The position numbers and the translations under genes were made by a program. Below, in pieces: positions 1 through 64,000 of a stretch of DNA of 64,000 nt; positions within the stretch are counted from its first letter, which is position 1; every line of letters starts with the position of its first letter. The DNA comes from an uncultured Pseudomonadota bacterium (GTDB lineage Bacteria > Oederibacteriota > Muellerivitia > Muellerivitales > Muellerivitaceae): contig CAWIIP010000004.1 of the NCBI GenBank assembly GCA_963836235.1, positions 832,001-896,000 of the forward strand, given 5' to 3'. Below the pieces are notes generated by a model that saw only the letters and a list, made by a program, of their open reading frames with translations, searched no databases and was not told the origin of the DNA.

Positions 1-503
1 ACCTGGCCGAGAGCCCTTTCAACAGTTCCCAAAGCGACGTATATGTCGGGATTATTGGGTTGGAGTTCCAAGGCGTGCTGTAACTCTAATTCAGCGATGT
101 TGTATTTACCATCATCGATAAATGTTTGGCCGGTTTTCAAATGGCTGAATTTCTTGCTGAACCCCAAACCCATTTTCATGGCTTGGTCGTAAAGCTCCTT
201 CGCCTTATCCAGGTTCCCCGATTTCATTTCGATCAAACCCAGGCCATCGACCGCTTTTGCGTCACCTGGGGTTCGGGTCAGAACCTTGTTGAATTCCATT
301 TTGGCCAGTTCTAAATCTCCGGACCTCCAATATTTTAGGCCCTTTATATAGTTGTATTGGTTCATTAAGGAGGTTTTGGACATGACCAAACCAATAAATA
401 ATAGCGAAAACACGATTACTGTACGAAAGGAGGGAAGCTTGGTGCGCCGATGCCGCGAAAGGGGCAATGGTTTGTAACGCTTAAAAGGGTCAATCAAAGC
501 CAT
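1..503 (-). CDS. TPR-repeat protein with N-terminal membrane anchor (runs off window start)
   Basis: Not in ORF track; read manually. AAGGAG then ATG at 503, open to base 1: MALIDPFKRYKP...VIVFSLLFIGLVM...GDLELAKMEFNKVLTRTPGDAKAVDGLGLIEMKSGNLDKAKELYDQA...ELQHALELQPNNPDIYVALG (TPR pattern). Confidence 0.8.
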   Translation of the reverse strand, partial: MALIDPFKRYKPLPLSRHRRTKLPSFRTVIVFSLLFIGLVMSKTSLMNQYNYIKGLKYWRSGDLELAKMEFNKVLTRTPGDAKAVDGLGLIEMKSGNLDKAKELYDQAMKMGLGFSKKFSHLKTGQTFIDDGKYNIAELELQHALELQPNNPDIYVALGTVERALGQ

Positions 504-687
504 GAAAGAAAACTCCTTTGGATGAGAACCCAGGCATTTTAATGGTAATGAAAGAGTAATAAAGGGAAAAAACCCCTCATTTGGGTTCGGCATTTTTTCT
601 TCGGGAAGAGAGATTGCGCCAGGATTCAAAGACCACTATAACGAAAGGTGGTCGAAGTAGGAGTACACCGTTCGAAAAAGGTAATAA

Positions 688-1935
688 ATGACTCAGGAAT
701 GGTTTTTGATTGTGGCGGGATTTGCCCTTGGAATTTCGATATTAATCCTCCAACTTAAGAAATCTGAAAACAGGTCGAATGCTTCTTTTGAGAGTCAATT
801 GATGAATTTGGCCAAAGAGCAGGAACGCTTTGAAAAGGTGCTCAAGGATGAAATGGGCCGGGGTAGGGAGGCTTCCAGTGTCCAAGAAAGGGCGGCAAGA
901 GAGGAATTAAACCGTCTGCTTTTGCAAATAACTCAAGTGAATGAGCAAAAACTTGAGGCCATCCGACAAACATTGGAAAAACAATTGAAAACTTTGCAAG
1001 AGGATAACGGGCAAAAACTTGATCAAATGAGATTAATCGTGGACGAGAAGCTTCAAGCGACCCTCGAAAAGAGGTTGAGCGATTCTTTTCGGCAGGTGAG
1101 CGAACGCTTGGAAAAGGTGCACCAGGGATTGGGCGAGATGCAAATCTTGGCATCGAGCGTGGGGGATTTGAAGGCCGTTTTAACCAATGTTAAAACCCGT
1201 GGAACCTGGGGTGAAGTCCAATTGGAGAGCCTGCTCTCGCAGATGCTTTCCCCAGAACAATTTACAAAAAATGTGGCGACGAAAAAAGGAAGTGAAGACA
1301 GGGTGGAGTTTGCGATCCGATTGCCGGGGCGAGGCCCAACCGACGAGGACGAAATTTGGCTTCCGATTGATGCCAAGTTCCCCTTGGAAGATTACCAGCG
1401 ATTGATGACCGCGTTAGAAGTTGGAGATGTCGCCGGAGCTGAAGAACATTCAAAAAACCTCGTCCAGCGAATCAAAATGGAAGCCAAGGCTATCAAAGAA
1501 AAGTATTTGGACCCGCCTTATACCACCGATTTTGGGATTTTGTTTCTCCCGACCGAGGGCTTGTACGCGGAGGTACTTCGTCAGCCGGGACTTTCGGATT
1601 TTTTGCAACGGGAACACCGTATCGTCATAACGGGACCCACGACATTAGCCGCAATATTAAACAGCCTGCAAATAGGTTTCCGTACCTTAGCTATTGAAAA
1701 AAGATCCAGCGAGGTGTGGATTTTATTGGCGTCGGTCAAGAAAGAGTTTGGTTTATTCGCCGATATTTTGGATAAAACCCAAAAAAAATTGCAGGAAGCC
1801 AGCAACACTATTGAAAGGGCGTCCGTCAAAACACGTACGATTGAAAGAAAGCTTAAGGGTGTAGAGGGACTTTCGATTGCGGAAAATGTACCTTTGGCAG
1901 AAGAACAACATGATTTATTAAGCGAAGATGAATAA
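688..1935 (+). CDS. rmuC: DNA recombination protein RmuC
   Basis: N-terminal TM helix, coiled coil, motifs KTRGTWGEVQLE, LPIDAKFPLEDY, FLPTEGLYAEV, GPTTLAAILNSLQIGF. Confidence 0.93.
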   Translation: MTQEWFLIVAGFALGISILILQLKKSENRSNASFESQLMNLAKEQERFEKVLKDEMGRGREASSVQERAAREELNRLLLQITQVNEQKLEAIRQTLEKQLKTLQEDNGQKLDQMRLIVDEKLQATLEKRLSDSFRQVSERLEKVHQGLGEMQILASSVGDLKAVLTNVKTRGTWGEVQLESLLSQMLSPEQFTKNVATKKGSEDRVEFAIRLPGRGPTDEDEIWLPIDAKFPLEDYQRLMTALEVGDVAGAEEHSKNLVQRIKMEAKAIKEKYLDPPYTTDFGILFLPTEGLYAEVLRQPGLSDFLQREHRIVITGPTTLAAILNSLQIGFRTLAIEKRSSEVWILLASVKKEFGLFADILDKTQKKLQEASNTIERASVKTRTIERKLKGVEGLSIAENVPLAEEQHDLLSEDE

Positions 1936-2132
1936 AATCCAGGCCTGTTTATTGGCTTTACTTTGGAAAAGATTGAACTTTTTATTTGTTTATCTAATAT
2001 TAGTTGAGCAATACCCACCCATTTTGGGTAGATGGCTGAACTTTAAGTAAGCCCTTTTTACCCTGTGATGGAAATCCATTGGCTTCCTGAAAACCAATTT
2101 ATTGGCATAGTAAGGTAAGCAAAGGAATACAA

Positions 2133-4349
2133 ATGAAAATTACTTCGGTTGCTCCCGGTTGTTATCATTTAGAAGGGCCGACAAGTTGCGCCTTGTTGGG
2201 TAGTCCGCCCGAAATCCTAAAAGCTCTTCTTAAACAAAAGAAAAAAATCCCTCACGTTGGCCTTTTACCGGACATCTCTCACAAAAATGGTGTTTCCCAA
2301 ATGGCGTTCGAATTTTTGGGTTATTGGTTTTTATTCATTGATCAAGGATACCAACTTGGTAAAAGATTCCGTGTTTTGGGAACAAGAAAAATGTGCGAAA
2401 AGCTTTACGATATCCTTCGAATTACGCTCTTGGGTCCTAGTCGCGACGATATGAAAAGATGGGGACTAAACAAAAACCGTATTGATATGCTGGCTAAAAT
2501 GGCAGAAGGAATGGCCATTAAAAAAGGGAAGCGAATACTTCAGATCGAGGATTTGTTCGACTTTGTTCATATGCCCGAGGAAGAGGGCGAAGTTTCGGTT
2601 CCGATCTTCTCCGATTCTAATGGTTTTTTGATTAAACGGATGGGAAACAATCGGTATGAAATATCGGATCGCGGAATTCTTCACCAAATCAACTTGAATT
2701 TTGAAGGGGAACAATTGCATCCTTTGGTGGATTTGACGGGTGAGGTTGAAAAACCGGAAGCTTTTCGGCTGAAGGTTTTGGGATGTTATACGGGTTTTGA
2801 TCCTGCCGGCCCTACTACAGGAATGCTATTGTGGGTGAACGGTAATGGATTTCTTATTGATTCGCCCGCGGGAATCAGTAAATATTTAAAACAAGTTGGA
2901 GTGGCAAAGAACCGGTTAACTGCCATCCTTCAAACGCACGTTCATGACGATCACTGCGCCTTAAGCGAGTTGATGCTTTCCGAACATTCTTTTTCTCTCA
3001 TAACCACCAGGGAAATTTTTGAATGCACCGTGATTAAAGTGGCTCATATCATTGATGAGCCGGTGGATGTTGTGAAAACCATGGTGAAGTTTGTAGAGGT
3101 AATCCCCGGAAAGATTTATCGCATGTTTGGGGCCACCTGGGAATTTTTTTATACGGTGCATTCCATTCCGACGATTGGTTTTCGAGTTGCGGTTGCGGAT
3201 GAGAATGGAAAGCCCTGCACACTCCTGCATTCCAGTGACTTGGATCATTTTAAAGGGATGGAACAACTGGTATTAGAGGGTTCCATTAGTCGGGAACATT
3301 ACGACCGGATGAAGAATCTAGTTCGTGGGGATGAGCGGTTAGCCATGATTGATGCGGGTGGTGGCTTGATTCACGGTGAAGCATCGGATTGGGATGGGAT
3401 GATTGCCCGATATCCCGAAACAGAATTTCTTTTTTACCATGTGAATCCATCCAAGGTTGATTCGAAGAAGTATCAGGTGGCTCAGCCAGGATGGGGCAAA
3501 ACCTTGATGAAAGAAAGACATTTTCCGCAGTCGGTTTATTCAGGTGTCTTACAAACTTTAAAATTGTTTGAAGTGAAGGATCACCATTGGATCAACGTGA
3601 TTTTCTCACTTGGGCAGTTGGTGGAACTACCAAATCATTTTGAGGTGGTCAAAAAGGGCCAGGAGGGGGACTCGTTTTATTTTATTCTTTCTGGGGTGTT
3701 GGATGTTCTGGATCCAGAGAATAAAAAAGATACATTGCTAGCGACTTTGGAAAGTGGAGATTTTTTTGGTGAAATGTCAATTATTAATAAGTCGAAAACC
3801 AATGCGACAGTAGTATCCCGAACTCCGGTCATATTATTCAAACTGGCTGGTGATCTGTTTCTGGAATTTGTCGAGAAAAATGACTTGAAGGAAAGTTTTT
3901 CGAACCTTTGGCGAAGAAGGCCCTTAATATCGTCGATTTCTATTTTTCGAGATCTAGATCCAACCGCTAAACATGAGATTTCCCTTTTGGCCAAAAATCA
4001 GAATTTTTCAAAAGATGAGATGATTGTAAGACAGGGAAGCAAAACGGAGGATTTCTATATCATTTCTTCTGGAAAGGTTGAAATTTATCGAAAGAACGAT
4101 CACGGTAACGTGGCTTTTTCAACCGAATTGAAGTCAGGTGATTTTTTTGGAGAGAACGTTGCCATGGGTTATGCAGACAAACGGAACGCAAGTGCCCAGG
4201 CCATAACGGAAGTGACCACGCTTGTTATTTCGTCAAAGGAGTTGAGGAATCTTGCTAAACGAATGCCGATTCTCCGCCATAAACTTCATTTAGTTATGAA
4301 GAGCCGTGGGGTGGGGGAAGAGGTGTTAGAAAAGGTAATGATTTCTTAA
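2133..4349 (+). CDS. Metallo-beta-lactamase-fold hydrolase with two C-terminal cyclic-nucleotide-binding domains (putative cNMP phosphodiesterase/sensor)
   Basis: THVHDDH (HxHxDH), HSIPT, SDLD, YH metal ligands; two cNMP domains (GDFFGEMSII; GDFFGENVAM...RNASAQA). Confidence 0.8.
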   Translation: MKITSVAPGCYHLEGPTSCALLGSPPEILKALLKQKKKIPHVGLLPDISHKNGVSQMAFEFLGYWFLFIDQGYQLGKRFRVLGTRKMCEKLYDILRITLLGPSRDDMKRWGLNKNRIDMLAKMAEGMAIKKGKRILQIEDLFDFVHMPEEEGEVSVPIFSDSNGFLIKRMGNNRYEISDRGILHQINLNFEGEQLHPLVDLTGEVEKPEAFRLKVLGCYTGFDPAGPTTGMLLWVNGNGFLIDSPAGISKYLKQVGVAKNRLTAILQTHVHDDHCALSELMLSEHSFSLITTREIFECTVIKVAHIIDEPVDVVKTMVKFVEVIPGKIYRMFGATWEFFYTVHSIPTIGFRVAVADENGKPCTLLHSSDLDHFKGMEQLVLEGSISREHYDRMKNLVRGDERLAMIDAGGGLIHGEASDWDGMIARYPETEFLFYHVNPSKVDSKKYQVAQPGWGKTLMKERHFPQSVYSGVLQTLKLFEVKDHHWINVIFSLGQLVELPNHFEVVKKGQEGDSFYFILSGVLDVLDPENKKDTLLATLESGDFFGEMSIINKSKTNATVVSRTPVILFKLAGDLFLEFVEKNDLKESFSNLWRRRPLISSISIFRDLDPTAKHEISLLAKNQNFSKDEMIVRQGSKTEDFYIISSGKVEIYRKNDHGNVAFSTELKSGDFFGENVAMGYADKRNASAQAITEVTTLVISSKELRNLAKRMPILRHKLHLVMKSRGVGEEVLEKVMIS

Positions 4350-4409
4350 TTCATAAGTAAATTTTCAAATCTGCTGGAGAAAAACCAAGGGACTTTGAAA
4401 GATTTTGAC

Positions 4410-5021
4410 TTAGGGTTTATTTTCATCTTCTTTTTGAATTTGTTGAACTGTGTAAAGGATTTCGTTATCCGTGGGTCGGTCGACGGCATTCTTTCCGATA
4501 TATTTAAACCGGACTTTCCGATAGGGATCGATGATGATGATTGTCGGACGGGCGATGTCGTGAATTCCATGCCCCCCCACGTGCCGTGCTCCGTAAGCGT
4601 CAATTACTTTAAGGGTTGGGTCTGACAAAAGAGGGAATGGAAAATTCCATTGCCGGTTGAGATCGGACGAATCCTCAAGTTCGTCCACGCTAATTGCCGC
4701 TATAGTGGCGTGGAGGGCGGTAAATTTGGGATAATCTGTTTTCAGTTCGGCCAATTGCTCTTGGCAAGCACCACACCAGTGGCCCCGATAGAGTACCAAG
4801 ACTAAGTACCAGCCTGGGGATACTTGCGACATTTTTACCAATTGACCCGTGCTGCTCATAAGGGAAAAATCGTAGGCCATGTCTCCGGTCTGGAGGCCGC
4901 CTGGTTTCAAAATCAGCCTATCCTCGTTGGAGTCGCAACCAGAAAAGAAGGCGAGACCCAAAGCTAATAGAAGAAATAATATTGTTGAATGAAAATTCGA
5001 AAATCGATAGTTTTTTTTCAC
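4410..5021 (-). CDS. Peroxiredoxin-like AhpC/TSA (redoxin) family protein, probable lipoprotein
   Basis: Signal peptide with lipobox-like FFSGC; YRGHWCGAC, AISVD, FPLLSDP, RPTIIIID. Confidence 0.85.
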   Translation of the reverse strand: MKKNYRFSNFHSTILFLLLALGLAFFSGCDSNEDRLILKPGGLQTGDMAYDFSLMSSTGQLVKMSQVSPGWYLVLVLYRGHWCGACQEQLAELKTDYPKFTALHATIAAISVDELEDSSDLNRQWNFPFPLLSDPTLKVIDAYGARHVGGHGIHDIARPTIIIIDPYRKVRFKYIGKNAVDRPTDNEILYTVQQIQKEDENKP

Positions 5022-5496
5022 TGTAAAGACTCTTTATTAAGAACTTTCACTGGCTACTAGTGTGTTCAAACTTTTGTCAGCTTCAAAGTTTTTTGGCCTA
5101 GCCTAGAAAAAATAAATTTTATGGAATCCCCGGTTTTTGTTCTTTTTCTGGGATGATTGATTATTACTAAATCTTAGATTTTTGCGTTCAGTGGACTACA
5201 CCATGGAGTAACCGTCTTTATTTTCCTCGAATTCCCCCTTTGGAGGGAAGGTCAAAGTAGGGTAGCTTAGATCGACTTGATAAGAGAAACAGCACCCCTA
5301 TCTCAAGGTCAGAGGGTTGCTGAGTAGGCGCCACAAGTGGGTAGTGAGTTTTATTTAAATTGAATACTATCGTCAGTTACTAGACGATTTTTGTCAAAAT
5401 TTGTGACAATTTAATTTAAACCGGAAACGTTTAAAAGGATTGAAAGACCTTAATTTATTGAATATCTGTGTTTACCATTAAACTAAAATGCTTGAA

Positions 5497-5514
5497 AAGG
5501 CATGAAAATTGCTT
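5497..5514 (+). promoter_or_regulatory. Putative sigma54 (-24/-12) promoter
   Basis: AAGGCATGAAAATTGCTT: GG-N10-GC spacing, matches TGGCAY-N5-TTGCW; about 100 bp upstream of the expansin-like gene. Confidence 0.6.
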
Positions 5515-5617
5515 AAATTCACACAAGCTAGTTGTGGTAAACTTTAAATGTGCTTAAATTCGCCCAATACGACTACTAAAATAAATTTTGATCGGATAAA
5601 AATTGAGAGTTGGCTTA

Positions 5618-8600
5618 ATGAAAACGATATCTGAATTTTTATCCACCCTTCGAAAGTCAAAAACTAGTCTTTTGGGTTTTGTAATTTTGATTTTTTCAAA
5701 CACTGTTCTCTTTGGGGCTCAACCTTATAGTTACAGCAATTATTTGGCAATTCCAACAGCAATGAATACACCCCAGTGGTGTCCCAGTGATGCCCCGATT
5801 ACCTATGAAATGAATCAGCCTACTAATTATGCCGTGCCAACAAGTGATACTGCTTGCGGTTATCCACCCAATACGTACGATCCAAACTATTATGCGGCTA
5901 TTGACAGTGATTCTTTCGGCGATACGGGGGCTTCGGGTGGGAATGGTGCGGGGGGTGGAGGCTTTCCTTGCGGGGCTTGTGCGGCTTTGTACAACAGCGC
6001 CACTTCTAAATCGGTAACCGTGATGATTGTCGATGAATGCCCCCAAGGTGGTAACAATGCGAACAATTGTTGGGTTGGGTCCTATCATTTGGATATATCT
6101 CTTGCTGCCTATAATGGGTTATTGAATGGTGGTTCATTTCCTTCGAACAGCGGAACAAATACATTGAGTGGGTCGACTGTGACGTGGCGTTTTGTTCAGT
6201 GTCCTTTGACGGGAAGCGCGGGCGTTACTTTTAACAACTCGACTGGAAAGATTGCTTATGAATGGGCCAATGGATCAAAATCCACATATAGCCCACTTAT
6301 GTTTCTCGATAATATATTCCCCATCAAATCAGTAACGGTTAATGGAACTTCTGTATCTCGGGATTCTGCGAACCAAGTTCCTAATTTTTGGGGAGGGACA
6401 AGTGGTTACTCAGGGACTTTGACTTGTGTGTTGACGAGTTATGAAACCAGTGTTGGTACTACCACTTTTACCGTGAACGGAAGTAGTTATAGTCCCATTG
6501 AAGCGGCCCCGCCGGGAACCACTACGGGCCAATTTAGCACTTGTGTAGTTGGACCCACGCCGACGCCGACTGCGACACCGATACCAGGGACTCCAACCAG
6601 CACTCCAACCAAAACTGCCACGTCTACGCCAACAGGTACGCCGACACCAATCTCCGGTTGTGAAACACTTTATTACAATGGAACGTCCCCAACAAACCTG
6701 GCTTCTGGAGTGATTCCTTACCAGGGTAATGCGACTTTGACCGAAACGGCGGCTGCGGCCTATACCGGTGACACTAACGGCATGAACATTGCCTTGGCGG
6801 CACCTGCGGCCTCTTACGGTGAGGTTGAATGGAATTGGGCGAATTACGGTACGGCCAAAGAAGTCAATTTGGCAAATGTTTCTACTTTGCAATTTGAAAT
6901 TGACAATACAACCGCGTCCACTGCTCCTATGACTATAGAAGTTTTCTTGTCAGACATAGCTGGAGCTGGAAGTACGGGACAAACACAATCGAAGCCGGTG
7001 ACAATAATTCTTGCGTCCACTGGCTGGCAGACAATTGATTTACCCGTCTCTGATTTTTCCACTGGCGGCTCAAGTTACGTTACGACAACGATTGGGGAGA
7101 TTGATTTTGAATGGATTTCCTCGACGACAGCAATAACAGCGACAATCTATGTTGATAATATTGGGTTCTATGGAACCTGTCCGACTAGTACGGCTACTCC
7201 TACCAAGACGGCTACAAGCACCGCTTCCGGGACACCTACTTCTACTCGAACCTCAACGACGACAAATACCATTACGAACACGCTCACAGCGACAGCAAGT
7301 TCGACCCCAACGGCCACCAGGACAAACACGCTTCCCAGTACTCCGACTTCCACTCCTACGAACACCGCGACATCAACGCCCACGGCCACGAAAACCAATA
7401 GCCCCACCAATACCACTACTGCCACAACCAGCGCTACTTATACCAACACGATTGCCAGCACGCCCACGTCAACAACCACAAGTACGGCCACATTGACTTT
7501 AACTCATACTTTGACTTCGACCCCTACATATACTTTAACCAGCACTCCTACCGCCAGCCGGACCAATACGACGACAGCCACTGCCAGTGGAACTGATACG
7601 AATACACCCGCCAATACTCTTACCGCGACGCCTACTTCGACAGCCACCCTGACAAAGACAAGTACACCTACCAACAGCGTTACTTCTACAACCACCTTAA
7701 CTCCGACATCGACCATTACTCTTACGAGAACGAGTACGACTACCAATACCACAACGAATACGGCGACGAACACAGCCTCGCCTACGATTACCTCCACCCC
7801 TACGGATACGAATGTGATAACTCCCACCTATACTGGGACACCGACTAACACGCCTTCTTCAACTAAAACATCCACCCCAACAAGCACTGCTTCAAATAGT
7901 CCGACGTTAACTCCGACGAATACGGTAGGCAACACTTCCACGGCAACTGTCACTTCGACGGCTACGCTCACCAAAACTAGCACATCCACCAATAGTGCCA
8001 CCTCTACGACTACCCTAACACCAACCTCGACCGTTACACTGACCAGGACTAATACCACTACTAGCACCCCGACGAATACGGTAACAAACACAGCAACGCC
8101 CACGATCACACTGACTCCGACAAATACGAATGTGATAACTCCGACCTATACTGGGACGCCGACTAACACGCCTTCTTCCACTAAAACTTCAACTCCGACA
8201 ACCACTTCTACGAATAGTCCAACCTTGACGCCGACCAACACGACCGCGAATACACCGACGGCGACAATCACATTCACTCCGACGAATACGAATGTTATTA
8301 CTCCAACCTATTCTAATACTCCCACCAATACTGCCACTTCAACAACGTCCTCCACACCCACCAAGACTTCCACAAATAGCCCCACTTTGACGACGACAAA
8401 TACAGTAGTGAATACATCCACTGGTACTCCAACGAGTACGGTTACGAACACAGGAACGCCTACGATTACATCCACGCCTACGAATACGAATGTTATTACT
8501 CCAACCTATTCCGATACCCCCACCAATACAGCCACTTTAACAACGTCCTCGACACCCACCAAGACTTCTACGAATAGCTCCACTTTGACCCCAACTAATA

Positions 8601-9589
8601 CAGTCGTTAATACGGCAACTCCTACCATCACATCAACGCCTACGGATACGAATATTATTACGCCTACTTTTAGCAGTACCCCCACTAATACGGTTACTTT
8701 GACAACAACTCTGACCCCGACATTCACGGCAACGCAAACACTCACTAATACTTTTGCTAATACGGCTACCCAAACAGCTACGACAACTCCGACTTCTACG
8801 GAAGTAACGGTACAGGCCACGCAAGGAACATCTCCCCCTTCCAATTCCTCACAATCGCCAGGAGCTTCTAATGTATTAGTTCAACAGATTCAGTTGACCA
8901 ACCCTGGCAACACAGTTGTTACGATGAGCGGGTTGACCCTTATGGAGTCGGGTGCTTCCCCCACGGGAATCACGTCGGTATCCCTTGTTCAGAATGGAAC
9001 GGTCATCTCCACAGCCAGCTTCAGCGGATCAAACGCGACATTTGTTTTCACCAATCCCATTCCCGCGAGTAATGGGGCAGTGACTTATCAGGTGGTAGCT
9101 AACTTCTCGAGTAGTGCCCCAGCCGGAAACTATCAGTTTAGTGTGATAAACGGGTCAGGAAACAATGGCCAGTCAGTTGGATTCACCGGATTACCGGTCA
9201 GTGGCGCCACTGTCACGATTGGCAATCCCACTCCTACGCCATCGTCAACACCCAATGCTTCAGACACAGCAACTCCGAGTTTTACGCCGACTCCCCTTGT
9301 GGTGACGGTCATTGGGTCGGCCTATCCCAATCCTGCCACGGGAACGGTTCCGGTTTCAGTGTCTGTTGAGGTTCCGGGGCCTTCCTCTGTTAGCTTGGAC
9401 GTGTTCACGACGGCCTTCCGCAAAGTCGTAAGTCAGCCGCCGATTCAGGTAACCGGTTCTTCGAACCTTCATTGGGATTTGAAAGACAACTGGGGTAATC
9501 CTGTGGCTGATGGCCTTTATTACGTGCGTATTCAAGTGAGTGGAATTCAACCAACGGTAAAAATCCTAAAAATCCTAGTTGTTCATTAA
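5618..9589 (+). CDS. Secreted expansin-like protein (DPBB + CBM63-like + CBM11-like), Thr/Pro-rich stalk, C-terminal Ig-like sorting-type domain
   Basis: Signal peptide; CGAC...VTVMIVDECP...HLDIS (expansin D1); WRFVQCP...PIKSVTV...NFW (D2); GWQTIDLPVSDF...IYVDNI (CBM11-like); >500 aa T/P repeats; AYPNP...FTTAFRKV...WDLKD...GLYYVRI...KILVVH. Start could be TTG 5603. Confidence 0.78.
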   Translation: MKTISEFLSTLRKSKTSLLGFVILIFSNTVLFGAQPYSYSNYLAIPTAMNTPQWCPSDAPITYEMNQPTNYAVPTSDTACGYPPNTYDPNYYAAIDSDSFGDTGASGGNGAGGGGFPCGACAALYNSATSKSVTVMIVDECPQGGNNANNCWVGSYHLDISLAAYNGLLNGGSFPSNSGTNTLSGSTVTWRFVQCPLTGSAGVTFNNSTGKIAYEWANGSKSTYSPLMFLDNIFPIKSVTVNGTSVSRDSANQVPNFWGGTSGYSGTLTCVLTSYETSVGTTTFTVNGSSYSPIEAAPPGTTTGQFSTCVVGPTPTPTATPIPGTPTSTPTKTATSTPTGTPTPISGCETLYYNGTSPTNLASGVIPYQGNATLTETAAAAYTGDTNGMNIALAAPAASYGEVEWNWANYGTAKEVNLANVSTLQFEIDNTTASTAPMTIEVFLSDIAGAGSTGQTQSKPVTIILASTGWQTIDLPVSDFSTGGSSYVTTTIGEIDFEWISSTTAITATIYVDNIGFYGTCPTSTATPTKTATSTASGTPTSTRTSTTTNTITNTLTATASSTPTATRTNTLPSTPTSTPTNTATSTPTATKTNSPTNTTTATTSATYTNTIASTPTSTTTSTATLTLTHTLTSTPTYTLTSTPTASRTNTTTATASGTDTNTPANTLTATPTSTATLTKTSTPTNSVTSTTTLTPTSTITLTRTSTTTNTTTNTATNTASPTITSTPTDTNVITPTYTGTPTNTPSSTKTSTPTSTASNSPTLTPTNTVGNTSTATVTSTATLTKTSTSTNSATSTTTLTPTSTVTLTRTNTTTSTPTNTVTNTATPTITLTPTNTNVITPTYTGTPTNTPSSTKTSTPTTTSTNSPTLTPTNTTANTPTATITFTPTNTNVITPTYSNTPTNTATSTTSSTPTKTSTNSPTLTTTNTVVNTSTGTPTSTVTNTGTPTITSTPTNTNVITPTYSDTPTNTATLTTSSTPTKTSTNSSTLTPTNTVVNTATPTITSTPTDTNIITPTFSSTPTNTVTLTTTLTPTFTATQTLTNTFANTATQTATTTPTSTEVTVQATQGTSPPSNSSQSPGASNVLVQQIQLTNPGNTVVTMSGLTLMESGASPTGITSVSLVQNGTVISTASFSGSNATFVFTNPIPASNGAVTYQVVANFSSSAPAGNYQFSVINGSGNNGQSVGFTGLPVSGATVTIGNPTPTPSSTPNASDTATPSFTPTPLVVTVIGSAYPNPATGTVPVSVSVEVPGPSSVSLDVFTTAFRKVVSQPPIQVTGSSNLHWDLKDNWGNPVADGLYYVRIQVSGIQPTVKILKILVVH
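7180..8800 (+). repeat. Thr/Pro-rich low-complexity coding repeats with internal duplications
   Basis: Recurrent unit TPTITxTPT(D/N)TNVITPTY; near-identical DNA blocks start at about 7806 and 8124 (318 nt apart). Confidence 0.85.
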
Positions 9590-9836
9590 GATTTACCCGC
9601 TGAAAATTGAAAGTCTGTCGATTTTTTCAGAGTTACCAAGAGTCTGGCAATTTTGAATTTTATAATTGAGAAACTTTCCTAATTAAATTGGCCCACCGGA
9701 TCGTCGTATTATTTAAAATTTTGTAAGATTCTGAACTAATTTTCTCCCCATTCTTAAGTATCCAGAAGCGGATGTTTTTGTTTTCCGTGAAACTCAGATG
9801 TTTGACGACGATATAAAATCTTATGTACCGCTAAAA

Positions 9837-9854
9837 AGGGCATGGAAATTGCAG
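9837..9854 (+). promoter_or_regulatory. Putative sigma54 (-24/-12) promoter
   Basis: AGGGCATGGAAATTGCAG, GG-N10-GC; nearly identical to the motif at 5497. Confidence 0.6.
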
Positions 9855-9931
9855 TTTTTTACCCATAAAATGCGGCAATTCTTTTGGAGACGACATCGAA
9901 TTTTATAATCTGAAATTTAAAGGCAAACCAA

Positions 9932-12900
9932 TTGATTTTTGAAACCCCTTTTATTCAAGCTAAACGGTTTAATATGCCTTTTGCGCGCATCGGCGGGGTT
10001 TTACCAATAATTCTCTTTGTTATCTTAGGATGTTACTTTTTTGTTCCCCGAAATGCTGAATCTCAAACTATCACTGGGCTAAATATAACTGCCTTGCCCG
10101 CGAATCCTGTTCCCAGCTCGGTAGTAACCCTTACAGTGAGTTATTGCACGACAGATGCTTATAATCCAACAGCTATTCTCGTGGCTGTTAACGACAATGG
10201 AGTGGCGGGGTTCCAAAGCTGCTCTGCCGCTACGGCGGGTCAAAATTTTTTGGTTTACAACACCGGAACCGGCACTGTGGCTGGAAACGTGGCCAACGGC
10301 AACGCCGCAGCGGTGACCAACGGTTCGGAGGATGGTTACCTGATCAATCCACTTCCCACACCAGTAGGTGGCGGCTGTACGCCTGTTACAGAGACTTATT
10401 ACTACACGGTGCCAGCTTCTAGTTATGGGATTACTTATAACTTTTCCGTTCTTGCGAACGATGATAATTTTTATTGCGGAGGTTCCGGGGTTACGGCCAC
10501 AACGGCGATTAGTGTTTCGTCCGGTGGTGGACGTGTAGGTTCGGCCACCAAAACGGTGAACGGTTCGATCGCCAATGGGGCCAGCGCGGCACCTGGCGAC
10601 TTGATCCTCTTCAGCATCAACTATGATTTTTATAATACCAATACAGTTAATGGCATCAGTGACGCGATACCACCGGGAACCACCCTGGTTTCCGAGGGGC
10701 CACCGGGATATGTCAGCAGTACGGCGGGGCCTGTAAGCTGGACGATTCCCGCATCGGCCTCCAATAAAACCGGGACGGTTTGGATGTTGGTATCAGTGAA
10801 CGCAGGTACGACCGGCACCATTAACAATACAGCCACTTTGACCGGAAGTTTTGGAACTACGACGACGAATACGGCACAGGCTACCGTCAACGGGGGCGGA
10901 TTCCAACTGGTTAAGAGCCAGTCCTCGGCGGTCTTGGCGCCAGGGCAGGATGAAACCTATACGTTGAGCTATAACATCAACGGGGAAAGCCTTCAGTATT
11001 ACGATTCTTATGACAATGATGGCGTGGGCACTTCAGGAGCTGGCATCAAGGACATGAGTAGCAACCCCTACACCCTGATACCGAGCAACGGGGACAGCGG
11101 GAGCATTACGATCGCCCAGGGCCCTGACGGGAACAACTATATTGCCACTACCGTTGCCTACAGCTCCTCGAGCGGGAATTACCCCGTTTTGCTTCGAAAC
11201 GGAGGTGTGAGCATGTGTAATGGCAGTACCTTCACCGTTGAAGGGGATCTGGAAATCCCGGCGGGTGCTCCGGGAGCAACGGGATCAAGCGCGGGGGGGG
11301 ATGCGACCATGGTGATTGCCTACCAGGTTGACGCTGGAGTCACCTATGCCCTGATGGGAATATTGTCCCTCGATACAGCCCCCGCCAATGGATACATTGG
11401 GGTACAGGTGGGTAACGCTGGCACCAACAGCTGGCCTTGTGGAAACGAAACCATGCCAGCTCCCGAAGCGGGGGTATGGTACACAATGGAAGCCACGGTC
11501 ACGGATGTTGGAAACACCCAGACGGTGACAATTCAGCTTTGGCAAAAAGGAAATATCGCGGCTGGGGTTTGGACCACCAGTTGCACAACGTCATTGCCTT
11601 GCGCTGGTGGGCTTTGGCAACAAGGCTGGCAGGTGGACGCCACGGCGGGCCAGGATAATTACGGCAACTTGATGCTTTTTACCGACGATGCGGTGGTGGA
11701 TACCAAATTAACGGATGCCGTACCAACGGGGATGACTTTTGTGGGTTGTAGCACTGCCAATGCCGGAGTGGCGGGTATTGCCTGCCCTGGCTCAGGTCCG
11801 AACTTGACTTGGAATTTCCCAGCGACGGTTTACAACCTGTCGGGGGCCATTACCTGGTGGGGTTCGGTGAGTTGCGGGGCGGCGGCTTCGGTGACTTACA
11901 TCAATTCGGCGGCCATTACGGCTAATGGGGACGCCGCGGTTACGTCCAACGCGGTGACAGCCGTGTTAAAATGCAGCACGCCAACGCCAACGCCCACGAA
12001 TACCATCACCAATACCCCAACCAATACTCCCACACCAACCATTACCAATACCTTTACCAATACCCCCACAAAAACCCCCACATTTACTCCAACCAATACT
12101 CCCACCATTACTCCTACTTATACTCCAACCCTTACTCCAACCAATACCCCAACTAAAACACCAACCAATAGCCCCACCAATACCCCAACCTTGACGCCTA
12201 CTTTTACGCCCACAAATACCCCGACGAAGACAAACACCGCTACGCCGACCAATAGTCCAACCAATACACTGACGCCTACCCCCAGTAACACTTATACCAA
12301 CACCCCCACGAAGACGAATACGGCCACGCCGACCAATACACCTACCAATACCTCAACCCCCACTCCCAGTAATACCTTCACTTATACCCCGACGAAAACC
12401 GTGACCAACACCGCGACCAATACGCCGACTCCCACGAACACGCTCACTCCGACCAACAGCCCTACCTTTACTCCAACTTTTACACCCACCAACACTCCGA
12501 TTAATACTTATACCCCAACCAATACACCTACCCTTACTCCGACCCGAACCCCCACTAACACTCCAACTCTCACGGACACGCTTACTCCAACCAACAGCCC
12601 TACCTATACTCCGACGCTTACTCCAAGCAATACCCTCACCAATACGCCGACGAAGACCCCGACTTTTTCCCCCACGAATACGCCAACCAATACCGCTACT
12701 CCAACGATTACGCCCACTCCCACTAATACGGATGTAATCACACCTACAGCCACTTATACACCTACGAATACGACTACTCCGACACCAACCTTCACGCCGA
12801 CAAATACGGCCACTAATACCGCCACACTGACTCCTACGAACACGCCTATTAATACCTTCACCCCAACCAATACTCCAACCGATACCCCGACCGCTACCCC

Positions 12901-14566
12901 TACTAACACACCTATTAATACCTTTACGCCAACCAACACTCCTACCGATACCCCGACGGCGACTCAAACTAATACATTAACTAACACAGCGACCGAGACT
13001 CCCACCAATACACCCATTAATACCTTTACGCCTACCGATACGCCCACGAATACCAACTCATTTACCCCTACCAACACCCCGACTAACACGGCGACGGCAA
13101 CCCCAACGAGCAGCCCGACGAACACCGTCACAAATACCGCCACCTTTACCGCCACTTCGACACCCACGAATACGGCTACGAATACGGCGACCAATAGCCC
13201 GACGAATACCGCGACCGTTACTCCCACCACGACACCGACCAACACGCCACTACCCGCGGCGGTGAGTATCACCAAACAGGCTTCCGAATCGAGCGCAAAG
13301 TCGGGGGATGTCATCACTTATACGCTTTCTATCCAGGTGACGGGTAACAACGTGAATAATGTCGCGGTTACCGATGTGCTGCCACCCAACGAGACCTTCC
13401 AATCGTTCCTTTCCAGCCCGGCGGGAACAACCGCCGGCTCGACCGTGATCACGGGTTCCAGCGGACCCGCCACCCAATTGACGTGGGATCTTCCGAACAG
13501 CCTGACGGTGGGAAGCTATCAAATAAGCTATACGGCCCAGGTGAATAATTTCCTCAAGGGTGGGACGACACTGAACAATTGCGCCCAATTGAGCTATACG
13601 GGCGGAGCGCCCGTATCCAGCTGCGTGAGCATTCCGGTTTCAGGCCAGTTCACCGTAAAGATCGGGGTTTACAACGAGGCCGGTGAAATCGTGATGGAAT
13701 TCCCGGTGGCCCAGTACTCCCAGCCGATTTTGAACGTGACTTTGCAGGCCAGCAATGTGATTACGACTCTCACCGGACCCGGAAGCACGATTAATATTTA
13801 CTACGAGGGCTATTTGCTGGGGACTTGGAATGGAACGACCAGCAGCGGGACCTTGGCGACGAACGGGAGCTATTACATCAAGATCGACAACATCGACGCC
13901 AATGGAGTGGACGAGTCGACGACAGTGCCGGCGGTGGTCAGCCGGTCGCTTTATACGACGACAGTACTGATTTATAACGAGGCGGGGGAGGTCGTGCGCC
14001 ACCTTTACGCTTACACGGACAACCCGGGCGGATCGATTGTGACGAGCGCGCAATTATCCACGAACGTGATCGAGCCCAGCAATGGCGTGCCGGGAGCGGG
14101 GACGCCGTCACAGGTAACGATCATCTTGAGCAATGGAACAACGGTGGTATGGGACGGGAAGAGCGACACCGGAACCGTTGTCCAAAACGGCCAGTATTTC
14201 GTGGAGATCAGCTCGGTGGACGGACATGGCGGGGATACGGTTATTGAGCAGCGGATATCGGTCATCGATGGAAACGCGAACAATGGGATGGGGTCGGTAT
14301 TGGCGAAGCCGAATGTATTGGACAGCGCGAACAGCTTTTCCACCGTCTTCGAGGACACGACGAGCGAAAACCTCACGCTATCGGTACGCATTTACACGAT
14401 CGCGGGAGAATTGGTGACGGTGGTGAACGGAGCGGCGGGGACCAACATCGCGCCCTGGAACGCTACCGGGTTGGCCAGCGGCCTCTACATCGCGGTCGTC
14501 GAATCCTTAAATTCAACCGGCGGGATTGCCGATCAAAAAGTGTTAAAGCTTATCGTCGTTCACTAA
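9932..14566 (+). CDS. Large secreted/surface protein: DUF11-like domains, Thr/Pro/Asn stalk, tandem FlgD-Ig-like C-terminal domains
   Basis: Signal peptide; DUF11-like units ([10 protein letters not shown]...ISDAIPPG; [10 protein letters not shown]...VTDVLPP); TPTN repeats; repeated YNEAGE(I/V)V...W(N/D)G...NGxY; end YTIAGELV...ASGLYI...KLIVVH. Start could be ATG 9974. Confidence 0.75.
11975..13250 (+). repeat. TPTN/TPTF-type low-complexity coding repeats
   Basis: About 420 codons of T/P/N repeats in the 9932 ORF. Confidence 0.85.
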
Positions 14567-14739
14567 GGCGGAAAATCCTAAAGCCTTCGTTCACGCGTTT
14601 TTCCTTTTAAACCAACTTTATCTTAGTCAAATGATGGAATATTTCCTTTTTGTCCGTCACCCTCCAGGCGGTATGATGAATATGGTTTCCGGTTTAACTG
14701 AAGGGGAGCTCCATTTCTTATCCAAACCAGGAGGTTTTG

Positions 14740-15210
14740 ATGACCATCCAAAAAAACGCGAAAGTTTCCAATTTCTTGAAAGAGGTCGATCTTTTCGAGG
14801 GAATGGACAATAAAGTCCACAACCAAATTTTTAAACTGGGATTGGTTCAAAACTTTCGCAAAGGGGATGTCATCATCCGCGAGGGCCAGCCGGGCGGGAA
14901 CCTTCATATTCTCATCAACGGCAAAGCGGAAGTGGTGAAGGCGGTTAAGGGAAAAGCCAAAGGGAAATTATTGGCCCGGCTTCAAAAGGGCTCGGTCTTT
15001 GGTGAAATGAGCGTATTTGACGGGGCGCCCTATTCGGCTTCCGTGCGAGCCCTGGAGGATTGCGACCTCTATATCATCCGCGGCTCTGATTTCGAGGATT
15101 TCCTCCAGCAAACCCCCCAAGCGGCTTATGGCATTTTCCGCACGCTCATTTGTTCCATCTCCAATCGTTTGCGCCGCACCAATCTGGCCCTCTCGGCCAT
15201 GGCCAAGTAA
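14740..15210 (+). CDS. Stand-alone cyclic nucleotide-binding domain protein
   Basis: AGGAGG RBS; IIREGQPGGNLHILINGKAEV...GSVFGEMSVFDGAPYSASVRALEDC; no HTH. Confidence 0.88.
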   Translation: MTIQKNAKVSNFLKEVDLFEGMDNKVHNQIFKLGLVQNFRKGDVIIREGQPGGNLHILINGKAEVVKAVKGKAKGKLLARLQKGSVFGEMSVFDGAPYSASVRALEDCDLYIIRGSDFEDFLQQTPQAAYGIFRTLICSISNRLRRTNLALSAMAK

Positions 15211-15214
15211 CCCT

Positions 15215-15733
15215 ATGGACATGGTTAAAAGCAATATCGGGGATTTGACCATCCGCAAGGCCGACGTCCAGGATAAACCCACCGTTATCCACATTAAACA
15301 AGAAGCCGCCCGTTGGTTGGAGAATAAGGGCATTCACCAGTGGGCCGGGATCCTTATGGCACCGGGTGAGGATATGGTCCACAAGCGTTTTCCCGAGGGT
15401 GAGTTTTATCTGGCCTATAAAGGCGAGGAACCGATTGGAACGGTCACCCTTCTTTGGGAAGACACGGTGAGTTGGGGCGAGAAGGGAAAGGATGGGAAGG
15501 CCGGGTACATCCATGGTATCGCTGTTTTGCGCCAATACGCGGGTAAGGCCGTGGGCAAGGTTCTCTTGGATTGGGCCATGGGGAAGATTAGGCAAAAAGG
15601 GAAGATCGTGCGATTGGACTGCATGGCCGAAAACCCGCGCATCAATCAGTACTACATCGACCTTGATTTTACTTCCGTAGGAACGGCGACCCTCCCCAGC
15701 GGGTTCAAGATTAGCTTGTACGAAAAAAGTTGA
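15215..15733 (+). CDS. GNAT family N-acetyltransferase
   Basis: YIHGIAVLRQYAGKAVGKVLL acetyl-CoA motif, VRLDC...NPRINQYY; start taken at ATG 15215/15221 just after the upstream stop. Confidence 0.88.
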   Translation: MDMVKSNIGDLTIRKADVQDKPTVIHIKQEAARWLENKGIHQWAGILMAPGEDMVHKRFPEGEFYLAYKGEEPIGTVTLLWEDTVSWGEKGKDGKAGYIHGIAVLRQYAGKAVGKVLLDWAMGKIRQKGKIVRLDCMAENPRINQYYIDLDFTSVGTATLPSGFKISLYEKS

Positions 15734-15791
15734 TCTAAATAAAAAAGCCCCGAAGGTTTTCGCCTCGGAGGCTTTTGGGTTTCGAAAAGAC
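15734..15791. terminator. Bidirectional intrinsic terminator, copy 1 of a 58-bp direct repeat
   Basis: AAAAAAGCCCCGAAGG-TTTTCG-CCTCGGAGGCTTTT between convergent GNAT and csp genes. Confidence 0.7.
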
Positions 15792-15908
15792 TTTGTGGAC
15801 GGGTTGTTGAAAAATCTCCTGAAGGATCCTTTTTCTTATCTTTGTCGCGAACCAACCCTTCGGGTTTACCGGTCCGCTCCTAACCCCTGGCCGTCGATAA
15901 AGGTCTAG

Positions 15909-15966
15909 TCTAAATAAAAAAGCCCCGAAGGTTTTCACCTTCGAGGCTTTTGGGTTTCGAAAAGAC
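15909..15966. terminator. Bidirectional intrinsic terminator, copy 2 of a 58-bp direct repeat
   Basis: AAAAAAGCCCCGAAGGT-TTTC-ACCTTCGAGGCTTTT; 55/58 identical to copy 1. Confidence 0.75.
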
Positions 15967-15971
15967 CTTTA

Positions 15972-16172
15972 TTAGATCTTGACGACGTTTTCGGCCTTGA
16001 GGCCTTTTTCCCCGCGGGTGACCTCGAATTCAACGCGGTCCCCCTCGTTCAGCGATTTGTATCCCTCGCCTTGAATTGACGAATGGTGCACGAATACATC
16101 CTCACCACCATCTTGGGAGATAAAACCAAAACCCTTCTCGTTCTTAAACCACTTCACAGTTCCTTGAGCCAT
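15972..16172 (-). CDS. cspA: Cold-shock protein (CspA family)
   Basis: [18 protein letters not shown]...DVFVHHS (RNP1/RNP2), 66 aa. Confidence 0.95.
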
Positions 16173-16568
16173 TTGCGTAAAACCTCTACTTTTTTCTAAA
16201 AATTTAACTACTTCTTCCAAGCTGTTTTAGCCCCGAAAGATGCTTATATCTTACATGGAAAGGCAAAAATAGGTAGAAAATCGGATTTAAATTAAAGAAA
16301 GTTCCCAATTGGTTTAATGGGCTAAAGCGCCTTTATTGGGGGAAGTTAGCGTCTTCGGAGAATCATTTCCCCACTTTGCGCTAAGAGCACAAGGTTGTTC
16401 TCATCTTGCTTTGAAAGGGTGAAAAACATGAAAAAGAGAGGGTAAGCCTTTTGGAGCTGTGCTCGGCCTTTTTGTAAGCTTTAAAAGAAGGTTCATTCAG
16501 GCGTATTTTGCGGGAAAATGTGTTTTAAAATGGGGTTAAAAATTATAATCGGATTCAAGGGTGGCCGA

Positions 16569-18518
16569 ATGACCAGAAAAACGCGGCAAGTTGTTATCGT
16601 TTTGAGTTTGCTGGGGGTTCTGTCACCGTCCTGGGCGAAACCGGCCCATTTCGTTGTCGGCTATTCCGCCGCGTGGTTTGACGGCGTTTATCCGCCGGAA
16701 AGTTACAATTACGGCGCCTTTACCCACATTCTCCGGGCCTTCCTGGTCCCGAAGGCGGACGGAAGCATCGGTGCCCAGGGCGGTTACTGGGACCCGGACT
16801 TGGAACGGCTGGCCCATGCCCATGGGGTGAAGTTATTGGCGTCCCTCGGCGGAGCGGCCCCCACTGCGGACAACTGGCTGGCCATGGCCCGCGATTCTAA
16901 AGCCGAAAAAACATTCTTCGATAACCTCGAAAAATTGATTACCGACCACCATTACGATGGCGTGGATATTGATTGGGAACCTTCGGCCTTGACGGACGCG
17001 GACCAATCGACTTTTACCGACTTCATGAAAGCCCTGCGGGCCCGTTTCCCCAACTGGATCATCAGCGCGGCCCTGGGCGCGAGTGATTATTTCGGCAAGC
17101 ACATCTCCTGGGCCGAAGTCACCCAACAGGTGGATTGGATCAACTGGATGACCTATGACTTCGCGGGCAAATGGAGCGAGCATTCGGTTCATGACGCCAA
17201 TCTTTACGCGCCTAAAGACTCGAAAGTGGACAGCAAGGTCAGTATCGATCAAACCCTGACCCGGTTTGAAACCCAGTATCACCTGGCCCCCGATAAGCTG
17301 GTTTTGGGCCTGCCTTTTTACGGCATTCAATTTTTCACTTCCCATATGGGCGATCCCTTTTCCGGTGATACCTACTCACAAGGCTCGGAGGTTCAGTTTT
17401 ACGAAATCGCGCCGCTGATCGCCGACAAGGGGGAATACAAAGTTTTCTGGGATGAGGGAGCGAAGGCGCCTTACTTGGAGAAGATCGGCGGCGGGCTTGT
17501 GATTTCTCATGATGATCCAAAGTCCATCGCCCTTAAGTGCGATTACGCGGTCCAGAAGGGACTTCAGGGTGTCATGATTTGGAACATGGGGGCGGACCTG
17601 GTGGGGGAACATACCCCCCTTTTGGACGCAATCGCCGGCGCCTATGGATATCCCATGTCCGAGATGCCAACAAGTGGACTGGCCAAATCCATTCAAAACC
17701 TGGGATTCATGGCGCAGGACTCCTATGGGAAGTTACAGGCGGCCCGGGGCAAATTGACGGCCGCCGGTAAAACGGATGACGCTAAAAATACGGATCCTGG
17801 GCCCCTACCGGATGTCACGGTTCCAACAGGCGTGGACGTTAAAACCCTCGGGAAAAAACTTTGGGATATTCAGTACGCCTTGAGCGCGATTGACCGGAAA
17901 TTACAAAGTGCCCGGGCGGTTCTGGATTTATTGCCGGTTAAAGAAGTCATCGGTCAAAAAGTTGAGTCCCCAGGCGATAAGCTTTTGATTGATGATTTTG
18001 AGAAGGGAGGCGGCGCTAACGCTTTGGGCGGAAGCTGGTCCGCAGATTGCGATCAGAATCATTTGGGCACGGTATTAAATCCGCTCCCTTTCACGCCGAC
18101 CGCCGGGGGAGTCCCGGGATCAGAAAAATACGCGGCCCATATCTCCGGCCACTTGGGAAGGAGTGTCGCCCCCTGGCCCTACGCGGAACTCACCGGCTCC
18201 TTGAACACCTCCGGAACGGCGGCGGACTTGAGCGACTTCAAAGCCATCGAGTTTTGGGCCAAGGGCGATGGGAAATTTTATTCGCTCGTATTGGCCCGGG
18301 CGGCGGTGGAGGACTATGGTAACTATCGATTGGATTTCAAAGGCGCGCCGGAATGGACCAAGGTGGTTTTAAACTTCACCGACTTTAAGCAACCCAACTG
18401 GGCAAGGCAAGTTCCCTACAAATTAAGCGACGTGCTTTTCCTGGCATTCGAACCCAACGCTGATTTCAGCGATGAGGATTTCGATTTATGGCTTGATGAC
18501 ATCACCCTCGTGAAATAG
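16569..18518 (+). CDS. Secreted glycoside hydrolase family 18 (chitinase-like) with C-terminal CBM11/CIA30-like domain
   Basis: Signal peptide; SLGG, YDGVDIDWE (DxxDxDxE), MTYDF, GLPFYG, GVMIW; C-terminal LIDDFE...DLSDFKAIEFWAKGDG...WLDDI. Confidence 0.9.
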   Translation: MTRKTRQVVIVLSLLGVLSPSWAKPAHFVVGYSAAWFDGVYPPESYNYGAFTHILRAFLVPKADGSIGAQGGYWDPDLERLAHAHGVKLLASLGGAAPTADNWLAMARDSKAEKTFFDNLEKLITDHHYDGVDIDWEPSALTDADQSTFTDFMKALRARFPNWIISAALGASDYFGKHISWAEVTQQVDWINWMTYDFAGKWSEHSVHDANLYAPKDSKVDSKVSIDQTLTRFETQYHLAPDKLVLGLPFYGIQFFTSHMGDPFSGDTYSQGSEVQFYEIAPLIADKGEYKVFWDEGAKAPYLEKIGGGLVISHDDPKSIALKCDYAVQKGLQGVMIWNMGADLVGEHTPLLDAIAGAYGYPMSEMPTSGLAKSIQNLGFMAQDSYGKLQAARGKLTAAGKTDDAKNTDPGPLPDVTVPTGVDVKTLGKKLWDIQYALSAIDRKLQSARAVLDLLPVKEVIGQKVESPGDKLLIDDFEKGGGANALGGSWSADCDQNHLGTVLNPLPFTPTAGGVPGSEKYAAHISGHLGRSVAPWPYAELTGSLNTSGTAADLSDFKAIEFWAKGDGKFYSLVLARAAVEDYGNYRLDFKGAPEWTKVVLNFTDFKQPNWARQVPYKLSDVLFLAFEPNADFSDEDFDLWLDDITLVK

Positions 18519-18633
18519 CTTGGGCTGATGAGCTGAAAGTCGCACGTGAAACTTTCGCGTCTCGATCTGGAACAATAAAAAAGCGGCGTGAATTCAATCA
18601 ATCGTCATTGACCCCCTCATTTTGTGATACATT

Positions 18634-21600
18634 TTGAACCAGTTAACCACCGTTCCACCGATTGGAATTTTTGAATTGACCTTAAATCGATATAAAAAGA
18701 TATTTCCACGGCATTTCATAAAACAGGTTTATCTTTTTTTCATTTTGTTTATGTTTTCGGTTGTCCCTTCCGTTTTCGCTTCCACTTATATCCCCTCACA
18801 GGCTTGGAGCCGGGACATCGATGCCGGGGGTTATACGGATGGTGCCCCGGTTGGTGGTTTTGGCGCCGGAAGCTATACTTGGAATTTCGCGGGGGATTTT
18901 TACCTGAGCCGCCTCAACATCGCCACCGCTCCCACCACCTGGACCAACAACAATCCCTATACGGTTGACGGCAATTGCGGTTTTTATATGTACCAAAAAC
19001 CCCTGGGCCAAGCCGCCGTTACCTACCGCCTGGATGCCGCCGCGTTGGGTACGGGTCAGGCCAACTATTACTCCCTCTTCCCGAAAGCCTGGGTGGATTA
19101 TTACGGTTCGGATTTTGCCTGTAAGGCCCGGGTGACGCAATTTACGCCTCTCATCCCCGGGGATTACACCCGAAGCAGTTATCCCGAGGGCATCTATGAG
19201 TGGGATCTTTCCAATCCCACTTGCACCACGACGGATGTGGCCATCATGCTGACCTGGGACAATAGTTTTGGGGGCACCACCGCGGCGGTCACCACCTCCG
19301 GGAGTGACACGGGACTGGTTTTAACCCGGACCAGCGGGAGCGCCACCAGCAAGTCCCAGGGTGAGTTCACCCTGGCTTGTTCCTCCGGCTCCGGGGTGAC
19401 GGTCACCTACCAATCCGCCACGGGCGTCGCCGCCCTTCAAACTTCTTTTGGGGCAGCCGGGACCTTGAATAATACCGTGGGGAACAACACCATCGGCGGT
19501 ATCGCTTTTAAAGTGACCCTCGCCCCCGGAAAATCGGTGAAAATTCCCATCGTGTTGGCTTGGGACATTCCCCTGGCCCAACCGGGGACCGGCGCCCAAT
19601 GGTACCGGGAGTACACCCGAACCTACGGAAAGACGGGGCTCAACTCTTTTTCCATCGCCAATGAGGCTTTGTCCAATTACGCCACATGGGAATCGTCCAT
19701 CGATAGTTGGCAAGTGGGAATACTCGGAGGGCCATACCCGGATTGGTTCAAACAAATGCTTTTCAACGAGCTTTATTATTACGTCATTGGTGGAACGCTT
19801 TGGGAGGCGGGGCAGTATGGCTCCACCCAATTTGACGCCGGGCCCGACATGTTCAGCAGCCTTGAATCCTATGTTTATACCTTTTACGGAACCTCGGACG
19901 TGCGTTTTTATAGTTCCTGGGCACTGGCTGAAAATTGGCCCAATATCGACAAACAGGAAGTCGAACAGTTTTGTGACAGCGTGACGATTAATAGCTCTCA
20001 AACTCTTCCCAGGCCGGTGGCTATTGGCACCTGCGCGCATGATTTCGGGAGTTTGAACGATGTCTTCACCGCGTGGAACGACTACACCTACCGGGATTCC
20101 ACCACTTGGAAAGACTTGAATTCCAAATTGGTTCTCATGGTTTACCGGGATTGGCAATTGACGGGACAAAGCGATAGCACCTTCCTCAATTATTGTTGGC
20201 CCGCCATTCAAGTAGCCATGGCCAAAGTGCACAGCCAATGCGTCTCGGGTGGCGTCACCTATAACCTGCCCATCTCGAACGGCATCGACCAAACCTACGA
20301 CAACCTGGGCCTTACCGGGGAGACCTCCTATTGCGGAAGCCTTTACCTGGCCGCCTGCGAGGCCGCCCAAGCCATCGCCACGACCGAGGGGAACGGCGTC
20401 TTGGCCACGACCTATCAATCCTGGTTGACCCTGGGGCAGTCCGACTTCGAGGGAAATCTTTGGAATACGACAGGGAATTATTACAACATTGATACCGGAA
20501 GCGGGGCGGGCGGTGTCACGGGCGTGGCCCGCATCATGAGCGACCAGCTTTGCGGACAATGGTACGCCAAGGCCTGCGGCCTGGCGGACGTGGTTCCTGC
20601 GACCCACGCGGTAAGCGCCTGGCAGGCGGTTCACGACAACAACTGGGCCAAGTTCGACGCGGGGGCCCATGGGGAAGTGAACGTGATGACCTCGGCCGGC
20701 AATATCGACACCAGCACTTCCCAAACTCAGGAAGCCTGGGTGGGAACAACTTGGGGCGCGGTGGCGGGAATGATCCAAGAGGGAATGTTCACCCAGGCGG
20801 TCTCCATCGGCAACAGCCTCTATAACAGCGTTTGGAACTTGGGGCAGATGTGGTATCGAACGCCGGAGGCTTGGACCACGGGCCTTACCAATATCCGCGC
20901 GCCTTATTACATGAGGGCCAACGCCATTTGGGGCGCCAAGCACGCTTATGACGTCACCTCTCCCTGCGGAAGCGCCAGTTGTACGCCCATCCCCACCTTT
21001 ACGCCCGTCCCGACGGCGACCTTAAATTGTCCCACGACCGCCACCCCTACACCCACCGCCACCGGCACAGCTACCTTAACTCCGTCTAAAACAGCCAGCC
21101 CCAGCCCCAGTTCGACGATCACTTTTTCCCCCACTTCCAGCGTGACCAAAACACTCACTTCCACCCCCACTTCAAGTCTCACCGGCACCCCAACTTGGAC
21201 TTCCACCCTCACCAGCACGAAAACCGCGAGCGCCAGCCCAACGCAAACCATCTCCCAGACCGCCAGTTCCTCGGCTACCTCTAGCGCCACCTATACCGCC
21301 ACCAACTCCCGGACATCCACTCCCATCTCCAGCTCGACCGCCTCCTGGACCTCCACACCCACATTCTCCTCCACGGCCACACCCACCAGCACGACCACCC
21401 AAACCCTCACCCGCACTCCAACCGCCACTATGACTTCAACCACTAGTTATACCGTTAGTCCTACCTTTTCGATGACGGCTTCCTTGACGCCCAGTGAAAC
21501 CGTAACCTCGACCGCCACAAGCTCCCGGACATCCACCCCTTCCTTAACACCCACTCCGTCCACAACGGCCACCCCAACCGGCACTGTCACCAGCACGCTC

Positions 21601-22455
21601 ACCATTACCTCGACTGCTACGGAAACCCCGACCACTAGCTCCAGTTCCACCGCGATGTCCTCGCAAACCCCCAGCGCCACCGCCACGACGTCCCTAACGC
21701 CCTCCACCACATTCACCCCCACTTTGACCGTCACCGAAACCTCGACCCCTTCATTAACCACTACACCCTCGGCCACTTCATCAAGCAGTCAAACTTCCAG
21801 TCCTACTTTGTCCTTCACCGTTACCTCCACGGTTTCCTCTTCCGCCACCAGCACCGCCAGCCCGACCGTCACCCTCACGCCCACTGGAACTAAAACTCCA
21901 ACTCCCACCTTGACCGCCACATCCAGTGCGACCTCCACGGCCAGCGCCACTCCCACCATGACTTGGACCAAAACATCCACCCCTAGCCAAACTCCGAGCA
22001 CCACCCTTACTTTCACAGTGACCACGACTTCCACCGCTTCAAGCTCCTTCACCCCCTCCTCAACCCCCTCCACCACCACAACCGCGACCTCCTCGGTCAG
22101 CGCCACCATGACACCCACTCCAATATTCACCGTCACCTTTACCCCCACCGCCTCCGCTTATTCCTCCCCAGTGACACTCCTGCCGCCCTATCCCAATCCC
22201 GATAAGGGAGGCGAACCAGTGACCATTGCCATTGAGGTGCCAGGTCCGGTGGTTGTGACTTGGAAAGTCTTCACCACGGCATTTCGAATGATCGATGGGG
22301 GAACATCTAGTTTTTCCGGAAACGGGACTATCCAATGGGATATGAAAGACAAGTTGGGAATCGAAGCGGCCGGCGGCCTTTACTACATTCGGGTTGAAGT
22401 CCAAACCAGCGGCGGGACTACACGGAAAATCTTTAAAATACTGGTAATTCGATAA
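18634..22455 (+). CDS. Secreted glycoside hydrolase family 116 (beta-glucosidase/glucosylceramidase-like), Thr/Ser stalk and C-terminal sorting-type domain
   Basis: GAPVGGFGAG, LFNELYY, LESYVYTFYGTSDVRFY, HDFG, WKDLN, DQTYD, DQLCGQWY, RTPEAW, YMR; end PYPNP...FTTAFR...GLYYIR...KILVIR; exact start uncertain. Confidence 0.88.
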   Translation: MNQLTTVPPIGIFELTLNRYKKIFPRHFIKQVYLFFILFMFSVVPSVFASTYIPSQAWSRDIDAGGYTDGAPVGGFGAGSYTWNFAGDFYLSRLNIATAPTTWTNNNPYTVDGNCGFYMYQKPLGQAAVTYRLDAAALGTGQANYYSLFPKAWVDYYGSDFACKARVTQFTPLIPGDYTRSSYPEGIYEWDLSNPTCTTTDVAIMLTWDNSFGGTTAAVTTSGSDTGLVLTRTSGSATSKSQGEFTLACSSGSGVTVTYQSATGVAALQTSFGAAGTLNNTVGNNTIGGIAFKVTLAPGKSVKIPIVLAWDIPLAQPGTGAQWYREYTRTYGKTGLNSFSIANEALSNYATWESSIDSWQVGILGGPYPDWFKQMLFNELYYYVIGGTLWEAGQYGSTQFDAGPDMFSSLESYVYTFYGTSDVRFYSSWALAENWPNIDKQEVEQFCDSVTINSSQTLPRPVAIGTCAHDFGSLNDVFTAWNDYTYRDSTTWKDLNSKLVLMVYRDWQLTGQSDSTFLNYCWPAIQVAMAKVHSQCVSGGVTYNLPISNGIDQTYDNLGLTGETSYCGSLYLAACEAAQAIATTEGNGVLATTYQSWLTLGQSDFEGNLWNTTGNYYNIDTGSGAGGVTGVARIMSDQLCGQWYAKACGLADVVPATHAVSAWQAVHDNNWAKFDAGAHGEVNVMTSAGNIDTSTSQTQEAWVGTTWGAVAGMIQEGMFTQAVSIGNSLYNSVWNLGQMWYRTPEAWTTGLTNIRAPYYMRANAIWGAKHAYDVTSPCGSASCTPIPTFTPVPTATLNCPTTATPTPTATGTATLTPSKTASPSPSSTITFSPTSSVTKTLTSTPTSSLTGTPTWTSTLTSTKTASASPTQTISQTASSSATSSATYTATNSRTSTPISSSTASWTSTPTFSSTATPTSTTTQTLTRTPTATMTSTTSYTVSPTFSMTASLTPSETVTSTATSSRTSTPSLTPTPSTTATPTGTVTSTLTITSTATETPTTSSSSTAMSSQTPSATATTSLTPSTTFTPTLTVTETSTPSLTTTPSATSSSSQTSSPTLSFTVTSTVSSSATSTASPTVTLTPTGTKTPTPTLTATSSATSTASATPTMTWTKTSTPSQTPSTTLTFTVTTTSTASSSFTPSSTPSTTTTATSSVSATMTPTPIFTVTFTPTASAYSSPVTLLPPYPNPDKGGEPVTIAIEVPGPVVVTWKVFTTAFRMIDGGTSSFSGNGTIQWDMKDKLGIEAAGGLYYIRVEVQTSGGTTRKIFKILVIR

Positions 22456-22526
22456 ATTGAAAAGAACATGGCAATCAACGCCAAGACTTAAGGAAATGGG
22501 ATTGGCTAGGTTCCTGGGTTACTGCG

Positions 22527-22556
22527 TTGTCCACGACGGGGACCCTTCGTGGACAG
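22527..22556 (+). repeat. 30-bp quasi-palindromic site, copy 1
   Basis: TTGTCCACGAC GGGGACCC TTCGTGGACAG. Confidence 0.95.
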
Positions 22557-22595
22557 GTAAAAGACCCATGAATACCTATTTCGGGAGTGAATTTA

Positions 22596-23024
22596 ATGGG
22601 AAATGATATTAAGGTTTGCTCAACCGACAATACCCAATGCGTAATTATAAAATTGTTGGAAATCGCAAAAGAGAATTATCCAAGTTTGAAAATATCAGTT
22701 GAGATTAAATTGACGGAGTTCAGCGGAAGTTCAACGGCTTGGATTAGCCAAGATGTTCTTAAAAGTTTCGCTAACTCATTAGATGAACTTAGTCGAAAAA
22801 GAACCGGGCAAGTATATTTAGAATCGATGAGTCCCAAGCATCTGCAACTTGCCATTTCTCCGTTAGATTCTGTCGGACATTTTCTCCTAGAAATTACGGT
22901 ATCAAAACATGTTCCTATCGACCGAAAAATGGTGGATCACCAGGTGTCAGGCGGCTTCGAACTTGACCCTGGAAATCTCCCTGAACTAGTTCGTGAGTTT
23001 AAAAATTTAGTATCAAAGTGTTAA
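22596..23024 (+). CDS. Hypothetical protein, resembles WapI-type immunity proteins (cassette 1)
   Basis: GGGAG RBS before ATG 22596; pattern FSGSSTAW...LKSFANSLDEL...GQVYLES...LDSVGH; family call from memory of the pattern only. Confidence 0.55.
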   Translation: MGNDIKVCSTDNTQCVIIKLLEIAKENYPSLKISVEIKLTEFSGSSTAWISQDVLKSFANSLDELSRKRTGQVYLESMSPKHLQLAISPLDSVGHFLLEITVSKHVPIDRKMVDHQVSGGFELDPGNLPELVREFKNLVSKC

Positions 23025-23029
23025 ATTCA

Positions 23030-23059
23030 TTGTCCACGATGGGGACCCGCCTTGGACAA
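23030..23059 (+). repeat. 30-bp quasi-palindromic site, copy 2
   Basis: TTGTCCACGAT GGGGACCC GCCTTGGACAA, 5 nt after stop 23024. Confidence 0.95.
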
Positions 23060-23145
23060 TAAAATGGATAATGTTGGCCTACCCCGCTTTTCTTTTATAA
23101 GCCGGGTAGATAAAAAAAGTTAATAGAATTCAATCGAGGCTGAAA

Positions 23146-24465
23146 ATGGAATCTCCCCAGACAAACACGCGTCCGAAAGCACTCCTGTTTTCGGTCAGAA
23201 CGCCCAGGGTAACTGATACCGAAGCGATGGAATCGATGATCGAACTCGAACGGCTGGTGACGACCTTGGGTTACGAGGTGACCGGAACTATGTCCCAGCG
23301 GCAACCCAGCACAAAAGGGGTCACTGTGGTGGGTGAGGGAAAACTGATGGAACTCGCCCAACTCACCGGCGGAAAGGGCTACCGGGATAGAGTTAAGGGG
23401 CAGTCCGAAGCGCCAAAACAGGAACAAGTCCCGGCCTCGACTCCCGAGGGACCCGCGATGGTGGTCGTTTTTGACTGTGATTTGAGCCCGTCCCAGATTC
23501 GAAATGTCGAAGAGGCTTTGGGGGTTCCGGTGCTCGATCGAACCGGGGTGATTATCGAAATCTTCAACCGGCACGCGAAGACCCGGGCGGCGCGACTCCA
23601 GGTCGATATCGCGCGCCAAACCTATCAGGCTCCCCGTCTCAGGGATACGGGGGTTGGAAAGGAACGCCAGTCTGGCCGGGGATCCGGGGAAACCATCATC
23701 GAGACGGAAAAGCGCAAAGTCCGCGACCGCCTGGCTGAGCTGAGGCACGAGTTAGAAGCGGTTCAAAGAGAAGAGGAACATCGCCGGATGAAACGCGCGG
23801 AACTGCTCGGCGCCGCGCTCGTGGGCTACACGAATGCCGGAAAATCATCCCTCATGCGGGCGCTGACCGGCAGCGACGTCCTGGTGGAGGACAAGCTCTT
23901 CGCGACCCTGGATACGACGATACGCGCCCTACAACCAGAGACCCAGCCGAGAATTCTGATCACCGATACGGTGGGTTTTATCCACAAGCTTCCACACGAT
24001 CTGGTAGCGTCCTTCCGTTCCACGCTGGATGAGGCCCGCGGCGCCGCCCTGCTTCTTTACGTGGTGGATGCCGCTGATCGAAACTTTCGTTCCCAGCTCG
24101 AGGTGGTTCGGGAAGTCTTGGGTGAGATTGGCGCCGACAAAACGCCATATCTTCTCATTCTCAATAAGGCCGACTGCTTGAGCGAATGGCAGAAGCAGGT
24201 TCTCGGGTCGGAGTATCCGGACGCGGTTTTAACCTCGACCCGAAGTCCCGAGGACATGCGAATCGTCAGTGAACGCCTCATTCATTTTTTCGAGAAAGAC
24301 ATGATTGAGAAGGAAATTCTCGTTCCCTATAAAGCTCAAGGTGTCATCCGAGAAATGCGTTTGAATATGAAAATCTTGAGGGAGAGCTTTACCGAAGAAG
24401 GCGTTCTACTGCTGGTTCGCTCTCGTCCGATTGACCTTCAGCGCCTGAGTAAAGTGATGAAGTAG
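23146..24465 (+). CDS. hflX: Ribosome-splitting GTPase HflX (cassette 2)
   Basis: GEGKLMEL, DLSPSQIRN, DRTGVIIEIF, G1 GYTNAGKS, LFATLD, DTVG, NKAD. Confidence 0.93.
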   Translation: MESPQTNTRPKALLFSVRTPRVTDTEAMESMIELERLVTTLGYEVTGTMSQRQPSTKGVTVVGEGKLMELAQLTGGKGYRDRVKGQSEAPKQEQVPASTPEGPAMVVVFDCDLSPSQIRNVEEALGVPVLDRTGVIIEIFNRHAKTRAARLQVDIARQTYQAPRLRDTGVGKERQSGRGSGETIIETEKRKVRDRLAELRHELEAVQREEEHRRMKRAELLGAALVGYTNAGKSSLMRALTGSDVLVEDKLFATLDTTIRALQPETQPRILITDTVGFIHKLPHDLVASFRSTLDEARGAALLLYVVDAADRNFRSQLEVVREVLGEIGADKTPYLLILNKADCLSEWQKQVLGSEYPDAVLTSTRSPEDMRIVSERLIHFFEKDMIEKEILVPYKAQGVIREMRLNMKILRESFTEEGVLLLVRSRPIDLQRLSKVMK

Positions 24466-24659
24466 TGCCTGCGGTGTGTGCCGCCCTTCGATTTTAGATA
24501 TAGAGGGCGGTACTACACCTGCATCGAGGCTTCAAGCCGAGATGCAAGCTTTGGTTGTACCTGTCGAAATAATAATGCGGTAGGTACCCCGTACGATTCA
24601 CATGTGAATCGTGAACCAGGGGTGTCCCAGACGGGCTCGCAAGCTTGGTTGATAAGAAA

Positions 24660-24689
24660 TCGTCCACGACGGGGACCCGTCGTGGACAA
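24660..24689 (+). repeat. 30-bp quasi-palindromic site, copy 3
   Basis: TCGTCCACGAC GGGGACCC GTCGTGGACAA. Confidence 0.95.
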
Positions 24690-24744
24690 ACAAAATAACT
24701 TGAATTATGTCTGCAATTGAAATATTTCGGGAGTGGATTTTAGG

Positions 24745-24754
24745 TTGTCCACGA
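24745..24754 (+). repeat. Isolated left half-site of the 30-bp element
   Basis: TTGTCCACGA, exact match to the left arm, 55 nt after copy 3. Confidence 0.65.
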
Positions 24755-24765
24755 AAGAGGCCTTT

Positions 24766-25656
24766 ATGAAAACCATAGTCCTTTTCCTGATGGAGGCCGT
24801 ACTTCTTTTACCCACCTTTTTATGTGCCCAAACTCAAACTCCATCGCTGAGTGAAGATTGGACGCCAAAAGTCGAATTGGTATGGCCCACTCCCCGACCA
24901 AGCCTCGGGGATCACGATGACCATGTTTATCCCGCCGAGATCAATAAGATTAAACGCGTAAAACTCCCTTTTGATCTATTCACGTTTTTTGAAAATTTGG
25001 ATCTTGCCTTAGAACGTGATAGTGACGAGTCTGACATTGATGAAAAAGACGTTAAGAAATGGAAGGAGGATTACCAGAAGCTTCAAGAACTGGGTTGGTC
25101 GAAGGGAGAAGGCCTTGACATGATCCGGGAAAAATGGGTTCGCAAAAGGGGTTCCTTCGGCTTTGTATGGTTTGGAAGAAGCATTTACTTTATCGATCTT
25201 ATGAAACCGACAGAAGCCATTGTGCTGTTGTCGGGAACCTACGGAAGGGACGCAAGGCCGGCCAAGGAAAGGGGCAAATTCGCGAATGAGGTGGATGGAA
25301 TTGAAATTGAAAAAATAGGTGATGATACCTATCGGATTTTTGCGCAGGGGCTCGGCGGGGACATGAAGTTCGGTTTTTCTCCCAGCACTGAAGTTTGGGA
25401 TTACAAATTAAACAGCGATTTTATTACTTATTATGATTTTAGCCACTCCTTCGGGAAAGACCTGGAAAAGAACGGCCACCGGGATATCGTGGTCTATGGC
25501 GAAGGATATCGTCAGCTCGGACCCGGAAATGTGCATTATGAGCTGCAGGGTCTCGGCGTGTTTTCTTGGAACGGGAAAAAATGGATAAATATAAGCGACA
25601 AGGAAAAAGAATTTTTGGCCGAATTGTCAAAGATTTTCCCGGCCTACAGCCTCTGA
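24766..25656 (+). CDS. Secreted hypothetical protein (cassette 3)
   Basis: GAGG RBS, ATG 24766, signal peptide MKTIVLFLMEAVLLLPTFLCA; C-terminal DLEKNGHRDIVV...VFSWNGKKW (FG-GAP-like). Confidence 0.7.
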   Translation: MKTIVLFLMEAVLLLPTFLCAQTQTPSLSEDWTPKVELVWPTPRPSLGDHDDHVYPAEINKIKRVKLPFDLFTFFENLDLALERDSDESDIDEKDVKKWKEDYQKLQELGWSKGEGLDMIREKWVRKRGSFGFVWFGRSIYFIDLMKPTEAIVLLSGTYGRDARPAKERGKFANEVDGIEIEKIGDDTYRIFAQGLGGDMKFGFSPSTEVWDYKLNSDFITYYDFSHSFGKDLEKNGHRDIVVYGEGYRQLGPGNVHYELQGLGVFSWNGKKWINISDKEKEFLAELSKIFPAYSL

Positions 25657-25662
25657 ATGCAC

Positions 25663-25692
25663 TTGTCCACGACGGGGACCCGGATTGGACAG
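25663..25692 (+). repeat. 30-bp quasi-palindromic site, copy 4
   Basis: TTGTCCACGAC GGGGACCC GGATTGGACAG, 6 nt after stop 25656. Confidence 0.95.
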
Positions 25693-25718
25693 GAGTACAA
25701 CGTTATGTGGAGGGCAAG

Positions 25719-27569
25719 ATGGAGAACTGGCGTCCTTGGTTATATCCCGACCTTAGTTTCGGGAGTTATTTTCGGAAATATCCATACGTATTCCTATTTA
25801 GCTTTATCTGCGCTTTTTGCTTTATTTTCAATATCGACACCCCCTGGTTCTTCCTCAATCCCAGCACCCGTCTCTCGAACGTAGGGCACTTCACTCCTTG
25901 GATCTACTGCTGTATGTTCGGGTTGCCTCTCTACTCATTCATTCACCTACTACTCAACAGCCCCAGGTTGAAGAACTTCAAGTTCCACGTAACTATCTAC
26001 ACCTTAGGGTTGGCCGTCCTGTTGGGGATGTTCTTTAGCTTGAGCGAGGGTGATCGGCTTTGGTCCGATTTTTTCCATCCTTTCTTATGGGTTTCCTTGA
26101 CCGCCTTTTTGTGGCCTCTCGTGGGCTGGGGCCTTTCAAAGGACGAAACCCACAGCTATTTTTGGAACTTCCTGGCGGGTCTGCTCAAGGCCTTTTTGGC
26201 CTTTTTCCTTTGTGTCGGAATGTTCCTATGGCTTAACAGGTTCTTCGGCGGTTTTTTGAACGGTAATTATTTAATCCCCGCCTGGGCCCGGAATTTTTTC
26301 AATGCCAATAATATCATCGGTCTGGCTTTGCAGGTCGTGACCCCCTTGGTCTTTCCCTGGTACATCCTTGGGAGCTTGGAAAAAACTTTGGGCACGGCCG
26401 GGGAAACGCAACCTGAGGGGATCCCTTTTGGGCGAAGGACAACCCTCGGGGTCTTAGGCCTGTTGGCGGTCGGGTTCCCCCTTGAATTTTGGAAAGTCAT
26501 CCAACAATTGCGTTCTCACCAATCCATCTATTTCTTCGATGAAAAAATGCTCTTGTTCCTATTCGCCTTGCTTTCCATCGGACTCTTGCAGGCGGGGAAA
26601 GTGAACTGGCCGGAAAAGTGGCTGGGGATCTATCCCAAGGTGGTATCCGGCCTTTCCCTTTTGTTGGTTCTCATTTCCGGATTCACTCTTCCGTTTAATT
26701 TGGGAAGGAATGATATAGCTGGGGTTTATTATTCGCTGATCTACATAGTTTGGTTCGGCTTGGTTTTTATTTATTTTTTCTTCCGTCCCCAGATGGGCTG
26801 GGTAAGGCCGCTCTTAACCCTGTGGGTGTTATTGCTCCTCACCCTGTGGGGCCCCTTGAGCCCGGCTAGTCTAGCCTTGAGGGATAATGAAAAAGGATTG
26901 AAAAATTACATGGTCCAGGCCGGCCTATTGAAAGACGGCCTACTGGTAAAGGCCCCGCCGCCGCAGGATCCGAAACACCCCCTGAACCAGGTCGTTTGGC
27001 GGCTTCAGGACTTATTTCGATGGGATGGATTGGACTGGCTGAAAGGTTCCTTTCCCCTTGAATTGCGGAAACTGGATTGGGACAAGGAAAAGGGCCTCGC
27101 CAACCTGCCCAAACTGATGGATTGGCTGGGCCTGCCCCTGATGAACGGCCAAACCAACGTAAACGAATACCAATCGTACTCCGTTCAATACAACCGGCGG
27201 GATCGGACGAAGCATTTTGGGCCTTACCAGCTTGTGGATTTCAACGCCTATCAAGGAGGCGGAGCGCCCAGTAATGCCCCTGAATTTTATCTCTCCCTGC
27301 CTAAGCCGAGCGAAAGCCTGGAGCTTTACGACAATGGAAAGTTGGCGGGCGTGATCCCATTGAAGAAGGTCTATGCCCATCTGGAAAAGTATGAGCGGGT
27401 CCATACCCAACGGAGCTTGGTTCTCCCCAAGGACATGGAATTAGAGTATGAAAATAAAAAAATACAGGTGGAGATCAATATCACTTATCTTCAGTTAAGG
27501 GTCCTCGAAGGGAAAGGTGTCATTCAATATTGTTCGGGGGAAATGCTGGTCAGGCGAAAAGGTCGATAG
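25719..27569 (+). CDS. Polytopic membrane protein, DUF4153-like (cassette 4)
   Basis: GGAGG RBS and ATG 25719 downstream of the repeat; many TM segments then LTLWGPLS...GLLKDG and a soluble C-terminal domain. Confidence 0.65.
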   Translation: MENWRPWLYPDLSFGSYFRKYPYVFLFSFICAFCFIFNIDTPWFFLNPSTRLSNVGHFTPWIYCCMFGLPLYSFIHLLLNSPRLKNFKFHVTIYTLGLAVLLGMFFSLSEGDRLWSDFFHPFLWVSLTAFLWPLVGWGLSKDETHSYFWNFLAGLLKAFLAFFLCVGMFLWLNRFFGGFLNGNYLIPAWARNFFNANNIIGLALQVVTPLVFPWYILGSLEKTLGTAGETQPEGIPFGRRTTLGVLGLLAVGFPLEFWKVIQQLRSHQSIYFFDEKMLLFLFALLSIGLLQAGKVNWPEKWLGIYPKVVSGLSLLLVLISGFTLPFNLGRNDIAGVYYSLIYIVWFGLVFIYFFFRPQMGWVRPLLTLWVLLLLTLWGPLSPASLALRDNEKGLKNYMVQAGLLKDGLLVKAPPPQDPKHPLNQVVWRLQDLFRWDGLDWLKGSFPLELRKLDWDKEKGLANLPKLMDWLGLPLMNGQTNVNEYQSYSVQYNRRDRTKHFGPYQLVDFNAYQGGGAPSNAPEFYLSLPKPSESLELYDNGKLAGVIPLKKVYAHLEKYERVHTQRSLVLPKDMELEYENKKIQVEINITYLQLRVLEGKGVIQYCSGEMLVRRKGR

Positions 27570-27610
27570 TCTTGGGCTGGCCGAAAATCCGCTTAGTGAG
27601 GAGTGGTGGC

Positions 27611-27640
27611 CTGTCCACGACGGGGACCCGTCGTGGACAA
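27611..27640 (+). repeat. 30-bp quasi-palindromic site, copy 5
   Basis: CTGTCCACGAC GGGGACCC GTCGTGGACAA. Confidence 0.95.
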
Positions 27641-27668
27641 CGAAACGGTACCTAAAAGACCTAACAAG

Positions 27669-28175
27669 GTGAATGATTTGGAAGCCAAACAGCATGATGA
27701 ATCCAAACAAGTGAAAGTTTTGTTCAGGACACCTGCCGAGAAGGACGAAGCTTTTGTGGAAACCCTCTGGGCTATTCCACAAGGTGGCGACCTCTACAAG
27801 TTAGATAACAACCCCATCTATCCTTATGGTGTTTCTTCCGGAGATATTGTCGAAGCGCCTTTCGATCCAGATGAACAGTTTCGAAAGTTTACAAAAGTCG
27901 TAATAAAATCTGGAAACAAAACGGTAAGAATTATTTTTGATAAAAAAGTTGAGGAATCAAAAGAGGATCAAGCAATTTTGGATAAGTTGGTTCAAATGGG
28001 TTGTGACTATGAGGGTTTGAACCAGATACATTTTTCTATAAATGTTCCCTCTTCAGCTAATTTTAAAGAAGTTTGCGAATTCCTAACGGCTTTAAAAATT
28101 CAATGGGAACATGCCGATCCGAGTTACGACGAACTTTATGGTGGAAAGAATAAAAAGTGGTGGTGGCCGTTTTGA
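27669..28175 (+). CDS. DUF4265 domain protein (cassette 5)
   Basis: ETLWA...YKLDNNPIYPYGVSSGDIV...SGNKTVRI...GCDYEG...SINVP; start placed at GTG 27669 after the repeat. Confidence 0.8.
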   Translation: MNDLEAKQHDESKQVKVLFRTPAEKDEAFVETLWAIPQGGDLYKLDNNPIYPYGVSSGDIVEAPFDPDEQFRKFTKVVIKSGNKTVRIIFDKKVEESKEDQAILDKLVQMGCDYEGLNQIHFSINVPSSANFKEVCEFLTALKIQWEHADPSYDELYGGKNKKWWWPF

Positions 28176-28177
28176 GG

Positions 28178-28207
28178 TTGTCCACAACGGGGACCCGGCG
28201 TGGACAG
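28178..28207 (+). repeat. 30-bp quasi-palindromic site, copy 6
   Basis: TTGTCCACAAC GGGGACCC GGCGTGGACAG, 2 nt after stop 28175. Confidence 0.95.
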
Positions 28208-28235
28208 CGGACAGAGTGAATCAGAAAGGGATTTT

Positions 28236-28319
28236 ATGAAACACAAACTGATGTTATTAGCTTTTTGTTTTATTATGTCACCAATATTTAGCGCTGATTC
28301 AACAAGTGGACAAAATTAA
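28236..28319 (+). pseudogene. Truncated cassette remnant: signal peptide only
   Basis: AAAGGGA RBS, MKHKLMLLAFCFIMSPIFSADSTSGQN*; contains right-arm sequence GTGGACAA at 28306-28313 just before the stop. Confidence 0.5.
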
Positions 28320-28563
28320 CAATAAAATCGGTGTGGTCTGGCTTGAAATTCACTCCTTGTAAAGTTCGTGCAGTGGCCGCGATATCATTTCTTCGTTGCC
28401 ACGCTGAACTTCGACTTTCGTCCCAAATCTCGCTTACCCGCAGACCCTGGCTTTACACTCGGAAAAAATTCGGAGGGTGACCGCTTGACCATTACTAAAA
28501 GGATTTAGTTTAAGGACCAACTTTCGATTTTCCGATGGAAAGTTTTTTTCGATCGATGGTTTT

Positions 28564-28592
28564 TTGACTCCCCGCCGAAACTGGGGTTTAAT
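28564..28592 (+). promoter_or_regulatory. Putative sigma70 promoter of the LacI regulator
   Basis: TTGACT-N17-TTTAAT. Confidence 0.5.
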
Positions 28593-28678
28593 CTATTGAG
28601 CCAACAGTAGGCACCTCGGTTTTTGCGACGGGTTTTTGTTCCAAAGTTAAAATTCCGATTATTCCGTTAGGAGAAAAA

Positions 28679-29737
28679 ATGCAGGTTACCATTTATGAAG
28701 TCGCCGAAAAGGCGGAAGTTTCCATCTCCACTGTTTCCCGTGTCATTAACAACAAGCCCAATATCCCCGAATACACCAAGCGCAGGGTCTTAAACGCCAT
28801 TGAAACCCTCAACTTCAAGCCCAATCTTATCGCGCGGGGCATGGCCTCCAAGAAGGTCAACCTGGTCGAGGTTTTTTTTTCCTGGCACAAGCAGAGCCCC
28901 TGGTTCACGGACCTCCTCCATGGAATCAATAAGGAGTTGCGGGAACAGGAATACGGCCTTCTCGTCAACACACTCGATGGGGCGGCTATTTTCAACCCCA
29001 AAGAAGTCCATCGAAGGCTCTTCCACAATGCCGTGGACGGAGTCCTGATGATCGCTCCTTATTTGGAGGAGAAGGATCTTCTTCTTTTGGCGGAAAGCGG
29101 CGTGCCGATAACCCTCATCGGGTACCGGTCGCAAAATAAAGCCATCAGTTTCGTTGACAGCGACAATATCAACGCGGCTTCAGCGGTGGTAAGCCATTTA
29201 TTCAAGTTAGGACACACTCATATTTCCTGCATTACCGGTCCTACGGAAACTTCGCCCAACGCCGCCGACCGTCTCGAGGGATATCGGCAGGCCATGGTCC
29301 GGCATCAATTGAAAATTCCGGGCAGTTACGTAATAGGGGGGGATTTTGTCCGGCAGACGGGTAAGGAAGCGATGCAGAAGCTTTTGGCCCTGCCCATGAG
29401 ACCGACAGCTGTTTTTGCCTGCAACGATGAAATGGCCTTAGGGGCTTGGCACGCCCTCCAAGAAGCGGGGTTGACCGTTGGAAAAGATATGGCCCTGGTG
29501 GGTTTTGACGACATGTTCGAGGCCAGTAAGGCGCCTTATTCCCTAACCACGGTGCGACAGGATTGGATGAACATGGGAGTGAAAGGGGTCCGGATTTTGA
29601 TGGATAAGATTCGGCAAAAGGGGCATGGGGAATCGCAACAGGTTCTCGTCCCCGGGAAGTTGGTTGTGCGCGGTTCCTGCGGATTTCCGGTCCAAAGCCC
29701 CAAAAGGAAAGTCGCCCAGCCGCTCCTGAAACCTTGA
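28679..29737 (+). CDS. LacI family transcriptional regulator
   Basis: TIYEVAEKAEVSISTVSRVIN HTH; PTAVFACNDEMALG, VGFDD, LTTVRQ. Confidence 0.95.
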   Translation: MQVTIYEVAEKAEVSISTVSRVINNKPNIPEYTKRRVLNAIETLNFKPNLIARGMASKKVNLVEVFFSWHKQSPWFTDLLHGINKELREQEYGLLVNTLDGAAIFNPKEVHRRLFHNAVDGVLMIAPYLEEKDLLLLAESGVPITLIGYRSQNKAISFVDSDNINAASAVVSHLFKLGHTHISCITGPTETSPNAADRLEGYRQAMVRHQLKIPGSYVIGGDFVRQTGKEAMQKLLALPMRPTAVFACNDEMALGAWHALQEAGLTVGKDMALVGFDDMFEASKAPYSLTTVRQDWMNMGVKGVRILMDKIRQKGHGESQQVLVPGKLVVRGSCGFPVQSPKRKVAQPLLKP

Positions 29738-29879
29738 TCGAGGGGATATTCCGCATTTTTTGTAAGTTTACCCATAAGGTGTTTTTCGTTGGTGCTTTTC
29801 TCGCCCAGCGCCTCCTTTTCTTAAATTGCGTTTAAAACTTTAATCATCTTTATGATTCGGCGGCCCAGCCATGATAAAG

Positions 29880-30001
29880 ATGACGATGACGGCGAGTGCG
29901 TGTGACGTGGCGGGAGAACTGATATCGTGGTCCTGAACTTGAACGATCTCTACGCCACCTTCGTGCAGAAACAGACTTCCAAAATTGTACTTCAGCGGTA
30001 A
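29880..30001 (+). pseudogene. Relic of a C-terminal Ig-like sorting domain
   Basis: MTMTASACDVAGELI, then in another frame IVVLNLNDLYATFVQKQTSKIVLQR*; parallels [13 protein letters not shown]...IAVVESLN...[11 protein letters not shown] of the 9932 protein. Confidence 0.4.
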
Positions 30002-30241
30002 TGGAAACTTTCTAAAAACCCCCTCTCAAAAATTTTGAGCATTTGACGTCAGAGCTTTCTAGAAGTTAGATTTCTATTTTTTGCCATTTTCATAAAAGCG
30101 TTTTCGCAGAGATAGCAAAACAAGGTTTTTGTGTGGAGGCGTGACTTTTAACTTTTCGTGGCGGCTTACCAAAGGCTACCCTCTGTGAAATAGACTTTTT
30201 TTCTTCGTCATGAGGGAAGAATTTGGATAAGGAATGGGATT

Positions 30242-30685
30242 GTGAAGCAAAAGTGGTCAAAAGAAAAAATTGTTGAAACTATCCGAGAATTGCGAAAACA
30301 GAATATCGACATCTCCGCGGGTAACATTTCAAAAAATTATATTCCCCTTTTCATGGCTGTTTGTTCCAAACGCTACTTTTCCAGTTGGGGGAGCGCGGTA
30401 ACCGCTGCCGGCATTGATTATGAGCAAATAATGGAGGCGGGGCAAAAGCGCCGCCTTCAAAAATTAAGGAAATGGTCAAAAGAAAGGATACTGGAGGAAA
30501 TCCGCGGAACAGGTTTCCGGGAATTGGTGAAAACTTATCGGGACCGGTTGCCACTCTATTCAGCCGCACGAAAGGAATTTGGAAACTGGCATCTGGCCCT
30601 GGCGGCTGCGGGTTACCAACTCGCGAAGGGGACTTATAAAAACTCAAAGCGGATTAATTCGGCTAAGAAAAAGGAAATCCATTGA
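30242..30685 (+). CDS. Basic protein with two homing-endonuclease-associated-type repeats (putative DNA binding)
   Basis: KWSKEKI...YFSSWGSAVTAAG and KWSKERI...FGNWHLALAAAG. Confidence 0.65.
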   Translation: MKQKWSKEKIVETIRELRKQNIDISAGNISKNYIPLFMAVCSKRYFSSWGSAVTAAGIDYEQIMEAGQKRRLQKLRKWSKERILEEIRGTGFRELVKTYRDRLPLYSAARKEFGNWHLALAAAGYQLAKGTYKNSKRINSAKKKEIH

Positions 30686-31156
30686 TTGGCAGAAAAAAAG
30701 AAAACATCCAACTTGTTCTTCCGAAAAAATTGGACTACTTTTTTTCAAAGGGATGATTCGCGACCGTGAAAGGAATCCCTGAAAAGGGGATTCACATCCT
30801 GTTAAAACCCAAAGTTTTATGGGCGGCATCGGCCACCCGTCCGCGGCTTGGGTGATGAGGTCCCCCTGGGTCGAAGCCCCCAGTTGAGACCCACGGTTTG
30901 GTTGTGCCAATTCCAAAGGGGAATTGGCCCCATGGGATGATGACTGTGGTGAACTTGCCGAATCCGCTTCCGGCGCGGAGGGGTGTATCATTTGGGTTCC
31001 GTCGGGCGTCATCTCGTTAAATCCGGCGACCTTATCCGTCCCGCCCGGCTTATGGAAAAAAATGATCCTGGCCGCCACGGGTTTTTTGGATATAAGCATT
31101 TCAGGTAGTTTTTGGATGAAACTCCACCTATCTTTTGCGTCCGCGGAAAAGATCAA
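30644..31156 (-). CDS. Doubtful hypothetical protein or degraded gene
   Basis: 170-codon ORF fills the gap but has a weak TTG start, no motif, and overlaps the 30242 gene end. Confidence 0.25.
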   Translation of the reverse strand: MIFSADAKDRWSFIQKLPEMLISKKPVAARIIFFHKPGGTDKVAGFNEMTPDGTQMIHPSAPEADSASSPQSSSHGANSPLELAQPNRGSQLGASTQGDLITQAADGWPMPPIKLWVLTGCESPFQGFLSRSRIIPLKKSSPIFSEEQVGCFLFFCQSMDFLFLSRINPL

Positions 31157-31234
31157 ATATAGAAAAGATATCTTACGTTATCATAAAACCCATCTTCCCC
31201 CAGACAATTCAAAGCTTTTCGATATAATGTGCCC

Positions 31235-32289
31235 ATGAAAAATTCAGCCAAGCGCTCCAAAAAAAAATTAGGCCCCATCCGCATCGGGGTGATCGGCCTG
31301 GGCCAGATCGCCCTGAAGGCCCATCTTCCTGGTTACGCCAAAACAGAAGGTTGCCTGCTGACCGCAATTTATTCGCAAAGGGAAGCCCACGCCAAGCAGG
31401 TGGCGATGCAATATGGAATCCCTCATATCTATAAGGATTGGCGGCGTCTTTTGGAGTCAGACCACGTTGATGCTGTCTCCATTTGCACCCCGAATTTCAC
31501 CCATGCCCCCATCTCTTTAAAGGCCTTTCGGGAGGGCAAGCACGTGATGTTGGAAAAGCCAATGGCCCTTACCCGGGCCGAGGCGCTGGACATCATTCGG
31601 GCGGCGAAAAAAGCGGCCGGGTTTTGATGATTCACCACAATATGCGGTTCGATCCGGCGGTTCGGACGGCCGAGAAGTTGTTTCGGAAAAACATTATCGG
31701 CGACATTATCGCTTTTCGGGGGGCCTTGACCCACCGGGGGCCGCAAGCCTGGAGCCCTAAAGCCACTTGGTTTTTCAACAATTCAAAATCAGGCGGAGGG
31801 GCCCTGATGGACCTGGGACCCCATGTCTTTGACAGCCTCAGTTTTCTGCTGGGGGAATCCTTGGTTATGGCAGGGGCGGTGGGGGTATCGGGGAAGGGAA
31901 TCAGCGTCGGGAAGGGGATACCCCAAACCCAGGACGAGATCCATTGCGCCTGCACGCTTCGGGTTAAAACCGGGGCGATCGGGACGGCGACCGTGGGCTG
32001 GGCGGACACCGACTACCACAACCGTTATTATTTTTACGGAACCAAAGGCACGCTTTCCATCAACCTGGCCAAGGGGGACCCGATTACGATTGAGTACCGG
32101 AACCAGGAAGGAAAGGTTTTTCCGTCTTTGGATAAGGGAAGCTTCTCTCCCAGTATTTATGAGCATTTCATTGATTGCATCCAGAAGGGTAAAACACCTT
32201 GGGTTTCGGGGGAAGAAGGATTAAGAACCGTCGAGTTGATTGAAGCCGGCTATCGATTGATCCGCCATCCCGCCGTACCTGTCATTTGA
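31235..32289 (+). pseudogene. Gfo/Idh/MocA oxidoreductase split by a -1 frameshift
   Basis: N-half IGVIGLGQIA...ICTPNFTH...EKPMA stops at 31627; C-half HNMRFDP...GGGALMDLGPH continues in the -1 frame; junction at A6 run 31607-31612. Confidence 0.8.
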
Positions 32290-33662
32290 TGCGGGAGAGG
32301 CAAAGATTTCTCCCTCCAATTTCATTGAAAATACTGATTTGCATGGTTTGCAGCTTCCTTTGGACAGGCCCCGGCCTGTTATGGGGACAGGCTACAAACC
32401 TTTCTCCCGATGTTCTGGCGAACCAAAAAGACCAAGCGGATATCCTGCGGGAAGCCGACGACATATTCGCCGAGGTTTCCCGATTGTCCGGATTACCCAT
32501 TAAGTACCCCGTCCAGAAAAAGTTTGGGGACCAAGCCTTTTTCCGCAATTACTACCTTCAATCGCTCCAGGAACAATACCCGCCCGAGAAGCAAAAGGCT
32601 TTTGAGAAAGCCTTCACTTTTTTTGGGTTTTTACCGCCTGGCGCCGACCTGATCCAGACCTACCTGGATTCCTTCATGAAGGTCGTGGAGGGCCTTTACG
32701 ATCCTAAGACACAAACGCTCTATATCGCCGATTGGATCAAGTCCGGGGACCAGGAAGGGACCCTGGCCCATGAGCTGACCCATGCCCTCCAAGACCAGTC
32801 TTTTGGCCTGGAACCCTATTTGGAAGAGGGCGAGAAACTTTCGATGGACGCCCAATTCGCCAGGTCCGCGGTGATGGAGGGGCAAGCCGTGGCCATCGCC
32901 TTGAACTATTCTTTGGAAGACCGAAACACGGATTTCACGAAGGTCGCGAATATCGCGAATTGGGTTGAGCTCAATAATTTGCTGTCGGCCAGCGGGAAAA
33001 AAGCTTTTGGAGTGAAAGTCGGGTTGAACCAGGTCATCAGCTTTCCCTATGTTTACGGCGCGACCTTTTTGCAAAGCTACATCAAGGCCTATGGATGGCC
33101 TGGAATGGCTTATTTGTTCCAGCATCCGCCCACCTCGACCCACCAGATACTTCATCCGGGGGAGTTTTTTCCACGCCGTCGAAACCCGGTGGGCGTCCGG
33201 ATTGAGGACATGTCCTCCAATGTACTGGCGGAGTTTCATATGGTTTGGGAAAACACTTTTGGAGAGTATGGTTTGGCGACCCTGCTTCAGGAATATATGC
33301 CTGAAAAAGAAGCGCTATACGCAGTTCGCGGCTGGCGGGGGGATTCGGTGCAAATCTATGAAAACAATAATACCCACGGCCTGCTGATGGCGGGTTATGT
33401 GATATTCGACGGCGAGGAATCGGCCGATGATTTTTTTAAGAGCTACCAGAGCTTGTTGAACCAAAAATATGATGTCGATGTTTTTCGACGGTCCGACGAC
33501 ACGATTTATTGGGTTTCGTTGAAAGGCGGCGATAGGGAAGTCTACGTGGAACGGTTTGGACGGCGGGTGGTGATGGTCGAGGGCGGGAACTCCTGGCTGA
33601 CTCCCCGCGTGCGGGGCGCGCTTTGGGATGTTAAAGCGATCAAGGCGGGGAAGGGGCGTTGA
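32289..33662 (+). CDS. Secreted putative zinc metallopeptidase-like protein
   Basis: Signal peptide; GLYDP, LAHELTHALQDQ (HExxH), AVMEGQA, FPYVYG, PPTSTHQILHP. Confidence 0.7.
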   Translation: MRERQRFLPPISLKILICMVCSFLWTGPGLLWGQATNLSPDVLANQKDQADILREADDIFAEVSRLSGLPIKYPVQKKFGDQAFFRNYYLQSLQEQYPPEKQKAFEKAFTFFGFLPPGADLIQTYLDSFMKVVEGLYDPKTQTLYIADWIKSGDQEGTLAHELTHALQDQSFGLEPYLEEGEKLSMDAQFARSAVMEGQAVAIALNYSLEDRNTDFTKVANIANWVELNNLLSASGKKAFGVKVGLNQVISFPYVYGATFLQSYIKAYGWPGMAYLFQHPPTSTHQILHPGEFFPRRRNPVGVRIEDMSSNVLAEFHMVWENTFGEYGLATLLQEYMPEKEALYAVRGWRGDSVQIYENNNTHGLLMAGYVIFDGEESADDFFKSYQSLLNQKYDVDVFRRSDDTIYWVSLKGGDREVYVERFGRRVVMVEGGNSWLTPRVRGALWDVKAIKAGKGR

Positions 33663-33745
33663 AAAGGGGTTTGGCGCGGGAATTGGACGCGGCGGTAACC
33701 GAATTTTGTGTCAGCCTTTCATTCAAATCGCCCCAAGGTCGTCCC

Positions 33746-33774
33746 TTGACACTCGTTGGGGGGGTACCTAAACT
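33746..33774 (+). promoter_or_regulatory. Putative sigma70 promoter of trxA cluster
   Basis: TTGACA-N17-TAAACT. Confidence 0.55.
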
Positions 33775-33859
33775 TACCGAAGAGTTAAAGATTCCTGTGA
33801 ATGTAACCTTTTTCTTCTGAAACGATTACTTCTATACATAACATAATACGGAGGGTGCC

Positions 33860-34189
33860 ATGGGTACAGCGCTTCATACGACGGACGCGGACTTTAAAAA
33901 GGATGTTTTGGACTCCAAAGTCCCGGTTTTGGTGGATTTTTGGGCCGAGTGGTGCGGCCCCTGCCGGATGGTGGCCCCGGTTTTGGAAGAGTTGGCCAAG
34001 GAATACGATGGGAAGATCAAAATTACTAAAGTGAACGTGGACGAAAACCAACAGGTTTCCATGGATTTCCACATCCGCAGTATTCCCACCCTTCTTTTCT
34101 TCAAGGATGGGCAAATGGTGAAACAGCTGATCGGCGCCCATCCCAAAACCAAGCTGGTGACTGAAATTCAGGAAGTGATCGGAAGCTGA
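33860..34189 (+). CDS. trxA: Thioredoxin
   Basis: [17 protein letters not shown]; GGAGGG RBS. Confidence 0.95.
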
Positions 34190-34190
34190 G

Positions 34191-34628
34191 TTGAATTCAC
34201 GAAGGGTTCCCGCCTTTTATTTTACCGTTTGTTTCCTTCTTTTTTTATTTGCCACTGGCGGATGGGGGACCAAGCTTCAAGCCGATGAGACGACGAAATC
34301 CGGGGCCGCCGTTGTCACGGATTCGAATTTTGACCGGAACGTATTAAAGGCCCCCACACCCGTGTTGGTGGATTTTTGGGCCAGCTGGTGCTCTACTTGT
34401 TGCGCCCTTTCCCCGACGATTGAAAAAATCGCGACTGGCTATGGGGATAAATTAAAGTTCGCCAAGTTTGACGTGGCCGATAATCCGGTGTTCCCCCATA
34501 AGTTTGGAATCGATATGTTGCCCACGCTCCTGGTTTTTAACCACGGGAAAGTGGTCAAACGCTGGGTGGGGACGATATCCGAGGCCGGGTTAAAAAGCGG
34601 AATCGAGCGGGTATTAAAGTCGAATTGA
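34191..34628 (+). CDS. Exported thioredoxin-like protein, atypical active site
   Basis: Hydrophobic N-terminus; VLVDFWASWCSTCC. Confidence 0.85.
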   Translation: MNSRRVPAFYFTVCFLLFLFATGGWGTKLQADETTKSGAAVVTDSNFDRNVLKAPTPVLVDFWASWCSTCCALSPTIEKIATGYGDKLKFAKFDVADNPVFPHKFGIDMLPTLLVFNHGKVVKRWVGTISEAGLKSGIERVLKSN

Positions 34629-34635
34629 GGGCCCT

Positions 34636-35076
34636 TTGAAAAAGTTTTCCCGTGTTCTTTTATTTCCGGCGGCTTTGTCGTTATTTCTGGTTTCCGGCGC
34701 TTGCGCGAATAAGAGCCCCGAAACGGACGTGTTGGTTGTGACGGATTCCTCCTTTCAAAAAGAAGTTCTTGGTTCGGACGTTCCTGTTTTGGTCGACTTT
34801 TGGGCCACTTGGTGCGGACCTTGCCGTATGTTCGGCCCCATCGTTGATCAAGTAGCGGCGGATTACAAAGGCCGGTTGAAGGTCGTTCGGGTTGATGTGG
34901 ACCAAAACCCAGGGCTTTCCCGGGCGTTTAAAATTAACGCCATCCCCAATGCGATTCTTTTCCAAAAAGGCAACGCTGTCATGAACTGGGTCGGTTTAGT
35001 TTCCGAAGACGATTTGAGAGTCGGAATCGAAAAAGTAGTTCTGCCAGTCGGAAATTCCCCGGCTTTAAAGTCTTAG
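34636..35076 (+). CDS. Thioredoxin-like lipoprotein
   Basis: Lipobox-like VSGAC; VLVDFWATWCGPC. Confidence 0.88.
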   Translation: MKKFSRVLLFPAALSLFLVSGACANKSPETDVLVVTDSSFQKEVLGSDVPVLVDFWATWCGPCRMFGPIVDQVAADYKGRLKVVRVDVDQNPGLSRAFKINAIPNAILFQKGNAVMNWVGLVSEDDLRVGIEKVVLPVGNSPALKS

Positions 35077-35172
35077 TGGACCTGAACTAGAAAATTTTTC
35101 CCCGGTAAAGCGCTAAATCCTAAAACCAACAGGCTTTCCCATCTCCAGGCGGGGTTTTGGCCTAGTAATGCA

Positions 35173-35202
35173 TTGACAGTTTTTCGAACTTTTCCTTATA
35201 CT
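35173..35202 (+). promoter_or_regulatory. Putative sigma70 promoter of secDF
   Basis: TTGACA-N18-TATACT. Confidence 0.5.
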
Positions 35203-35284
35203 GCCACGGTTTTGACCCCTCTTTAGTTGGGAAACCAGCATGCCGTTGGTGTGGGTCCCATAACTGTTCATGGAAAGGCTTTAA

Positions 35285-36646
35285 GTGAGCTTTCGAACTT
35301 GGATGAGCATTGTTGTCATTGTCATGGCTGGCGCCTGCGTTTATGGAGTTTTCCTTAACATTTCCAAGGACGACCAAGACGCCTGGTTGAAGAACCATAA
35401 AGAGAAAAAAATTACCGCCCTCAAACTGGGCTTGGATATCCAGGGCGGCCTCCAGATGAACCTGGAAGTCGACCGGGATAAGATGCAGGGAAAGAGCGAA
35501 CAGGAAATCTCCGACGCGGCGGATAGGGCCATGGAAATCCTCCGTAATCGCATCGATGGTTTGGGCGTGACCGAGCCCGTGTTGGAAAGGGAAGGGACGG
35601 GCGGGATTGTTATCCAATTGCCGGGCCTTACCGACACCAAAAGGGCGCGAGACGTTATCTTATCCACCGCCCAGCTTCAATTTCGCTTGGTTTCTGAGAT
35701 CCCCATTTCTCAATATATTAATCAAAAAGACGGCACTGTTGACGTGAGCAAACTTCCAGAAGGCATCACCTATCTACCTGGCAAGGATGAGGAAAAGTAT
35801 CTCTGTGAAAAGGTCTTACTGACGGGTGAATCCTTAGTGGATGCCCACGTGGAAACGGACATGACCACGGGCAGCCCCCACATCGCCTTCAAACTCAACG
35901 ACGAAGGCGGAAAGCAGTTTGGAATTATCACCGGAGACAATGTTCAACGCCGGTTGGCGATTGTCCTGGACGACCGGGTTTATTCAGCGCCGACGATCCA
36001 AAGCCGTATACCAGGCGGGTCGGGTATTATCACAGGGCATTTTTCCGATGAAGAAGCCGCGGATTTGGCCCTGGTTTTGAAAGCGGGCGCGTTACCTGCC
36101 CCCTTAAAAGTGACCAGTCAGTTCATTGTGGGCCCGACTTTGGGCGCCGATTCCGTAAAAAAAGGAACGATGGCCGCCCTTTACGGCCTCTTGCTCGTCC
36201 TCTTATTTATGGGCATTTATTACCGTTGGTCGGGATGGATCGCCAACGCGGGTTTGATCATGAACATGATTTACCTGATGGGCCTACTGGCTTACCTTAA
36301 AGTGACGATCACCCTCCCAGGTATCGCGGGTATTATCCTCACCTTGGGATTATCGGTGGACTCAAACGTCCTAATTTTCGAGCGAATCCGTGAGGAATTG
36401 CGGGGCGGAAAAACGATCCAGGCCGCCATCGATGCCGGTTATAAACGAGCCTTGCAGGCCATTATCGACACGCATGTTACCACATTGATTTCGGCCATTT
36501 TCTTGTTCCAATTTGGAACAGGCCCTATCAAGGGTTTCGCCGTCAACCTGAGTTTGGGTGTGGCTTTGAGCCTCTTTACCGCCGTGGTCATCACCAAGAT
36601 GATATTTGACGTTCGAAAAGAAAACCGCCAAAGCCTGAGTATTTAA
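35285..36646 (+). CDS. secD: Protein translocase subunit SecD
   Basis: KLGLDIQGG, RIDGLGVTEP, LAIVLD, GALPAP, VGPTLG, VDSNVLIFERIREE. Confidence 0.95.
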   Translation: MSFRTWMSIVVIVMAGACVYGVFLNISKDDQDAWLKNHKEKKITALKLGLDIQGGLQMNLEVDRDKMQGKSEQEISDAADRAMEILRNRIDGLGVTEPVLEREGTGGIVIQLPGLTDTKRARDVILSTAQLQFRLVSEIPISQYINQKDGTVDVSKLPEGITYLPGKDEEKYLCEKVLLTGESLVDAHVETDMTTGSPHIAFKLNDEGGKQFGIITGDNVQRRLAIVLDDRVYSAPTIQSRIPGGSGIITGHFSDEEAADLALVLKAGALPAPLKVTSQFIVGPTLGADSVKKGTMAALYGLLLVLLFMGIYYRWSGWIANAGLIMNMIYLMGLLAYLKVTITLPGIAGIILTLGLSVDSNVLIFERIREELRGGKTIQAAIDAGYKRALQAIIDTHVTTLISAIFLFQFGTGPIKGFAVNLSLGVALSLFTAVVITKMIFDVRKENRQSLSI

Positions 36647-36659
36647 AGAAAGGTTTCCC

Positions 36660-37613
36660 ATGTTCCAATGGTTCAATGAGCCGAAAATCGACTTTATGGC
36701 TCCGCGCCGGTTTTTCCTGGGTCTCTCCACCTTGGGATGCCTTGCGGGTCTTTACGCCTGCGTGTTGTTGTGGCAGGGAAAGGCGAATTTAGGTACAGAT
36801 TTTGGCGCCGGAGTTTTATTGCGCATGTCTTCGCAAAACAATGTCGAAGTCGATCAAATCCGCCAGTCGCTTAAATCCGATGGATATCCCGAGGCCCAAA
36901 TTCAGCAGGTCAAGGACGATAGTTCCAAGGGATTCAAGTTGATCATCAAGATCAAATATGATCCGGGAAAGGTTGTGGGGAGTATTGGGGATGATGTTTT
37001 GGGTGTTTTTAATAAAAATTTCCCTGATGCCAAGTTTTCCCTGGATGGAAGCGACGAAGTGGGCCCGGCGGTATCCCAAAAGCTCCGGGATGACGCTTTT
37101 AAAGCTTTCTTTTTATCGATGATGGGCATCCTGGTCTACATCGTCTGGCGCTTCAAGAAATTTGAGTTCGGCGTGTCGGCGGTGATAACTACTGTTCATG
37201 ATATTTTGGTGATCCTAGGGATCATTGTGTTGACCAAAAGGGAGTTTAATCTTTTGCAGGTGACCGCCCTCCTGACCCTGGCGGGTTATTCCTTGAACGA
37301 CACGGTTGTTACCTTCGACCGTATTAGGGAGAACATGAAGTTTTTGGTCAAGGACCGGTCATTTATGGCCCTGGTGAATTTGAGCGTGAATGAAACCTTA
37401 AGCCGGACGATCAATACCAGCAGCACGGTTTTCCTGACCCTATTGCCCCTCTGCATTATGGGCGGGGATGTTTTGAAGGATTTCGCCCTGACCCTTCTTT
37501 TGGGCATCGTCGTGGGGACCTATTCCTCCATCTTTGTCGCCAGCCCCATTCTGGTGGAGTGGGACCTGCTTTCAAAGCCCAAGGCTCCCCAAGCCCAGGC
37601 TGTTTTGAAGTAA
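36660..37613 (+). CDS. secF: Protein translocase subunit SecF
   Basis: LGTDFG, VGPAVS, HDI, GYSLNDTVVTFDRIREN, TLSRTINT, GTYSSIFVA. Confidence 0.95.
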   Translation: MFQWFNEPKIDFMAPRRFFLGLSTLGCLAGLYACVLLWQGKANLGTDFGAGVLLRMSSQNNVEVDQIRQSLKSDGYPEAQIQQVKDDSSKGFKLIIKIKYDPGKVVGSIGDDVLGVFNKNFPDAKFSLDGSDEVGPAVSQKLRDDAFKAFFLSMMGILVYIVWRFKKFEFGVSAVITTVHDILVILGIIVLTKREFNLLQVTALLTLAGYSLNDTVVTFDRIRENMKFLVKDRSFMALVNLSVNETLSRTINTSSTVFLTLLPLCIMGGDVLKDFALTLLLGIVVGTYSSIFVASPILVEWDLLSKPKAPQAQAVLK

Positions 37614-37669
37614 AGGCTTCTCAATCTTTTCATTGACCACTGGATTTTCAAAAGGACGGGCAGTTGTCG

Positions 37670-38350
37670 ATGAGCCTTCGAGAAAGAATCCAGGAAATCC
37701 AAAAGCGAACCGCGGATGCCGCCGCCCGTTCCCGCCGACGGCCTGAGGAAATCACGCTATTAGCCGTGACCAAGACCTTTCCCGTCAAAACCATCCAGGA
37801 AGCTTATGATTTGGGCCTGCGTGATTTTGGGGAAAACCGGATTCAGGAAGCTCTCCCCAAGATCGCCGAACTTCCCGCCAACATCCGATGGCACCTGATC
37901 GGCCAGCTTCAAACGAATAAAATCAACAAAGCCATCGGGAAATTTGTATTAATTCATTCGATGGATTCCCTTCGGCTTTTCGAGGCTTTTTCGGCCCGAT
38001 TGGGTGGAGCTTCCCAAGATATTCTTCTGGAAGTCAATACTTCCGGAGAAGAAAGCAAAGCGGGAGTTGAACCTGATTCAACATGGGAGACAGTTGAAAA
38101 AATATTGAAGTTGCCCGGATTGAAATTGAAAGGGCTCATGACGGTAGGCCCCTTAACCGATAACCTTCAAAAACGCCGGGATGCCTTTAAAAAACTAAAA
38201 GAACTGTTTGGGTTCATAAAAGGAAAAGGGATTGTGGGGGCCGATTTTTCAATCCTTTCGATGGGTATGAGCGGTGATTTTGAAATTGCCATCGAAGAAG
38301 GGTCAACCCTGGTACGAGTGGGCTCCGCCCTGTTCGGATCAAGGCAATAA
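37670..38350 (+). CDS. yggS: PLP homeostasis protein YggS
   Basis: LAVTKT, FGENRIQE, WHLIGQLQTNK, LSMGMSGDF, VRVGSALFG. Confidence 0.95.
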   Translation: MSLRERIQEIQKRTADAAARSRRRPEEITLLAVTKTFPVKTIQEAYDLGLRDFGENRIQEALPKIAELPANIRWHLIGQLQTNKINKAIGKFVLIHSMDSLRLFEAFSARLGGASQDILLEVNTSGEESKAGVEPDSTWETVEKILKLPGLKLKGLMTVGPLTDNLQKRRDAFKKLKELFGFIKGKGIVGADFSILSMGMSGDFEIAIEEGSTLVRVGSALFGSRQ

Positions 38351-38410
38351 AAGGTTTTGAAAAACCTTTCCGGCAATTAGAATGAATAAAGCTATCGGGA
38401 AAGGATCGTT

Positions 38411-39232
38411 ATGAAGATTGGCCAAAAAACAGTAGTGTTTGGCATGGGGGCTATGGGAAGCGCATTGGTAAAGGGTTGGATTTCCTCGAAAATGTTGAAG
38501 CCCGCGCTCATTACGGCCGTGGATGTGGACCAGGCCAAATGCAAGAAAATGGCCGCCCAATTCAAAATTAAAGCGGGCCCAGACCCTGTCAAAGCATTAA
38601 AAGACGCGGGTCTTGTACTTTTGGCGGTAAAGCCCCAACAAATGAAGGAACTTTTGGCCCAAACTGGGAAAGAGTTTCCCAAAAGTGCTTTGGTGGTTTC
38701 CATCGCGGCGGGCGTCTCGACGGAGCAGATTGAGCAGGGCCTTCCCCAAGGCTGCCCGGTTGTCAGGGTTATGCCCAACACCCCCGCTCTTTTGGGCTCG
38801 GGTATGGCGGCGGTGGCGGGGGGTAAAAGAGCCAAACCAGCCCATGTTAAATTGGTTTTAAACCTTTTTTCAGCTGTTGGCCAAGCGGTCCAAGTCGACG
38901 AAAATCAAATGGATTTGGTGACCGCGGTTTCGGGTAGCGGACCAGCTTACATTTTTCACATGGTCGAGGCCATGACGGAAGCGGGAGTTAAGGGAGGATT
39001 GTCCAAAGAGGTCGCCCATCAATTGGTGGCTCAGACGGTTTATGGCGCGGCCCGGATGGTTTTGGAAACGGGAAAAACCCCGGAGGAACTGCGGATTCAG
39101 GTGACTTCGCCCGGCGGAACTACCCAGGCCGCCTTAACCAAAATGGCGGAAAAGGGATTTCGTGAAACGATTCATGCGGCGATTGAAGCGGCAACCCAGC
39201 GGGGCGCTGAATTAAGGCGGATTTCTAATTAA
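38411..39232 (+). CDS. proC: Pyrroline-5-carboxylate reductase
   Basis: GMGAMG, LAVKPQ, SIAAG, RVMPNTP, SGSGPAY, VTSPGGTT. Confidence 0.95.
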   Translation: MKIGQKTVVFGMGAMGSALVKGWISSKMLKPALITAVDVDQAKCKKMAAQFKIKAGPDPVKALKDAGLVLLAVKPQQMKELLAQTGKEFPKSALVVSIAAGVSTEQIEQGLPQGCPVVRVMPNTPALLGSGMAAVAGGKRAKPAHVKLVLNLFSAVGQAVQVDENQMDLVTAVSGSGPAYIFHMVEAMTEAGVKGGLSKEVAHQLVAQTVYGAARMVLETGKTPEELRIQVTSPGGTTQAALTKMAEKGFRETIHAAIEAATQRGAELRRISN

Positions 39233-39250
39233 ATATGAAGATGGGATAGA

Positions 39251-39544
39251 ATGGCATACCTTATCGCGGATTTGGCTTACTTTTTGGCGATCCTTTGCAA
39301 TCTCGGAACTTTTTTGCTGATGTTGGAGTGGCTGGTCCATTTACTCCCGGGTGCCGGGCTCAATCCGATCCGACGGGGATTATTTCGGGCTTCGTTTCCT
39401 TTCCTACAATGGTGTGACCGTTACTTTGCTGTTAAATGGGGCTCTTTTAATTCAAGGGGCCTTCTTTTGGCCTTTCTGTTTTTCGTCCTTGGCCGTTATG
39501 GGGTTCCTTGTTTGATACTCTTTAGCTTTTCCTTCCGTAATTAA
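39251..39544 (+). CDS. YggT-like small membrane protein
   Basis: Two TM segments with NPI..L...SFPFL; position between proC and DUF167. Confidence 0.55.
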   Translation: MAYLIADLAYFLAILCNLGTFLLMLEWLVHLLPGAGLNPIRRGLFRASFPFLQWCDRYFAVKWGSFNSRGLLLAFLFFVLGRYGVPCLILFSFSFRN

Positions 39545-39549
39545 CAGCG

Positions 39550-39861
39550 TTGGATATTTTCAGATCGTTTATTCATGAGTCGAAGGAAGGTTGTACCCTT
39601 TCCCTTAAAGTGATTCCACGGTCTTCCAGGAATCAAGTTATCGGAATAGAGGAGGGAGCGTTAAAAATAAAATTGAAGGCTCCTCCAGTGGAGGGGGCCG
39701 CGAATGACGCGGTCGTGGAATTTTTGGCCGATTTATTTAAGAAGCCTAAAAAATCCGTAACTTTAATTTCGGGTCATCAATCCCGGAAGAAAATTGTCCG
39801 GATTTCGGGGTTGAGGGAATCGGAAATCCTTGAAGTTATAAAACAAGAAAAAAAGAGGTAG
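39550..39861 (+). CDS. DUF167 (YggU/UPF0235) protein
   Basis: KVIPRSS, APPVEGAAN, ISGHQSRKK. Confidence 0.9.
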   Translation: MDIFRSFIHESKEGCTLSLKVIPRSSRNQVIGIEEGALKIKLKAPPVEGAANDAVVEFLADLFKKPKKSVTLISGHQSRKKIVRISGLRESEILEVIKQEKKR

Positions 39862-39863
39862 CT

Positions 39864-40691
39864 ATGGCGGAATTGTTCGATCAAATCCAAGAGTCGGTTA
39901 AAGAGATAAGAAAAACAACGCAAGCGATCCCCAAAGTCGGAATTATTCTTGGGACGGGTTTGGGAGCTTTATCCCATGAAATTAAAGATCCGACAGTTAT
40001 TCCGTATGAAAAAATACCCCATTTCCCCTTATCGACCGTGGAATCCCATGCCGGACAACTTGTTTTCGGAAAACTTGGAAACACCCCGGTGGTGGCGATG
40101 AAGGGACGGTTCCATCGTTATGAGGGTTATACGCTTCAGCAGGTGACTTTTCCGGTAAGGGTGATGAAGGCTTTAGGCGTCCAATATTTGCTGGTTTCCA
40201 ACGCTTGCGGTGGAATGAACCGTGCCTATAACCCAGGGGATTTAATGATCATCGAAGATCACGTGAATCTGATGGGGGACAATCCCTTGATAGGTAAAAA
40301 TGATGACCGGCTGGGTCCCCGTTGGCCGGACATGATCGAGCCCTATTCAAAGGAATTGATCGCCTTGACCGAAAAAATCGCTTGGTATAAGAAGATTCCG
40401 GTTCGCAAAGGGGTTTATGTGGCGGTGTCGGGGCCCAATTTGGAAACCCGGGCGGAATACCGGTGGCTTTCCACTTTCGCGGACGTGGTAGGCATGTCCA
40501 CGGTTCCCGAAGTCATTGTGGCGGGGCACAGCGGTTTAAAGGTTTTGGGTATCTCGGTGGTGACGGATAAATGCGTGGCGGATATTCTTGAACCGGCGGA
40601 TATCCAAAAAATTATCCGACATGCCCAGGAAGCTGAGCCGAAATTGACCATTCTGATGAAGGAAGTCGCCGCTTCCTTGGAAACTAAATAA
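39864..40691 (+). CDS. punA: Purine nucleoside phosphorylase (trimeric family)
   Basis: GIILGTGLG, STVESHAG, GRFHRYEGY, NACGG, GPNLETRAE, VGMSTVPE. Confidence 0.92.
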   Translation: MAELFDQIQESVKEIRKTTQAIPKVGIILGTGLGALSHEIKDPTVIPYEKIPHFPLSTVESHAGQLVFGKLGNTPVVAMKGRFHRYEGYTLQQVTFPVRVMKALGVQYLLVSNACGGMNRAYNPGDLMIIEDHVNLMGDNPLIGKNDDRLGPRWPDMIEPYSKELIALTEKIAWYKKIPVRKGVYVAVSGPNLETRAEYRWLSTFADVVGMSTVPEVIVAGHSGLKVLGISVVTDKCVADILEPADIQKIIRHAQEAEPKLTILMKEVAASLETK

Positions 40692-40692
40692 T

Positions 40693-41757
40693 ATGCCCGA
40701 AAAATTAAGGCCCATTCGTTGGACGAAAGGCAGTCTTTACCTTTTGGAGCAAAGGGTTCTTCCTTTTAAAGAAAAGTGGGTGAAGTGCCAGACAGCTGAG
40801 CAGGTTGCCCGTGCTATCGAGGACATGACTGTTCGCGGGGCGCCCGCGATTGGAATAACCGCCGCATATGGAGTCGCGGTTGCGGGGATTCGTTCCAAAA
40901 CCACTAAACCGGTTCTCTTTAAACAAGAATTGGAAAAAGCCATAGCTCGGCTTCGCAAAACCAGGCCCACGGCCGTCAATCTTTTTTGGGCTTTAGATCG
41001 GATGAAAGGAAAGTTAGAACGGTTAAAAGGCCAGTCGGTTGAGATACAGAAAATAGAACTCGTGAAAGAAGCTCTCGCCGTCCACCGGGAAGATGAGGCC
41101 ATCTGCGACCGGTTGGGAAAGTATGGAGCTGTTCTACTGTCGGATTGTAAGAACGTTTTGACGCATTGCAACACCGGTGCCTTGGCGACTGGGGGGGATG
41201 GGACGGCCTTGGCGGCCATCACAACCGCGGCCCGAAAAAATCGGAAACTACATGTGTGGGTGGATGAAACCAGGCCTTATTTGCAAGGGGCCCGCTTGAC
41301 CGCCTTTGAGGTCGACCACGCGGGGATTCATTTTCACCTCATTACCGATAATATGTCGGCCTCTCTTATGAAAGATGGAAAGGTAGATGCCGTTATCGTG
41401 GGCGCGGATCGTATTGTCGCCAACGGTGATACCGCCAATAAGATTGGTACCTATGCTCTGGCGGTTCTCGCGAAGGCCCATCGGATTCCATTTTATGTTT
41501 CCGCGCCCACCACAACCCTGGATTTGACAAAAAAGACTGGCAAAGAAATCGTTATCGAGCAAAGGAATCCGAGGGAGGTGACTCATCCCCAAGGGCTTGC
41601 CATCTCCAAAGAAAGCTATCCTGTTTATAATCCCGCGTTCGATGTGACGCCGGGGAATCTCATTACCGCTATTGTCCTTGAGACAGGCATTTGCAGAGGT
41701 CCTTACAATCGATCCCTCAAGGCCGCTTTGGCCCAAAGTAAATCCACCCGTGAATAA
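40693..41757 (+). CDS. mtnA: S-methyl-5-thioribose-1-phosphate isomerase
   Basis: VRGAPAIG, TRPTAVNL, THCNTGALAT, ETRPYLQGARLT, GADRI, NKIGTY, NPAFDVTP. Confidence 0.95.
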   Translation: MPEKLRPIRWTKGSLYLLEQRVLPFKEKWVKCQTAEQVARAIEDMTVRGAPAIGITAAYGVAVAGIRSKTTKPVLFKQELEKAIARLRKTRPTAVNLFWALDRMKGKLERLKGQSVEIQKIELVKEALAVHREDEAICDRLGKYGAVLLSDCKNVLTHCNTGALATGGDGTALAAITTAARKNRKLHVWVDETRPYLQGARLTAFEVDHAGIHFHLITDNMSASLMKDGKVDAVIVGADRIVANGDTANKIGTYALAVLAKAHRIPFYVSAPTTTLDLTKKTGKEIVIEQRNPREVTHPQGLAISKESYPVYNPAFDVTPGNLITAIVLETGICRGPYNRSLKAALAQSKSTRE

Positions 41758-42166
41758 AAAAAGCGTTCTTGAAAATGCCTTCACGGACGACCGTTATTGC
41801 CTTTGTTGTGGGGAAAAGAATCCGTTGGGATTCAAAATGAAGTTCCGTTATGAAGTGGAGAAGCTTTTGTCGGAAACGGTTATCCCGAAGGAGTACCAGG
41901 GTTTTGCCAATGTGGTCCATGGCGGTGTGCTCGGAACACTTTTAGACGAGATGATGGTCAATCTTTATTGGCTCAAGGGCGAAAAGGCGGTCACGGCGGA
42001 GTATCAAGTGCGGCTAAAGGCTCCTTGCCCGGTAAATCAAAAAGTGTTGTTGTCGGCTTGGCATGTGGAAACCAAAAGAAATATTCTCTTAACGGAAGCG
42101 GAAGCCAAGCTGGAAGATGGAACGGTGGTGGCGGAAGCCACGGCAAAATGCATGAGAATACAGTAA
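41750..42166 (+). CDS. PaaI/hotdog thioesterase
   Basis: CLCCGEKNPLG, YQGFANVVHGGVLGTLLDE; GTG 41750 overlaps mtnA end. Confidence 0.88.
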   Translation: MNKKSVLENAFTDDRYCLCCGEKNPLGFKMKFRYEVEKLLSETVIPKEYQGFANVVHGGVLGTLLDEMMVNLYWLKGEKAVTAEYQVRLKAPCPVNQKVLLSAWHVETKRNILLTEAEAKLEDGTVVAEATAKCMRIQ

Positions 42167-42253
42167 TGCTGTTGCAGGATATTCGTTTCCTGTTACACTG
42201 TGGGCCGAAAGCAACCTGGTTGTTTTTGAATCATATTAATGGAGGGCACTGGA

Positions 42254-42358
42254 ATGCCTTGTGGTAAAAAGCGCCATCGTCAAAAAATTAAAACCCATAA
42301 ACGCAAAAAACACCGCAAAAAGATGCGGGCCTTGCTGCGTCGGCAAGGTAGACTTTAA
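42254..42358 (+). CDS. Small basic ribosomal protein, bS22/mS38 (AURKAIP1/COX24-like)
   Basis: Not in ORF track. GGAGGG RBS; MPCGKKRHRQKIKTHKRKKHRKKMRALLRRQGRL (34 aa). Confidence 0.85.
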   Translation: MPCGKKRHRQKIKTHKRKKHRKKMRALLRRQGRL

Positions 42359-42364
42359 TTTAAA

Positions 42365-44512
42365 TTGGCGTTGGTGAACCACTCTTCTACACCCTCAAGG
42401 CGCAACGTGGGAAAGTGGTTTGCCTATGTCGGGATCGCGGCGACTTTCTTTTTGGCTGGCAGCGGTGTTTGCATCCGACAACTGGCCGATGTTCCGCCCA
42501 GATGGCTTATTCTTTCCTGGGCCTTAACGTTTTTTTGGCTTTTCTTTCTTATCCGTATTCACGCATTTTCAAAATCGAATCGCGCTTTGTTTTTGTTGGG
42601 AACCGTTATTGGGTTCAATCTGTTGGCCCAAAGTACGGGGGGGGAACAATCGCCGCTCCTTTTTGGCGTTTTCCTTTTAATGGGCATAGCCGCTTGGGAA
42701 GGTGAAGCTCTCTTTGGCTACTGGGTGGCTTTGGTGTTTATCTTTTTGGAAGCCTTTTATCTTCGAAAAGAGGATGCTCCCCAAGGTTTATCCCTATACC
42801 TACGTTGGGCGGCTTATCTTGTTTCCGCTTTTTTCTTAACTCGAGTGGTTAAGACGCGCAAAGAAAAAGAACAGTTGAACCATCGTTTGGAATCCCTCAA
42901 AAACGATGCCATCCAATTGGCATCAGAAGCCGAACCCTCCTCCTTTAATGTCCCAAAAGATAAACTTTTGATGGAAGAAAATCGCCTTTCAGCCCGCGTA
43001 GGAACCGTGATGGAATTGGAGGATAATTTATCTCGGCAGTTGTCACTTTTTCAAAAATCGCTTTCCCTCCACACCGCCGCGTTTTTTCTTTTAACCCACG
43101 TTCAGGATAAGAAAGTCCTGCGGCTCAGGGCTTCTTCAAGCCTTTCAGATTCTATTGCGTCGGACGTGACGTTGTTGCCGGGAGAAAGCCTTGTGGGACT
43201 TTCAGCGAAGGAAGGACGGCGCGTTCTTTTGAACCAAATTGCACCCGAAAGCGCAAAGGCTTTGCCTTATTATTTAAAACCGAATTTAGTTTCGTCTTTT
43301 TTAGTCCAACCGATTTATCTAAAAAATAACCCTCCGGATGCTGGCCCGATTGATGAGATGGAAATGGTAGGGGTTTTGGTGTTAGACAGTGAAAAGACCG
43401 ACTTTTTTGGCGTGAAAGAATTGGCTCTGATAGAGCAGTTTTCGGCGATGCTGGCTGATACCGTTCAAAATGCCCGGATTATGCATTTTTCAAGGGCTAA
43501 AACAAGAAATCTTCACGCCCTCTACGATGTTTCCAATTCATTTTCGACTTTGCTTGATTTAAATCGAGTATTGGAAACGTCTTTGAAAACCGCCAGTGAA
43601 ATATCATCGTGCGATTCGGCATATGTGGCTTTGGCGGAGGGGGATGGAAAAAGATTTAATGTACGAGCTTGGTGGGGACCCGCTCGTGGAGGTGAAAAAC
43701 CCACACAACTTGAGGACGAACTGGCTGTTTGGGTTTTGGAGAATAAAAAACCTATTCGGTATACGCGCGGCCAAAAGGATAAGAGCCTTAGTTCGTTTTC
43801 CAAAAAGGAAGGAATGCTTGGCACCATTCAATCTTTTCTGATGGTTCCACTTATGGTTGGGGAAAACGTCCTTGGTGTTATCAGATTAAACAGTATTCGA
43901 CCGGATTCATATCAGGCTTATGACCAAGATGTTTTAACTACTTTGGCAAATCAGACAGCCATGGCCTTGGAAAATGCCTTAATGGTTCAGCAAATCCGTG
44001 ATATGGCCATAAGGGATGGATTGACGGGCGCTTACAATCATCGCTATTTTCAGGAGAAGCTGGCTGAAGAAATAACGAAAGCGGAACGTTATAACAAGGA
44101 TTTAAGCTTGGCACTTTTAGATGTTGACCACTTCAAGAAATTTAACGACAGTTATGGACATCAAGAAGGTGATAAAGTGCTTCGGATCGTTTCGGAAATT
44201 ATCCAGGCGACTGTCCGGAATAAAATTGATACGGTGGCACGCTATGGCGGGGAAGAGTTCACGGCTATTCTCCCGGAGTCAGATGGTAATGTGGGAAAAG
44301 ATCTAGTAGAAAGAATTCGGAAAAACATTGAAGGTTACTTATTTGAAAATAACGGGAAAAGTCTTTATCGAGTTACGGTGTCAATAGGGATTGCCTCATA
44401 TCCTTTCGATGCTCGTGATCAAAAGGTATTAATTCAATTGGCCGATCAGGCGCTCTACGAAGCAAAAAACGCTGGTCGAAATTGTGTTAGAAGATTTAAA
44501 ACTTCAAAATAG
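42365..44512 (+). CDS. Membrane-anchored GAF-GAF diguanylate cyclase
   Basis: About 5 TM helices, two GAF-like regions, DGLTG, DVDHFKKFNDSYGH, ARYGGEEF, ADQALYEAK. Confidence 0.92.
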   Translation: MALVNHSSTPSRRNVGKWFAYVGIAATFFLAGSGVCIRQLADVPPRWLILSWALTFFWLFFLIRIHAFSKSNRALFLLGTVIGFNLLAQSTGGEQSPLLFGVFLLMGIAAWEGEALFGYWVALVFIFLEAFYLRKEDAPQGLSLYLRWAAYLVSAFFLTRVVKTRKEKEQLNHRLESLKNDAIQLASEAEPSSFNVPKDKLLMEENRLSARVGTVMELEDNLSRQLSLFQKSLSLHTAAFFLLTHVQDKKVLRLRASSSLSDSIASDVTLLPGESLVGLSAKEGRRVLLNQIAPESAKALPYYLKPNLVSSFLVQPIYLKNNPPDAGPIDEMEMVGVLVLDSEKTDFFGVKELALIEQFSAMLADTVQNARIMHFSRAKTRNLHALYDVSNSFSTLLDLNRVLETSLKTASEISSCDSAYVALAEGDGKRFNVRAWWGPARGGEKPTQLEDELAVWVLENKKPIRYTRGQKDKSLSSFSKKEGMLGTIQSFLMVPLMVGENVLGVIRLNSIRPDSYQAYDQDVLTTLANQTAMALENALMVQQIRDMAIRDGLTGAYNHRYFQEKLAEEITKAERYNKDLSLALLDVDHFKKFNDSYGHQEGDKVLRIVSEIIQATVRNKIDTVARYGGEEFTAILPESDGNVGKDLVERIRKNIEGYLFENNGKSLYRVTVSIGIASYPFDARDQKVLIQLADQALYEAKNAGRNCVRRFKTSK

Positions 44513-44719
44513 TTTTCCAAATAAGCGTTGAGGGTTTTTTAATATGAATCCCCCATATATTGTGTGGTTGAATTAAACCCTACTAAAAACAGTGTGCTTG
44601 GAGAAAAAAACTTCACTCATCACAACTTCTAAGTCTTCTTAGCTTCCTATTTTGTTGTCTTACAATGACATTATCACCATGCTTACTAAGGTGTTGTCAA
44701 CCGACCAAATGAGAGTGGC

Positions 44720-44980
44720 ATGATACTGACCATCAAAGAAATTGCGATAAAGATTGGTGTTCATGAACAGACACTTCGCAATTGGGAACGTCTTGGGTTG
44801 TTGAAGATATCCCGCATCGGTCGTAATCGAACTCGAATTTATAATGAGAAAGACATTCTGCTTTGCAAAAAAATTGCTGGTTTTTCTGACCAAGGAATAA
44901 ATCTGCGGGGTATAAAGGCTTTGCTTGCTCGTGAAAAAAATGAAAAAGGGAAACTCATTAACATTGGTCATCGGCAATGA
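44720..44980 (+). CDS. Small MerR-family HTH regulator (HspR-like)
   Basis: LTIKEIA..IGVHEQTLRNWERLGLL...RIY...GINLRGIK. Confidence 0.85.
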   Translation: MILTIKEIAIKIGVHEQTLRNWERLGLLKISRIGRNRTRIYNEKDILLCKKIAGFSDQGINLRGIKALLAREKNEKGKLINIGHRQ

Positions 44981-45068
44981 ATTTTGAAATTGAGAAAATC
45001 TTGTCAAGATTTAAGCTTGGGACAAGGTTGTATGCGTTGGAAATAAAGGGTTTCTAAGTTGTTATTTC

Positions 45069-45096
45069 TTGACAGAGATAAAAGCTTTGTCATAAT
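45069..45096 (+). promoter_or_regulatory. Putative sigma70 promoter of flagellar operon
   Basis: TTGACA-N16-CATAAT upstream of flgB. Confidence 0.5.
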
Positions 45097-45221
45097 GACA
45101 CTAATTTTTCGCCACTGACGGAAATTTGTGCCCTTGTTTCTTCTAGCTGCATCCAAGTCTTCTTTGAGAAAATGTTTAAGATTTTATTCGCTTGGATTGG
45201 ACTTTGTCCGGAGGAGCCAGC

Positions 45222-45644
45222 GTGGTTAACCCTGTCATACCTGTTGACCCTATGATGGTGTTGCAAAAAAGTCTTGATGCATTGGCGGTGCAACATGGTG
45301 CCATTGCAAATAATTTAGCAAATATTGATACACCTCAATTCAAACGTTCGATTGTTTCCTTTCAAGATAAATTAAAAAATGCTTTAGAGATTAATCCGCC
45401 CTCTGTTTTGTGGAGAACGAATCCGAGGCATTTTCCTATTCCGCAGACAGTTTCGCTGAGTAATTTTAAACCTGATGTTCAAACAATTACGGAAACGATA
45501 GGAAGAAATGATGGTAATAACGTAGATTTAGAAATGGAGTCGGGTCTTCTTGCCGAAAACAATCTTCTTTACAACAGTTTGGCGGATGTTACGGGCCGCT
45601 ATATCGCAGATCTGAAACATTCAATTACTGAAGGGAGGGCATAA
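45222..45644 (+). CDS. flgB: Flagellar basal-body rod protein FlgB
   Basis: IANNLANIDTPQFK, RNDGNNVDLE; GGAGGAG before GTG 45222. Confidence 0.93.
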   Translation: MVNPVIPVDPMMVLQKSLDALAVQHGAIANNLANIDTPQFKRSIVSFQDKLKNALEINPPSVLWRTNPRHFPIPQTVSLSNFKPDVQTITETIGRNDGNNVDLEMESGLLAENNLLYNSLADVTGRYIADLKHSITEGRA

Positions 45645-45647
45645 TTC

Positions 45648-46103
45648 ATGGGAGCTCTCTCGGGAGTTTTTGCGCCTTTTGCAATATCGGCTTCCGCATT
45701 AACGGCGGAACGATTGCGAATGGACGTTATTTCTAACAATATCGCCAATGCTAATACGACTAGAACACTAGATGGGGGTCCCTACATTCGCCAGCGAGTT
45801 GTTTTTGCTCCTCGTTTTGATGCGGCACCTACTTTTGCTCCATTATTGGCTACCATGACGCCAGAAGGGTTGCCAGTTGGAGTCCGAGTGACTTCGATTC
45901 AGAACGACCCGACGCCCCCCCACATGGTTTATGATCCGGGACACCCGGATGCGAATGCAGAGGGGTATGTAGCTTATCCGAATGTGAATGTTGTGAATGA
46001 AATGGTTGACATGATTTCTGCTACACGTGCTTATGAAGCGAATATAACGGCATTTAATGCAACTAAGTCTATGGCGTTGCAAGCTTTGACCATTGGAAAA
46101 TAA
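45648..46103 (+). CDS. flgC: Flagellar basal-body rod protein FlgC
   Basis: ISNNIANANTTR, YDPGHPDA, PNVNVVNEMVDMISATRAYEAN. Confidence 0.96.
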   Translation: MGALSGVFAPFAISASALTAERLRMDVISNNIANANTTRTLDGGPYIRQRVVFAPRFDAAPTFAPLLATMTPEGLPVGVRVTSIQNDPTPPHMVYDPGHPDANAEGYVAYPNVNVVNEMVDMISATRAYEANITAFNATKSMALQALTIGK

Positions 46104-46140
46104 AATTTAAAAGAATTCTGAAATCGATTAAAGGTTTAAA

Positions 46141-46467
46141 ATGGAAATTCAGCCGATTCAAATGCCTATATCATTGACCCAAGGGATAATAACTCCGATT
46201 CGAGATATTTCAGTTGATGTATCGCAAAATACGGCCGAAGTATCACCCTCTAACTTTAAAGATTTACTGAAGAAGGCTTTAACTGATTTTAATGCGAGCC
46301 AAGTTGGGGCAAGTGATGCGATTAAGAGTCTAGCAATCGGTGGTGAGGACAATTTACATGATGTTATTATTGCCATGGAAAAGGCTAGCATGACGTTGCA
46401 ATATGGAATTCAAATACGCAACAAAATATTGGAAGCTTATCAGACCGTTAGTCAAATGCAGATTTAG
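46141..46467 (+). CDS. fliE: Flagellar hook-basal body protein FliE
   Basis: LHDVIIAMEKA...QIRNKILEAYQ..QMQI. Confidence 0.93.
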   Translation: MEIQPIQMPISLTQGIITPIRDISVDVSQNTAEVSPSNFKDLLKKALTDFNASQVGASDAIKSLAIGGEDNLHDVIIAMEKASMTLQYGIQIRNKILEAYQTVSQMQI

Positions 46468-46519
46468 TCGAACGTAATCAAAATTTGATTTTATTTGATC
46501 CTAAAACGGTGAGGAAAGA

Positions 46520-48169
46520 TTGAGCAATTTTCTCCAACAATTGATGCAGCAGTTCAGGGAAACTTGGGGGCGGTTTAATAGAACCCAGAAGGTACTTCTG
46601 GTGGCTATTCCGTTGGCTCTTTTTGTCGGCCTAATGGTTTTTATTCTGGTTTCTTCCCAATCGCGTTTTGAAGTCCTCTATTCCCATTTGGAACAAAAGG
46701 ATGCCGCCGAAGTGACGACGGAATTGAAAAAGGAAAATATTCCATATCATTTAGCGAGTAAAGATAATTTTGTGATGGTCTTAGTGCCGTCGGATAAGGT
46801 TTATGATACGCGGCTGGTACTTGCTGGCCAAGGACTTCCTCGGGGTACTGGAGTTGGTTACGAGATTTTTGACCAGCCGAAATGGGGTTCAACTGATTTT
46901 ACTCAAAAGGTGAATTATAAGAGGGCCTTAGAGGGAGAGCTGCAGCGAACAATCGGAAGTTTGCAACAAATTGAAAGTGCACGGGTTAGCATTGTCATGC
47001 CCGAGCCGGAACTTTTTACCGAAAAAGAGAAACCTACAACTGCCTCGGTCGTTTTGGAACTTAAGCCTGATGAGCAGGTTAAAAAAGAACAAGTTCGTGG
47101 GATTGTTCATCTGGTGTCCGCTAGTGTTGAGGGATTAAATCCGGAAAACGTTAGTGTCATAGATAGTAAGGGAAATATTCTTTCTGCGTTTATCCAAGAA
47201 GAACAACAAGAAAATAATCCTGATAGTCCGGACGGCAGTGTTCTCACGCAACAAGCAAAACTCACACTCCATGAAATGGAGGTTCAACAAAGTTTTGAAA
47301 AAGACTTGGAGCGAAAAGTAACGGTTATGTTGACCAAAGTTTTGGGTGGCAATAGTCGCTTTGCGGTTTCTGTGTCGGCTGAGTTAAATTTTGATAAAAC
47401 TGAGAATGATTCTGAAATTTTCGAACCGGTCGTGGATGGTCAAGGAATTGCCCGCTCTGTAGATGCCCAAAAGGAACAATATGTGGGCGATGGTGGTTTT
47501 CCAGCTAGTATTATTGGCGGGGTTCCGGGAACGGATTCGAATATTCCGGGTTACCAAGCGGTTCAGGGGTCCAATTCTCAATATTCCAAAGAACACACCA
47601 TTACAAATTACGAAGTCAATCGAACGGTTAAGCACAATGTTGTTGCTCCTGGTTCGCCAAAGAGAATTTCTGTGGGTGTTTTTGTCGATAACCTTCAACC
47701 CCAACAAGTTGATGCAATTAAAACGGCAGTCAGCGCAGCAGCGGGGTTGGATTTAAATCGGGGTGATCAGGTGGAAGTTGAGAATATGCCATTTGATAAC
47801 ACCCAAGCTTTGGCGAGCCTGAAGGAGACCCAGATGGAAGAACATCAAAATTTTATTATGACCCTCGGAAAGATTGGCCTGTTGGTTTTGATGGCCTTTG
47901 GGGTGTTGCTTTTCTTGAGATCTCTCCTAAAGCCTAAAAAAGAAAAGCAGTATGTTGAAACATTGGATGAGTTGCCTGAAGAGCCTGTCATGATGCCGCA
48001 GGTTGAAGACATTATCACCACAGATGTAACGGCTGAAGATTTAGCTCGCGCAGAGTCGGCTCGTGATGCTAAGAAGCGTGAAGCGGTCCGAAAAGAAGTT
48101 TTTGATATGGCGAACAAGAATCCGGAAAATATTGCCCAAATCATCAAGAAATGGCTCTCTGAGGAGTAG
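46520..48169 (+). CDS. fliF: Flagellar MS-ring protein FliF
   Basis: GYEIFD, RALEGELQRTI, TASVVL, SVEGL, TITNYEV; two TM segments. Confidence 0.95.
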   Translation: MSNFLQQLMQQFRETWGRFNRTQKVLLVAIPLALFVGLMVFILVSSQSRFEVLYSHLEQKDAAEVTTELKKENIPYHLASKDNFVMVLVPSDKVYDTRLVLAGQGLPRGTGVGYEIFDQPKWGSTDFTQKVNYKRALEGELQRTIGSLQQIESARVSIVMPEPELFTEKEKPTTASVVLELKPDEQVKKEQVRGIVHLVSASVEGLNPENVSVIDSKGNILSAFIQEEQQENNPDSPDGSVLTQQAKLTLHEMEVQQSFEKDLERKVTVMLTKVLGGNSRFAVSVSAELNFDKTENDSEIFEPVVDGQGIARSVDAQKEQYVGDGGFPASIIGGVPGTDSNIPGYQAVQGSNSQYSKEHTITNYEVNRTVKHNVVAPGSPKRISVGVFVDNLQPQQVDAIKTAVSAAAGLDLNRGDQVEVENMPFDNTQALASLKETQMEEHQNFIMTLGKIGLLVLMAFGVLLFLRSLLKPKKEKQYVETLDELPEEPVMMPQVEDIITTDVTAEDLARAESARDAKKREAVRKEVFDMANKNPENIAQIIKKWLSEE

Positions 48170-48174
48170 TTTTT

Positions 48175-49194
48175 ATGGCGGAAACCAAAAAGAAAGCAGC
48201 GTTGACGGGTGAACAAAAAGCCGCCGCCCTATTGATTTCCTTGGGGCCGGAGCTTGCTGCTAAAATTTACCAACATCTGAAAGAGGAAACTGTTGAACAG
48301 GTGACTCTTCAGATTGCAAACTTAAGAAAAATTACACCTGACGAAAAAGACTCGGTAATGCAAGAGGTCCTGAACATTGCCGCGGCTCAAGAGTATATTT
48401 CACAGGGAGGGGTAGAATACGCCCATGAAATTCTTGAAAAAGCCTTAGGAGCTAATAAGGCGATGGAGATTATTAACCGTTTGCAGGGATCTCTGCAAAT
48501 GACTCCATTTGATTACATTAAAAGAACTGATCCCCAACAACTGCTTAATTTTATTCAATCGGAGCATCCTCAAACTATTGCGCTTATTTTGGCTCACTTG
48601 ACGCCAGACCATGCGGCGACCATTTTAGGCGCATTGCCAACAGATATTCAGGTGGATGTGGCAACCCGTATTGCTATCCTTGATAGGGCTGCGCCGGATG
48701 TTGTTATGGAAATTGAGAGGGTTTTGGAACGTCGAATTTCTTCGATCTTTACTCAGGAGTTTACTGCGGCGGGTGGTGTCCGTGCCTTGGCAGAAGTTCT
48801 TAATCGGGCGGATCGTTCGACAGAAAAAGCTATCATGGAGAAATTGGACGAAGTTAATCCTGAATTGGCCGAGGAAGTCAAACGACTCATGTTTGTATTT
48901 GATGATTTGGTTGCCTTGGATAATAGAACCATTCAGCAGATCTTACGCGAAGTTGACGCCAAGGATCTGGCTCTCGCTCTAAAGGGGGCGAAGGAAGAAG
49001 TGAAAGAACATCTTTTAAAGAACATGTCTAGCCGCGCCAAGGCTATGATTATTGAGGATATGGAAGTTATGGGCCCGGTGCGCTTAAAACACGCAGAGGA
49101 AGCCCAACAAAAGATTATTAACGTAGTTAGGCAGCTTGAAGAAATGGGTGAAATCGTTGTCGCTCGTGGCGGTGAAGAAGAGGTTATGATTTAA
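48175..49194 (+). CDS. fliG: Flagellar motor switch protein FliG
   Basis: KAAALLISLG, EHPQTIALIL, MFVFDD, NMSSRA. Confidence 0.96.
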   Translation: MAETKKKAALTGEQKAAALLISLGPELAAKIYQHLKEETVEQVTLQIANLRKITPDEKDSVMQEVLNIAAAQEYISQGGVEYAHEILEKALGANKAMEIINRLQGSLQMTPFDYIKRTDPQQLLNFIQSEHPQTIALILAHLTPDHAATILGALPTDIQVDVATRIAILDRAAPDVVMEIERVLERRISSIFTQEFTAAGGVRALAEVLNRADRSTEKAIMEKLDEVNPELAEEVKRLMFVFDDLVALDNRTIQQILREVDAKDLALALKGAKEEVKEHLLKNMSSRAKAMIIEDMEVMGPVRLKHAEEAQQKIINVVRQLEEMGEIVVARGGEEEVMI

Positions 49195-49260
49195 GACTTT
49201 CGTAAGTTCTAGTTTAGCTGCATGAACTGAAAGCAGTTCTTTGTTAGGAGTGTAATTGAA

Positions 49261-50172
49261 ATGAGTCGCGAGGTTCTTTCGACACCAAACTACCAGTATT
49301 TAGAACAGGGTTATCTCGTTGATAATACGACTTGGCAGGAAGTGATAAGACGACGTTTTGATGCGGAAGTGAATCCGAAAATTACCGAGCATCGGCCGAC
49401 TCTGAATCCGGAAGAATTTCAGCCTTTTTTGTTGCCAGAAAACCCAGAGGCGGTTGAAACGATAAGGCCTGTTGAGCCAAGTAAAGAAGAAGTGGCAGAA
49501 AAATTAAAGATAGAAGCTGAAGAAGAGGCGAAATTAATCGAGCAGACTGCCCGAAAGAATGCTTTCGAAATAGTGGAGACGGCTCGTTGGGAAGCAAGTG
49601 ATTTGATCGCAAAAGCAAAAGAAGATGCTGAAAAAGAGTTATCGCAGTTAAAAGAAAAGGCTTGCGAAGAGGGTCGGAAAGAAGGTCTGGAAAAAGGCCA
49701 ATCCGAAGGATTTGAGAATGGTCGAAAGGATGGTCAACAAACGTATTCAGAAGTAATTGAAAAATGGAATGGTTTGTTGACCGAAACACTTTTGGAAAGA
49801 AAAAGACTTTTGGGGGAGTTTCGGCCCCTATTGGTTGAGTTGGTTGGGGAGGCACTTTATCGGTGCTTAAAAAAAGAGGCAAAAAGGCATAGTCAGGTTG
49901 CTCTTGAAATGGTTCAAGAAGTCTTGAAGAAAGCTCAAGATCGGGTTTTACTAAAATTACACTTAAATCCGGAAGATGTTGAAGAGGTTGAAAGTCAAAA
50001 AGAAAAATTGCAATTGTCGGTGGGCGCAAGTGAAATTGAGATAGTGTCAGATGCTCGTATTGAACGCGGTGGTTGTGTTCTTGAAACAGAGGCGGGTACA
50101 GTTGACGGTCGATTGCCGACCGTAGTTGAACAAGTTAAAAATTCCCTTACTGAGGGAATTTCTTTGAAGTGA
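49261..50172 (+). CDS. fliH: Flagellar assembly protein FliH
   Basis: GxxxG repeats (EGRKEGLEKG..EG), LNPED, GGCVLET..GTVD. Confidence 0.9.
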   Translation: MSREVLSTPNYQYLEQGYLVDNTTWQEVIRRRFDAEVNPKITEHRPTLNPEEFQPFLLPENPEAVETIRPVEPSKEEVAEKLKIEAEEEAKLIEQTARKNAFEIVETARWEASDLIAKAKEDAEKELSQLKEKACEEGRKEGLEKGQSEGFENGRKDGQQTYSEVIEKWNGLLTETLLERKRLLGEFRPLLVELVGEALYRCLKKEAKRHSQVALEMVQEVLKKAQDRVLLKLHLNPEDVEEVESQKEKLQLSVGASEIEIVSDARIERGGCVLETEAGTVDGRLPTVVEQVKNSLTEGISLK

Positions 50173-51536
50173 AAGAAAGGCCGGGAAAAGTTGAAATGAA
50201 TTCTACTTTAAATGACATTCTTCCCCCACTGGATGATTTTAAGAAGCGATTGGAAGAAGTGGATATTACCCCGGTCAATGGTCGAGTCGAGCAGGTAGTT
50301 GGTTTAGTGATTGAAGCTACTGGACCTTCGGCATCGGTTGGTGAGGCTTGTTGGATAACATCATCGGATGGTCAAGGGCGGCCGGTTTTGGCCGAAGTCG
50401 TGGGTTTTCGCCAGCATCGTGTTTTGTTGATGCCTTTAGGAGAAATGAGGGGTTTGGGACCTGGCAGCGAAGTTGTTAGAACCGGACAGCCTTTTAAGAT
50501 TATGGTTGGTAAAGGCTTATTGGGGCGGGTAATTGACGCTATGGGTAAACCTTTGGATGGAAAGGGGCCATTAGGCCCCACTGAAGAAAGTTATCCTATC
50601 CACCAGGAACCTCCTTCTGCAATGCAACGGCGTCGAATTGAAATGCCGGTGGCGACAGGAGTGAGGGCCATTGATTCACTTTTGACCCTTGGAGAAGGGC
50701 AACGGCTTGGTATTTTTGCTGGTTCCGGCGTTGGAAAAAGCACGCTGTTAGGAATGATTGCTCGCAATACCGAAGCGGATATTAACGTGATCGGATTAGT
50801 AGGAGAACGCGGAAGGGAAGTAAGAGACTTTCTAGAAAGAGATTTGGGGGATAAGGGATTGGCTCGAAGCGTAGTGGTGGTCGCTACTTCCGATCAGCCT
50901 TCTCTCATCCGAATTCAAGCAGCTTTGGTGGCGACAGCGGTTGCAGAATACTTCCGGGACCAAGGGAAACGAGTGATGTTAATGATGGACTCGATTACTC
51001 GTTTTGCCATGGCACAAAGGGAAGTGGGCTTGGCGATAGGGGAACCACCCACTACTAAGGGATATACACCGTCGGTATTTGCCTTGTTGCCGAAGCTCTT
51101 AGAGCGTGCTGGTACGACTTCTCACCAAGGAAGCATTACTGGCCTTTATTCGATTCTGGTGGAAGCGGATGATATGAATGAGCCTATAGCTGACGCTTGT
51201 CGGGCTATTTTGGATGGACATGTTGTCTTATCCCGTGAATTGGCGGCACAAAGTCATTATCCGGCGATTGATATATTGAATAGTGTTTCTCGCGTAATGC
51301 GGGATATTGTAGGGCCTGACCAGACTGTAGCGGCGAGCAAAATCCGTTCTGTTTTGGCGACTTACAAGAGTGTTGAGGATATGATTTCCATTGGCGCATA
51401 TGTGAAAGGTGCCAATCCTAAGGTGGACGAAGCGTTAAAGCGTCTTGATGCGGTTCAAACTTTTTTGCGACAATCTCGCGAAGAAAAGGCTCTCTGGAGT
51501 GACACGCTTCAAAAAATGAAAATTTTCTTGAGTTAA
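50169..51536 (+). CDS. fliI: Flagellar export ATPase FliI
   Basis: GIFAGSGVGKSTLLG, GERGRE, DSITRFA, GYTPSV, LDGH. Confidence 0.96.
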   Translation: MKERPGKVEMNSTLNDILPPLDDFKKRLEEVDITPVNGRVEQVVGLVIEATGPSASVGEACWITSSDGQGRPVLAEVVGFRQHRVLLMPLGEMRGLGPGSEVVRTGQPFKIMVGKGLLGRVIDAMGKPLDGKGPLGPTEESYPIHQEPPSAMQRRRIEMPVATGVRAIDSLLTLGEGQRLGIFAGSGVGKSTLLGMIARNTEADINVIGLVGERGREVRDFLERDLGDKGLARSVVVVATSDQPSLIRIQAALVATAVAEYFRDQGKRVMLMMDSITRFAMAQREVGLAIGEPPTTKGYTPSVFALLPKLLERAGTTSHQGSITGLYSILVEADDMNEPIADACRAILDGHVVLSRELAAQSHYPAIDILNSVSRVMRDIVGPDQTVAASKIRSVLATYKSVEDMISIGAYVKGANPKVDEALKRLDAVQTFLRQSREEKALWSDTLQKMKIFLS

Positions 51537-51543
51537 GATAGAA

Positions 51544-52041
51544 ATGGCTAAGAAATTTCAGTTTCGGTTAGAACAAGTTTTGAACCTGCGCAAACAAATT
51601 GAAGAGGTTCGAGTCCGTGAGTTGGCTCAAGCTCAAGGGCAACTTTTAAGAATAGAGGAGTCCATTAAAGCTCATGCGGTTGAGGAATTGAATTTTTTGA
51701 AGAATTACGGTGATTTTGAAAAAAACGGTGAATTCAATGTCGATGAGGTAATGACTTATTGTGATTTTAAAGAATGGCTTTTACGGCAAGAAAAAGAATA
51801 TCGGCGTCGTGAGAGGGAATGGATAATTGCGGTTGAGCAACGTCGCCAAGAGGTTGTTAGGGCTTCCCGGGCAAGGCGGTTATTGGAAAATTTGAAAGAA
51901 AAACAGTTGAAAATTTATTCCCAAGAAGTTTTGGGCGAAGAAAAAAGATTTTTAGATGAGATTTCTTCGATTGCATTTGTCCGGCATAACCGGGCTCAAA
52001 AAGCCGTCAATGCCAACACAGCTGAAAAATTGAGGAGGTGA
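51544..52041 (+). CDS. fliJ: Flagellar export protein FliJ
   Basis: FQFRLEQVLNLR, coiled coil, LENLKEK...E..LDE; follows fliI. Confidence 0.88.
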   Translation: MAKKFQFRLEQVLNLRKQIEEVRVRELAQAQGQLLRIEESIKAHAVEELNFLKNYGDFEKNGEFNVDEVMTYCDFKEWLLRQEKEYRRREREWIIAVEQRRQEVVRASRARRLLENLKEKQLKIYSQEVLGEEKRFLDEISSIAFVRHNRAQKAVNANTAEKLRR

Positions 52042-52045
52042 TATT

Positions 52046-52858
52046 GTGGATACAGCAACAGTCATAGGGCTTTTCGTAGCCTGGTTCGGGATCGGGTTTG
52101 GGGCTTGGTGGGAAGAGGTGCCTGCCCATCTCATTTTTAACTTGTCCGCTTTTTTTATCGTTGCGGTTGGTGCAGCTGGCGCCACAATCATAAGTTTTCC
52201 TCTCGATAACATCAAAGAAACTTGGGCAATTACAAAGAAAGCCTTTAAAAAGCAAGAGCTGGATCCTGGAGCAATTGTAGCCCAATTGGTAGGTTTTGCC
52301 ACTAAAGCGCGTCGCGAAGGTTTGTTGGGTTTGGAAGAAGAGGCAGAAGCTATACAAGATCCATTTTTGAAAAAGGGCTTGCAGTTGGTTGTAGATGGTA
52401 CCGATATTGAAATGATTAGAAATATTATGGAAACGGACATCGCATTTTTGGAATCTAGGCATAAAATAGGAGAAAGTATTTTTGGGACATTTGGTGGGTT
52501 TTCCCCAACGTTAGGAATTATTGGAACCGTCATGGGTCTTGTTCACGCTCTGGGTTCCTTCGGTGCCGGTGGAACTGATCCGGCAACCTTGGTTGCTTCT
52601 ATTGCTACGGCTTTCGTTGCGACTTTTTATGGAATTTCATTCGCTAATCTCATCTTTCTGCCTATCTCCTTTAAGTTGAAACAAAATAGTCAACAAGAAG
52701 TGCTGCTGAGAGAAGTGATGTTAGAAGGAATCTTAGCAATCTCGGCTGGTGATAATCCACGTATTGTGGAAGAGAAGCTTAAGGCTTTCTTGCCCCCCCG
52801 AATAAAGCTTGATATGGAAGCTCAGCAAAAGGCGGGCGAGGGTAAAGAAGAGGAATAG
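52046..52858 (+). CDS. motA: Flagellar stator protein MotA
   Basis: ARREGLLGLE, LQLVVDG, PTLGIIGTVMGL, ATFYG, GDNPR. Confidence 0.94.
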   Translation: MDTATVIGLFVAWFGIGFGAWWEEVPAHLIFNLSAFFIVAVGAAGATIISFPLDNIKETWAITKKAFKKQELDPGAIVAQLVGFATKARREGLLGLEEEAEAIQDPFLKKGLQLVVDGTDIEMIRNIMETDIAFLESRHKIGESIFGTFGGFSPTLGIIGTVMGLVHALGSFGAGGTDPATLVASIATAFVATFYGISFANLIFLPISFKLKQNSQQEVLLREVMLEGILAISAGDNPRIVEEKLKAFLPPRIKLDMEAQQKAGEGKEEE

Positions 52859-52894
52859 ACGTTTAATTTAAAAGGTAATTCATTTAGGAGATAG

Positions 52895-53674
52895 TTGATG
52901 CCGAAACGTAAAAAAGGCGGCCATGAAGCGGGGCTGGAAATGGAGTCGGGAGGCATGATGCGTTGGCTTCTGACCTATGCCGATTTGATTACGCTTCTTT
53001 TGGCGATGTTCGTTATTTTGTACGCGACGGCGTCTACCAAAAGCACGGTTGTTTTACAGGAAATGATGGCTCAATTTCGAGCAGTATTTGGTCCTATTCC
53101 GGGAAACACGACTATTTTACCATCCCAAAGTTCAAATCCGGGCGAGAATTACAAGATTATTCCTGGAGAACCAAGAGAGGGTGGGCCTGTCGGTGGTTCC
53201 GCGCGGCCTACTCCGGTTTCCTTGGGAGAAATCGTGGGATCCAAACATCCTGCATTTCAACGTTTATTGGGGGCAAATAAAGTATCTATTCGTAAAGAAG
53301 CCAGAGGTTTGGTGATAAGTCTTTTAACAGATAAAGTTTTATTTGATTTGGGTGATGCCCATATCAAACCTGAAATGCATGAGGTCTTAAACGACATTGC
53401 GGACATCCTGAAAAAACAGCAAAACAAGAAAATTGCCGTGGAGGGTCATACGGACGATTTAGCCATTACGACTTCCAGAATACCCAGTAATTGGGAACTT
53501 TCGGCTTTGCGTGCTACCGCCGTGGTAAAGTATTTTGTAATGGAAAAAGGCTTAGATCCCAGTAGGTTTTCTGCGGCGGGATATGCCGAGTTTCAGCCTT
53601 TGGTTCCTAACATCAGTGAAGCGAACCGTCGGATAAACCGTCGGGTCGACATAGTCATCATGAATTTGAATTAG
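52895..53674 (+). CDS. motB: Flagellar stator protein MotB
   Basis: WLLTYADLITLLL, OmpA-like VEGHTD, NWELSALRA, NRRVDI. Confidence 0.94.
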   Translation: MMPKRKKGGHEAGLEMESGGMMRWLLTYADLITLLLAMFVILYATASTKSTVVLQEMMAQFRAVFGPIPGNTTILPSQSSNPGENYKIIPGEPREGGPVGGSARPTPVSLGEIVGSKHPAFQRLLGANKVSIRKEARGLVISLLTDKVLFDLGDAHIKPEMHEVLNDIADILKKQQNKKIAVEGHTDDLAITTSRIPSNWELSALRATAVVKYFVMEKGLDPSRFSAAGYAEFQPLVPNISEANRRINRRVDIVIMNLN

Positions 53675-53690
53675 TAAATCAAAAGGAGGG

Positions 53691-54173
53691 GTGAAAATGG
53701 CAGATCAAGGAGAAAGGGGAGTACGTGGATTATTGGGTGCTTTATTGGTCATCAGCGGAATTACTCTGTTAGGAATGGTAGGCCTGGGAATTCTCGTTTT
53801 TACGAAGCTTGGAACGGTGACGGATGCCAAAAAAGAAGCGAAAGTCATCGAACAGAAGCCCGAGCCAGGTAAAATTTACGATTTAGGAACTTTTATTGTA
53901 AATTTAGCTGATGAAGAGGCTTCTCGGTATGTTCGCGCTCAAGTTCAGTTGGAATATAGCCAAGTTAACCAGGAATTGGATAAGGAAATAAAGGAACGAG
54001 ACGCTCAATTTAAGGATCTGGTCAACACCCTTTTGAGTGACCGCAAAGCGATGGAATTATCAACATCTGAAGGCAAAGAAGAGTTCCGTCGGGAATTACA
54101 ATTGAAAATAAACGAGGCTCTGAAATTCGGGGCGGTAACTAATGTTTACTTAACCCAGTTTGCCATACAATAA
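53691..54173 (+). CDS. fliL: Flagellar protein FliL
   Basis: N-terminal TM, FIVNLAD, EGKEEFR, VYLTQFAIQ. Confidence 0.9.
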   Translation: MKMADQGERGVRGLLGALLVISGITLLGMVGLGILVFTKLGTVTDAKKEAKVIEQKPEPGKIYDLGTFIVNLADEEASRYVRAQVQLEYSQVNQELDKEIKERDAQFKDLVNTLLSDRKAMELSTSEGKEEFRRELQLKINEALKFGAVTNVYLTQFAIQ

Positions 54174-54211
54174 TGAAAAGGTTGTCTAATTAAGTAAAAG
54201 AGGAAAATGTT

Positions 54212-55243
54212 ATGGACGATTTATTATCGGATGGTGAGGTAAGCGCTCTTCTATCTGAATTGGATGTTGGGATGACGGGAGAATCAAGTTCTGAATCCTC
54301 TGCGGCAATTGCGTCGACCCCGGAGGCTGGGATCATTGTTGATGAGCAAGGCCGAAAAATTAAATCTTATGATTTTAATCGACCTAATCGCTTTTCCAAA
54401 GATCATATGCGCACGTTGGAAATGTTGCATGAGATATTTTCACGTGGGTTTACGGCTTCGGTGGCGGCCTATTTGCGAACGGTTGCCGAGATTAAAGTTG
54501 TATCGGTTTCCCAATTACCGTTTAGGGAATACACCATGTCGCTGCCACGGCCTGATTGTATTTTTGTTTTAAAAATGGAGCCGTTGGATGGATCGTTTCT
54601 CTTGGAAATGAACCCAGAATTGGTTTTAACATTAATTGATAGAATATTAGGAGGCCCGGGCAAAGCATCGATTGCTCCACGAGAATTGACATTAATTGAG
54701 CAATCAGTCATCGAGAAAATCCTTAACAGAGGGATGGAAGCCCTTCAAGAAGCTTGGTTAAAGGTTGGCCATTTTCAACCTAAATTGACTGGCTATGAAA
54801 CAACGGCTCAGTTCGTTCAAATTGTGGCCCCGAGTGAGATTACGGCGGTTATTGAATTTGAAGTCAAACTTAACGAAGTGACGGGCAAAATGTCGATGTG
54901 TATTCCTTATGTTGTTTTAGAACCTATCATCGGCGATCTTTCGGCCCAAAAGTGGTTTACCGTTGGGAAAAAAGAATCCACGGCTGAAACGGTGGAAAAT
55001 TTGACAAAGGTTATGAAAGAAACCACGATTCCCATCGTGGTTCGGGCTGGTGCAGCTCGAATTACGATTCAAGAAATGCTTCGTCTTAAGCCGGGGGATG
55101 TAATTCGCTTGAATACGAGCCCGAGAAATGAAATTGATGTATTAATTGAAAATTTGGTGAAACTTAAAGGTCGCCCCGGTGTCTCCTCTAAAAAGAAGGC
55201 TCTTCAAGTGACCAGAGTTTTTTCTCCGGATGATAAACTTTAA
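54212..55243 (+). CDS. fliM: Flagellar motor switch protein FliM
   Basis: LLSDGEVSALL, YDFNRPNRFSKD, DRILGGPG, RELTLIE. Confidence 0.95.
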   Translation: MDDLLSDGEVSALLSELDVGMTGESSSESSAAIASTPEAGIIVDEQGRKIKSYDFNRPNRFSKDHMRTLEMLHEIFSRGFTASVAAYLRTVAEIKVVSVSQLPFREYTMSLPRPDCIFVLKMEPLDGSFLLEMNPELVLTLIDRILGGPGKASIAPRELTLIEQSVIEKILNRGMEALQEAWLKVGHFQPKLTGYETTAQFVQIVAPSEITAVIEFEVKLNEVTGKMSMCIPYVVLEPIIGDLSAQKWFTVGKKESTAETVENLTKVMKETTIPIVVRAGAARITIQEMLRLKPGDVIRLNTSPRNEIDVLIENLVKLKGRPGVSSKKKALQVTRVFSPDDKL

Positions 55244-55256
55244 AAAAAGGTTTGCA

Positions 55257-56210
55257 ATGTCTGATATGGAAAAGCTTCAAAGTTTAGGTGAGGAAATCGC
55301 TGGAGAGCTTTCTCAAATCTTGAGCGGTCTTTTGGGTCGCGAGGTTTCGGTTGGTTTTTCTCAGGTTTCAGAAACAGATTCCATTGCTCTTGCTTCAACT
55401 TTGGATTCCTCTTATTTGTTTTCTGCATTGAAGGGCTCCGGCGGCGTGGATGGGACAGCTTTTTTGTTGACAAATGAGAAAGAGTCGTCAGTTATTGCTG
55501 ATTTGCTCATTGGTCAGGATGGGACGAGCGCGCCGGAAAAAATGACTGAACTTCATCTTTCGGCTTTCGGAGAAGTGATACATCAAATCGTCGAAGTTTT
55601 TACAAAAGGTGGAAAAAAGTTAGCTGGTTCAAAAGTTCTTTGGGAAGTAGTAAATACCGCAGCTGTTGATCCGGTGAGGGCTGTGCAGCGTTTGTCCCAA
55701 GTTAGCTCTGCTTGGACTGTTTTTTCTTTCGGTGTTTTTGTCCAAGATCTTTTTTCTAGTAATTTGTTGTTTTGTATTTCCGGGCCGGTTGCATCAAGAC
55801 TTGTTTCTGGAACGGAAAAACCGGCGGCTAGTATGCCTGTCGGCAAGGTTCAAACCGGTGTTTCTAATCTAAACACCCAATCGCCAGTAGGAGGTACTGT
55901 AATGCAACAGCTTGAAAATGATTTTTCTGGATCGGCACGGCCAACGGGAGGAAATATTGGTCTCTTGTTGGATGTTCCTTTAAAACTTACGGTTGAACTT
56001 GGAAGAACGACTAAATTAGTGAAAGAAATTTTGGCTCTCGCACCGGGATCAGTAGTGGAATTAGATAAGCTTGCTGGTGAAGCTGTGGACATCTTGGTCA
56101 ATGAAAAATTGATAGCCAAGGGAGAAGTGGTTGTGATCGATGAAAATTTTGGAGTTCGAATCACCGAAATCATCAATCCTGAGGAACGGTTGACCGCGGT
56201 CCAGGCTTGA
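55257..56210 (+). CDS. fliY: Flagellar switch protein FliY/FliN (CheC-like + SpoA domains)
   Basis: N-terminal CheC-like region (IADLLIG...ELHLSAFGE) and LLDVPLKLTVELG...GEVVVIDENFGVRI. Confidence 0.85.
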   Translation: MSDMEKLQSLGEEIAGELSQILSGLLGREVSVGFSQVSETDSIALASTLDSSYLFSALKGSGGVDGTAFLLTNEKESSVIADLLIGQDGTSAPEKMTELHLSAFGEVIHQIVEVFTKGGKKLAGSKVLWEVVNTAAVDPVRAVQRLSQVSSAWTVFSFGVFVQDLFSSNLLFCISGPVASRLVSGTEKPAASMPVGKVQTGVSNLNTQSPVGGTVMQQLENDFSGSARPTGGNIGLLLDVPLKLTVELGRTTKLVKEILALAPGSVVELDKLAGEAVDILVNEKLIAKGEVVVIDENFGVRITEIINPEERLTAVQA

Positions 56211-56238
56211 AAAGAGTCGAAAGAACGGCTCAAACCCC

Positions 56239-56931
56239 ATGCCAAAAAAAAATTATTCTTATACAACCCATTTAAATTATTTGTTTATATTGGGGTTGAT
56301 ACTGAGCGCCATTTTTTTTCAAACTGTTTTTTTTTCTAAAGCTTACGCCCTCGATTCAGACAGCCGAATTTTTGGTCTAAATAAAAATGCTGATCCCTCC
56401 TCGGCAAATGAAAGCCAATCTTTGGCTTTACCCGACGAAACTCCTAATCCTACTCCGAGCCTTTTTGCCACTTTGTCACGTCTTTTAGTAGCTCTTGTAG
56501 TCATTATTGGCTTAATTGTATTTACGGTTTGGAGTTTGAAAGTTGTTTGGGAAAAAAGAGGCTGGAATCAATTCTCGGAAGAAGGTAAATCGCTTAAGGT
56601 TTTAACGTCCATTTATATTGCGCCCCGAAAGGCCATTTATCTTATCGAAGTGGGAAACCGCATCTTAGTAGTTGGAGCTGGAAACGAGGAGATGAATTGT
56701 TTGGACGTTATTCGGAATATCGAAGAGGTAAATGCTTTGCGGCAGTCCACTGCACAGGGGTTTCCAAAAATTTTTAATCAAATTGCAAAACGACACGAAA
56801 CGATAGATCAAGAAATAGAAACTCAAAAAATAATTAAAGAAAGTAATCAAGTTGTTGGTGAGTATGTGAATAAGTTAAAAAACATGAAAAAAAAGAAAGC
56901 TGCGCCTGATAGAACGGATGGTGAGTCTTGA
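56239..56931 (+). CDS. fliO: Flagellar biosynthesis protein FliO/FliZ
   Basis: TM helix then LKVL...IYLIEVGNRILVVG; lies before fliP. Confidence 0.8.
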   Translation: MPKKNYSYTTHLNYLFILGLILSAIFFQTVFFSKAYALDSDSRIFGLNKNADPSSANESQSLALPDETPNPTPSLFATLSRLLVALVVIIGLIVFTVWSLKVVWEKRGWNQFSEEGKSLKVLTSIYIAPRKAIYLIEVGNRILVVGAGNEEMNCLDVIRNIEEVNALRQSTAQGFPKIFNQIAKRHETIDQEIETQKIIKESNQVVGEYVNKLKNMKKKKAAPDRTDGES

Positions 56932-57683
56932 AATTTAGAATGATTATTTTTTTTGTTTTAATTCTTTTTTTGTTTTGCATTCCGATTTCTTCTTTGAGTG
57001 CTGCGGATATTCCATTTCCAACAATCCGGTTAGGTTTTGATCAAGCGAAGAATCCGCAGGATGTCGCAATGAGCATCCAGATATTGTTGGTTCTAACTGT
57101 TTTGTCTTTGGCACCAGCAATCTTGATCATGACGACCTCCTTTACCCGAATTATTATTATTTTATCATTTTTGCGACAAGGTCTGGCGACGCAACAAGTT
57201 CCACCGAATCAAGTTTTGATTGGGTTGGCTCTTTTTTTAACATTTTTTACCATGCAGCCTACCTTCGAGCGGATTGATCAAGACGCTGTAACTCCGTATT
57301 TGGCCGGTAAACTTGGGACTGCGGAGGCGTTTAAAAAGGCGGAAGATCCTTTGCGCCAATTTATGTTCAAACAAGTTCGTGAAAAAGATTTGGCTCTTTT
57401 TGTTGCTTTGTCCAAATCGAGTCGGCCACGGACACCCGCCGATATATCGACTTGGGTTCTTATACCGGCATTCGTTATTGGGGAATTGAAAAAATCATTT
57501 GAGATGGGCTTTATTATCTTTGTTCCGTTTCTGATCATTGATATGGTGGTCGCTTCTGTTTTGATGTCGATGGGTATGTTGATGCTTCCGCCAGTTTTGA
57601 TTTCATTACCCTTTAAAATATTGCTTTTCATTATGGTAGATGGTTGGAACTTAATAGTTCGCTCTATCGCATTGAGTTTTTGA
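56928..57683 (+). CDS. fliP: Flagellar export gate FliP
   Basis: TSFTRI, PPNQVLIGLALFLT, PFLIIDMVVAS, LPFKILLF..DGW. Confidence 0.96.
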   Translation: MKFRMIIFFVLILFLFCIPISSLSAADIPFPTIRLGFDQAKNPQDVAMSIQILLVLTVLSLAPAILIMTTSFTRIIIILSFLRQGLATQQVPPNQVLIGLALFLTFFTMQPTFERIDQDAVTPYLAGKLGTAEAFKKAEDPLRQFMFKQVREKDLALFVALSKSSRPRTPADISTWVLIPAFVIGELKKSFEMGFIIFVPFLIIDMVVASVLMSMGMLMLPPVLISLPFKILLFIMVDGWNLIVRSIALSF

Positions 57684-57698
57684 TCACCCGAGGTTCAA

Positions 57699-57968
57699 AT
57701 GACAGTTGAATTTATTGCCGATCTTGCTAATCGCGCTCTTTGGATAACGCTTCTTGTTTCTGCCCCTATTTTGGGTCTAGGTTTAGCCGTGGGCGTTGCG
57801 GTATCCATTTTTCAGGCGGTTACACAGATTCAAGAAATGACGTTGACATTTATTCCCAAAATAGTGGCCATTTTTATGGCGATTCTTATTTTTGGTAAAT
57901 GGATGATGCTAATTCTTTTGAACTTTACTTCGAATTTGTGGATTAATCTTCCCAACTACGTGAAGTGA
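57699..57968 (+). CDS. fliQ: Flagellar export gate FliQ
   Basis: SIFQAVTQIQEMTLTFIPK. Confidence 0.96.
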   Translation: MTVEFIADLANRALWITLLVSAPILGLGLAVGVAVSIFQAVTQIQEMTLTFIPKIVAIFMAILIFGKWMMLILLNFTSNLWINLPNYVK

Positions 57969-57975
57969 GGACTGC

Positions 57976-58761
57976 GTGCCTATAAACCCATTTGATTTCA
58001 ACCCGAAAGATGTATTGGCTTTTGTTTTGATTTTTATGAGGGTTGCTGGTTTATTTTTATCCGCACCAGTTTTTAGTAGTCGTAATATTCCTGTTATGGT
58101 TAAGGCTTCTTGGATTTTGGTTGTTACCTTTCTCATTTTTCCAGTGGTGGATTTTAAAATTGAAACTTTACCTATCCCAGGACTTCCGCTAGGTTTTGCG
58201 GTCGTAAGAGAACTACTGGTTGGTTTTTCCATTGGGATGGGAGCAACTCTTGTTTTTACGGGGATCCAGTTTGCCGGGCAGATTGTCGATATTCAAATGG
58301 GACTAGGTATGGTCAATATTATTGATCCGCTTACTAGTACGCAAATATCTATTATGGGCCAGTACTATTATATGATTGCCACCATGGTGTTTATGGCTTC
58401 GGACGGTGACCATCTTCTTTTAAAGGGAATAGTGGATAGTTTTGGAATAATCCCACTGGGTCAAGCTCATCTTTCAGTTGCACTGGGAACGAAAATGATG
58501 AGCCTTTTTTCCCAAGTTTTTTTTATCGCTTTTCGGATCGGGGCACCAGTAATAGGCGCGCTTTTTATAACGAATATGGCTTTAGGAATAGTTGCCCGTA
58601 CGGTTCCACAAATGAACGTTTTCATTGTTGGAATGCCTTTGAACTTGGCTGTCGGATTGCTTATTACGGCTGTATCGATGAGTTTTTTTACGTTTATGAT
58701 GCAAGGGTTGTTTAAGGGGATGTATCGGGACTTGGCAGTTTTAGTCCAAACCATGCGGTAA
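57976..58761 (+). CDS. fliR: Flagellar export gate FliR
   Basis: FAGQIVDIQMG, RTVPQMNVFIVGMP. Confidence 0.95.
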   Translation: MPINPFDFNPKDVLAFVLIFMRVAGLFLSAPVFSSRNIPVMVKASWILVVTFLIFPVVDFKIETLPIPGLPLGFAVVRELLVGFSIGMGATLVFTGIQFAGQIVDIQMGLGMVNIIDPLTSTQISIMGQYYYMIATMVFMASDGDHLLLKGIVDSFGIIPLGQAHLSVALGTKMMSLFSQVFFIAFRIGAPVIGALFITNMALGIVARTVPQMNVFIVGMPLNLAVGLLITAVSMSFFTFMMQGLFKGMYRDLAVLVQTMR

Positions 58762-58786
58762 CATTTAACTTTAAGCGAAAGAACTA

Positions 58787-59860
58787 ATGGCAGACCCATC
58801 GCGTAGTGAAAAAGCGACTCCGAAACGTAAGCAAGAGGCCAGAGAAAAGGGTCAAATTGCTCGTTCCGTTGAGGTTAACTCCGCTCTTGTTCTTTTAGCG
58901 GCTTTATCCGCTTTTCGATATGGTGGGCCTTATATGATTGACTCGATAAATAACCTTGCTGTTTTTACTTATCAAAATATGAACACTTCTTTTGGCATGG
59001 AAAATATATATTCCATGGCGCTCTTTTATATGTGGCAAGTTTTCAAAATTATTGCGCCTGTTTTAGGTACTGTTTTAGCGGTTGGATTGTTGATCAATTA
59101 CCTACAAGTCGGTGTTTTATTCAGCTTGAAACCTTTAACGCCAAAATTGAGCAACATTAATCCAATTGGAGGATTTCAAAAATTATTTTCTCGAAGATCA
59201 GCGATTGAAATTTTGAAATCGCTTTTGAAGTTATCAATTATCGGCGGCATTGCCTATTGGGGGGTTAAAAACGCATTACCAGAATTAGTGCCGACGATGG
59301 ACATGCAGGGCGCTGCGGCTTTAGGTTTCGTTGGTGCTTTGACAATGAAAATTTTGAACTGGATTATTTTCACCTTAATGGCCCTTGCTCTTTTAGATTA
59401 TTTTTATCAAAGATGGGAATATGATCAAAGCCTAATGATGACAAAACAGGAAATTAGGGATGAATTTAAGCAATCCGAAGGCGACCCAATGATTAAAGCC
59501 AGAATCCGACAGATTCAAAGGGAAATGGCCCGCCGTCGAATGTTTGAAGCTATTCCTCGAGCCGATGTAGTCATCACGAATCCAACTCACGTGGCTGTTG
59601 CTTTGGAATATAAAGAGGGAATGCAGGCTCCGATGATTATAGCAAAGGGAGAGCGGGTAATAGCTGAGCGAATAAAAGAAATGGCAAGAAAACATAATGT
59701 TCCAATCATTGAGAATCCTCCATTGGCGCGGGCACTTTTAAAACAATGCCCTGTCGGTGCTCCAATTTCACCTGATCTGTTTGAGGCTGTCGCGGAGGTG
59801 CTTGCTTTCGTTTATCGTATGAATAAAAGAAAATCCGAGACTTCTGAAGTTTTTTCATGA
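58787..59860 (+). CDS. flhB: Flagellar export switch FlhB
   Basis: EKATPKR..AREKGQ, KQSEGDP, NPTH autocleavage site. Confidence 0.96.
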   Translation: MADPSRSEKATPKRKQEAREKGQIARSVEVNSALVLLAALSAFRYGGPYMIDSINNLAVFTYQNMNTSFGMENIYSMALFYMWQVFKIIAPVLGTVLAVGLLINYLQVGVLFSLKPLTPKLSNINPIGGFQKLFSRRSAIEILKSLLKLSIIGGIAYWGVKNALPELVPTMDMQGAAALGFVGALTMKILNWIIFTLMALALLDYFYQRWEYDQSLMMTKQEIRDEFKQSEGDPMIKARIRQIQREMARRRMFEAIPRADVVITNPTHVAVALEYKEGMQAPMIIAKGERVIAERIKEMARKHNVPIIENPPLARALLKQCPVGAPISPDLFEAVAEVLAFVYRMNKRKSETSEVFS

Positions 59861-59983
59861 TAGAAATATGTTTAAAGCGTAGAAATGAATTAGTTAAAAG
59901 GATGAATGAACAAATTGAAAAATACAGTTACAATACTAGTTCATTTCAATATTAAGAAGACTCTTCATTATTAAGAGGAAGCC

Positions 59984-62071
59984 ATGGCAGAAGCAACAGC
60001 GATGAATACGATACAAAAAAACAGCGATCTTTTTGTTGCTTTCGTTGTAATTTTGTTTGTTTTAATGTTGATCATTCCGCTTCCGCCTATTTTTTTGGAT
60101 GTTTTAATTTCTTTCAATATAACGATGGCTTTGGTTGTGGCTTTAATCACAATGTATACTTTGGAACCATTACATTTTTCTATTTTTCCAACGCTGCTTT
60201 TAATTACCACCATTTTTCGTCTTGCTCTTAATATTTCAGCCACCCGTCTAATTCTTTTGCATGGAAGCGAAAGTTCTGCTGCGGCTGGTCGGGTGATCGA
60301 GACAGTGGGAAATTTTGTAGTTGGCGGTAGCTATTGGGTCGGTTTTGTCATTTTCTTGATTTTAATTATTGTTCAATTTGTTGTGATAACCAGTGGCTCG
60401 CAACGTGTTGCCGAGGTGGCGGCTCGATTCACATTAGATGCAATGCCAGGAAAGCAAATGGCTATAGATGCTGACCTCAATTCTGGATTGATTACGGACG
60501 ATCAGGCCAGAAAACGACGCAAAGAAGTTGAGCGAGAAGCGGATTTTTATGGTGCGATGGATGGTGCCAGTAAATTCGTACGGGGAGATTCCATTGCGGC
60601 AATCATAATCGTAATTGTCAATATTTTGGGTGGGTTAGCTGTTGGGTTCTTTAAAAGTGGAATGTCATTGGGGGAAATACTTCAACGGTATAGTCTTTTA
60701 ACTATCGGAGATGGACTTGCTACCCAGATACCTGCCTTGCTTTTATCGTTTGCGACCGGTGTTGTTGTTACGAGGGCAGCATCGGATAGTAATCTTGGAA
60801 CAGATTTGGTCCGTCAAATTATCTCCCAACCGAGAGCATTGTGGATTGCTTCTGCAGTTCTTTTTGGAGCTGGTCTTGTTCCTGGTTTGCCGCATTTTGC
60901 TTTTATTTTTATTTCTATTTTGACAGGATCTCTTGCTTATTTTGTTCAACAATCATTGAAAGAAGATCTAGAAGCTGTTGCCGAAAAAGAAAAAGCTCAG
61001 ATGGGTCCAGAAAAGAAGAAAGAGCCTGAAAACGTATCTTCTCTTCTTCAGGTAGATCATTTGGAAGTAGAGATTGGATACAGTCTCATTCCCTTGGTTG
61101 ATGAAGCCCAAGGTGGAGACCTTTTGGAAAGAATTACCGGTATTCGTCGGCAAATGGCCAGTGATTTGGGATTAGTTGTTCCGCCTATTCGAATTCGTGA
61201 CAACATGCAGTTACAACCATCCGAATATGTGATCAAAATTAAGGGTGTTGAAGTTTCAAAATGGAAAATAATGCCGGGGCATCTTTTGGCGATGTCAACT
61301 GGTTCGAATATGCCGAAAATTCAAGGGATCGAGACTAAAGAACCAACGTTCAATCTTATTTCTTATTGGATTACCGATGAGGAGAAAGGATTGGCAGAGC
61401 AAGCTGGTTATTCTGTAGTAGATGTATCTACGGTTATAGCCACTCATTTAACGGAAGTAATTAGAAATCAAGCCCATGAATTTTTGACTCGGCAAAGTGT
61501 TGCCAAATTAGTGGATACAGTTAAAAAAGAATCACCTGCGGTTGTGGATGAGCTGGTTCCGGCACAGCTGTCCATAGGAGATCTTCAGAAAATTCTTCAA
61601 AATCTTTTGAGAGAACATATTCCAATTAGGGATTTAGAAAGCATTCTTGAGGCAGTGGCCGATCACGTGCGTGAAACAAAGGATGTGCAGTTGTTGACGG
61701 AATATGCCCGTAAAGGTTTGGCAAGGTCAATTACTAAGTTGCACCAGGCAACGGATGGAAAAGTTTATGGGTTGACGTTGGATCCGCATCTTGAGAAAAG
61801 AATTATGGATTCGGTTCAAGCGGCCGAAAATGGAACTATTACAGCAATGGACCCCCGGTTTCTTCAACAAGTATTTAGAAGTCTTTCGTCAGGTATAGAG
61901 AAAATGGCTGGTTCTGGTCGTCAGCCTTTGGTCCTCTGCTCTCCAAATGTAAGACCGTATTTTAAAAAATTAATCGAACGGTTTATTCCGCATTTAACCG
62001 TTCTTTCTTTCAGCGAGCTTTTACCGAGAACTGAAATTCAGTCCTCGGGTGTGATTGAGGCTGGTGAATGA
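59984..62071 (+). CDS. flhA: Flagellar export protein FlhA
   Basis: RVAEVAARFTLDAMPGKQMAIDADL, FYGAMDGASKFVRGD. Confidence 0.97.
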   Translation: MAEATAMNTIQKNSDLFVAFVVILFVLMLIIPLPPIFLDVLISFNITMALVVALITMYTLEPLHFSIFPTLLLITTIFRLALNISATRLILLHGSESSAAAGRVIETVGNFVVGGSYWVGFVIFLILIIVQFVVITSGSQRVAEVAARFTLDAMPGKQMAIDADLNSGLITDDQARKRRKEVEREADFYGAMDGASKFVRGDSIAAIIIVIVNILGGLAVGFFKSGMSLGEILQRYSLLTIGDGLATQIPALLLSFATGVVVTRAASDSNLGTDLVRQIISQPRALWIASAVLFGAGLVPGLPHFAFIFISILTGSLAYFVQQSLKEDLEAVAEKEKAQMGPEKKKEPENVSSLLQVDHLEVEIGYSLIPLVDEAQGGDLLERITGIRRQMASDLGLVVPPIRIRDNMQLQPSEYVIKIKGVEVSKWKIMPGHLLAMSTGSNMPKIQGIETKEPTFNLISYWITDEEKGLAEQAGYSVVDVSTVIATHLTEVIRNQAHEFLTRQSVAKLVDTVKKESPAVVDELVPAQLSIGDLQKILQNLLREHIPIRDLESILEAVADHVRETKDVQLLTEYARKGLARSITKLHQATDGKVYGLTLDPHLEKRIMDSVQAAENGTITAMDPRFLQQVFRSLSSGIEKMAGSGRQPLVLCSPNVRPYFKKLIERFIPHLTVLSFSELLPRTEIQSSGVIEAGE

Positions 62072-63276
62072 GGATAAGAAGATACGAAGCGCCCACTATT
62101 CAAGAAGCTCTGATGAAGGTGAAAAAAGATTTGGGACCAGAAGCTGTGATCTTATACACAAAAACATTTCGCAAAGGCGGAGTTTTGGGAATGTTTGGAA
62201 AATCTATGGCGGAAATTACCGCGGGGATTGACTTGAATCTTCTAGATGATGTAGTTAAGAAGAAAACGACGCTGAACTCAGTGATGCCAGTAATTGATAG
62301 AGGGGAAATATCTCCGGTTCGTTCATCTACTCCTTCTGGAGCTCAATCACCCATTCTTTCAACAATGGGTTCTTTAGATCCGGCCCGGGCGAAGGTCAAG
62401 GCTCTTCAAAGAGAATTAAATGAAATGAAAACATCCAGTGTGGCAATGGCTTTGCGGGATTTAAATCCAGCAGATACGCCTGGGTTTCTTTCCGAGGGAT
62501 TTAATCAAATCAAAAAAAAATTTTTAAAGCAAGAAGTGGAAGATTTTCTCATTCAAAAAATGATTAAAGGAATGATTGCCGATAGAATTGATCCTGAAAA
62601 TAGTGCCGAAGTTTTTGCTTGGACCATTCGTTTTGTTGCTGGTACCGTCAAGATTGCAGCATCTTCGCACGAGGTCAAGTTTCAGCGTGTGATAGCTTTT
62701 GTTGGCCCGACTGGCGTTGGTAAAACTACGACTTTGGCTAAATTGGCTGCCCGCTATAGTCTCATGGAACGGAAAAAAGTGGCAATGGTGACAGCCGACA
62801 CTTATCGCATCGCCGCAACAGAACAACTGAAAACTTATGGAAAAATTATGGGAATACCAGTTGATGTTGCGGATTCAGCAGATGATATTTCTGGGATTTT
62901 GACTAAATATAAGAATGTGGATTTGGTTTTGGTGGATACTGCTGGACGCAGTCCGTCGAGCGATGAACAACTCGACGAACTAAAAAAATTTATAGCTCAA
63001 AGCCAACCGGACGAAATTCACTTAGTTTTATCCGCGACCACAAAGTATTTTGACATGATTCGAATAATTGAAAGATTTGGTTCGGCCGTTCCAATAAACC
63101 GAATGATTTTCACTAAATTAGATGAGACCCGATATTATGGGGCTTTTTTAAACCTTATGAATAATTTTCAAATTCCTCTATCTTATTATGCAACCGGTCA
63201 AAATGTCCCGGACGATTTGGAAATGCCAGAAACTCAGTCATTGTCCGAACGAATAACTAGGATGCTTTTAACATAA
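62068..63276 (+). CDS. flhF: Flagellar SRP-family GTPase FlhF
   Basis: GPTGVGKTTT, DTYRIAA, DTAGRS, TKLDE, GQNVPDD. Confidence 0.95.
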   Translation: MRIRRYEAPTIQEALMKVKKDLGPEAVILYTKTFRKGGVLGMFGKSMAEITAGIDLNLLDDVVKKKTTLNSVMPVIDRGEISPVRSSTPSGAQSPILSTMGSLDPARAKVKALQRELNEMKTSSVAMALRDLNPADTPGFLSEGFNQIKKKFLKQEVEDFLIQKMIKGMIADRIDPENSAEVFAWTIRFVAGTVKIAASSHEVKFQRVIAFVGPTGVGKTTTLAKLAARYSLMERKKVAMVTADTYRIAATEQLKTYGKIMGIPVDVADSADDISGILTKYKNVDLVLVDTAGRSPSSDEQLDELKKFIAQSQPDEIHLVLSATTKYFDMIRIIERFGSAVPINRMIFTKLDETRYYGAFLNLMNNFQIPLSYYATGQNVPDDLEMPETQSLSERITRMLLT

Positions 63277-63285
63277 GGAGAATTT

Positions 63286-64000
63286 TTGCAAGATCAAGCG
63301 GAAAACCTTCGTCAATTGATGGGCCGAATGACTACTCCGGATATTTTGGGGGAAGAAGTGGTTCCTGTGTCCCGTTGCCGAATAATTGCGGTTACAAGCG
63401 GAAAAGGAGGTGTAGGTAAAACAAATATTTCGGTGAACTTGGCACTGGCTTTTGCGAATAAAGGAAAGAATGTTCTCTTATATGACGCAGATATGGGACT
63501 TGCAAATGTAGATGTACTGCTAGGGATTATTCCCCGATTTACGCTTCTTAATGTGTTAAACGGTCAAAAAAATCTTAAAGAAGTTATTGTTGAGGGCCCT
63601 GGAGGAATTCATTTAGTGGCTTCGGGTTCCGGTGGGGTTCAGGAACTTGCGGATTTAAATGAAGCCCAAAGGAGTAAGTTTTTAGAAGCTCTTTTAGAAT
63701 TGCAACATCAATCAGAAATAATCCTTATTGACACTGGTGCTGGTCTTCAGCGCAATGTATTGGCGTTCGCTTTGGCGGCTGAAGAGGTTATAGTTGTTAC
63801 TACCCCGGAGCCTACGGCTCTGATGGATGCTTATGGAATGATTAAAATTCTTCACCGAGAAAAAAAGAATCCAACGATTAATGTTGTAGTTAATATGGCT
63901 GCAAATCAGGCAGATGCTGATGAAGCCGGAAAAAAATTGGTTTTATTGTCAAAAAGATTTTTGAGTTTAAATATCGAATATGTTGGTTTTGTTCCGCGTG
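63286..64000 (+). CDS. flhG: MinD-like ATPase FlhG/FleN (runs off window end)
   Basis: Not in ORF track. AAGGAG, TTG 63286: MQDQAENLRQLM...IAVTSGKGGVGKTN...DADMGLANVD...DTGAG...TTPEPT. Confidence 0.92.
   Translation, partial: MQDQAENLRQLMGRMTTPDILGEEVVPVSRCRIIAVTSGKGGVGKTNISVNLALAFANKGKNVLLYDADMGLANVDVLLGIIPRFTLLNVLNGQKNLKEVIVEGPGGIHLVASGSGGVQELADLNEAQRSKFLEALLELQHQSEIILIDTGAGLQRNVLAFALAAEEVIVVTTPEPTALMDAYGMIKILHREKKNPTINVVVNMAANQADADEAGKKLVLLSKRFLSLNIEYVGFVPR

Follow-up and report, generated by a model that had tools for sequence, protein, structure and literature searches.

A candidate integron-like cassette system with 30 bp sites and, as its most likely enzyme, a short serine recombinase in an uncultured bacterial family

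Integrons are the textbook route by which bacteria stockpile and reshuffle single genes. To our knowledge, all known integrons depend on one tyrosine recombinase family and on folded attC sites. Serine recombinases swap strands at a central dinucleotide, the asymmetry of which sets the polarity, and large serine integrases have a zinc-ribbon and coiled-coil module that recognizes the distal portions of longer att sites and governs the direction. As described in the part of PMC7923331 on site structure, an attC site is an imperfect palindrome that contains R''/L''/L'/R' boxes, and what is conserved among such sites is the structure and not the sequence. In the array descriptions of Cury et al. 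(2016, PMC4889954), integrons and CALINs (two or more attC sites without an integrase close by) show co-oriented arrays of mostly promoterless single-gene cassettes with the site at the 3' end, a cargo of toxin-antitoxin, acetyltransferase, and ORFan genes, insertion sequences and group II introns in sites, and a recombinase gene at a special terminal site in some arrays and in many not. The pdif/dif modules of Acinetobacter plasmids, as presented in the module descriptions of Mindlin et al. (2019, PMC6449649), are genes bracketed by short simple sites in varied contexts, most of them with no dedicated recombinase alongside; the sites are 28 bp long, their XerC/XerD arms resemble the host dif, and flanking sites are oppositely oriented.

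Herein, we analyzed a stretch of 64,000 nucleotides (the window) from the genome G000 of an uncultured soil and peat bacterium. The pattern taken from the initial annotation of the window matched 10 times over both strands, corresponding to six places (22529, 23032, 24662, 25665, 27613, and 28180), and the 30 bp sites start at 22527, 23030, 24660, 25663, 27611, and 28178. The best strand was + at all six sites, and the - strand matched as well at four of them because the site is nearly palindromic. A pattern search of both strands found no further copy of the site in the window, and 100 shuffles of the window gave 0 matches. We put the probability at roughly 60% that these are core recombination sites of an integron-like cassette system made of other parts, the likeliest enzyme of which is a short serine recombinase. 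The array and its flanks are as follows.

18634..22455, + strand: GH116 glycoside hydrolase, 1273 aa, resident chromosomal gene upstream of the array (Pfam PF04685, PF12215)
22527..22556, + strand: site 1 (TTGTCCACGACGGGGACCCTTCGTGGACAG), first site of the array (pattern search)
22587..23024, + strand: cassette 1 gene, WapI-like immunity protein, 145 aa (Pfam PF24716, E 2.5e-9)
23030..23059, + strand: site 2 (pattern search)
23146..24465, + strand: cassette 2 gene, HflX GTPase, 439 aa (TIGR03156, 340.8 bits, cut-off 216.75)
24660..24689, + strand: site 3, with the rare variant TCGTCCAC in the left arm (pattern search)
24733..25656, + strand: cassette 3 gene, 307-aa ORF, likely start ATG 24766, hydrophobic N-terminus (no family)
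25663..25692, + strand: site 4 (pattern search)
25719..27569, + strand: cassette 4 gene, 616 aa (no family)
27611..27640, + strand: site 5 (pattern search)
27669..28175, + strand: cassette 5 gene, DUF4265 protein, ~168 aa from GTG 27669 (Pfam PF14085, E 2e-26)
28178..28207, + strand: site 6, last site of the array (pattern search)
28679..29737, + strand: LacI-family regulator, resident gene downstream of the array (Pfam PF00356, PF13377)

The six sites cut approximately 5.7 kb into five single-gene cassettes, and the distances between successive sites are 503, 1630, 1003, 1948, and 567 bp. At three sites the gap to the preceding stop codon is 5, 6, and 2 nt (ORF ends 23024, 25656, and 28175), and at the other three it is 71, 194, and 41 nt. 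The GC contents of cassettes 1 to 5 were 38.1%, 54.6%, 44.7%, 49.7%, and 39.5%, lowest in cassettes 1 and 5 and highest in the hflX cassette, and those of the flanking GH116 and lacI genes were 56.5% and 53.1%. The five genes are unrelated, and the proteins of cassettes 3 and 4 had no match in Pfam, NCBIfam, PHROGs, or PADLOC. These results agree with the initial annotation, which had reported six copies in one orientation at the same positions and none further, the same intervals with one main gene each, three sites 2-6 nt past a stop codon, and unrelated genes of differing base composition.

The 30 bp site is a dyad with an 11+8+11 layout, in which conserved outer arms (TGTCCAC and GTGGACA) enclose a conserved centre, GGGGACCC, and sequence conservation ends at the 30 bp limits. 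The central GA is the sole asymmetry between the two halves and makes the site directional. Hairpin pairing involved 87.6% of cells at the sites and 88.3% in shuffles, 489 of 500 shuffles scored at least as high as the real sites, and no compensatory change backed a hairpin. Such a lack of hairpin selection fits a site on duplex DNA bound by a protein dimer. The initial annotation had called the site different from attC and the system separate from integrons, and both calls are supported. Whereas attC sites, in the descriptions cited above, are conserved in structure, the 30 bp site is conserved in sequence, has neither R/L boxes nor covariation, and gives no sign of a folded single strand as the substrate. 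The integron integrase model TIGR02249 gave at best 40.9 bits over the whole genome and 77.9 bits with an Xer-like protein, the cut-off being 265, indicating no IntI. An intrinsic terminator was rejected as well: no T-tract signature was flagged on the coding strand of any of the six window sites, and the only terminator flag (1/6) was on the opposite strand. A variant site with the centre GGGGAGG, found in several genomes, was considered as a dif and discarded, since sites with these arms are absent from several genomes.

To follow the motif beyond the window, the initial annotation had proposed a scan of the genome and its relatives. G000 holds 70 sites, 63 of which fall into 12 arrays with 62 of the 63 co-oriented, and not into a REP-like scatter. 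Of 60 sites, 56 follow the end of a co-oriented ORF at a distance of 1-194 nt (median 18), and the stop codon of this ORF never overlaps the site. The cassettes are mostly promoterless and consist of one gene, at times two, with one site at the 3' end, and toxin-antitoxin pairs, acetyltransferases, and ORFans are prominent among the cargo. Some sites have insertion sequences or group II introns lodged in them, and a lone Cas1 adjoins one array end. Among 31 genomes of the family, all of them metagenome bins whose records carry the label candidate division FCPU426, 28 contain the site (606 matches, compared with 0 for a reversed-pattern control), and its sequence is kept across at least 15 genera. 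G018 is the site-richest genome (86 sites), and G017 and G007 have none. No site was found in the 16 genomes of the phylum outside the family, and viral contigs gave 0 matches. In array layout, cargo, elements lodged in sites, and the presence of a candidate recombinase gene at some terminal sites only, these arrays are like the integrons and CALINs of the cited array descriptions.

A short conserved palindromic repeat directly after genes is also what REP/BIME elements with RAYT enzymes look like. The 30 bp element could have some other per-gene role (protein binding, RNA processing, or REP-like), with exchange occurring by homologous recombination between short repeats and no dedicated recombinase involved. 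Site orientation parallels gene direction and GC skew, which is in line with such a role, but the sites hold one direction even around reversed genes, and neither a coding-strand T-tract nor compensatory change for a hairpin is present. Unlike REP/BIME, the sites are clustered and co-oriented, have the same sequence in many genera, and bound mobile genes. Of 24 family genomes, 15 carry RAYT-like genes, and the site-rich G018, G001, G023, and G013 lack them; these genes do not co-occur with the 30 bp site, and RAYT/REP was rejected on this distribution.

Comparison of related loci showed that gene content differs and that the breakpoints lie inside the sites; fixed content, which the initial annotation had named as evidence against a cassette system, was not what we found. 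Two arrays share a 1276 bp NHL cassette at 100% identity, and the identity stops at the outer edges of both sites. The BrnTA and GNAT cassettes and one more have site-to-site copies in G001 at 75-88% identity. The last 28 codons of cassette 1 plus the left half-site have a 100% identical copy in another array (G000 C1:403352-403435). Downstream of atpG, G000 and G001 are the same through site position 20 and unrelated past it; the atp segment is 100% identical between the two, compared with 78% for the other flank examined, next to the large C2 array, so that binning or assembly cross-talk could be the cause. Upstream of the window array, GH116 has matches in 18 of the 30 other family genomes (52-82% identity), and no site lies within 1.5 kb downstream of the gene at 11 relatives' loci. 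At the L189 GH116 locus, one degenerate site is located upstream of the gene. Contigs from 12 sequencing runs, none of them an RNA run, each represent a small part of the stretch; they span the hflX cassette or individual sites and depart from the window sequence at the sites. The listed joints, with sides of 30 letters or fewer, are site-to-site ambiguities and hence give no evidence of excision, and neither an excised circle nor an empty site within one population was seen in these contigs.

The hflX gene of cassette 2, the sole hflX in its genome, was found in 12 of the 31 family genomes with 83-95% identity across genera. At 10 loci of hflX cassettes, homology is common only from the right half-site to the next left half-site. 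The site 3 variant TCGTCCAC also stands behind the hflX cassette of locus L210, in another genus, and G021 holds two hflX cassettes (92-94% identity). Judged from these comparisons, hflX is a horizontally moving cassette. We take its product to be a ribosome-associated GTPase of the kind that gives antibiotic tolerance elsewhere.

Site variants at positions 12 and 13 go with the upstream cassette and one at position 17 with the right arm, and one contig of another metagenome breaks after site position 16. These variants, a handful of linked ones from which the exchange point was placed, fit an exchange interval inside the site that takes in the central GA. They also fit RecA-dependent crossing-over in the most conserved stretch, and breakpoints in the longest identical stretch are what homologous exchange would yield. 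With many genomes holding sites and no candidate recombinase, this adds to the case for a per-gene element exchanged by homologous recombination. One site per inserted unit, the link to a recombinase with a special terminal arm described below, and conservation in at least 15 genera are a better fit to a recombination site, and we consider the homologous-recombination explanation distinctly improbable.

No recombinase gene adjoins the window array within the window, which would make it a secondary array served in trans. The initial annotation had placed the recombinase elsewhere and had looked to recombinase genes beside the motif, and at array ends other than those of the window a candidate is indeed linked to the sites:

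G000 C2:163827-164663, outside the window: short serine recombinase, ~278 aa (Pfam PF00239 and PF07508 only)

This protein shares its catalytic and recombinase domains with large serine integrases but lacks their zinc ribbon and coiled coil. The helix-turn-helix that small serine recombinases (resolvase/invertase) have after the catalytic domain is absent by Pfam, with PF07508 in its place. Its clade comprises 19 clusters with 74-100% identity, all of 275-283 aa, and PF13408 was found in none of the 19, whereas the next relatives are at most 61% identical and many carry PF13408. In an alignment with a 515-aa paralogue of G000 (49% identical), the short protein stops where the zinc ribbon begins. 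Its dN/dS was 0.09-0.10, and an AlphaFold2 model (mean pLDDT 77.5) matched the Bxb1, PhiC31, and LI integrases with E values down to 4.6e-13.

At all 10 examined loci, in five genera, where the short gene or a fragment of it retains its 3' end (two in G000, three in G042, and one each in G001, G018, G022, G045, and G046), this end has a convergent site or half-site within approximately 40 bp, compared with a site within 1.5 kb in 0 of 6 full-length relatives. The gene ends next to a terminal array site that is degenerate in its gene-proximal arm, and conservation at these loci takes in recombinase gene and site but not the other flank. An intact short gene is present in 5 of the 31 family genomes, and fragments occur in at least three more, among them G022, where an intact copy is present as well. 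The median number of sites per genome was 56 with an intact gene (n = 5) and 7.5 without (n = 26), with a one-sided Mann-Whitney p of 0.0014 that is overstated because the genomes are kin. No match to the short recombinase at E <= 1e-10 was found in G005 (40 sites, 98% complete), G023 (40 sites), G021 (37 sites), or G010 (24 sites, 99% complete), and in G018 the gene is present only as a fragment. Taken together, the short serine recombinase is the most likely enzyme of the cassette system and is put forward as a candidate. ParB_N-like proteins, a family-specific group with nine matches in G000 and near several array ends, were rejected as the enzyme; they are absent from the site-rich G001 and G022 and are thus cargo or neighbours.

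The same cassette system might instead be run by another recombinase, either a tyrosine type using GGGGACCC as an 8 bp overlap (a single Xer-like protein or a tRNA-linked integrase) or an enzyme so far unrecognised, the serine gene being merely a conserved neighbour of one ancestral array. The 11+8+11 layout suits simple tyrosine-recombinase sites too, the exchange-point variants are also compatible with an 8 bp overlap, and another enzyme would account for arrays in genomes without the serine gene. The Xer-like protein (G000 C1:328834-329895), once the leading candidate, is the only recombinase in nearly all family genomes (23/24), and its close orthologues (56-77% identity) are confined to the family and its order. 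However, its gene has a 28 bp palindrome of its own with unrelated arms, 3-30 bp upstream of the start; this palindrome has matches (at most two mismatches) in nine other family genomes and lies beside the Xer-like orthologue in 8 of 8 compared. The gene is also present in the siteless G017 and G007, and the Xer-like protein was set aside on account of its own dif-like palindrome. The large C2 array has a tRNA-linked integrase 5.4 kb away, and the only array of G003 has one at 11 kb, but this integrase family also occurs outside the bacterial family in genomes with no detected site; its six paralogues are not beside arrays and were rejected. In five site-rich genomes, no site had a tyrosine recombinase within 5 kb, and neighbourhood by descent does not account for conservation that is confined to recombinase gene and site and leaves out the other flank. 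We therefore regard a different recombinase as unlikely, though less so than homologous recombination between repeats.

Returning to the short serine recombinase, its features can be set against the known systems. It resembles large serine recombinases (Bxb1, PhiC31, and LI integrases, PDB 9iu2, 9rah, and 4kis; SCCmec Ccr by NCBIfam) in its catalytic and recombinase domains by Pfam, sequence, and fold, and in a dyad site with an asymmetric central dinucleotide. In contrast to them, it breaks off where the zinc ribbon would begin, its 30 bp sites are all alike and not distinct attP and attB, and, if acting, it would serve dozens of sites per genome and not one element. Compared with integrons, co-oriented cassettes of gene plus site move as units here too, and an analogous layout, with a candidate recombinase gene beside a terminal site, recurs at the 10 serine recombinase loci and is absent at the window array, but the candidate enzyme is a serine and not a tyrosine recombinase, and the cassettes are transcribed towards its gene and not away from it. 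The analogy with CALINs and pdif modules drawn in the initial annotation stands in part. The window array has no recombinase nearby, like a CALIN and like most modules in the cited pdif descriptions, which also share genes bracketed by short simple sites in varied contexts. Its sites are not attC, however, and the pdif/Xer likeness does not extend to the details: the sites are direct repeats, set in long chromosomal arrays, and the Xer-like gene has a different dif-like site, the palindrome to which the arms of the 30 bp site are unrelated. Thus, the system is neither an integron, an Xer/pdif module, REP/RAYT, nor a terminator.

In the mechanism that we propose, two direct sites would recombine and the DNA between them would leave as a circle with one site, and in the reverse reaction a circle could enter at any site. 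The serine recombinase would cut at the central GA with a 2-nt stagger. The short recombinase gene and the terminal site with its degenerate arm may form a platform comparable to intI plus attI, and the array between GH116 and lacI would be a secondary array on which the recombinase acts in trans.

A search of PubMed Central apart from approximately 1.7 million of its articles, and with subscription journals outside its scope, found no system of a serine recombinase with integron-like cassettes and no paper containing the site string, and the FCPU426 literature, judged by listing, held none on mobile elements. We see about even odds that the integron principle was invented independently here, with a serine recombinase lacking the zinc-ribbon and coiled-coil module moving single-gene cassettes at identical 30 bp duplex sites, one platform per genome serving many secondary arrays, and hflX-type cassettes spreading between genera of an uncultured phylum. 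Should the enzyme function as proposed, a 278-aa recombinase and a 30 bp site with no direction control would be a candidate for a compact tool. A second system with integron logic would mean that cassette platforms have more than one origin, and it would reveal gene flow in a candidate phylum known from metagenomes only.

Pattern matching recovered the six sites described in the initial annotation, each matching best on the + strand, and the pattern did not occur in 100 shuffles of the window. The site is a 30-bp dyad with outer arms TGTCCAC and GTGGACA around a conserved centre that holds an asymmetric GA.

Starts of the 30-bp sites of the window array, by pattern match
22527, + strand, site 1
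23030, + strand, site 2
24660, + strand, site 3
25663, + strand, site 4
27611, + strand, site 5
28178, + strand, site 6

The site spacings were reproduced, and at three sites the preceding stop codon lies 2–6 nt before the site start, as had been reported. The genes of the five intervals were indeed unrelated, encoding a WapI-like immunity protein, HflX, two proteins without a family and a DUF4265 protein, and the cassettes differ in GC content (38.1, 54.6, 44.7, 49.7, and 39.5%; flanks 56.5% and 53.1%). As anticipated, no recombinase gene was present in this array or its vicinity. The 10-mer TTTCGGGAGT was found at window 22580, 24726, and 25758, 52–94 nt past three sites and ahead of the cassette genes; the whole genome (G000) holds only 14 copies, and it probably serves as a common leader for ribosome binding. 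Beyond the last site, an ORF of 26 codons whose start resembles a signal peptide (window 28237-28316), followed by ~360 bp free of ORFs up to lacI, may be the leftover of a truncated cassette.

Across the five contigs of G000 (3.97 Mb, the window being C4:832001-896000), 70 sites were counted when as many as 7 mismatches to the 30-mer were tolerated. They are clustered rather than scattered in both orientations: 63 fall into 12 arrays of 2–14 sites and 7 are single, and 62 of the 63 agree in strand with their array, the exception being a degenerate copy adjoining an IS66 insertion. Site conservation stops at 30 bp; positions 2–8, 12–19, and 24–29 are nearly invariant, the inner arms (9–11, 20–23) are variable, and only a weak A-run lies beyond. 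When up to 5 mismatches were allowed, an ORF of 60 aa or more in the same orientation ended 1–194 nt upstream (median 18) at 56 of the 60 G000 sites, and none of these ORFs had a stop codon overlapping the site. A few cassettes carry reversed genes, their sites still keeping the array direction.

The exact pattern was present in 19 of the 41 genomes searched, namely G000 plus 18 of the 24 further members of the family. It was absent from all 16 genomes taken from other families of the phylum, and the reversed pattern, used as a control, had no match in any genome. With one mismatch, 606 matches were obtained in 28 of the 31 family genomes (maximum 86, in G018) and none in the remaining three (G017, G007, and G019). 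When a single genome of each species was scanned, at least 173 loci were obtained; among the matches listed, most were labelled candidate division FCPU426 or uninformatively, and a few single ones lay in other labelled taxa. By our own arithmetic, the 19 fixed bases would give about four chance matches in this collection. Viral contigs gave no match.

The site is not an attC, in agreement with the initial annotation: it is 30 bp long with a conserved sequence, and the R boxes quoted in PMC7923331 are missing. No integron integrase was found in G000. A selected hairpin was rejected, since among 56 sites the 14-pair stem was paired in 87.6% of cells versus 88.3% after shuffling, a value equalled or exceeded in 489 of 500 shuffles, and three inner pairs were unpaired in 16–23 of the sites. 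An intrinsic terminator on the coding strand was likewise rejected for the six window sites, as was a REP/RAYT element, RAYT-like genes being absent from the relatives G018, G001, G023, and G013. A host Xer site was rejected because the Xer-like gene has its own palindrome, with arms unrelated to the 30-bp site.

Xer-like gene and its palindrome
G000 C1:328834-329895, Xer-like gene, the only one in G000
G000 C1:329898-329925 (locus L214:5898-5925), 28-bp perfect palindrome (10+8+10), 3–30 bp upstream of the annotated Xer-like start

Close orthologues of this gene occur in 23 of 24 family genomes, site-less ones included. The palindrome was matched with at most 2 mismatches in 9 other family genomes and adjoins the orthologue at all 8 loci compared; most likely it serves the family as dif, with Xer acting as a single-recombinase system, or else as an operator. 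Among site-rich genomes, five others had no tyrosine recombinase within 5 kb of a site.

Cassettes were found at several locations. An NHL-repeat cassette of 1276 bp is 100% identical at C2:1195351-1196625 and C4:57528-58802 of G000, and the identity is limited by the exact outer edges of both sites. A BrnT/BrnA cassette recurs on C5 of G000 (90.9%, with a partial site at one end) and in the relative G001 (82.5%), which also holds a GNAT cassette of G000 (75%) and cassette C4:139998-140653 (87.8%); the three G001 matches span site to site. The sole hflX of G000 (window 23146-24465) is limited to 12 of the 31 family genomes but reaches 83–95% identity across genera, compared with 52–82% for the neighbouring GH116 gene in family genomes with a match, and G021 has two copies. 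In ten aligned hflX loci, the upstream flanks were unrelated, and homology extended from the right half of the upstream site to the left half of the downstream site. Window site 3 carries a rare variant in its left arm that is also present at an hflX locus of another genus. The hflX of G000 is an accessory, horizontally moving cassette. Between its stop codon and the site lie ~140 additional bases (window 24478-24620), which are missing in nine other copies, with the first part present at only one other locus; they could be a small insertion.

Downstream of atpG, G000 and G001, members of one genus, are 100% identical for 5160 bp up to site position 20 and unrelated past it.

Identical atp operon segment, 5160 bp
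G000 C1:382841-388000
G001 C9:121089-126248

The other flank compared between the two, next to the large C2 array, shows 78% identity. All genomes compared are bins, and the identical segment reflects either recent transfer or assembly/binning cross-talk. Gene content varies between relatives and the breakpoints lie inside sites, against the fixed content that the initial annotation had named as evidence to the contrary.

Site variants at positions 12 and 13 go with the upstream cassette, T at position 17 goes with an altered right arm, and one contig of another metagenome departs from the window after position 16, placing the exchange point at about positions 14–16, central GA included. Exchange by a tyrosine recombinase with an 8-bp overlap would also fit this interval, as would homologous exchange at the sites. 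Neither a cassette circle nor an empty site was seen among contigs from other metagenomes.

The candidate enzyme for site-specific exchange is a short serine recombinase.

G000 C2:163827-164663, short serine recombinase, 278 aa, with Pfam PF00239 and PF07508 only

A 515-aa paralogue shares 49% identity with this protein, which ends at the start of the paralogue's zinc ribbon. In a large protein collection, the short clade comprised 19 clusters of 74–100% identity, all of 275–283 aa and none with PF13408; the next matches had at most 61% identity and often carried PF13408. Pairwise dN/dS was 0.09–0.10, indicating purifying selection and not a decaying fragment. The predicted model (mean pLDDT 77.5) matches the Bxb1, PhiC31, and LI integrases, its recombinase domain fitting 4kis at 2.4 Å over 129 columns. 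Intact orthologues occur in G001, G022, G042, and G045, fragments in G018, G046, G042 (two), and G022, and a 26-codon remnant at G000 C1:399281-399358.

The initial annotation had suggested looking for a recombinase beside the sites. None lies by the window's array; elsewhere, the short recombinase gene is linked to the ends of arrays. At each of the 10 loci examined that retain the gene's 3' end, a convergent site or half-site, closing an array, lies ~6–40 bp past the gene end (G042 three, G000 two, and one each in G001, G018, G022, G045, and G046; G022 contig-end fragments left out). The centre and distal arm of these terminal sites are canonical, and the gene-proximal arm is degenerate (AAAAGGAACAC, AAAGTGAACAG, CTAGGGGACGA or GTAGTAGACAA). 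In G001 only a half-site is left, beside a group II intron, and for G046 the sole observation is a site 38 bp past the end of the match. Six full-length relatives, used as controls, all lack a site within 1.5 kb, and DNA-level conservation between recombinase loci covers the gene alone. The median number of sites was 56 in genomes with an intact gene (n = 5) versus 7.5 in the others (n = 26), with a one-sided Mann-Whitney p of 0.0014 that is overstated because the genomes are kin. A homologue was absent at E ≤ 1e-10 from G005, G023, G021, and G010, which have 24–40 sites each (G005 and G010 being 98–99% complete), and G018, with the most sites of all, carries a fragment only.

A site variant with the centre GGGGAGG and right arm GTAGTGGACA was observed at G000 C1:236009 and singly in G001, G016, and G022; in G022 it is the site adjoining the short recombinase gene.

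Pfam matches between sites included HigB/HigA, two BrnT/BrnA pairs, MazF, two PIN proteins, TacA with a GNAT toxin, GNAT, two HAD hydrolases, LOG, peroxiredoxin, an outer-membrane barrel, a P-type ATPase, and SUFU-like and immunity-like proteins, besides many family-less ORFs. For 29 of 31 family-less ORFs from arrays and flanks there was no PHROGs match; the other two, at an array end, were ParB-like. A family-specific ParB_N-like group of 550–880 aa, whose members have a weak ParB_N domain and a common C-terminal domain, has 9 matches in G000, including the following.

ParB_N-like proteins of G000
C1:368632-370986
C2:1205629-1207404
C5:39555-41432

Of 24 family genomes, 11 hold the group, compared with none of 16 from outside the family; members often lie a few kb from array ends, and the site-rich G001 and G022 lack it. 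The genome's sole cas1 (G000 C1:429412-432857, locus L176) lies directly past an array's last site, beside a HEC-01 defence pair. The stretch scanned, reaching from ~5 kb to one side of cas1 as far as a point just beyond the gene, held no CRISPR array.

Arrays also contain insertion sequences, and group II introns lie inside sites: one type between positions 20 and 21 at G000 C2:1476565-1478510 and from C1:223049 onward, another between positions 12 and 13 in G045 (L199, Rfam RF02003), and in the recombinase-adjoining site of G001 (L219, RF02003 type). In all cases their orientation is that of the cassettes. This resembles, in behaviour only, the group IIC-attC introns, which target integron attC sites according to PMC7923331.

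In the mechanism we propose, a recombinase dimer would bind each 30-bp dyad and two sites would then pair; the enzyme would make cuts staggered by 2 nt at the central GA and swap the halves. Direct sites would thereby release a one-site circle, which could re-enter at any site. For a serine integrase without the zinc-ribbon and coiled-coil module, the site would shrink to the stretch that the recombinase domain recognises, and control of direction would also be lost, as a system of identical sites requires. The window array would be secondary and depend on a recombinase supplied in trans, as is thought of CALINs (PMC4889954). Considering the site-rich genomes without the gene, the G018 fragment, the lack of an observed circle, the rival explanations that fit and the use of bins, we put the probability of an integron-like cassette system run by this short serine recombinase at roughly 60%. 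The narrower claim, a site-specific cassette system distinct from integrons, is very probable.

The system works like integrons and has CALIN-like secondary arrays, but neither IntI nor attC, which define integrons, was found here. Its likeness to pdif modules is limited to a short, simple site. The candidate enzyme belongs by descent to the large serine recombinases, but without that family's C-terminal module. In the published literature searched, whose coverage was limited, neither the site string nor any serine-recombinase cassette platform was found. The cassette system of this family would be new in kind if the enzyme has been assigned correctly or, failing that, if exchange is indeed site-specific.

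What the first reader, a model, noticed from the sequence alone, without database searches (positions are those of the whole stretch)
22527..28207. Site conservation fits a recombinase target (11-8-11), not an RNA hairpin
Seen: in all six copies GTCCAC, the 8-bp core GGGGACCC and TGGACA are invariant with fixed spacing. The four bases right of the core vary (TTCG, GCCT, GTCG, GGAT, GTCG, GGCG) with no compensating change in the left arm, and there is no U-tract. Known: tyrosine-recombinase sites (loxP, dif) have inverted arms around a 6-8 bp asymmetric spacer that must match between partners; serine recombinases cut at a central dinucleotide (here GA). Inference: direct-repeat orientation would give excision/integration, not inversion.
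Basis: partly seen in the sequence, partly recalled or inferred. Interest (0 to 1): 0.72.

Follow-up and report, generated by a model that had tools for sequence, protein, structure and literature searches.

The report
Palindromic sites bounding mobile gene cassettes
A 30-base palindrome repeated after each gene marks the joints of swappable single-gene cassettes in an uncultured soil bacterium, an integron-like arrangement that uses a different kind of site and no integron integrase.

Summary
Six same-strand copies of TTGTCCACGAC-GGGGACCC-GTCGTGGACAA lie in the window, each just after a gene. The four bases right of the core vary without compensation.

The genome holds 64 copies. Sixty sit in 12 arrays, and all 48 neighbouring pairs lie on the same strand. 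The site occurs in 21 of 24 genomes of the same family (candidate division FCPU426) and in 0 of 15 genomes of the eight other families searched in the phylum.

Comparisons of 435 copies show that the left half travels with the upstream DNA and the right half with the downstream DNA. Exchange therefore happens inside the invariant core. One window cassette is 100% identical, over the 443 bases compared, to one in another genome with different neighbours.

It is not an attC site, a REP element or a terminator, and no integron integrase is present (0 of 31 genomes).

The best candidate enzyme is a conserved 277-residue serine recombinase. It abuts the terminal site of an array at seven loci, but only a minority of genomes carry it. 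A clade-specific Xer-like tyrosine recombinase is the rival. The enzyme is inferred, not shown.

The parts
22527..22556 (+). site copy 1 (TTGTCCACGAC GGGGACCC TTCGTGGACAG). It follows the GH116 gene and marks the start of the array.
23030..23059 (+). site copy 2 (left inner GAT, right inner GCCT)
   Evidence: Its left half plus upstream flank recur at G000:C1:403316 with a different right half.
24660..24689 (+). site copy 3 (perfect arms)
   Evidence: The whole site and 200 nt downstream are 100% identical to locus L081 of another genome, whose upstream flank differs.
25663..25692 (+). site copy 4 (right inner GGAT)
   Evidence: Identity to locus L080 (100%, 217 nt) ends at core position 16.
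27611..27640 (+). site copy 5 (perfect arms)
28178..28207 (+). site copy 6 (left inner AAC, right inner GGCG), the last recognisable copy of the array
   Evidence: No further full or half site was found in 28200-31400.
18634..22455 (+). GH116 glycosyl hydrolase gene, the resident gene after which the array starts
   Evidence: Pfam DUF608 1.3e-86. In G018 and G002 this gene is followed directly by the gene homologous to window ~31270 onward, with no repeat between them.
22587..23024 (+). cassette 1 ORF, WapI-like immunity protein (145 aa)
   Evidence: Pfam PF24716 2.5e-09
23146..24465 (+). cassette 2 ORF, HflX-type GTPase (439 aa)
   Evidence: Pfam GTP-bdg_N, MMR_HSR1 and GTP-bdg_M. It is the only copy in the genome by tblastn.
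24733..25656 (+). cassette 3 ORF, 307 aa, no Pfam family
   Evidence: Both sampled ends of the cassette (217 and 226 nt) are 100% identical in another genome.
25566..27569 (+). cassette 4 ORF as listed (667 aa, no Pfam family). The true start probably lies after site 4.
27603..28175 (+). cassette 5 ORF, DUF4265 (190 aa as listed). The true start probably lies after site 5.
   Evidence: Pfam PF14085 2e-26

Best explanation
The six repeats are copies of a 30-bp double-strand recombination site: 11-bp inverted arms around the invariant core GGGGACCC. The only break in the symmetry is the central GA. The site delimits mobile, mostly single-gene cassettes stacked head to tail in arrays.

Shown: the array anatomy, the recurrence of cassettes in other contexts, and exchange points inside the core.

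Inferred: a sequence-specific recombinase acting in trans pairs two sites and exchanges strands in the core. Two direct sites would release a circular cassette carrying one hybrid site, and a circle could enter any other site. The non-palindromic centre would fix polarity, which would explain why every array has one orientation.

Leading candidate enzyme, at about 40% by my estimate: a conserved ~277-aa serine recombinase with a Resolvase domain and a Recombinase domain but no zinc ribbon. On this reading it would cut at the central GA, and the site would read 14-2-14.
For: Anatomy in G000:
- 64 copies at 2 or fewer mismatches: 60 in 12 clusters of 2-13, and 4 singletons. All 48 neighbouring pairs less than 6 kb apart are on the same strand.
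- Median spacing is 971.5 nt.
- 58 of 64 copies follow a same-strand open frame, with a median gap of 21.5 nt. Random positions gave 982 of 2000.
- Cassette genes are toxin-antitoxin pairs, immunity-like proteins, GNATs, HAD hydrolases and many with no family. No protein family dominates the DNA within 2 kb of metagenome copies: the largest cluster has 3 distinct members.

Mobility:
- A 1276-nt repeat-cassette-repeat unit is 100% identical at C2:1195350-1196625 and C4:57528-58803, with different flanks.
- The two sampled ends of window cassette 24662-25681 are 100% identical (217 and 226 nt) to L080 and L081 of another genome. The spacing is the same 1003 nt and the neighbours differ.
- Cassettes shared with G001 at 80-88% identity are bounded by repeats and stand in a different order.

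Exchange point:
- G000:C1 and G001:C9 are 99.957% identical over 4659 nt. They diverge right after GGGGACCCG.
- Among 435 non-redundant copies, 23 independent groups share only the upstream flank. In them the right inner bases 17-20 agree in 11-15 of 23, which is the background rate of 0.46-0.54.
- 17 independent groups share only the downstream flank. In them bases 17-20 agree in 14-15 of 17, and left base 8 agrees in 9 of 17.
- Core variants: positions 14 and 16 go with the downstream DNA and position 9 goes with the upstream DNA. These are 3 cases only.

Sequence, not structure:
- No compensatory changes.
- DNA hairpin energies range from -6.2 to -14.7 kcal/mol, and two of the six copies are no better than shuffles.
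- No Rfam family matches.

Clade-wide conservation:
- 21 of 24 family genomes carry the site, 1 of 1 in the sister family, and 0 of 15 elsewhere in the phylum.

Serine recombinase:
- Its 3' end lies about 15-75 nt from the terminal site of an array, convergent with it, in G000, G045, G042, G022 and G018 (a fragment there).
- The same junction occurs at a 26-codon remnant at G000:C1:399281-399358 and in metagenome locus L354.
- Between genomes only the gene plus the site is conserved.
- dN/dS is 0.09-0.16.
- All 19 sequence clusters at 74% identity or more are 275-283 aa long.
Against: - No recombination was observed directly. Public contigs laid on the locus gave no joints.
- Any serine recombinase (PF00239) is found in only 12 of 31 family genomes. 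It was not found in site-rich G005 (40 copies, 98% complete), G010 (24, 99%), G021 (37, 90%) or G023 (40, 89%).
- Eleven of the 12 arrays in G000 have no intact recombinase gene at their end. One of these ends at the 26-codon remnant.
- In 155 metagenome loci, with up to 2 kb on each side of the site, only 1 recombinase hit was found.
- In G001 the gene lies about 3 kb from the nearest recognised site.
- The seven gene-site junctions may descend from one ancestral arrangement, so they are not seven independent events.
- The site where G018 and G002 lack the array carries no repeat. How an array starts is therefore unexplained.
- The left-arm linkage test has little power, because background agreement there is already 0.75-0.87.
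Confidence: 0.7

Rival explanations
1. The same cassette system, but run by the clade-specific Xer-like tyrosine recombinase. The site would be read as 11-8-11 with an 8-bp overlap region. Cassettes would behave like Xer-exploiting elements or dif modules.
For: - A single-copy 353-aa protein with Phage_int_SAM_1 and Phage_integrase domains sits among housekeeping genes.
- Orthologues at 56-79% identity occur in 23 of 24 family genomes and in the sister family. Outside these, the best hits are 35% or less. This matches the clade that carries the site.
- In one search the other families of the phylum gave ~300-aa hits at 150-173 bits, which I read as XerC/XerD type. No such ~300-aa hit was seen in the window's family, whose only hits above about 130 bits are adjacent 337-399-aa pairs in four genomes.
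- An invariant 8-bp centre is what an overlap region requires.
- The enzyme is present in site-rich genomes that have no serine recombinase.
Against: - The match between protein and site is a single clade-level coincidence.
- The protein is also present in genomes with few or no good sites: G017 has none at 2 or fewer mismatches at 97% completeness, and G003 has four.
- No site lies near the gene.
- The gene is never next to an array.
- 64 direct and dispersed sites for a dimer-resolution enzyme would endanger the chromosome.
Confidence: 0.25
2. A REP-like or regulatory palindrome, such as an mRNA 3' hairpin, an operator or a nucleoid-protein site, that comes with horizontally acquired genes. 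The breakpoints would arise passively, by homologous or illegitimate recombination between 30-bp identities.
For: - The position is extragenic, just after stop codons.
- 11 of 64 copies have perfect arms, and some hairpins are stable.
- The genome has three IS200-like Y1 genes that pass NCBIfam's REP-associated tyrosine transposase model.
- Most arrays lack a local recombinase.
Against: - There is no covariation, and inner pairs are broken in a third to a half of copies.
- There is no T-run.
- Copies are clustered and all direct, not dispersed or in inverted pairs.
- The Y1 gene at L013:18449-19408 has no site beside it, and Y1 homologues were not found in 8 of 24 family genomes, among them G018 with 86 sites.
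- By my rough estimate from the counts, about 80% of exchanges fall between positions 8 and 17. Even spread over the identical stretches would put about a third there.
- 22 positions are held fixed across genera.
Confidence: 0.12
3. A single-strand hairpin site, either a miniature attC used by an integron-type integrase or a hairpin nicked in its loop by an HUH enzyme.
For: - The outer stem, mismatched middle and inner GGG/CCC stem recall the R box, unpaired spacer and L box of attC (attC features from passages of PMC2727003).
- Two group II intron families home to the site, one of them immediately 3' of the palindrome. From recall, this is the habit of class C introns, which recognise DNA stem-loops.
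- 62 of 64 copies follow the sign of the GC skew.
Against: - No integron integrase passes the curated cut-off in 0 of 31 family genomes.
- In attC the exchange is in the outer R' box, so almost the whole site moves with one cassette (PMC2727003 passages). Here the two halves separate.
- Sequence, not structure, is conserved. There are no extra-helical bases by length.
- A 2-nt loop is too small to form, and the folds use a GGAC tetraloop.
- Y1 enzymes do not track the site.
Confidence: 0.08

Closest known systems
Integron cassette arrays without a nearby integrase (CALIN; Cury et al. 2016, PMC4889954, passages read)
   Same: Same-strand arrays of mostly single-gene cassettes, each ending in an imperfect palindrome. 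There are several arrays per genome, most without a local recombinase, and many toxin-antitoxin and unknown genes. Group II introns target the site.
   Different: The site is 30 bp with a fixed sequence, not a 60-140 bp structure-defined attC (that length is from recall). Exchange is in the centre, not in the R' box. No IntI is found in 31 family genomes. The candidate recombinase sits at the downstream end, convergent with the array.
Crossover sites of serine recombinases (res site I, hix and gix, and att sites of large serine integrases; all from recall)
   Same: A near-perfect inverted repeat of about 28-30 bp whose only asymmetry is a central dinucleotide that sets polarity. The outer arm and the centre are conserved and the middle is looser.
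   Different: Those systems have one or a few sites and serve resolution, inversion or phage integration. They do not include dozens of sites bounding gene cassettes. Catalysis here is untested.
SCC elements and Ccr recombinases of staphylococci and enterococci (from recall; PMC6222049 seen only in a search listing)
   Same: A large-serine-type recombinase moves 'cassettes' flanked by short direct repeats, and ccr-less elements stack in tandem and are moved in trans. CcrB and CcrA are the best NCBIfam matches of the short recombinase, far below cut-off (75 and 70 bits against 900 and 700).
   Different: SCC elements are many kb long, insert at one site in rlmH, and use full-length Ccr proteins of about 450-560 aa. 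Here cassettes are about 1 kb, arrays lie at 12 loci, and the enzyme lacks the zinc ribbon.
Xer-dependent modules and IMEX elements (pdif modules, CTX-type; from recall)
   Same: Short inverted-arm sites with a central region bound gene modules and exploit a host tyrosine recombinase encoded elsewhere.
   Different: dif-type sites are 11-6-11, and modules are flanked by oppositely oriented sites. Here the sites are 11-8-11 and all direct.
rAID-1 immunity-gene arrays of Bacteroidales (Ross et al., bioRxiv 10.1101/471110, passages read)
   Same: Arrays of co-oriented orphan immunity genes with repetitive intergenic sequences 'reminiscent of integrons'. The window array also holds WapI-like and DUF4265 genes.
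   Different: rAID-1 has a XerD-family tyrosine recombinase gene at the 5' end of each array. Here no tyrosine recombinase is adjacent, and cassette content is far broader.
REP elements and RAYT transposases (from recall)
   Same: Extragenic imperfect palindromes just after genes, in many copies per genome.
   Different: REPs are dispersed, often in inverted pairs, and flank a RAYT gene. Here the copies are clustered and direct, and are not tied to the Y1 genes.

Membership tests
Integron / attC (CALIN) | Integron integrase (IntI) in the genome or beside the array | tested here: not met
   TIGR02249 passes its 265-bit cut-off in 0 of 31 family genomes; the best score is 84.5 bits. The G000 Xer-like protein scores 77.9 bits.
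Integron / attC (CALIN) | Site defined by structure (R''-L''/L'-R' boxes, extra-helical bases, unpaired spacer) with little sequence conservation | tested here: not met
   22 of 30 positions are nearly invariant across genera. The arms are of equal length, so no extra-helical base is implied. attC features are taken from PMC2727003 passages.
Integron / attC (CALIN) | Exchange in the R' box, so that nearly the whole site moves with one cassette | tested here: not met
   The left half stays with the upstream DNA and the right half with the downstream DNA.
Integron / attC (CALIN) | Same-strand arrays of two or more sites less than 4 kb apart bounding cassettes | tested here: met
   12 clusters of 2-13 sites with spacings of 234-3923 nt, and 48 of 48 neighbouring pairs on the same strand.
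Serine-recombinase crossover site | Inverted-repeat half-sites around a central 2-bp crossover whose asymmetry sets polarity | tested here: met
   The consensus is a palindrome except for the central GA. 11 of 64 copies have perfect 9-nt arms and still keep the array's polarity.
Serine-recombinase crossover site | Exchange at the centre of the site | tested here: inconclusive
   Exchange maps between positions 8 and 17. Three core variants narrow it to positions 9-14. An 8-bp tyrosine-type overlap region fits equally well.
Serine-recombinase crossover site | Cognate serine recombinase present and acting on the site | not testable with these tools
   A short serine recombinase abuts a terminal site at seven loci and is under purifying selection. 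PF00239 is found in only 12 of 31 family genomes.
Xer / dif-type site | 11-bp arms around a 6-8-bp central region, with a Xer recombinase in the genome | tested here: inconclusive
   The 11-8-11 layout is met. A single divergent Xer-like gene is present, at 168.9 bits against a cut-off of 335 for XerC. Binding was not tested.
REP / RAYT | A RAYT gene flanked by the repeats and co-occurring with them | tested here: not met
   No site lies beside the Y1 gene at L013:18449-19408. Y1 homologues were not found in 8 of 24 family genomes, among them G018 with 86 sites.
REP / RAYT | Dispersed copies, often as inverted pairs | tested here: not met
   60 of 64 copies are in 12 clusters, and 0 of 48 neighbouring pairs are inverted.
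Intrinsic terminator | G+C-rich hairpin followed by a T-run | tested here: not met
   None of the six copies is listed on the + strand. The bases after the site are A-rich.
Known RNA family (Rfam 15) | Match to a covariance model | tested here: not met
   0 matches at E of 1 or less in window 22000-29000.

The most novel reading that the evidence does not exclude
A serine-recombinase counterpart of the integron. A ~277-aa recombinase derived from a large serine integrase by loss of its zinc ribbon and coiled coil would capture and shuffle single-gene cassettes at 30-bp palindromic sites. The central GA would set polarity. The result would be a dozen arrays per chromosome across a family of an uncultured phylum. 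Cassette platforms would then have arisen independently on both great recombinase families.
Probability: 0.35. Interest if true: 0.85.

Novelty: new variant of a known kind. Interest (0 to 1): 0.8.

Why it matters
Gene-cassette platforms are known essentially from integrons, which depend on one tyrosine recombinase clade and on folded single-strand attC sites. Here the same genome architecture is built on a short, sequence-defined, double-strand-type site. It has arrays of swappable single genes rich in toxin-antitoxin and immunity functions, it is targeted by group II introns, and it has no integron integrase. It occurs at about a dozen loci per genome throughout a family of candidate division FCPU426.

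If confirmed, this would show that cassette capture evolved more than once. It would give a handle on gene flow in an uncultured soil and peat lineage. It would also yield a compact 30-bp site and, perhaps, a small recombinase of use as a tool.

My literature searches found no description of it: 'FCPU426', integron-like/palindromic/attC terms, CALIN terms, serine recombinase/cassette array terms and rAID terms. These searches match words only, and subscription journals are not covered.

Tried and rejected
- my first pattern had the wrong spacing and found nothing. It was corrected.
- public runs hold only small shares of the locus, 0.23 at best. The contigs laid on it gave no joints, only loose ends at the repeats, so they say nothing about excision.
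- REP/RAYT reading. The Y1 genes do not track the site.
- a Cas1 gene directly after a repeat suggested a Cas1-type integrase, but Cas1 is found in only 9 of 31 family genomes.
- six paralogous ~369-aa tyrosine recombinases (57-70% identical). The one locus annotated in full carries an excisionase gene and conjugation genes, so I read them as integrative-element integrases. Only one lies within 6 kb of an array.
- no site lies near the Xer-like gene.
- no second class of sites with the same arms but another spacing. Only spacing 14 is enriched, at 64 against 0-13.
- a B-core-B 'empty platform' site was sought as an attI analogue. It is rare, found in 3 of 31 genomes, and lies inside an array in G012. 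The B arm is therefore a variant arm, not a proven primary site.
- no recurrent protein family in the flanks of metagenome copies.
- the site was not found in viral contigs, and the array region has no match in the plasmid or phage collections.
- The crossover statistics cannot tell a 2-bp crossover from an 8-bp overlap region (three cases).
Full report
**1. The observation**

The window holds six + strand copies of one element, at 22529, 23032, 24662, 25665, 27613 and 28180. These are exact matches to GTCCACNNNGGGGACCCNNNNTGGAC, and 100 dinucleotide-preserving shuffles gave none. My first pattern had the wrong spacing and found nothing.

With its flanks the consensus is TTGTCCACGAC-GGGGACCC-GTCGTGGACAA. 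That is 30 bp, a palindrome except for the central GA. The left inner triplet is GAC in four copies, GAT in one and AAC in one.

None of the six copies is terminator-like on the + strand. Rfam has no match at E of 1 or less. As single-stranded DNA the six copies fold with -6.2 to -14.7 kcal/mol, and two of them are no better than shuffles.

**2. Anatomy in the genome**

The window is G000:C4:832001-896000, in a 3.97-Mb genome of five contigs.

- At 2 or fewer mismatches there are 64 copies. Sixty sit in 12 clusters of 2-13 and four are singletons. All 48 neighbouring pairs less than 6 kb apart lie on the same strand.
- The reversed-pattern control gave 1 and 0 matches.
- Only an arm spacing of 14 is enriched: 64 sites, against 0-13 for other spacings.
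- Spacing between copies has a median of 971.5 nt, with a range of 234-3923.
- 58 of 64 copies follow a same-strand open frame of 60 aa or more that ends at a median of 21.5 nt before the site. Random positions gave 982 of 2000.
- 62 of 64 copies follow the sign of the local GC skew.

Each interval holds one gene or a gene pair. Examples are BrnT/BrnA, HigB/HigA, MazF, PIN, GNAT, HAD, LOG, NHL-repeat, SUFU and WapI-like proteins, DUF4265, a P-type ATPase, a sigma-54 activator, a lone Cas1, and many with no family.

Arrays begin right after ordinary genes. These are GH116 in the window, atpG, a pyruvate:ferredoxin oxidoreductase and a DUF7948 protein.

In G018 and G002 the GH116 gene is followed directly by the gene that matches window ~31270 onward, with no repeat between them. 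The stretch from about 22456 to 31270 is therefore an insertion, or was lost in those genomes.

**3. Distribution**

- At 1 or fewer mismatches the site is found in 21 of 24 genomes of the same family and in 1 of 1 of the sister family. It is found in 0 of 15 genomes of the eight other families searched in the phylum. Controls were 0 everywhere.
- Copy numbers range from 0 to 86.
- Record titles of exact matches in one-genome-per-species contigs name MAGs. Most are labelled candidate division FCPU426. A few are labelled Candidatus Firestonebacteria, Proteobacteria bacterium, uncultured proteobacterium or uncultured bacterium.
- Viral contigs gave 0.
- The array region has no match in the plasmid or phage collections.

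**4. Structure or sequence?**

In 64 genome copies the four inner pairs (5-20, 6-19, 7-18, 8-17) form standard pairs in 49, 40, 42 and 37 copies. No pair shows double-sided compensation.

In 211 non-redundant metagenome copies the figures are 135, 111, 123 and 148. Positions fixed by the search pattern cannot be judged in that set. The free positions show an asymmetry: information is 1.47, 1.10 and 1.11 bits at left inner positions 6-8, against 0.76, 0.47, 0.65 and 0.74 bits at right inner positions 17-20. The flanking T at -1 and A at +26 are also conserved, at 1.59 and 1.61 bits.

Conservation therefore lies in sequence blocks, namely the outer arms and the core, and not in pairing.

**5. 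The sites are joints between exchangeable units**

(a) Inside G000, a repeat-cassette-repeat unit of 1276 nt is 100% identical at C2:1195350-1196625 and C4:57528-58803, with unrelated flanks. Its downstream site carries the rare left variant TAC in both places.

(b) A BrnTA cassette recurs at 91% identity. In one place the match stops 17 nt into the downstream site, after GGGGACCC.

(c) G000:C1 and G001:C9 are 99.957% identical over 4659 nt that include atpA and atpG. Identity ends after GTCCACACTGGGGACCCG. The right arms and everything beyond differ.

(d) Cassettes shared with G001 at 80-88% identity are bounded by repeats and have different neighbours.

(e) The window's third cassette is 100% identical over the 217 and 226 nt sampled at its two ends to loci L080 and L081 of another genome. 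The spacing is the same 1003 nt and the neighbours differ. At the downstream end, identity stops at core position 16.

(f) I pooled 435 non-redundant copies with 60-nt flanks. They came from G000, from fetched stretches of relatives, and from public contigs.
- 23 independent groups share only the upstream flank. In them the right inner bases 17-20 agree in 13, 14, 11 and 15 of 23, which is the background rate of 0.46-0.54.
- 17 independent groups share only the downstream flank. In them the same bases agree in 14, 14, 15 and 15 of 17, and left bases 6-8 agree in 16, 13 and 9 of 17, against a background of 0.87, 0.75 and 0.75.
- Before this count I dropped 26 of the 45 downstream-sharing pairs (3 groups), because what they share is a group II intron and not a cassette.
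- Three groups differ inside the core. Positions 14 and 16 go with the downstream DNA and position 9 goes with the upstream DNA.

Exchange thus falls between positions 8 and 17, and perhaps between 9 and 14.

**6. Which enzyme?**

- No integron integrase is present: 0 of 31 family genomes pass the TIGR02249 cut-off.
- Three IS200-like Y1 genes pass NCBIfam's REP-associated transposase model. The one I inspected has no site beside it. Homologues were not found in 8 of 24 family genomes, among them G018 with 86 sites, and they do occur in families without the site.
- Cas1 is found in 9 of 31 genomes.
- Six ~369-aa tyrosine recombinases are 57-70% identical to one another. At the one locus annotated in full, the gene stands with an excisionase gene and conjugation genes, so I read the six as integrases of integrative elements.
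- One 353-aa Xer-like gene is single-copy among housekeeping genes. It has 56-79% orthologues in 23 of 24 family genomes and in the sister family, and best hits of 35% or less elsewhere.
- In one search the other families of the phylum gave ~300-aa hits at 150-173 bits, which I read as canonical XerC/XerD type. No such ~300-aa hit appeared in the window's family, whose only hits above about 130 bits are adjacent 337-399-aa pairs in four genomes.
- The Xer-like protein fits the clade, but it also occurs in genomes almost without sites and is never next to an array.

**7. The short serine recombinase**

G000:C2:163827-164660 encodes 278 aa with a Resolvase domain and a Recombinase domain and no zinc ribbon. 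It ends 35 nt before the terminal site of an array and runs towards it.

The same junction recurs:
- in G045, G042 and G022;
- in G018, where only a fragment of the gene is left;
- at a 26-codon remnant of the gene at G000:C1:399281-399358, next to the last site of another array;
- in metagenome locus L354.

In G001 the gene lies about 3 kb from the nearest recognised site.

Between genomes only the gene and the site are conserved. Both flanks, including the adjacent cassettes, differ. dN/dS among five genes is 0.09-0.16, with dS between 1 and 1.9. In the large protein collection, the 19 clusters at 74% identity or more are all 275-283 aa long. Below 61% identity the hits are ordinary large serine recombinases with a zinc ribbon.

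The gene-proximal half-site is often a variant arm, AAAAGGAAC. That arm also occurs inside arrays and, rarely, on both sides of a core.

Against this candidate:
- PF00239 is found in only 12 of 31 family genomes. It was not found in site-rich G005, G010, G021 and G023.
- Only 1 of 155 metagenome loci holds a homologue within 2 kb of a site.

Arrays without a local or even a genomic integrase are also the rule for CALIN elements (PMC4889954, passages). Absence therefore weakens the case but does not exclude it.

**8. Mechanism proposed**

Shown: the site anatomy, the arrays, cassette recurrence, central exchange, clade-wide conservation, and the recurring junction between the recombinase gene and a terminal site.

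Inferred: a dimer binds the two arms. Two sites synapse and strands are exchanged in the core. Direct sites give a circular cassette with one hybrid site, and a circle can enter any site. The non-palindromic GA fixes polarity, which keeps arrays co-oriented.

On the serine reading the site is 14-2-14, with a 2-bp staggered cut at GA. From recall, a recombinase that keeps the 'Recombinase' DNA-binding domain but lacks the zinc ribbon should need shorter half-sites than the 40-50-bp att sites of full-length integrases. This would fit a 30-bp site.

On the tyrosine reading the 8-bp core is the overlap region.

I put the cassette-site claim at about 0.7. Given that claim, I put serine at about 0.4, Xer-like at about 0.25, and other or unknown for the rest.

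**9. Comparison with known systems**

It works like an integron cassette array, but it fails three of the four integron tests I could run: the integrase, the nature of the site and the crossover point. It is not a REP/RAYT system, a terminator or an Rfam family.

The site layout resembles serine-recombinase crossover sites. The stacking of enzyme-less units resembles SCC elements and Xer-dependent modules (recalled). rAID-1 arrays of Bacteroidales are the nearest ecological analogue, but they carry a XerD-like gene at their head (10.1101/471110, passages).

As with attC sites (PMC3001079, abstract start in a search listing only), group II introns home to this site. One family is inserted after core+1 in two G000 copies. 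Another is inserted immediately after the palindrome in at least four fetched loci of other genomes.

**10. Verdict**

The element is best described as the recombination site of a lineage-specific gene-cassette system in candidate division FCPU426.

My word searches found no description of it. Subscription journals and supplements were not covered. The enzyme and the chemistry remain to be shown.

Noticed in passing
G000:C2:1476545-1478501 (L007:7546-9502) and G000:C1:223032-224988: A ~1.94-kb group II intron with Rfam RF02005 and RF00029 matches and an RVT_1+GIIM ORF is inserted inside two copies of the repeat, right after GGGGACCC plus one base. The two copies are 99.85% identical over 1959 nt. 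The right arm TCGTGGACA resumes at the intron's 3' end.
   Followed up: yes
Loci L224, L340, L358, L275 (other genomes): A second group II intron family (Rfam RF02003) begins immediately after the palindrome, at GTGGACA|TCGTGCCAG. It occurs behind many different copies in other genomes and is not present in G000.
   Followed up: partly
G000:C1:431818-432858 (L003:4818-5858, - strand): A lone Cas1 gene (Pfam 3.2e-68) sits in cassette position, 46 nt after a repeat. In G012 a Cas1 fragment (C4:1340629-1341036) also lies next to a repeat (C4:1340508). I did not look for CRISPR arrays or Cas2.
   Followed up: partly
window 23146-24465: The HflX-type GTPase in cassette 2 is the genome's only HflX homologue by tblastn at E of 1e-10 or less. 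No DNA match to it was listed in the five relatives searched.
   Followed up: partly
G000:C1:328834-329895 and relatives: The window's family and its sister family have one divergent 353-aa Xer-like recombinase and show no ~300-aa XerC/XerD-type hits. The other families of the phylum show such ~300-aa hits at 150-173 bits. How these genomes resolve chromosome dimers, and where dif lies, is open.
   Followed up: partly
G000:C2:427140, C2:1231179, C2:1943059: Three copies carry an extra 23-45 nt (ATTCGACRRGC...ATGRCAGGCC) between the core and the place of the right arm. At C2:1231179 no recognisable right arm follows. This may be a longer site variant or a tiny insertion, and it is unexplained.
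   Followed up: no
window 22577-22594, 24723-24740, 25755-25772: A second short repeat, TATTTCGGGAGTGRATTT, lies 49-91 nt after three of the six sites, just before the next start codon. It may be a shared leader or ribosome-binding region of some cassettes.
   Followed up: no
G000:C1:382841-395053 versus G001:C9 (L184:8037-L185:249): A 12.2-kb block including ATP synthase genes is 98.8-100% identical between G000 and G001. Other shared regions are 75-84% identical. In G001 the block is flanked by repeats at both ends. This may be recent transfer or a bin mixture.
   Followed up: partly
G000:C4:132073-148999 (L009) and L010: The 10-site array at C4:135628-145860 lies between a TraG/TraD-like coupling protein gene and SRAP, UmuD/UmuC-like and ArdC genes. 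It therefore appears to sit inside an integrative conjugative element.
   Followed up: no
window 28236-28322: After the last site, reading the sequence by eye, there is a short open frame of about 28 codons that looks like a signal peptide followed by an early stop. It may be the stump of a further cassette gene.
   Followed up: no
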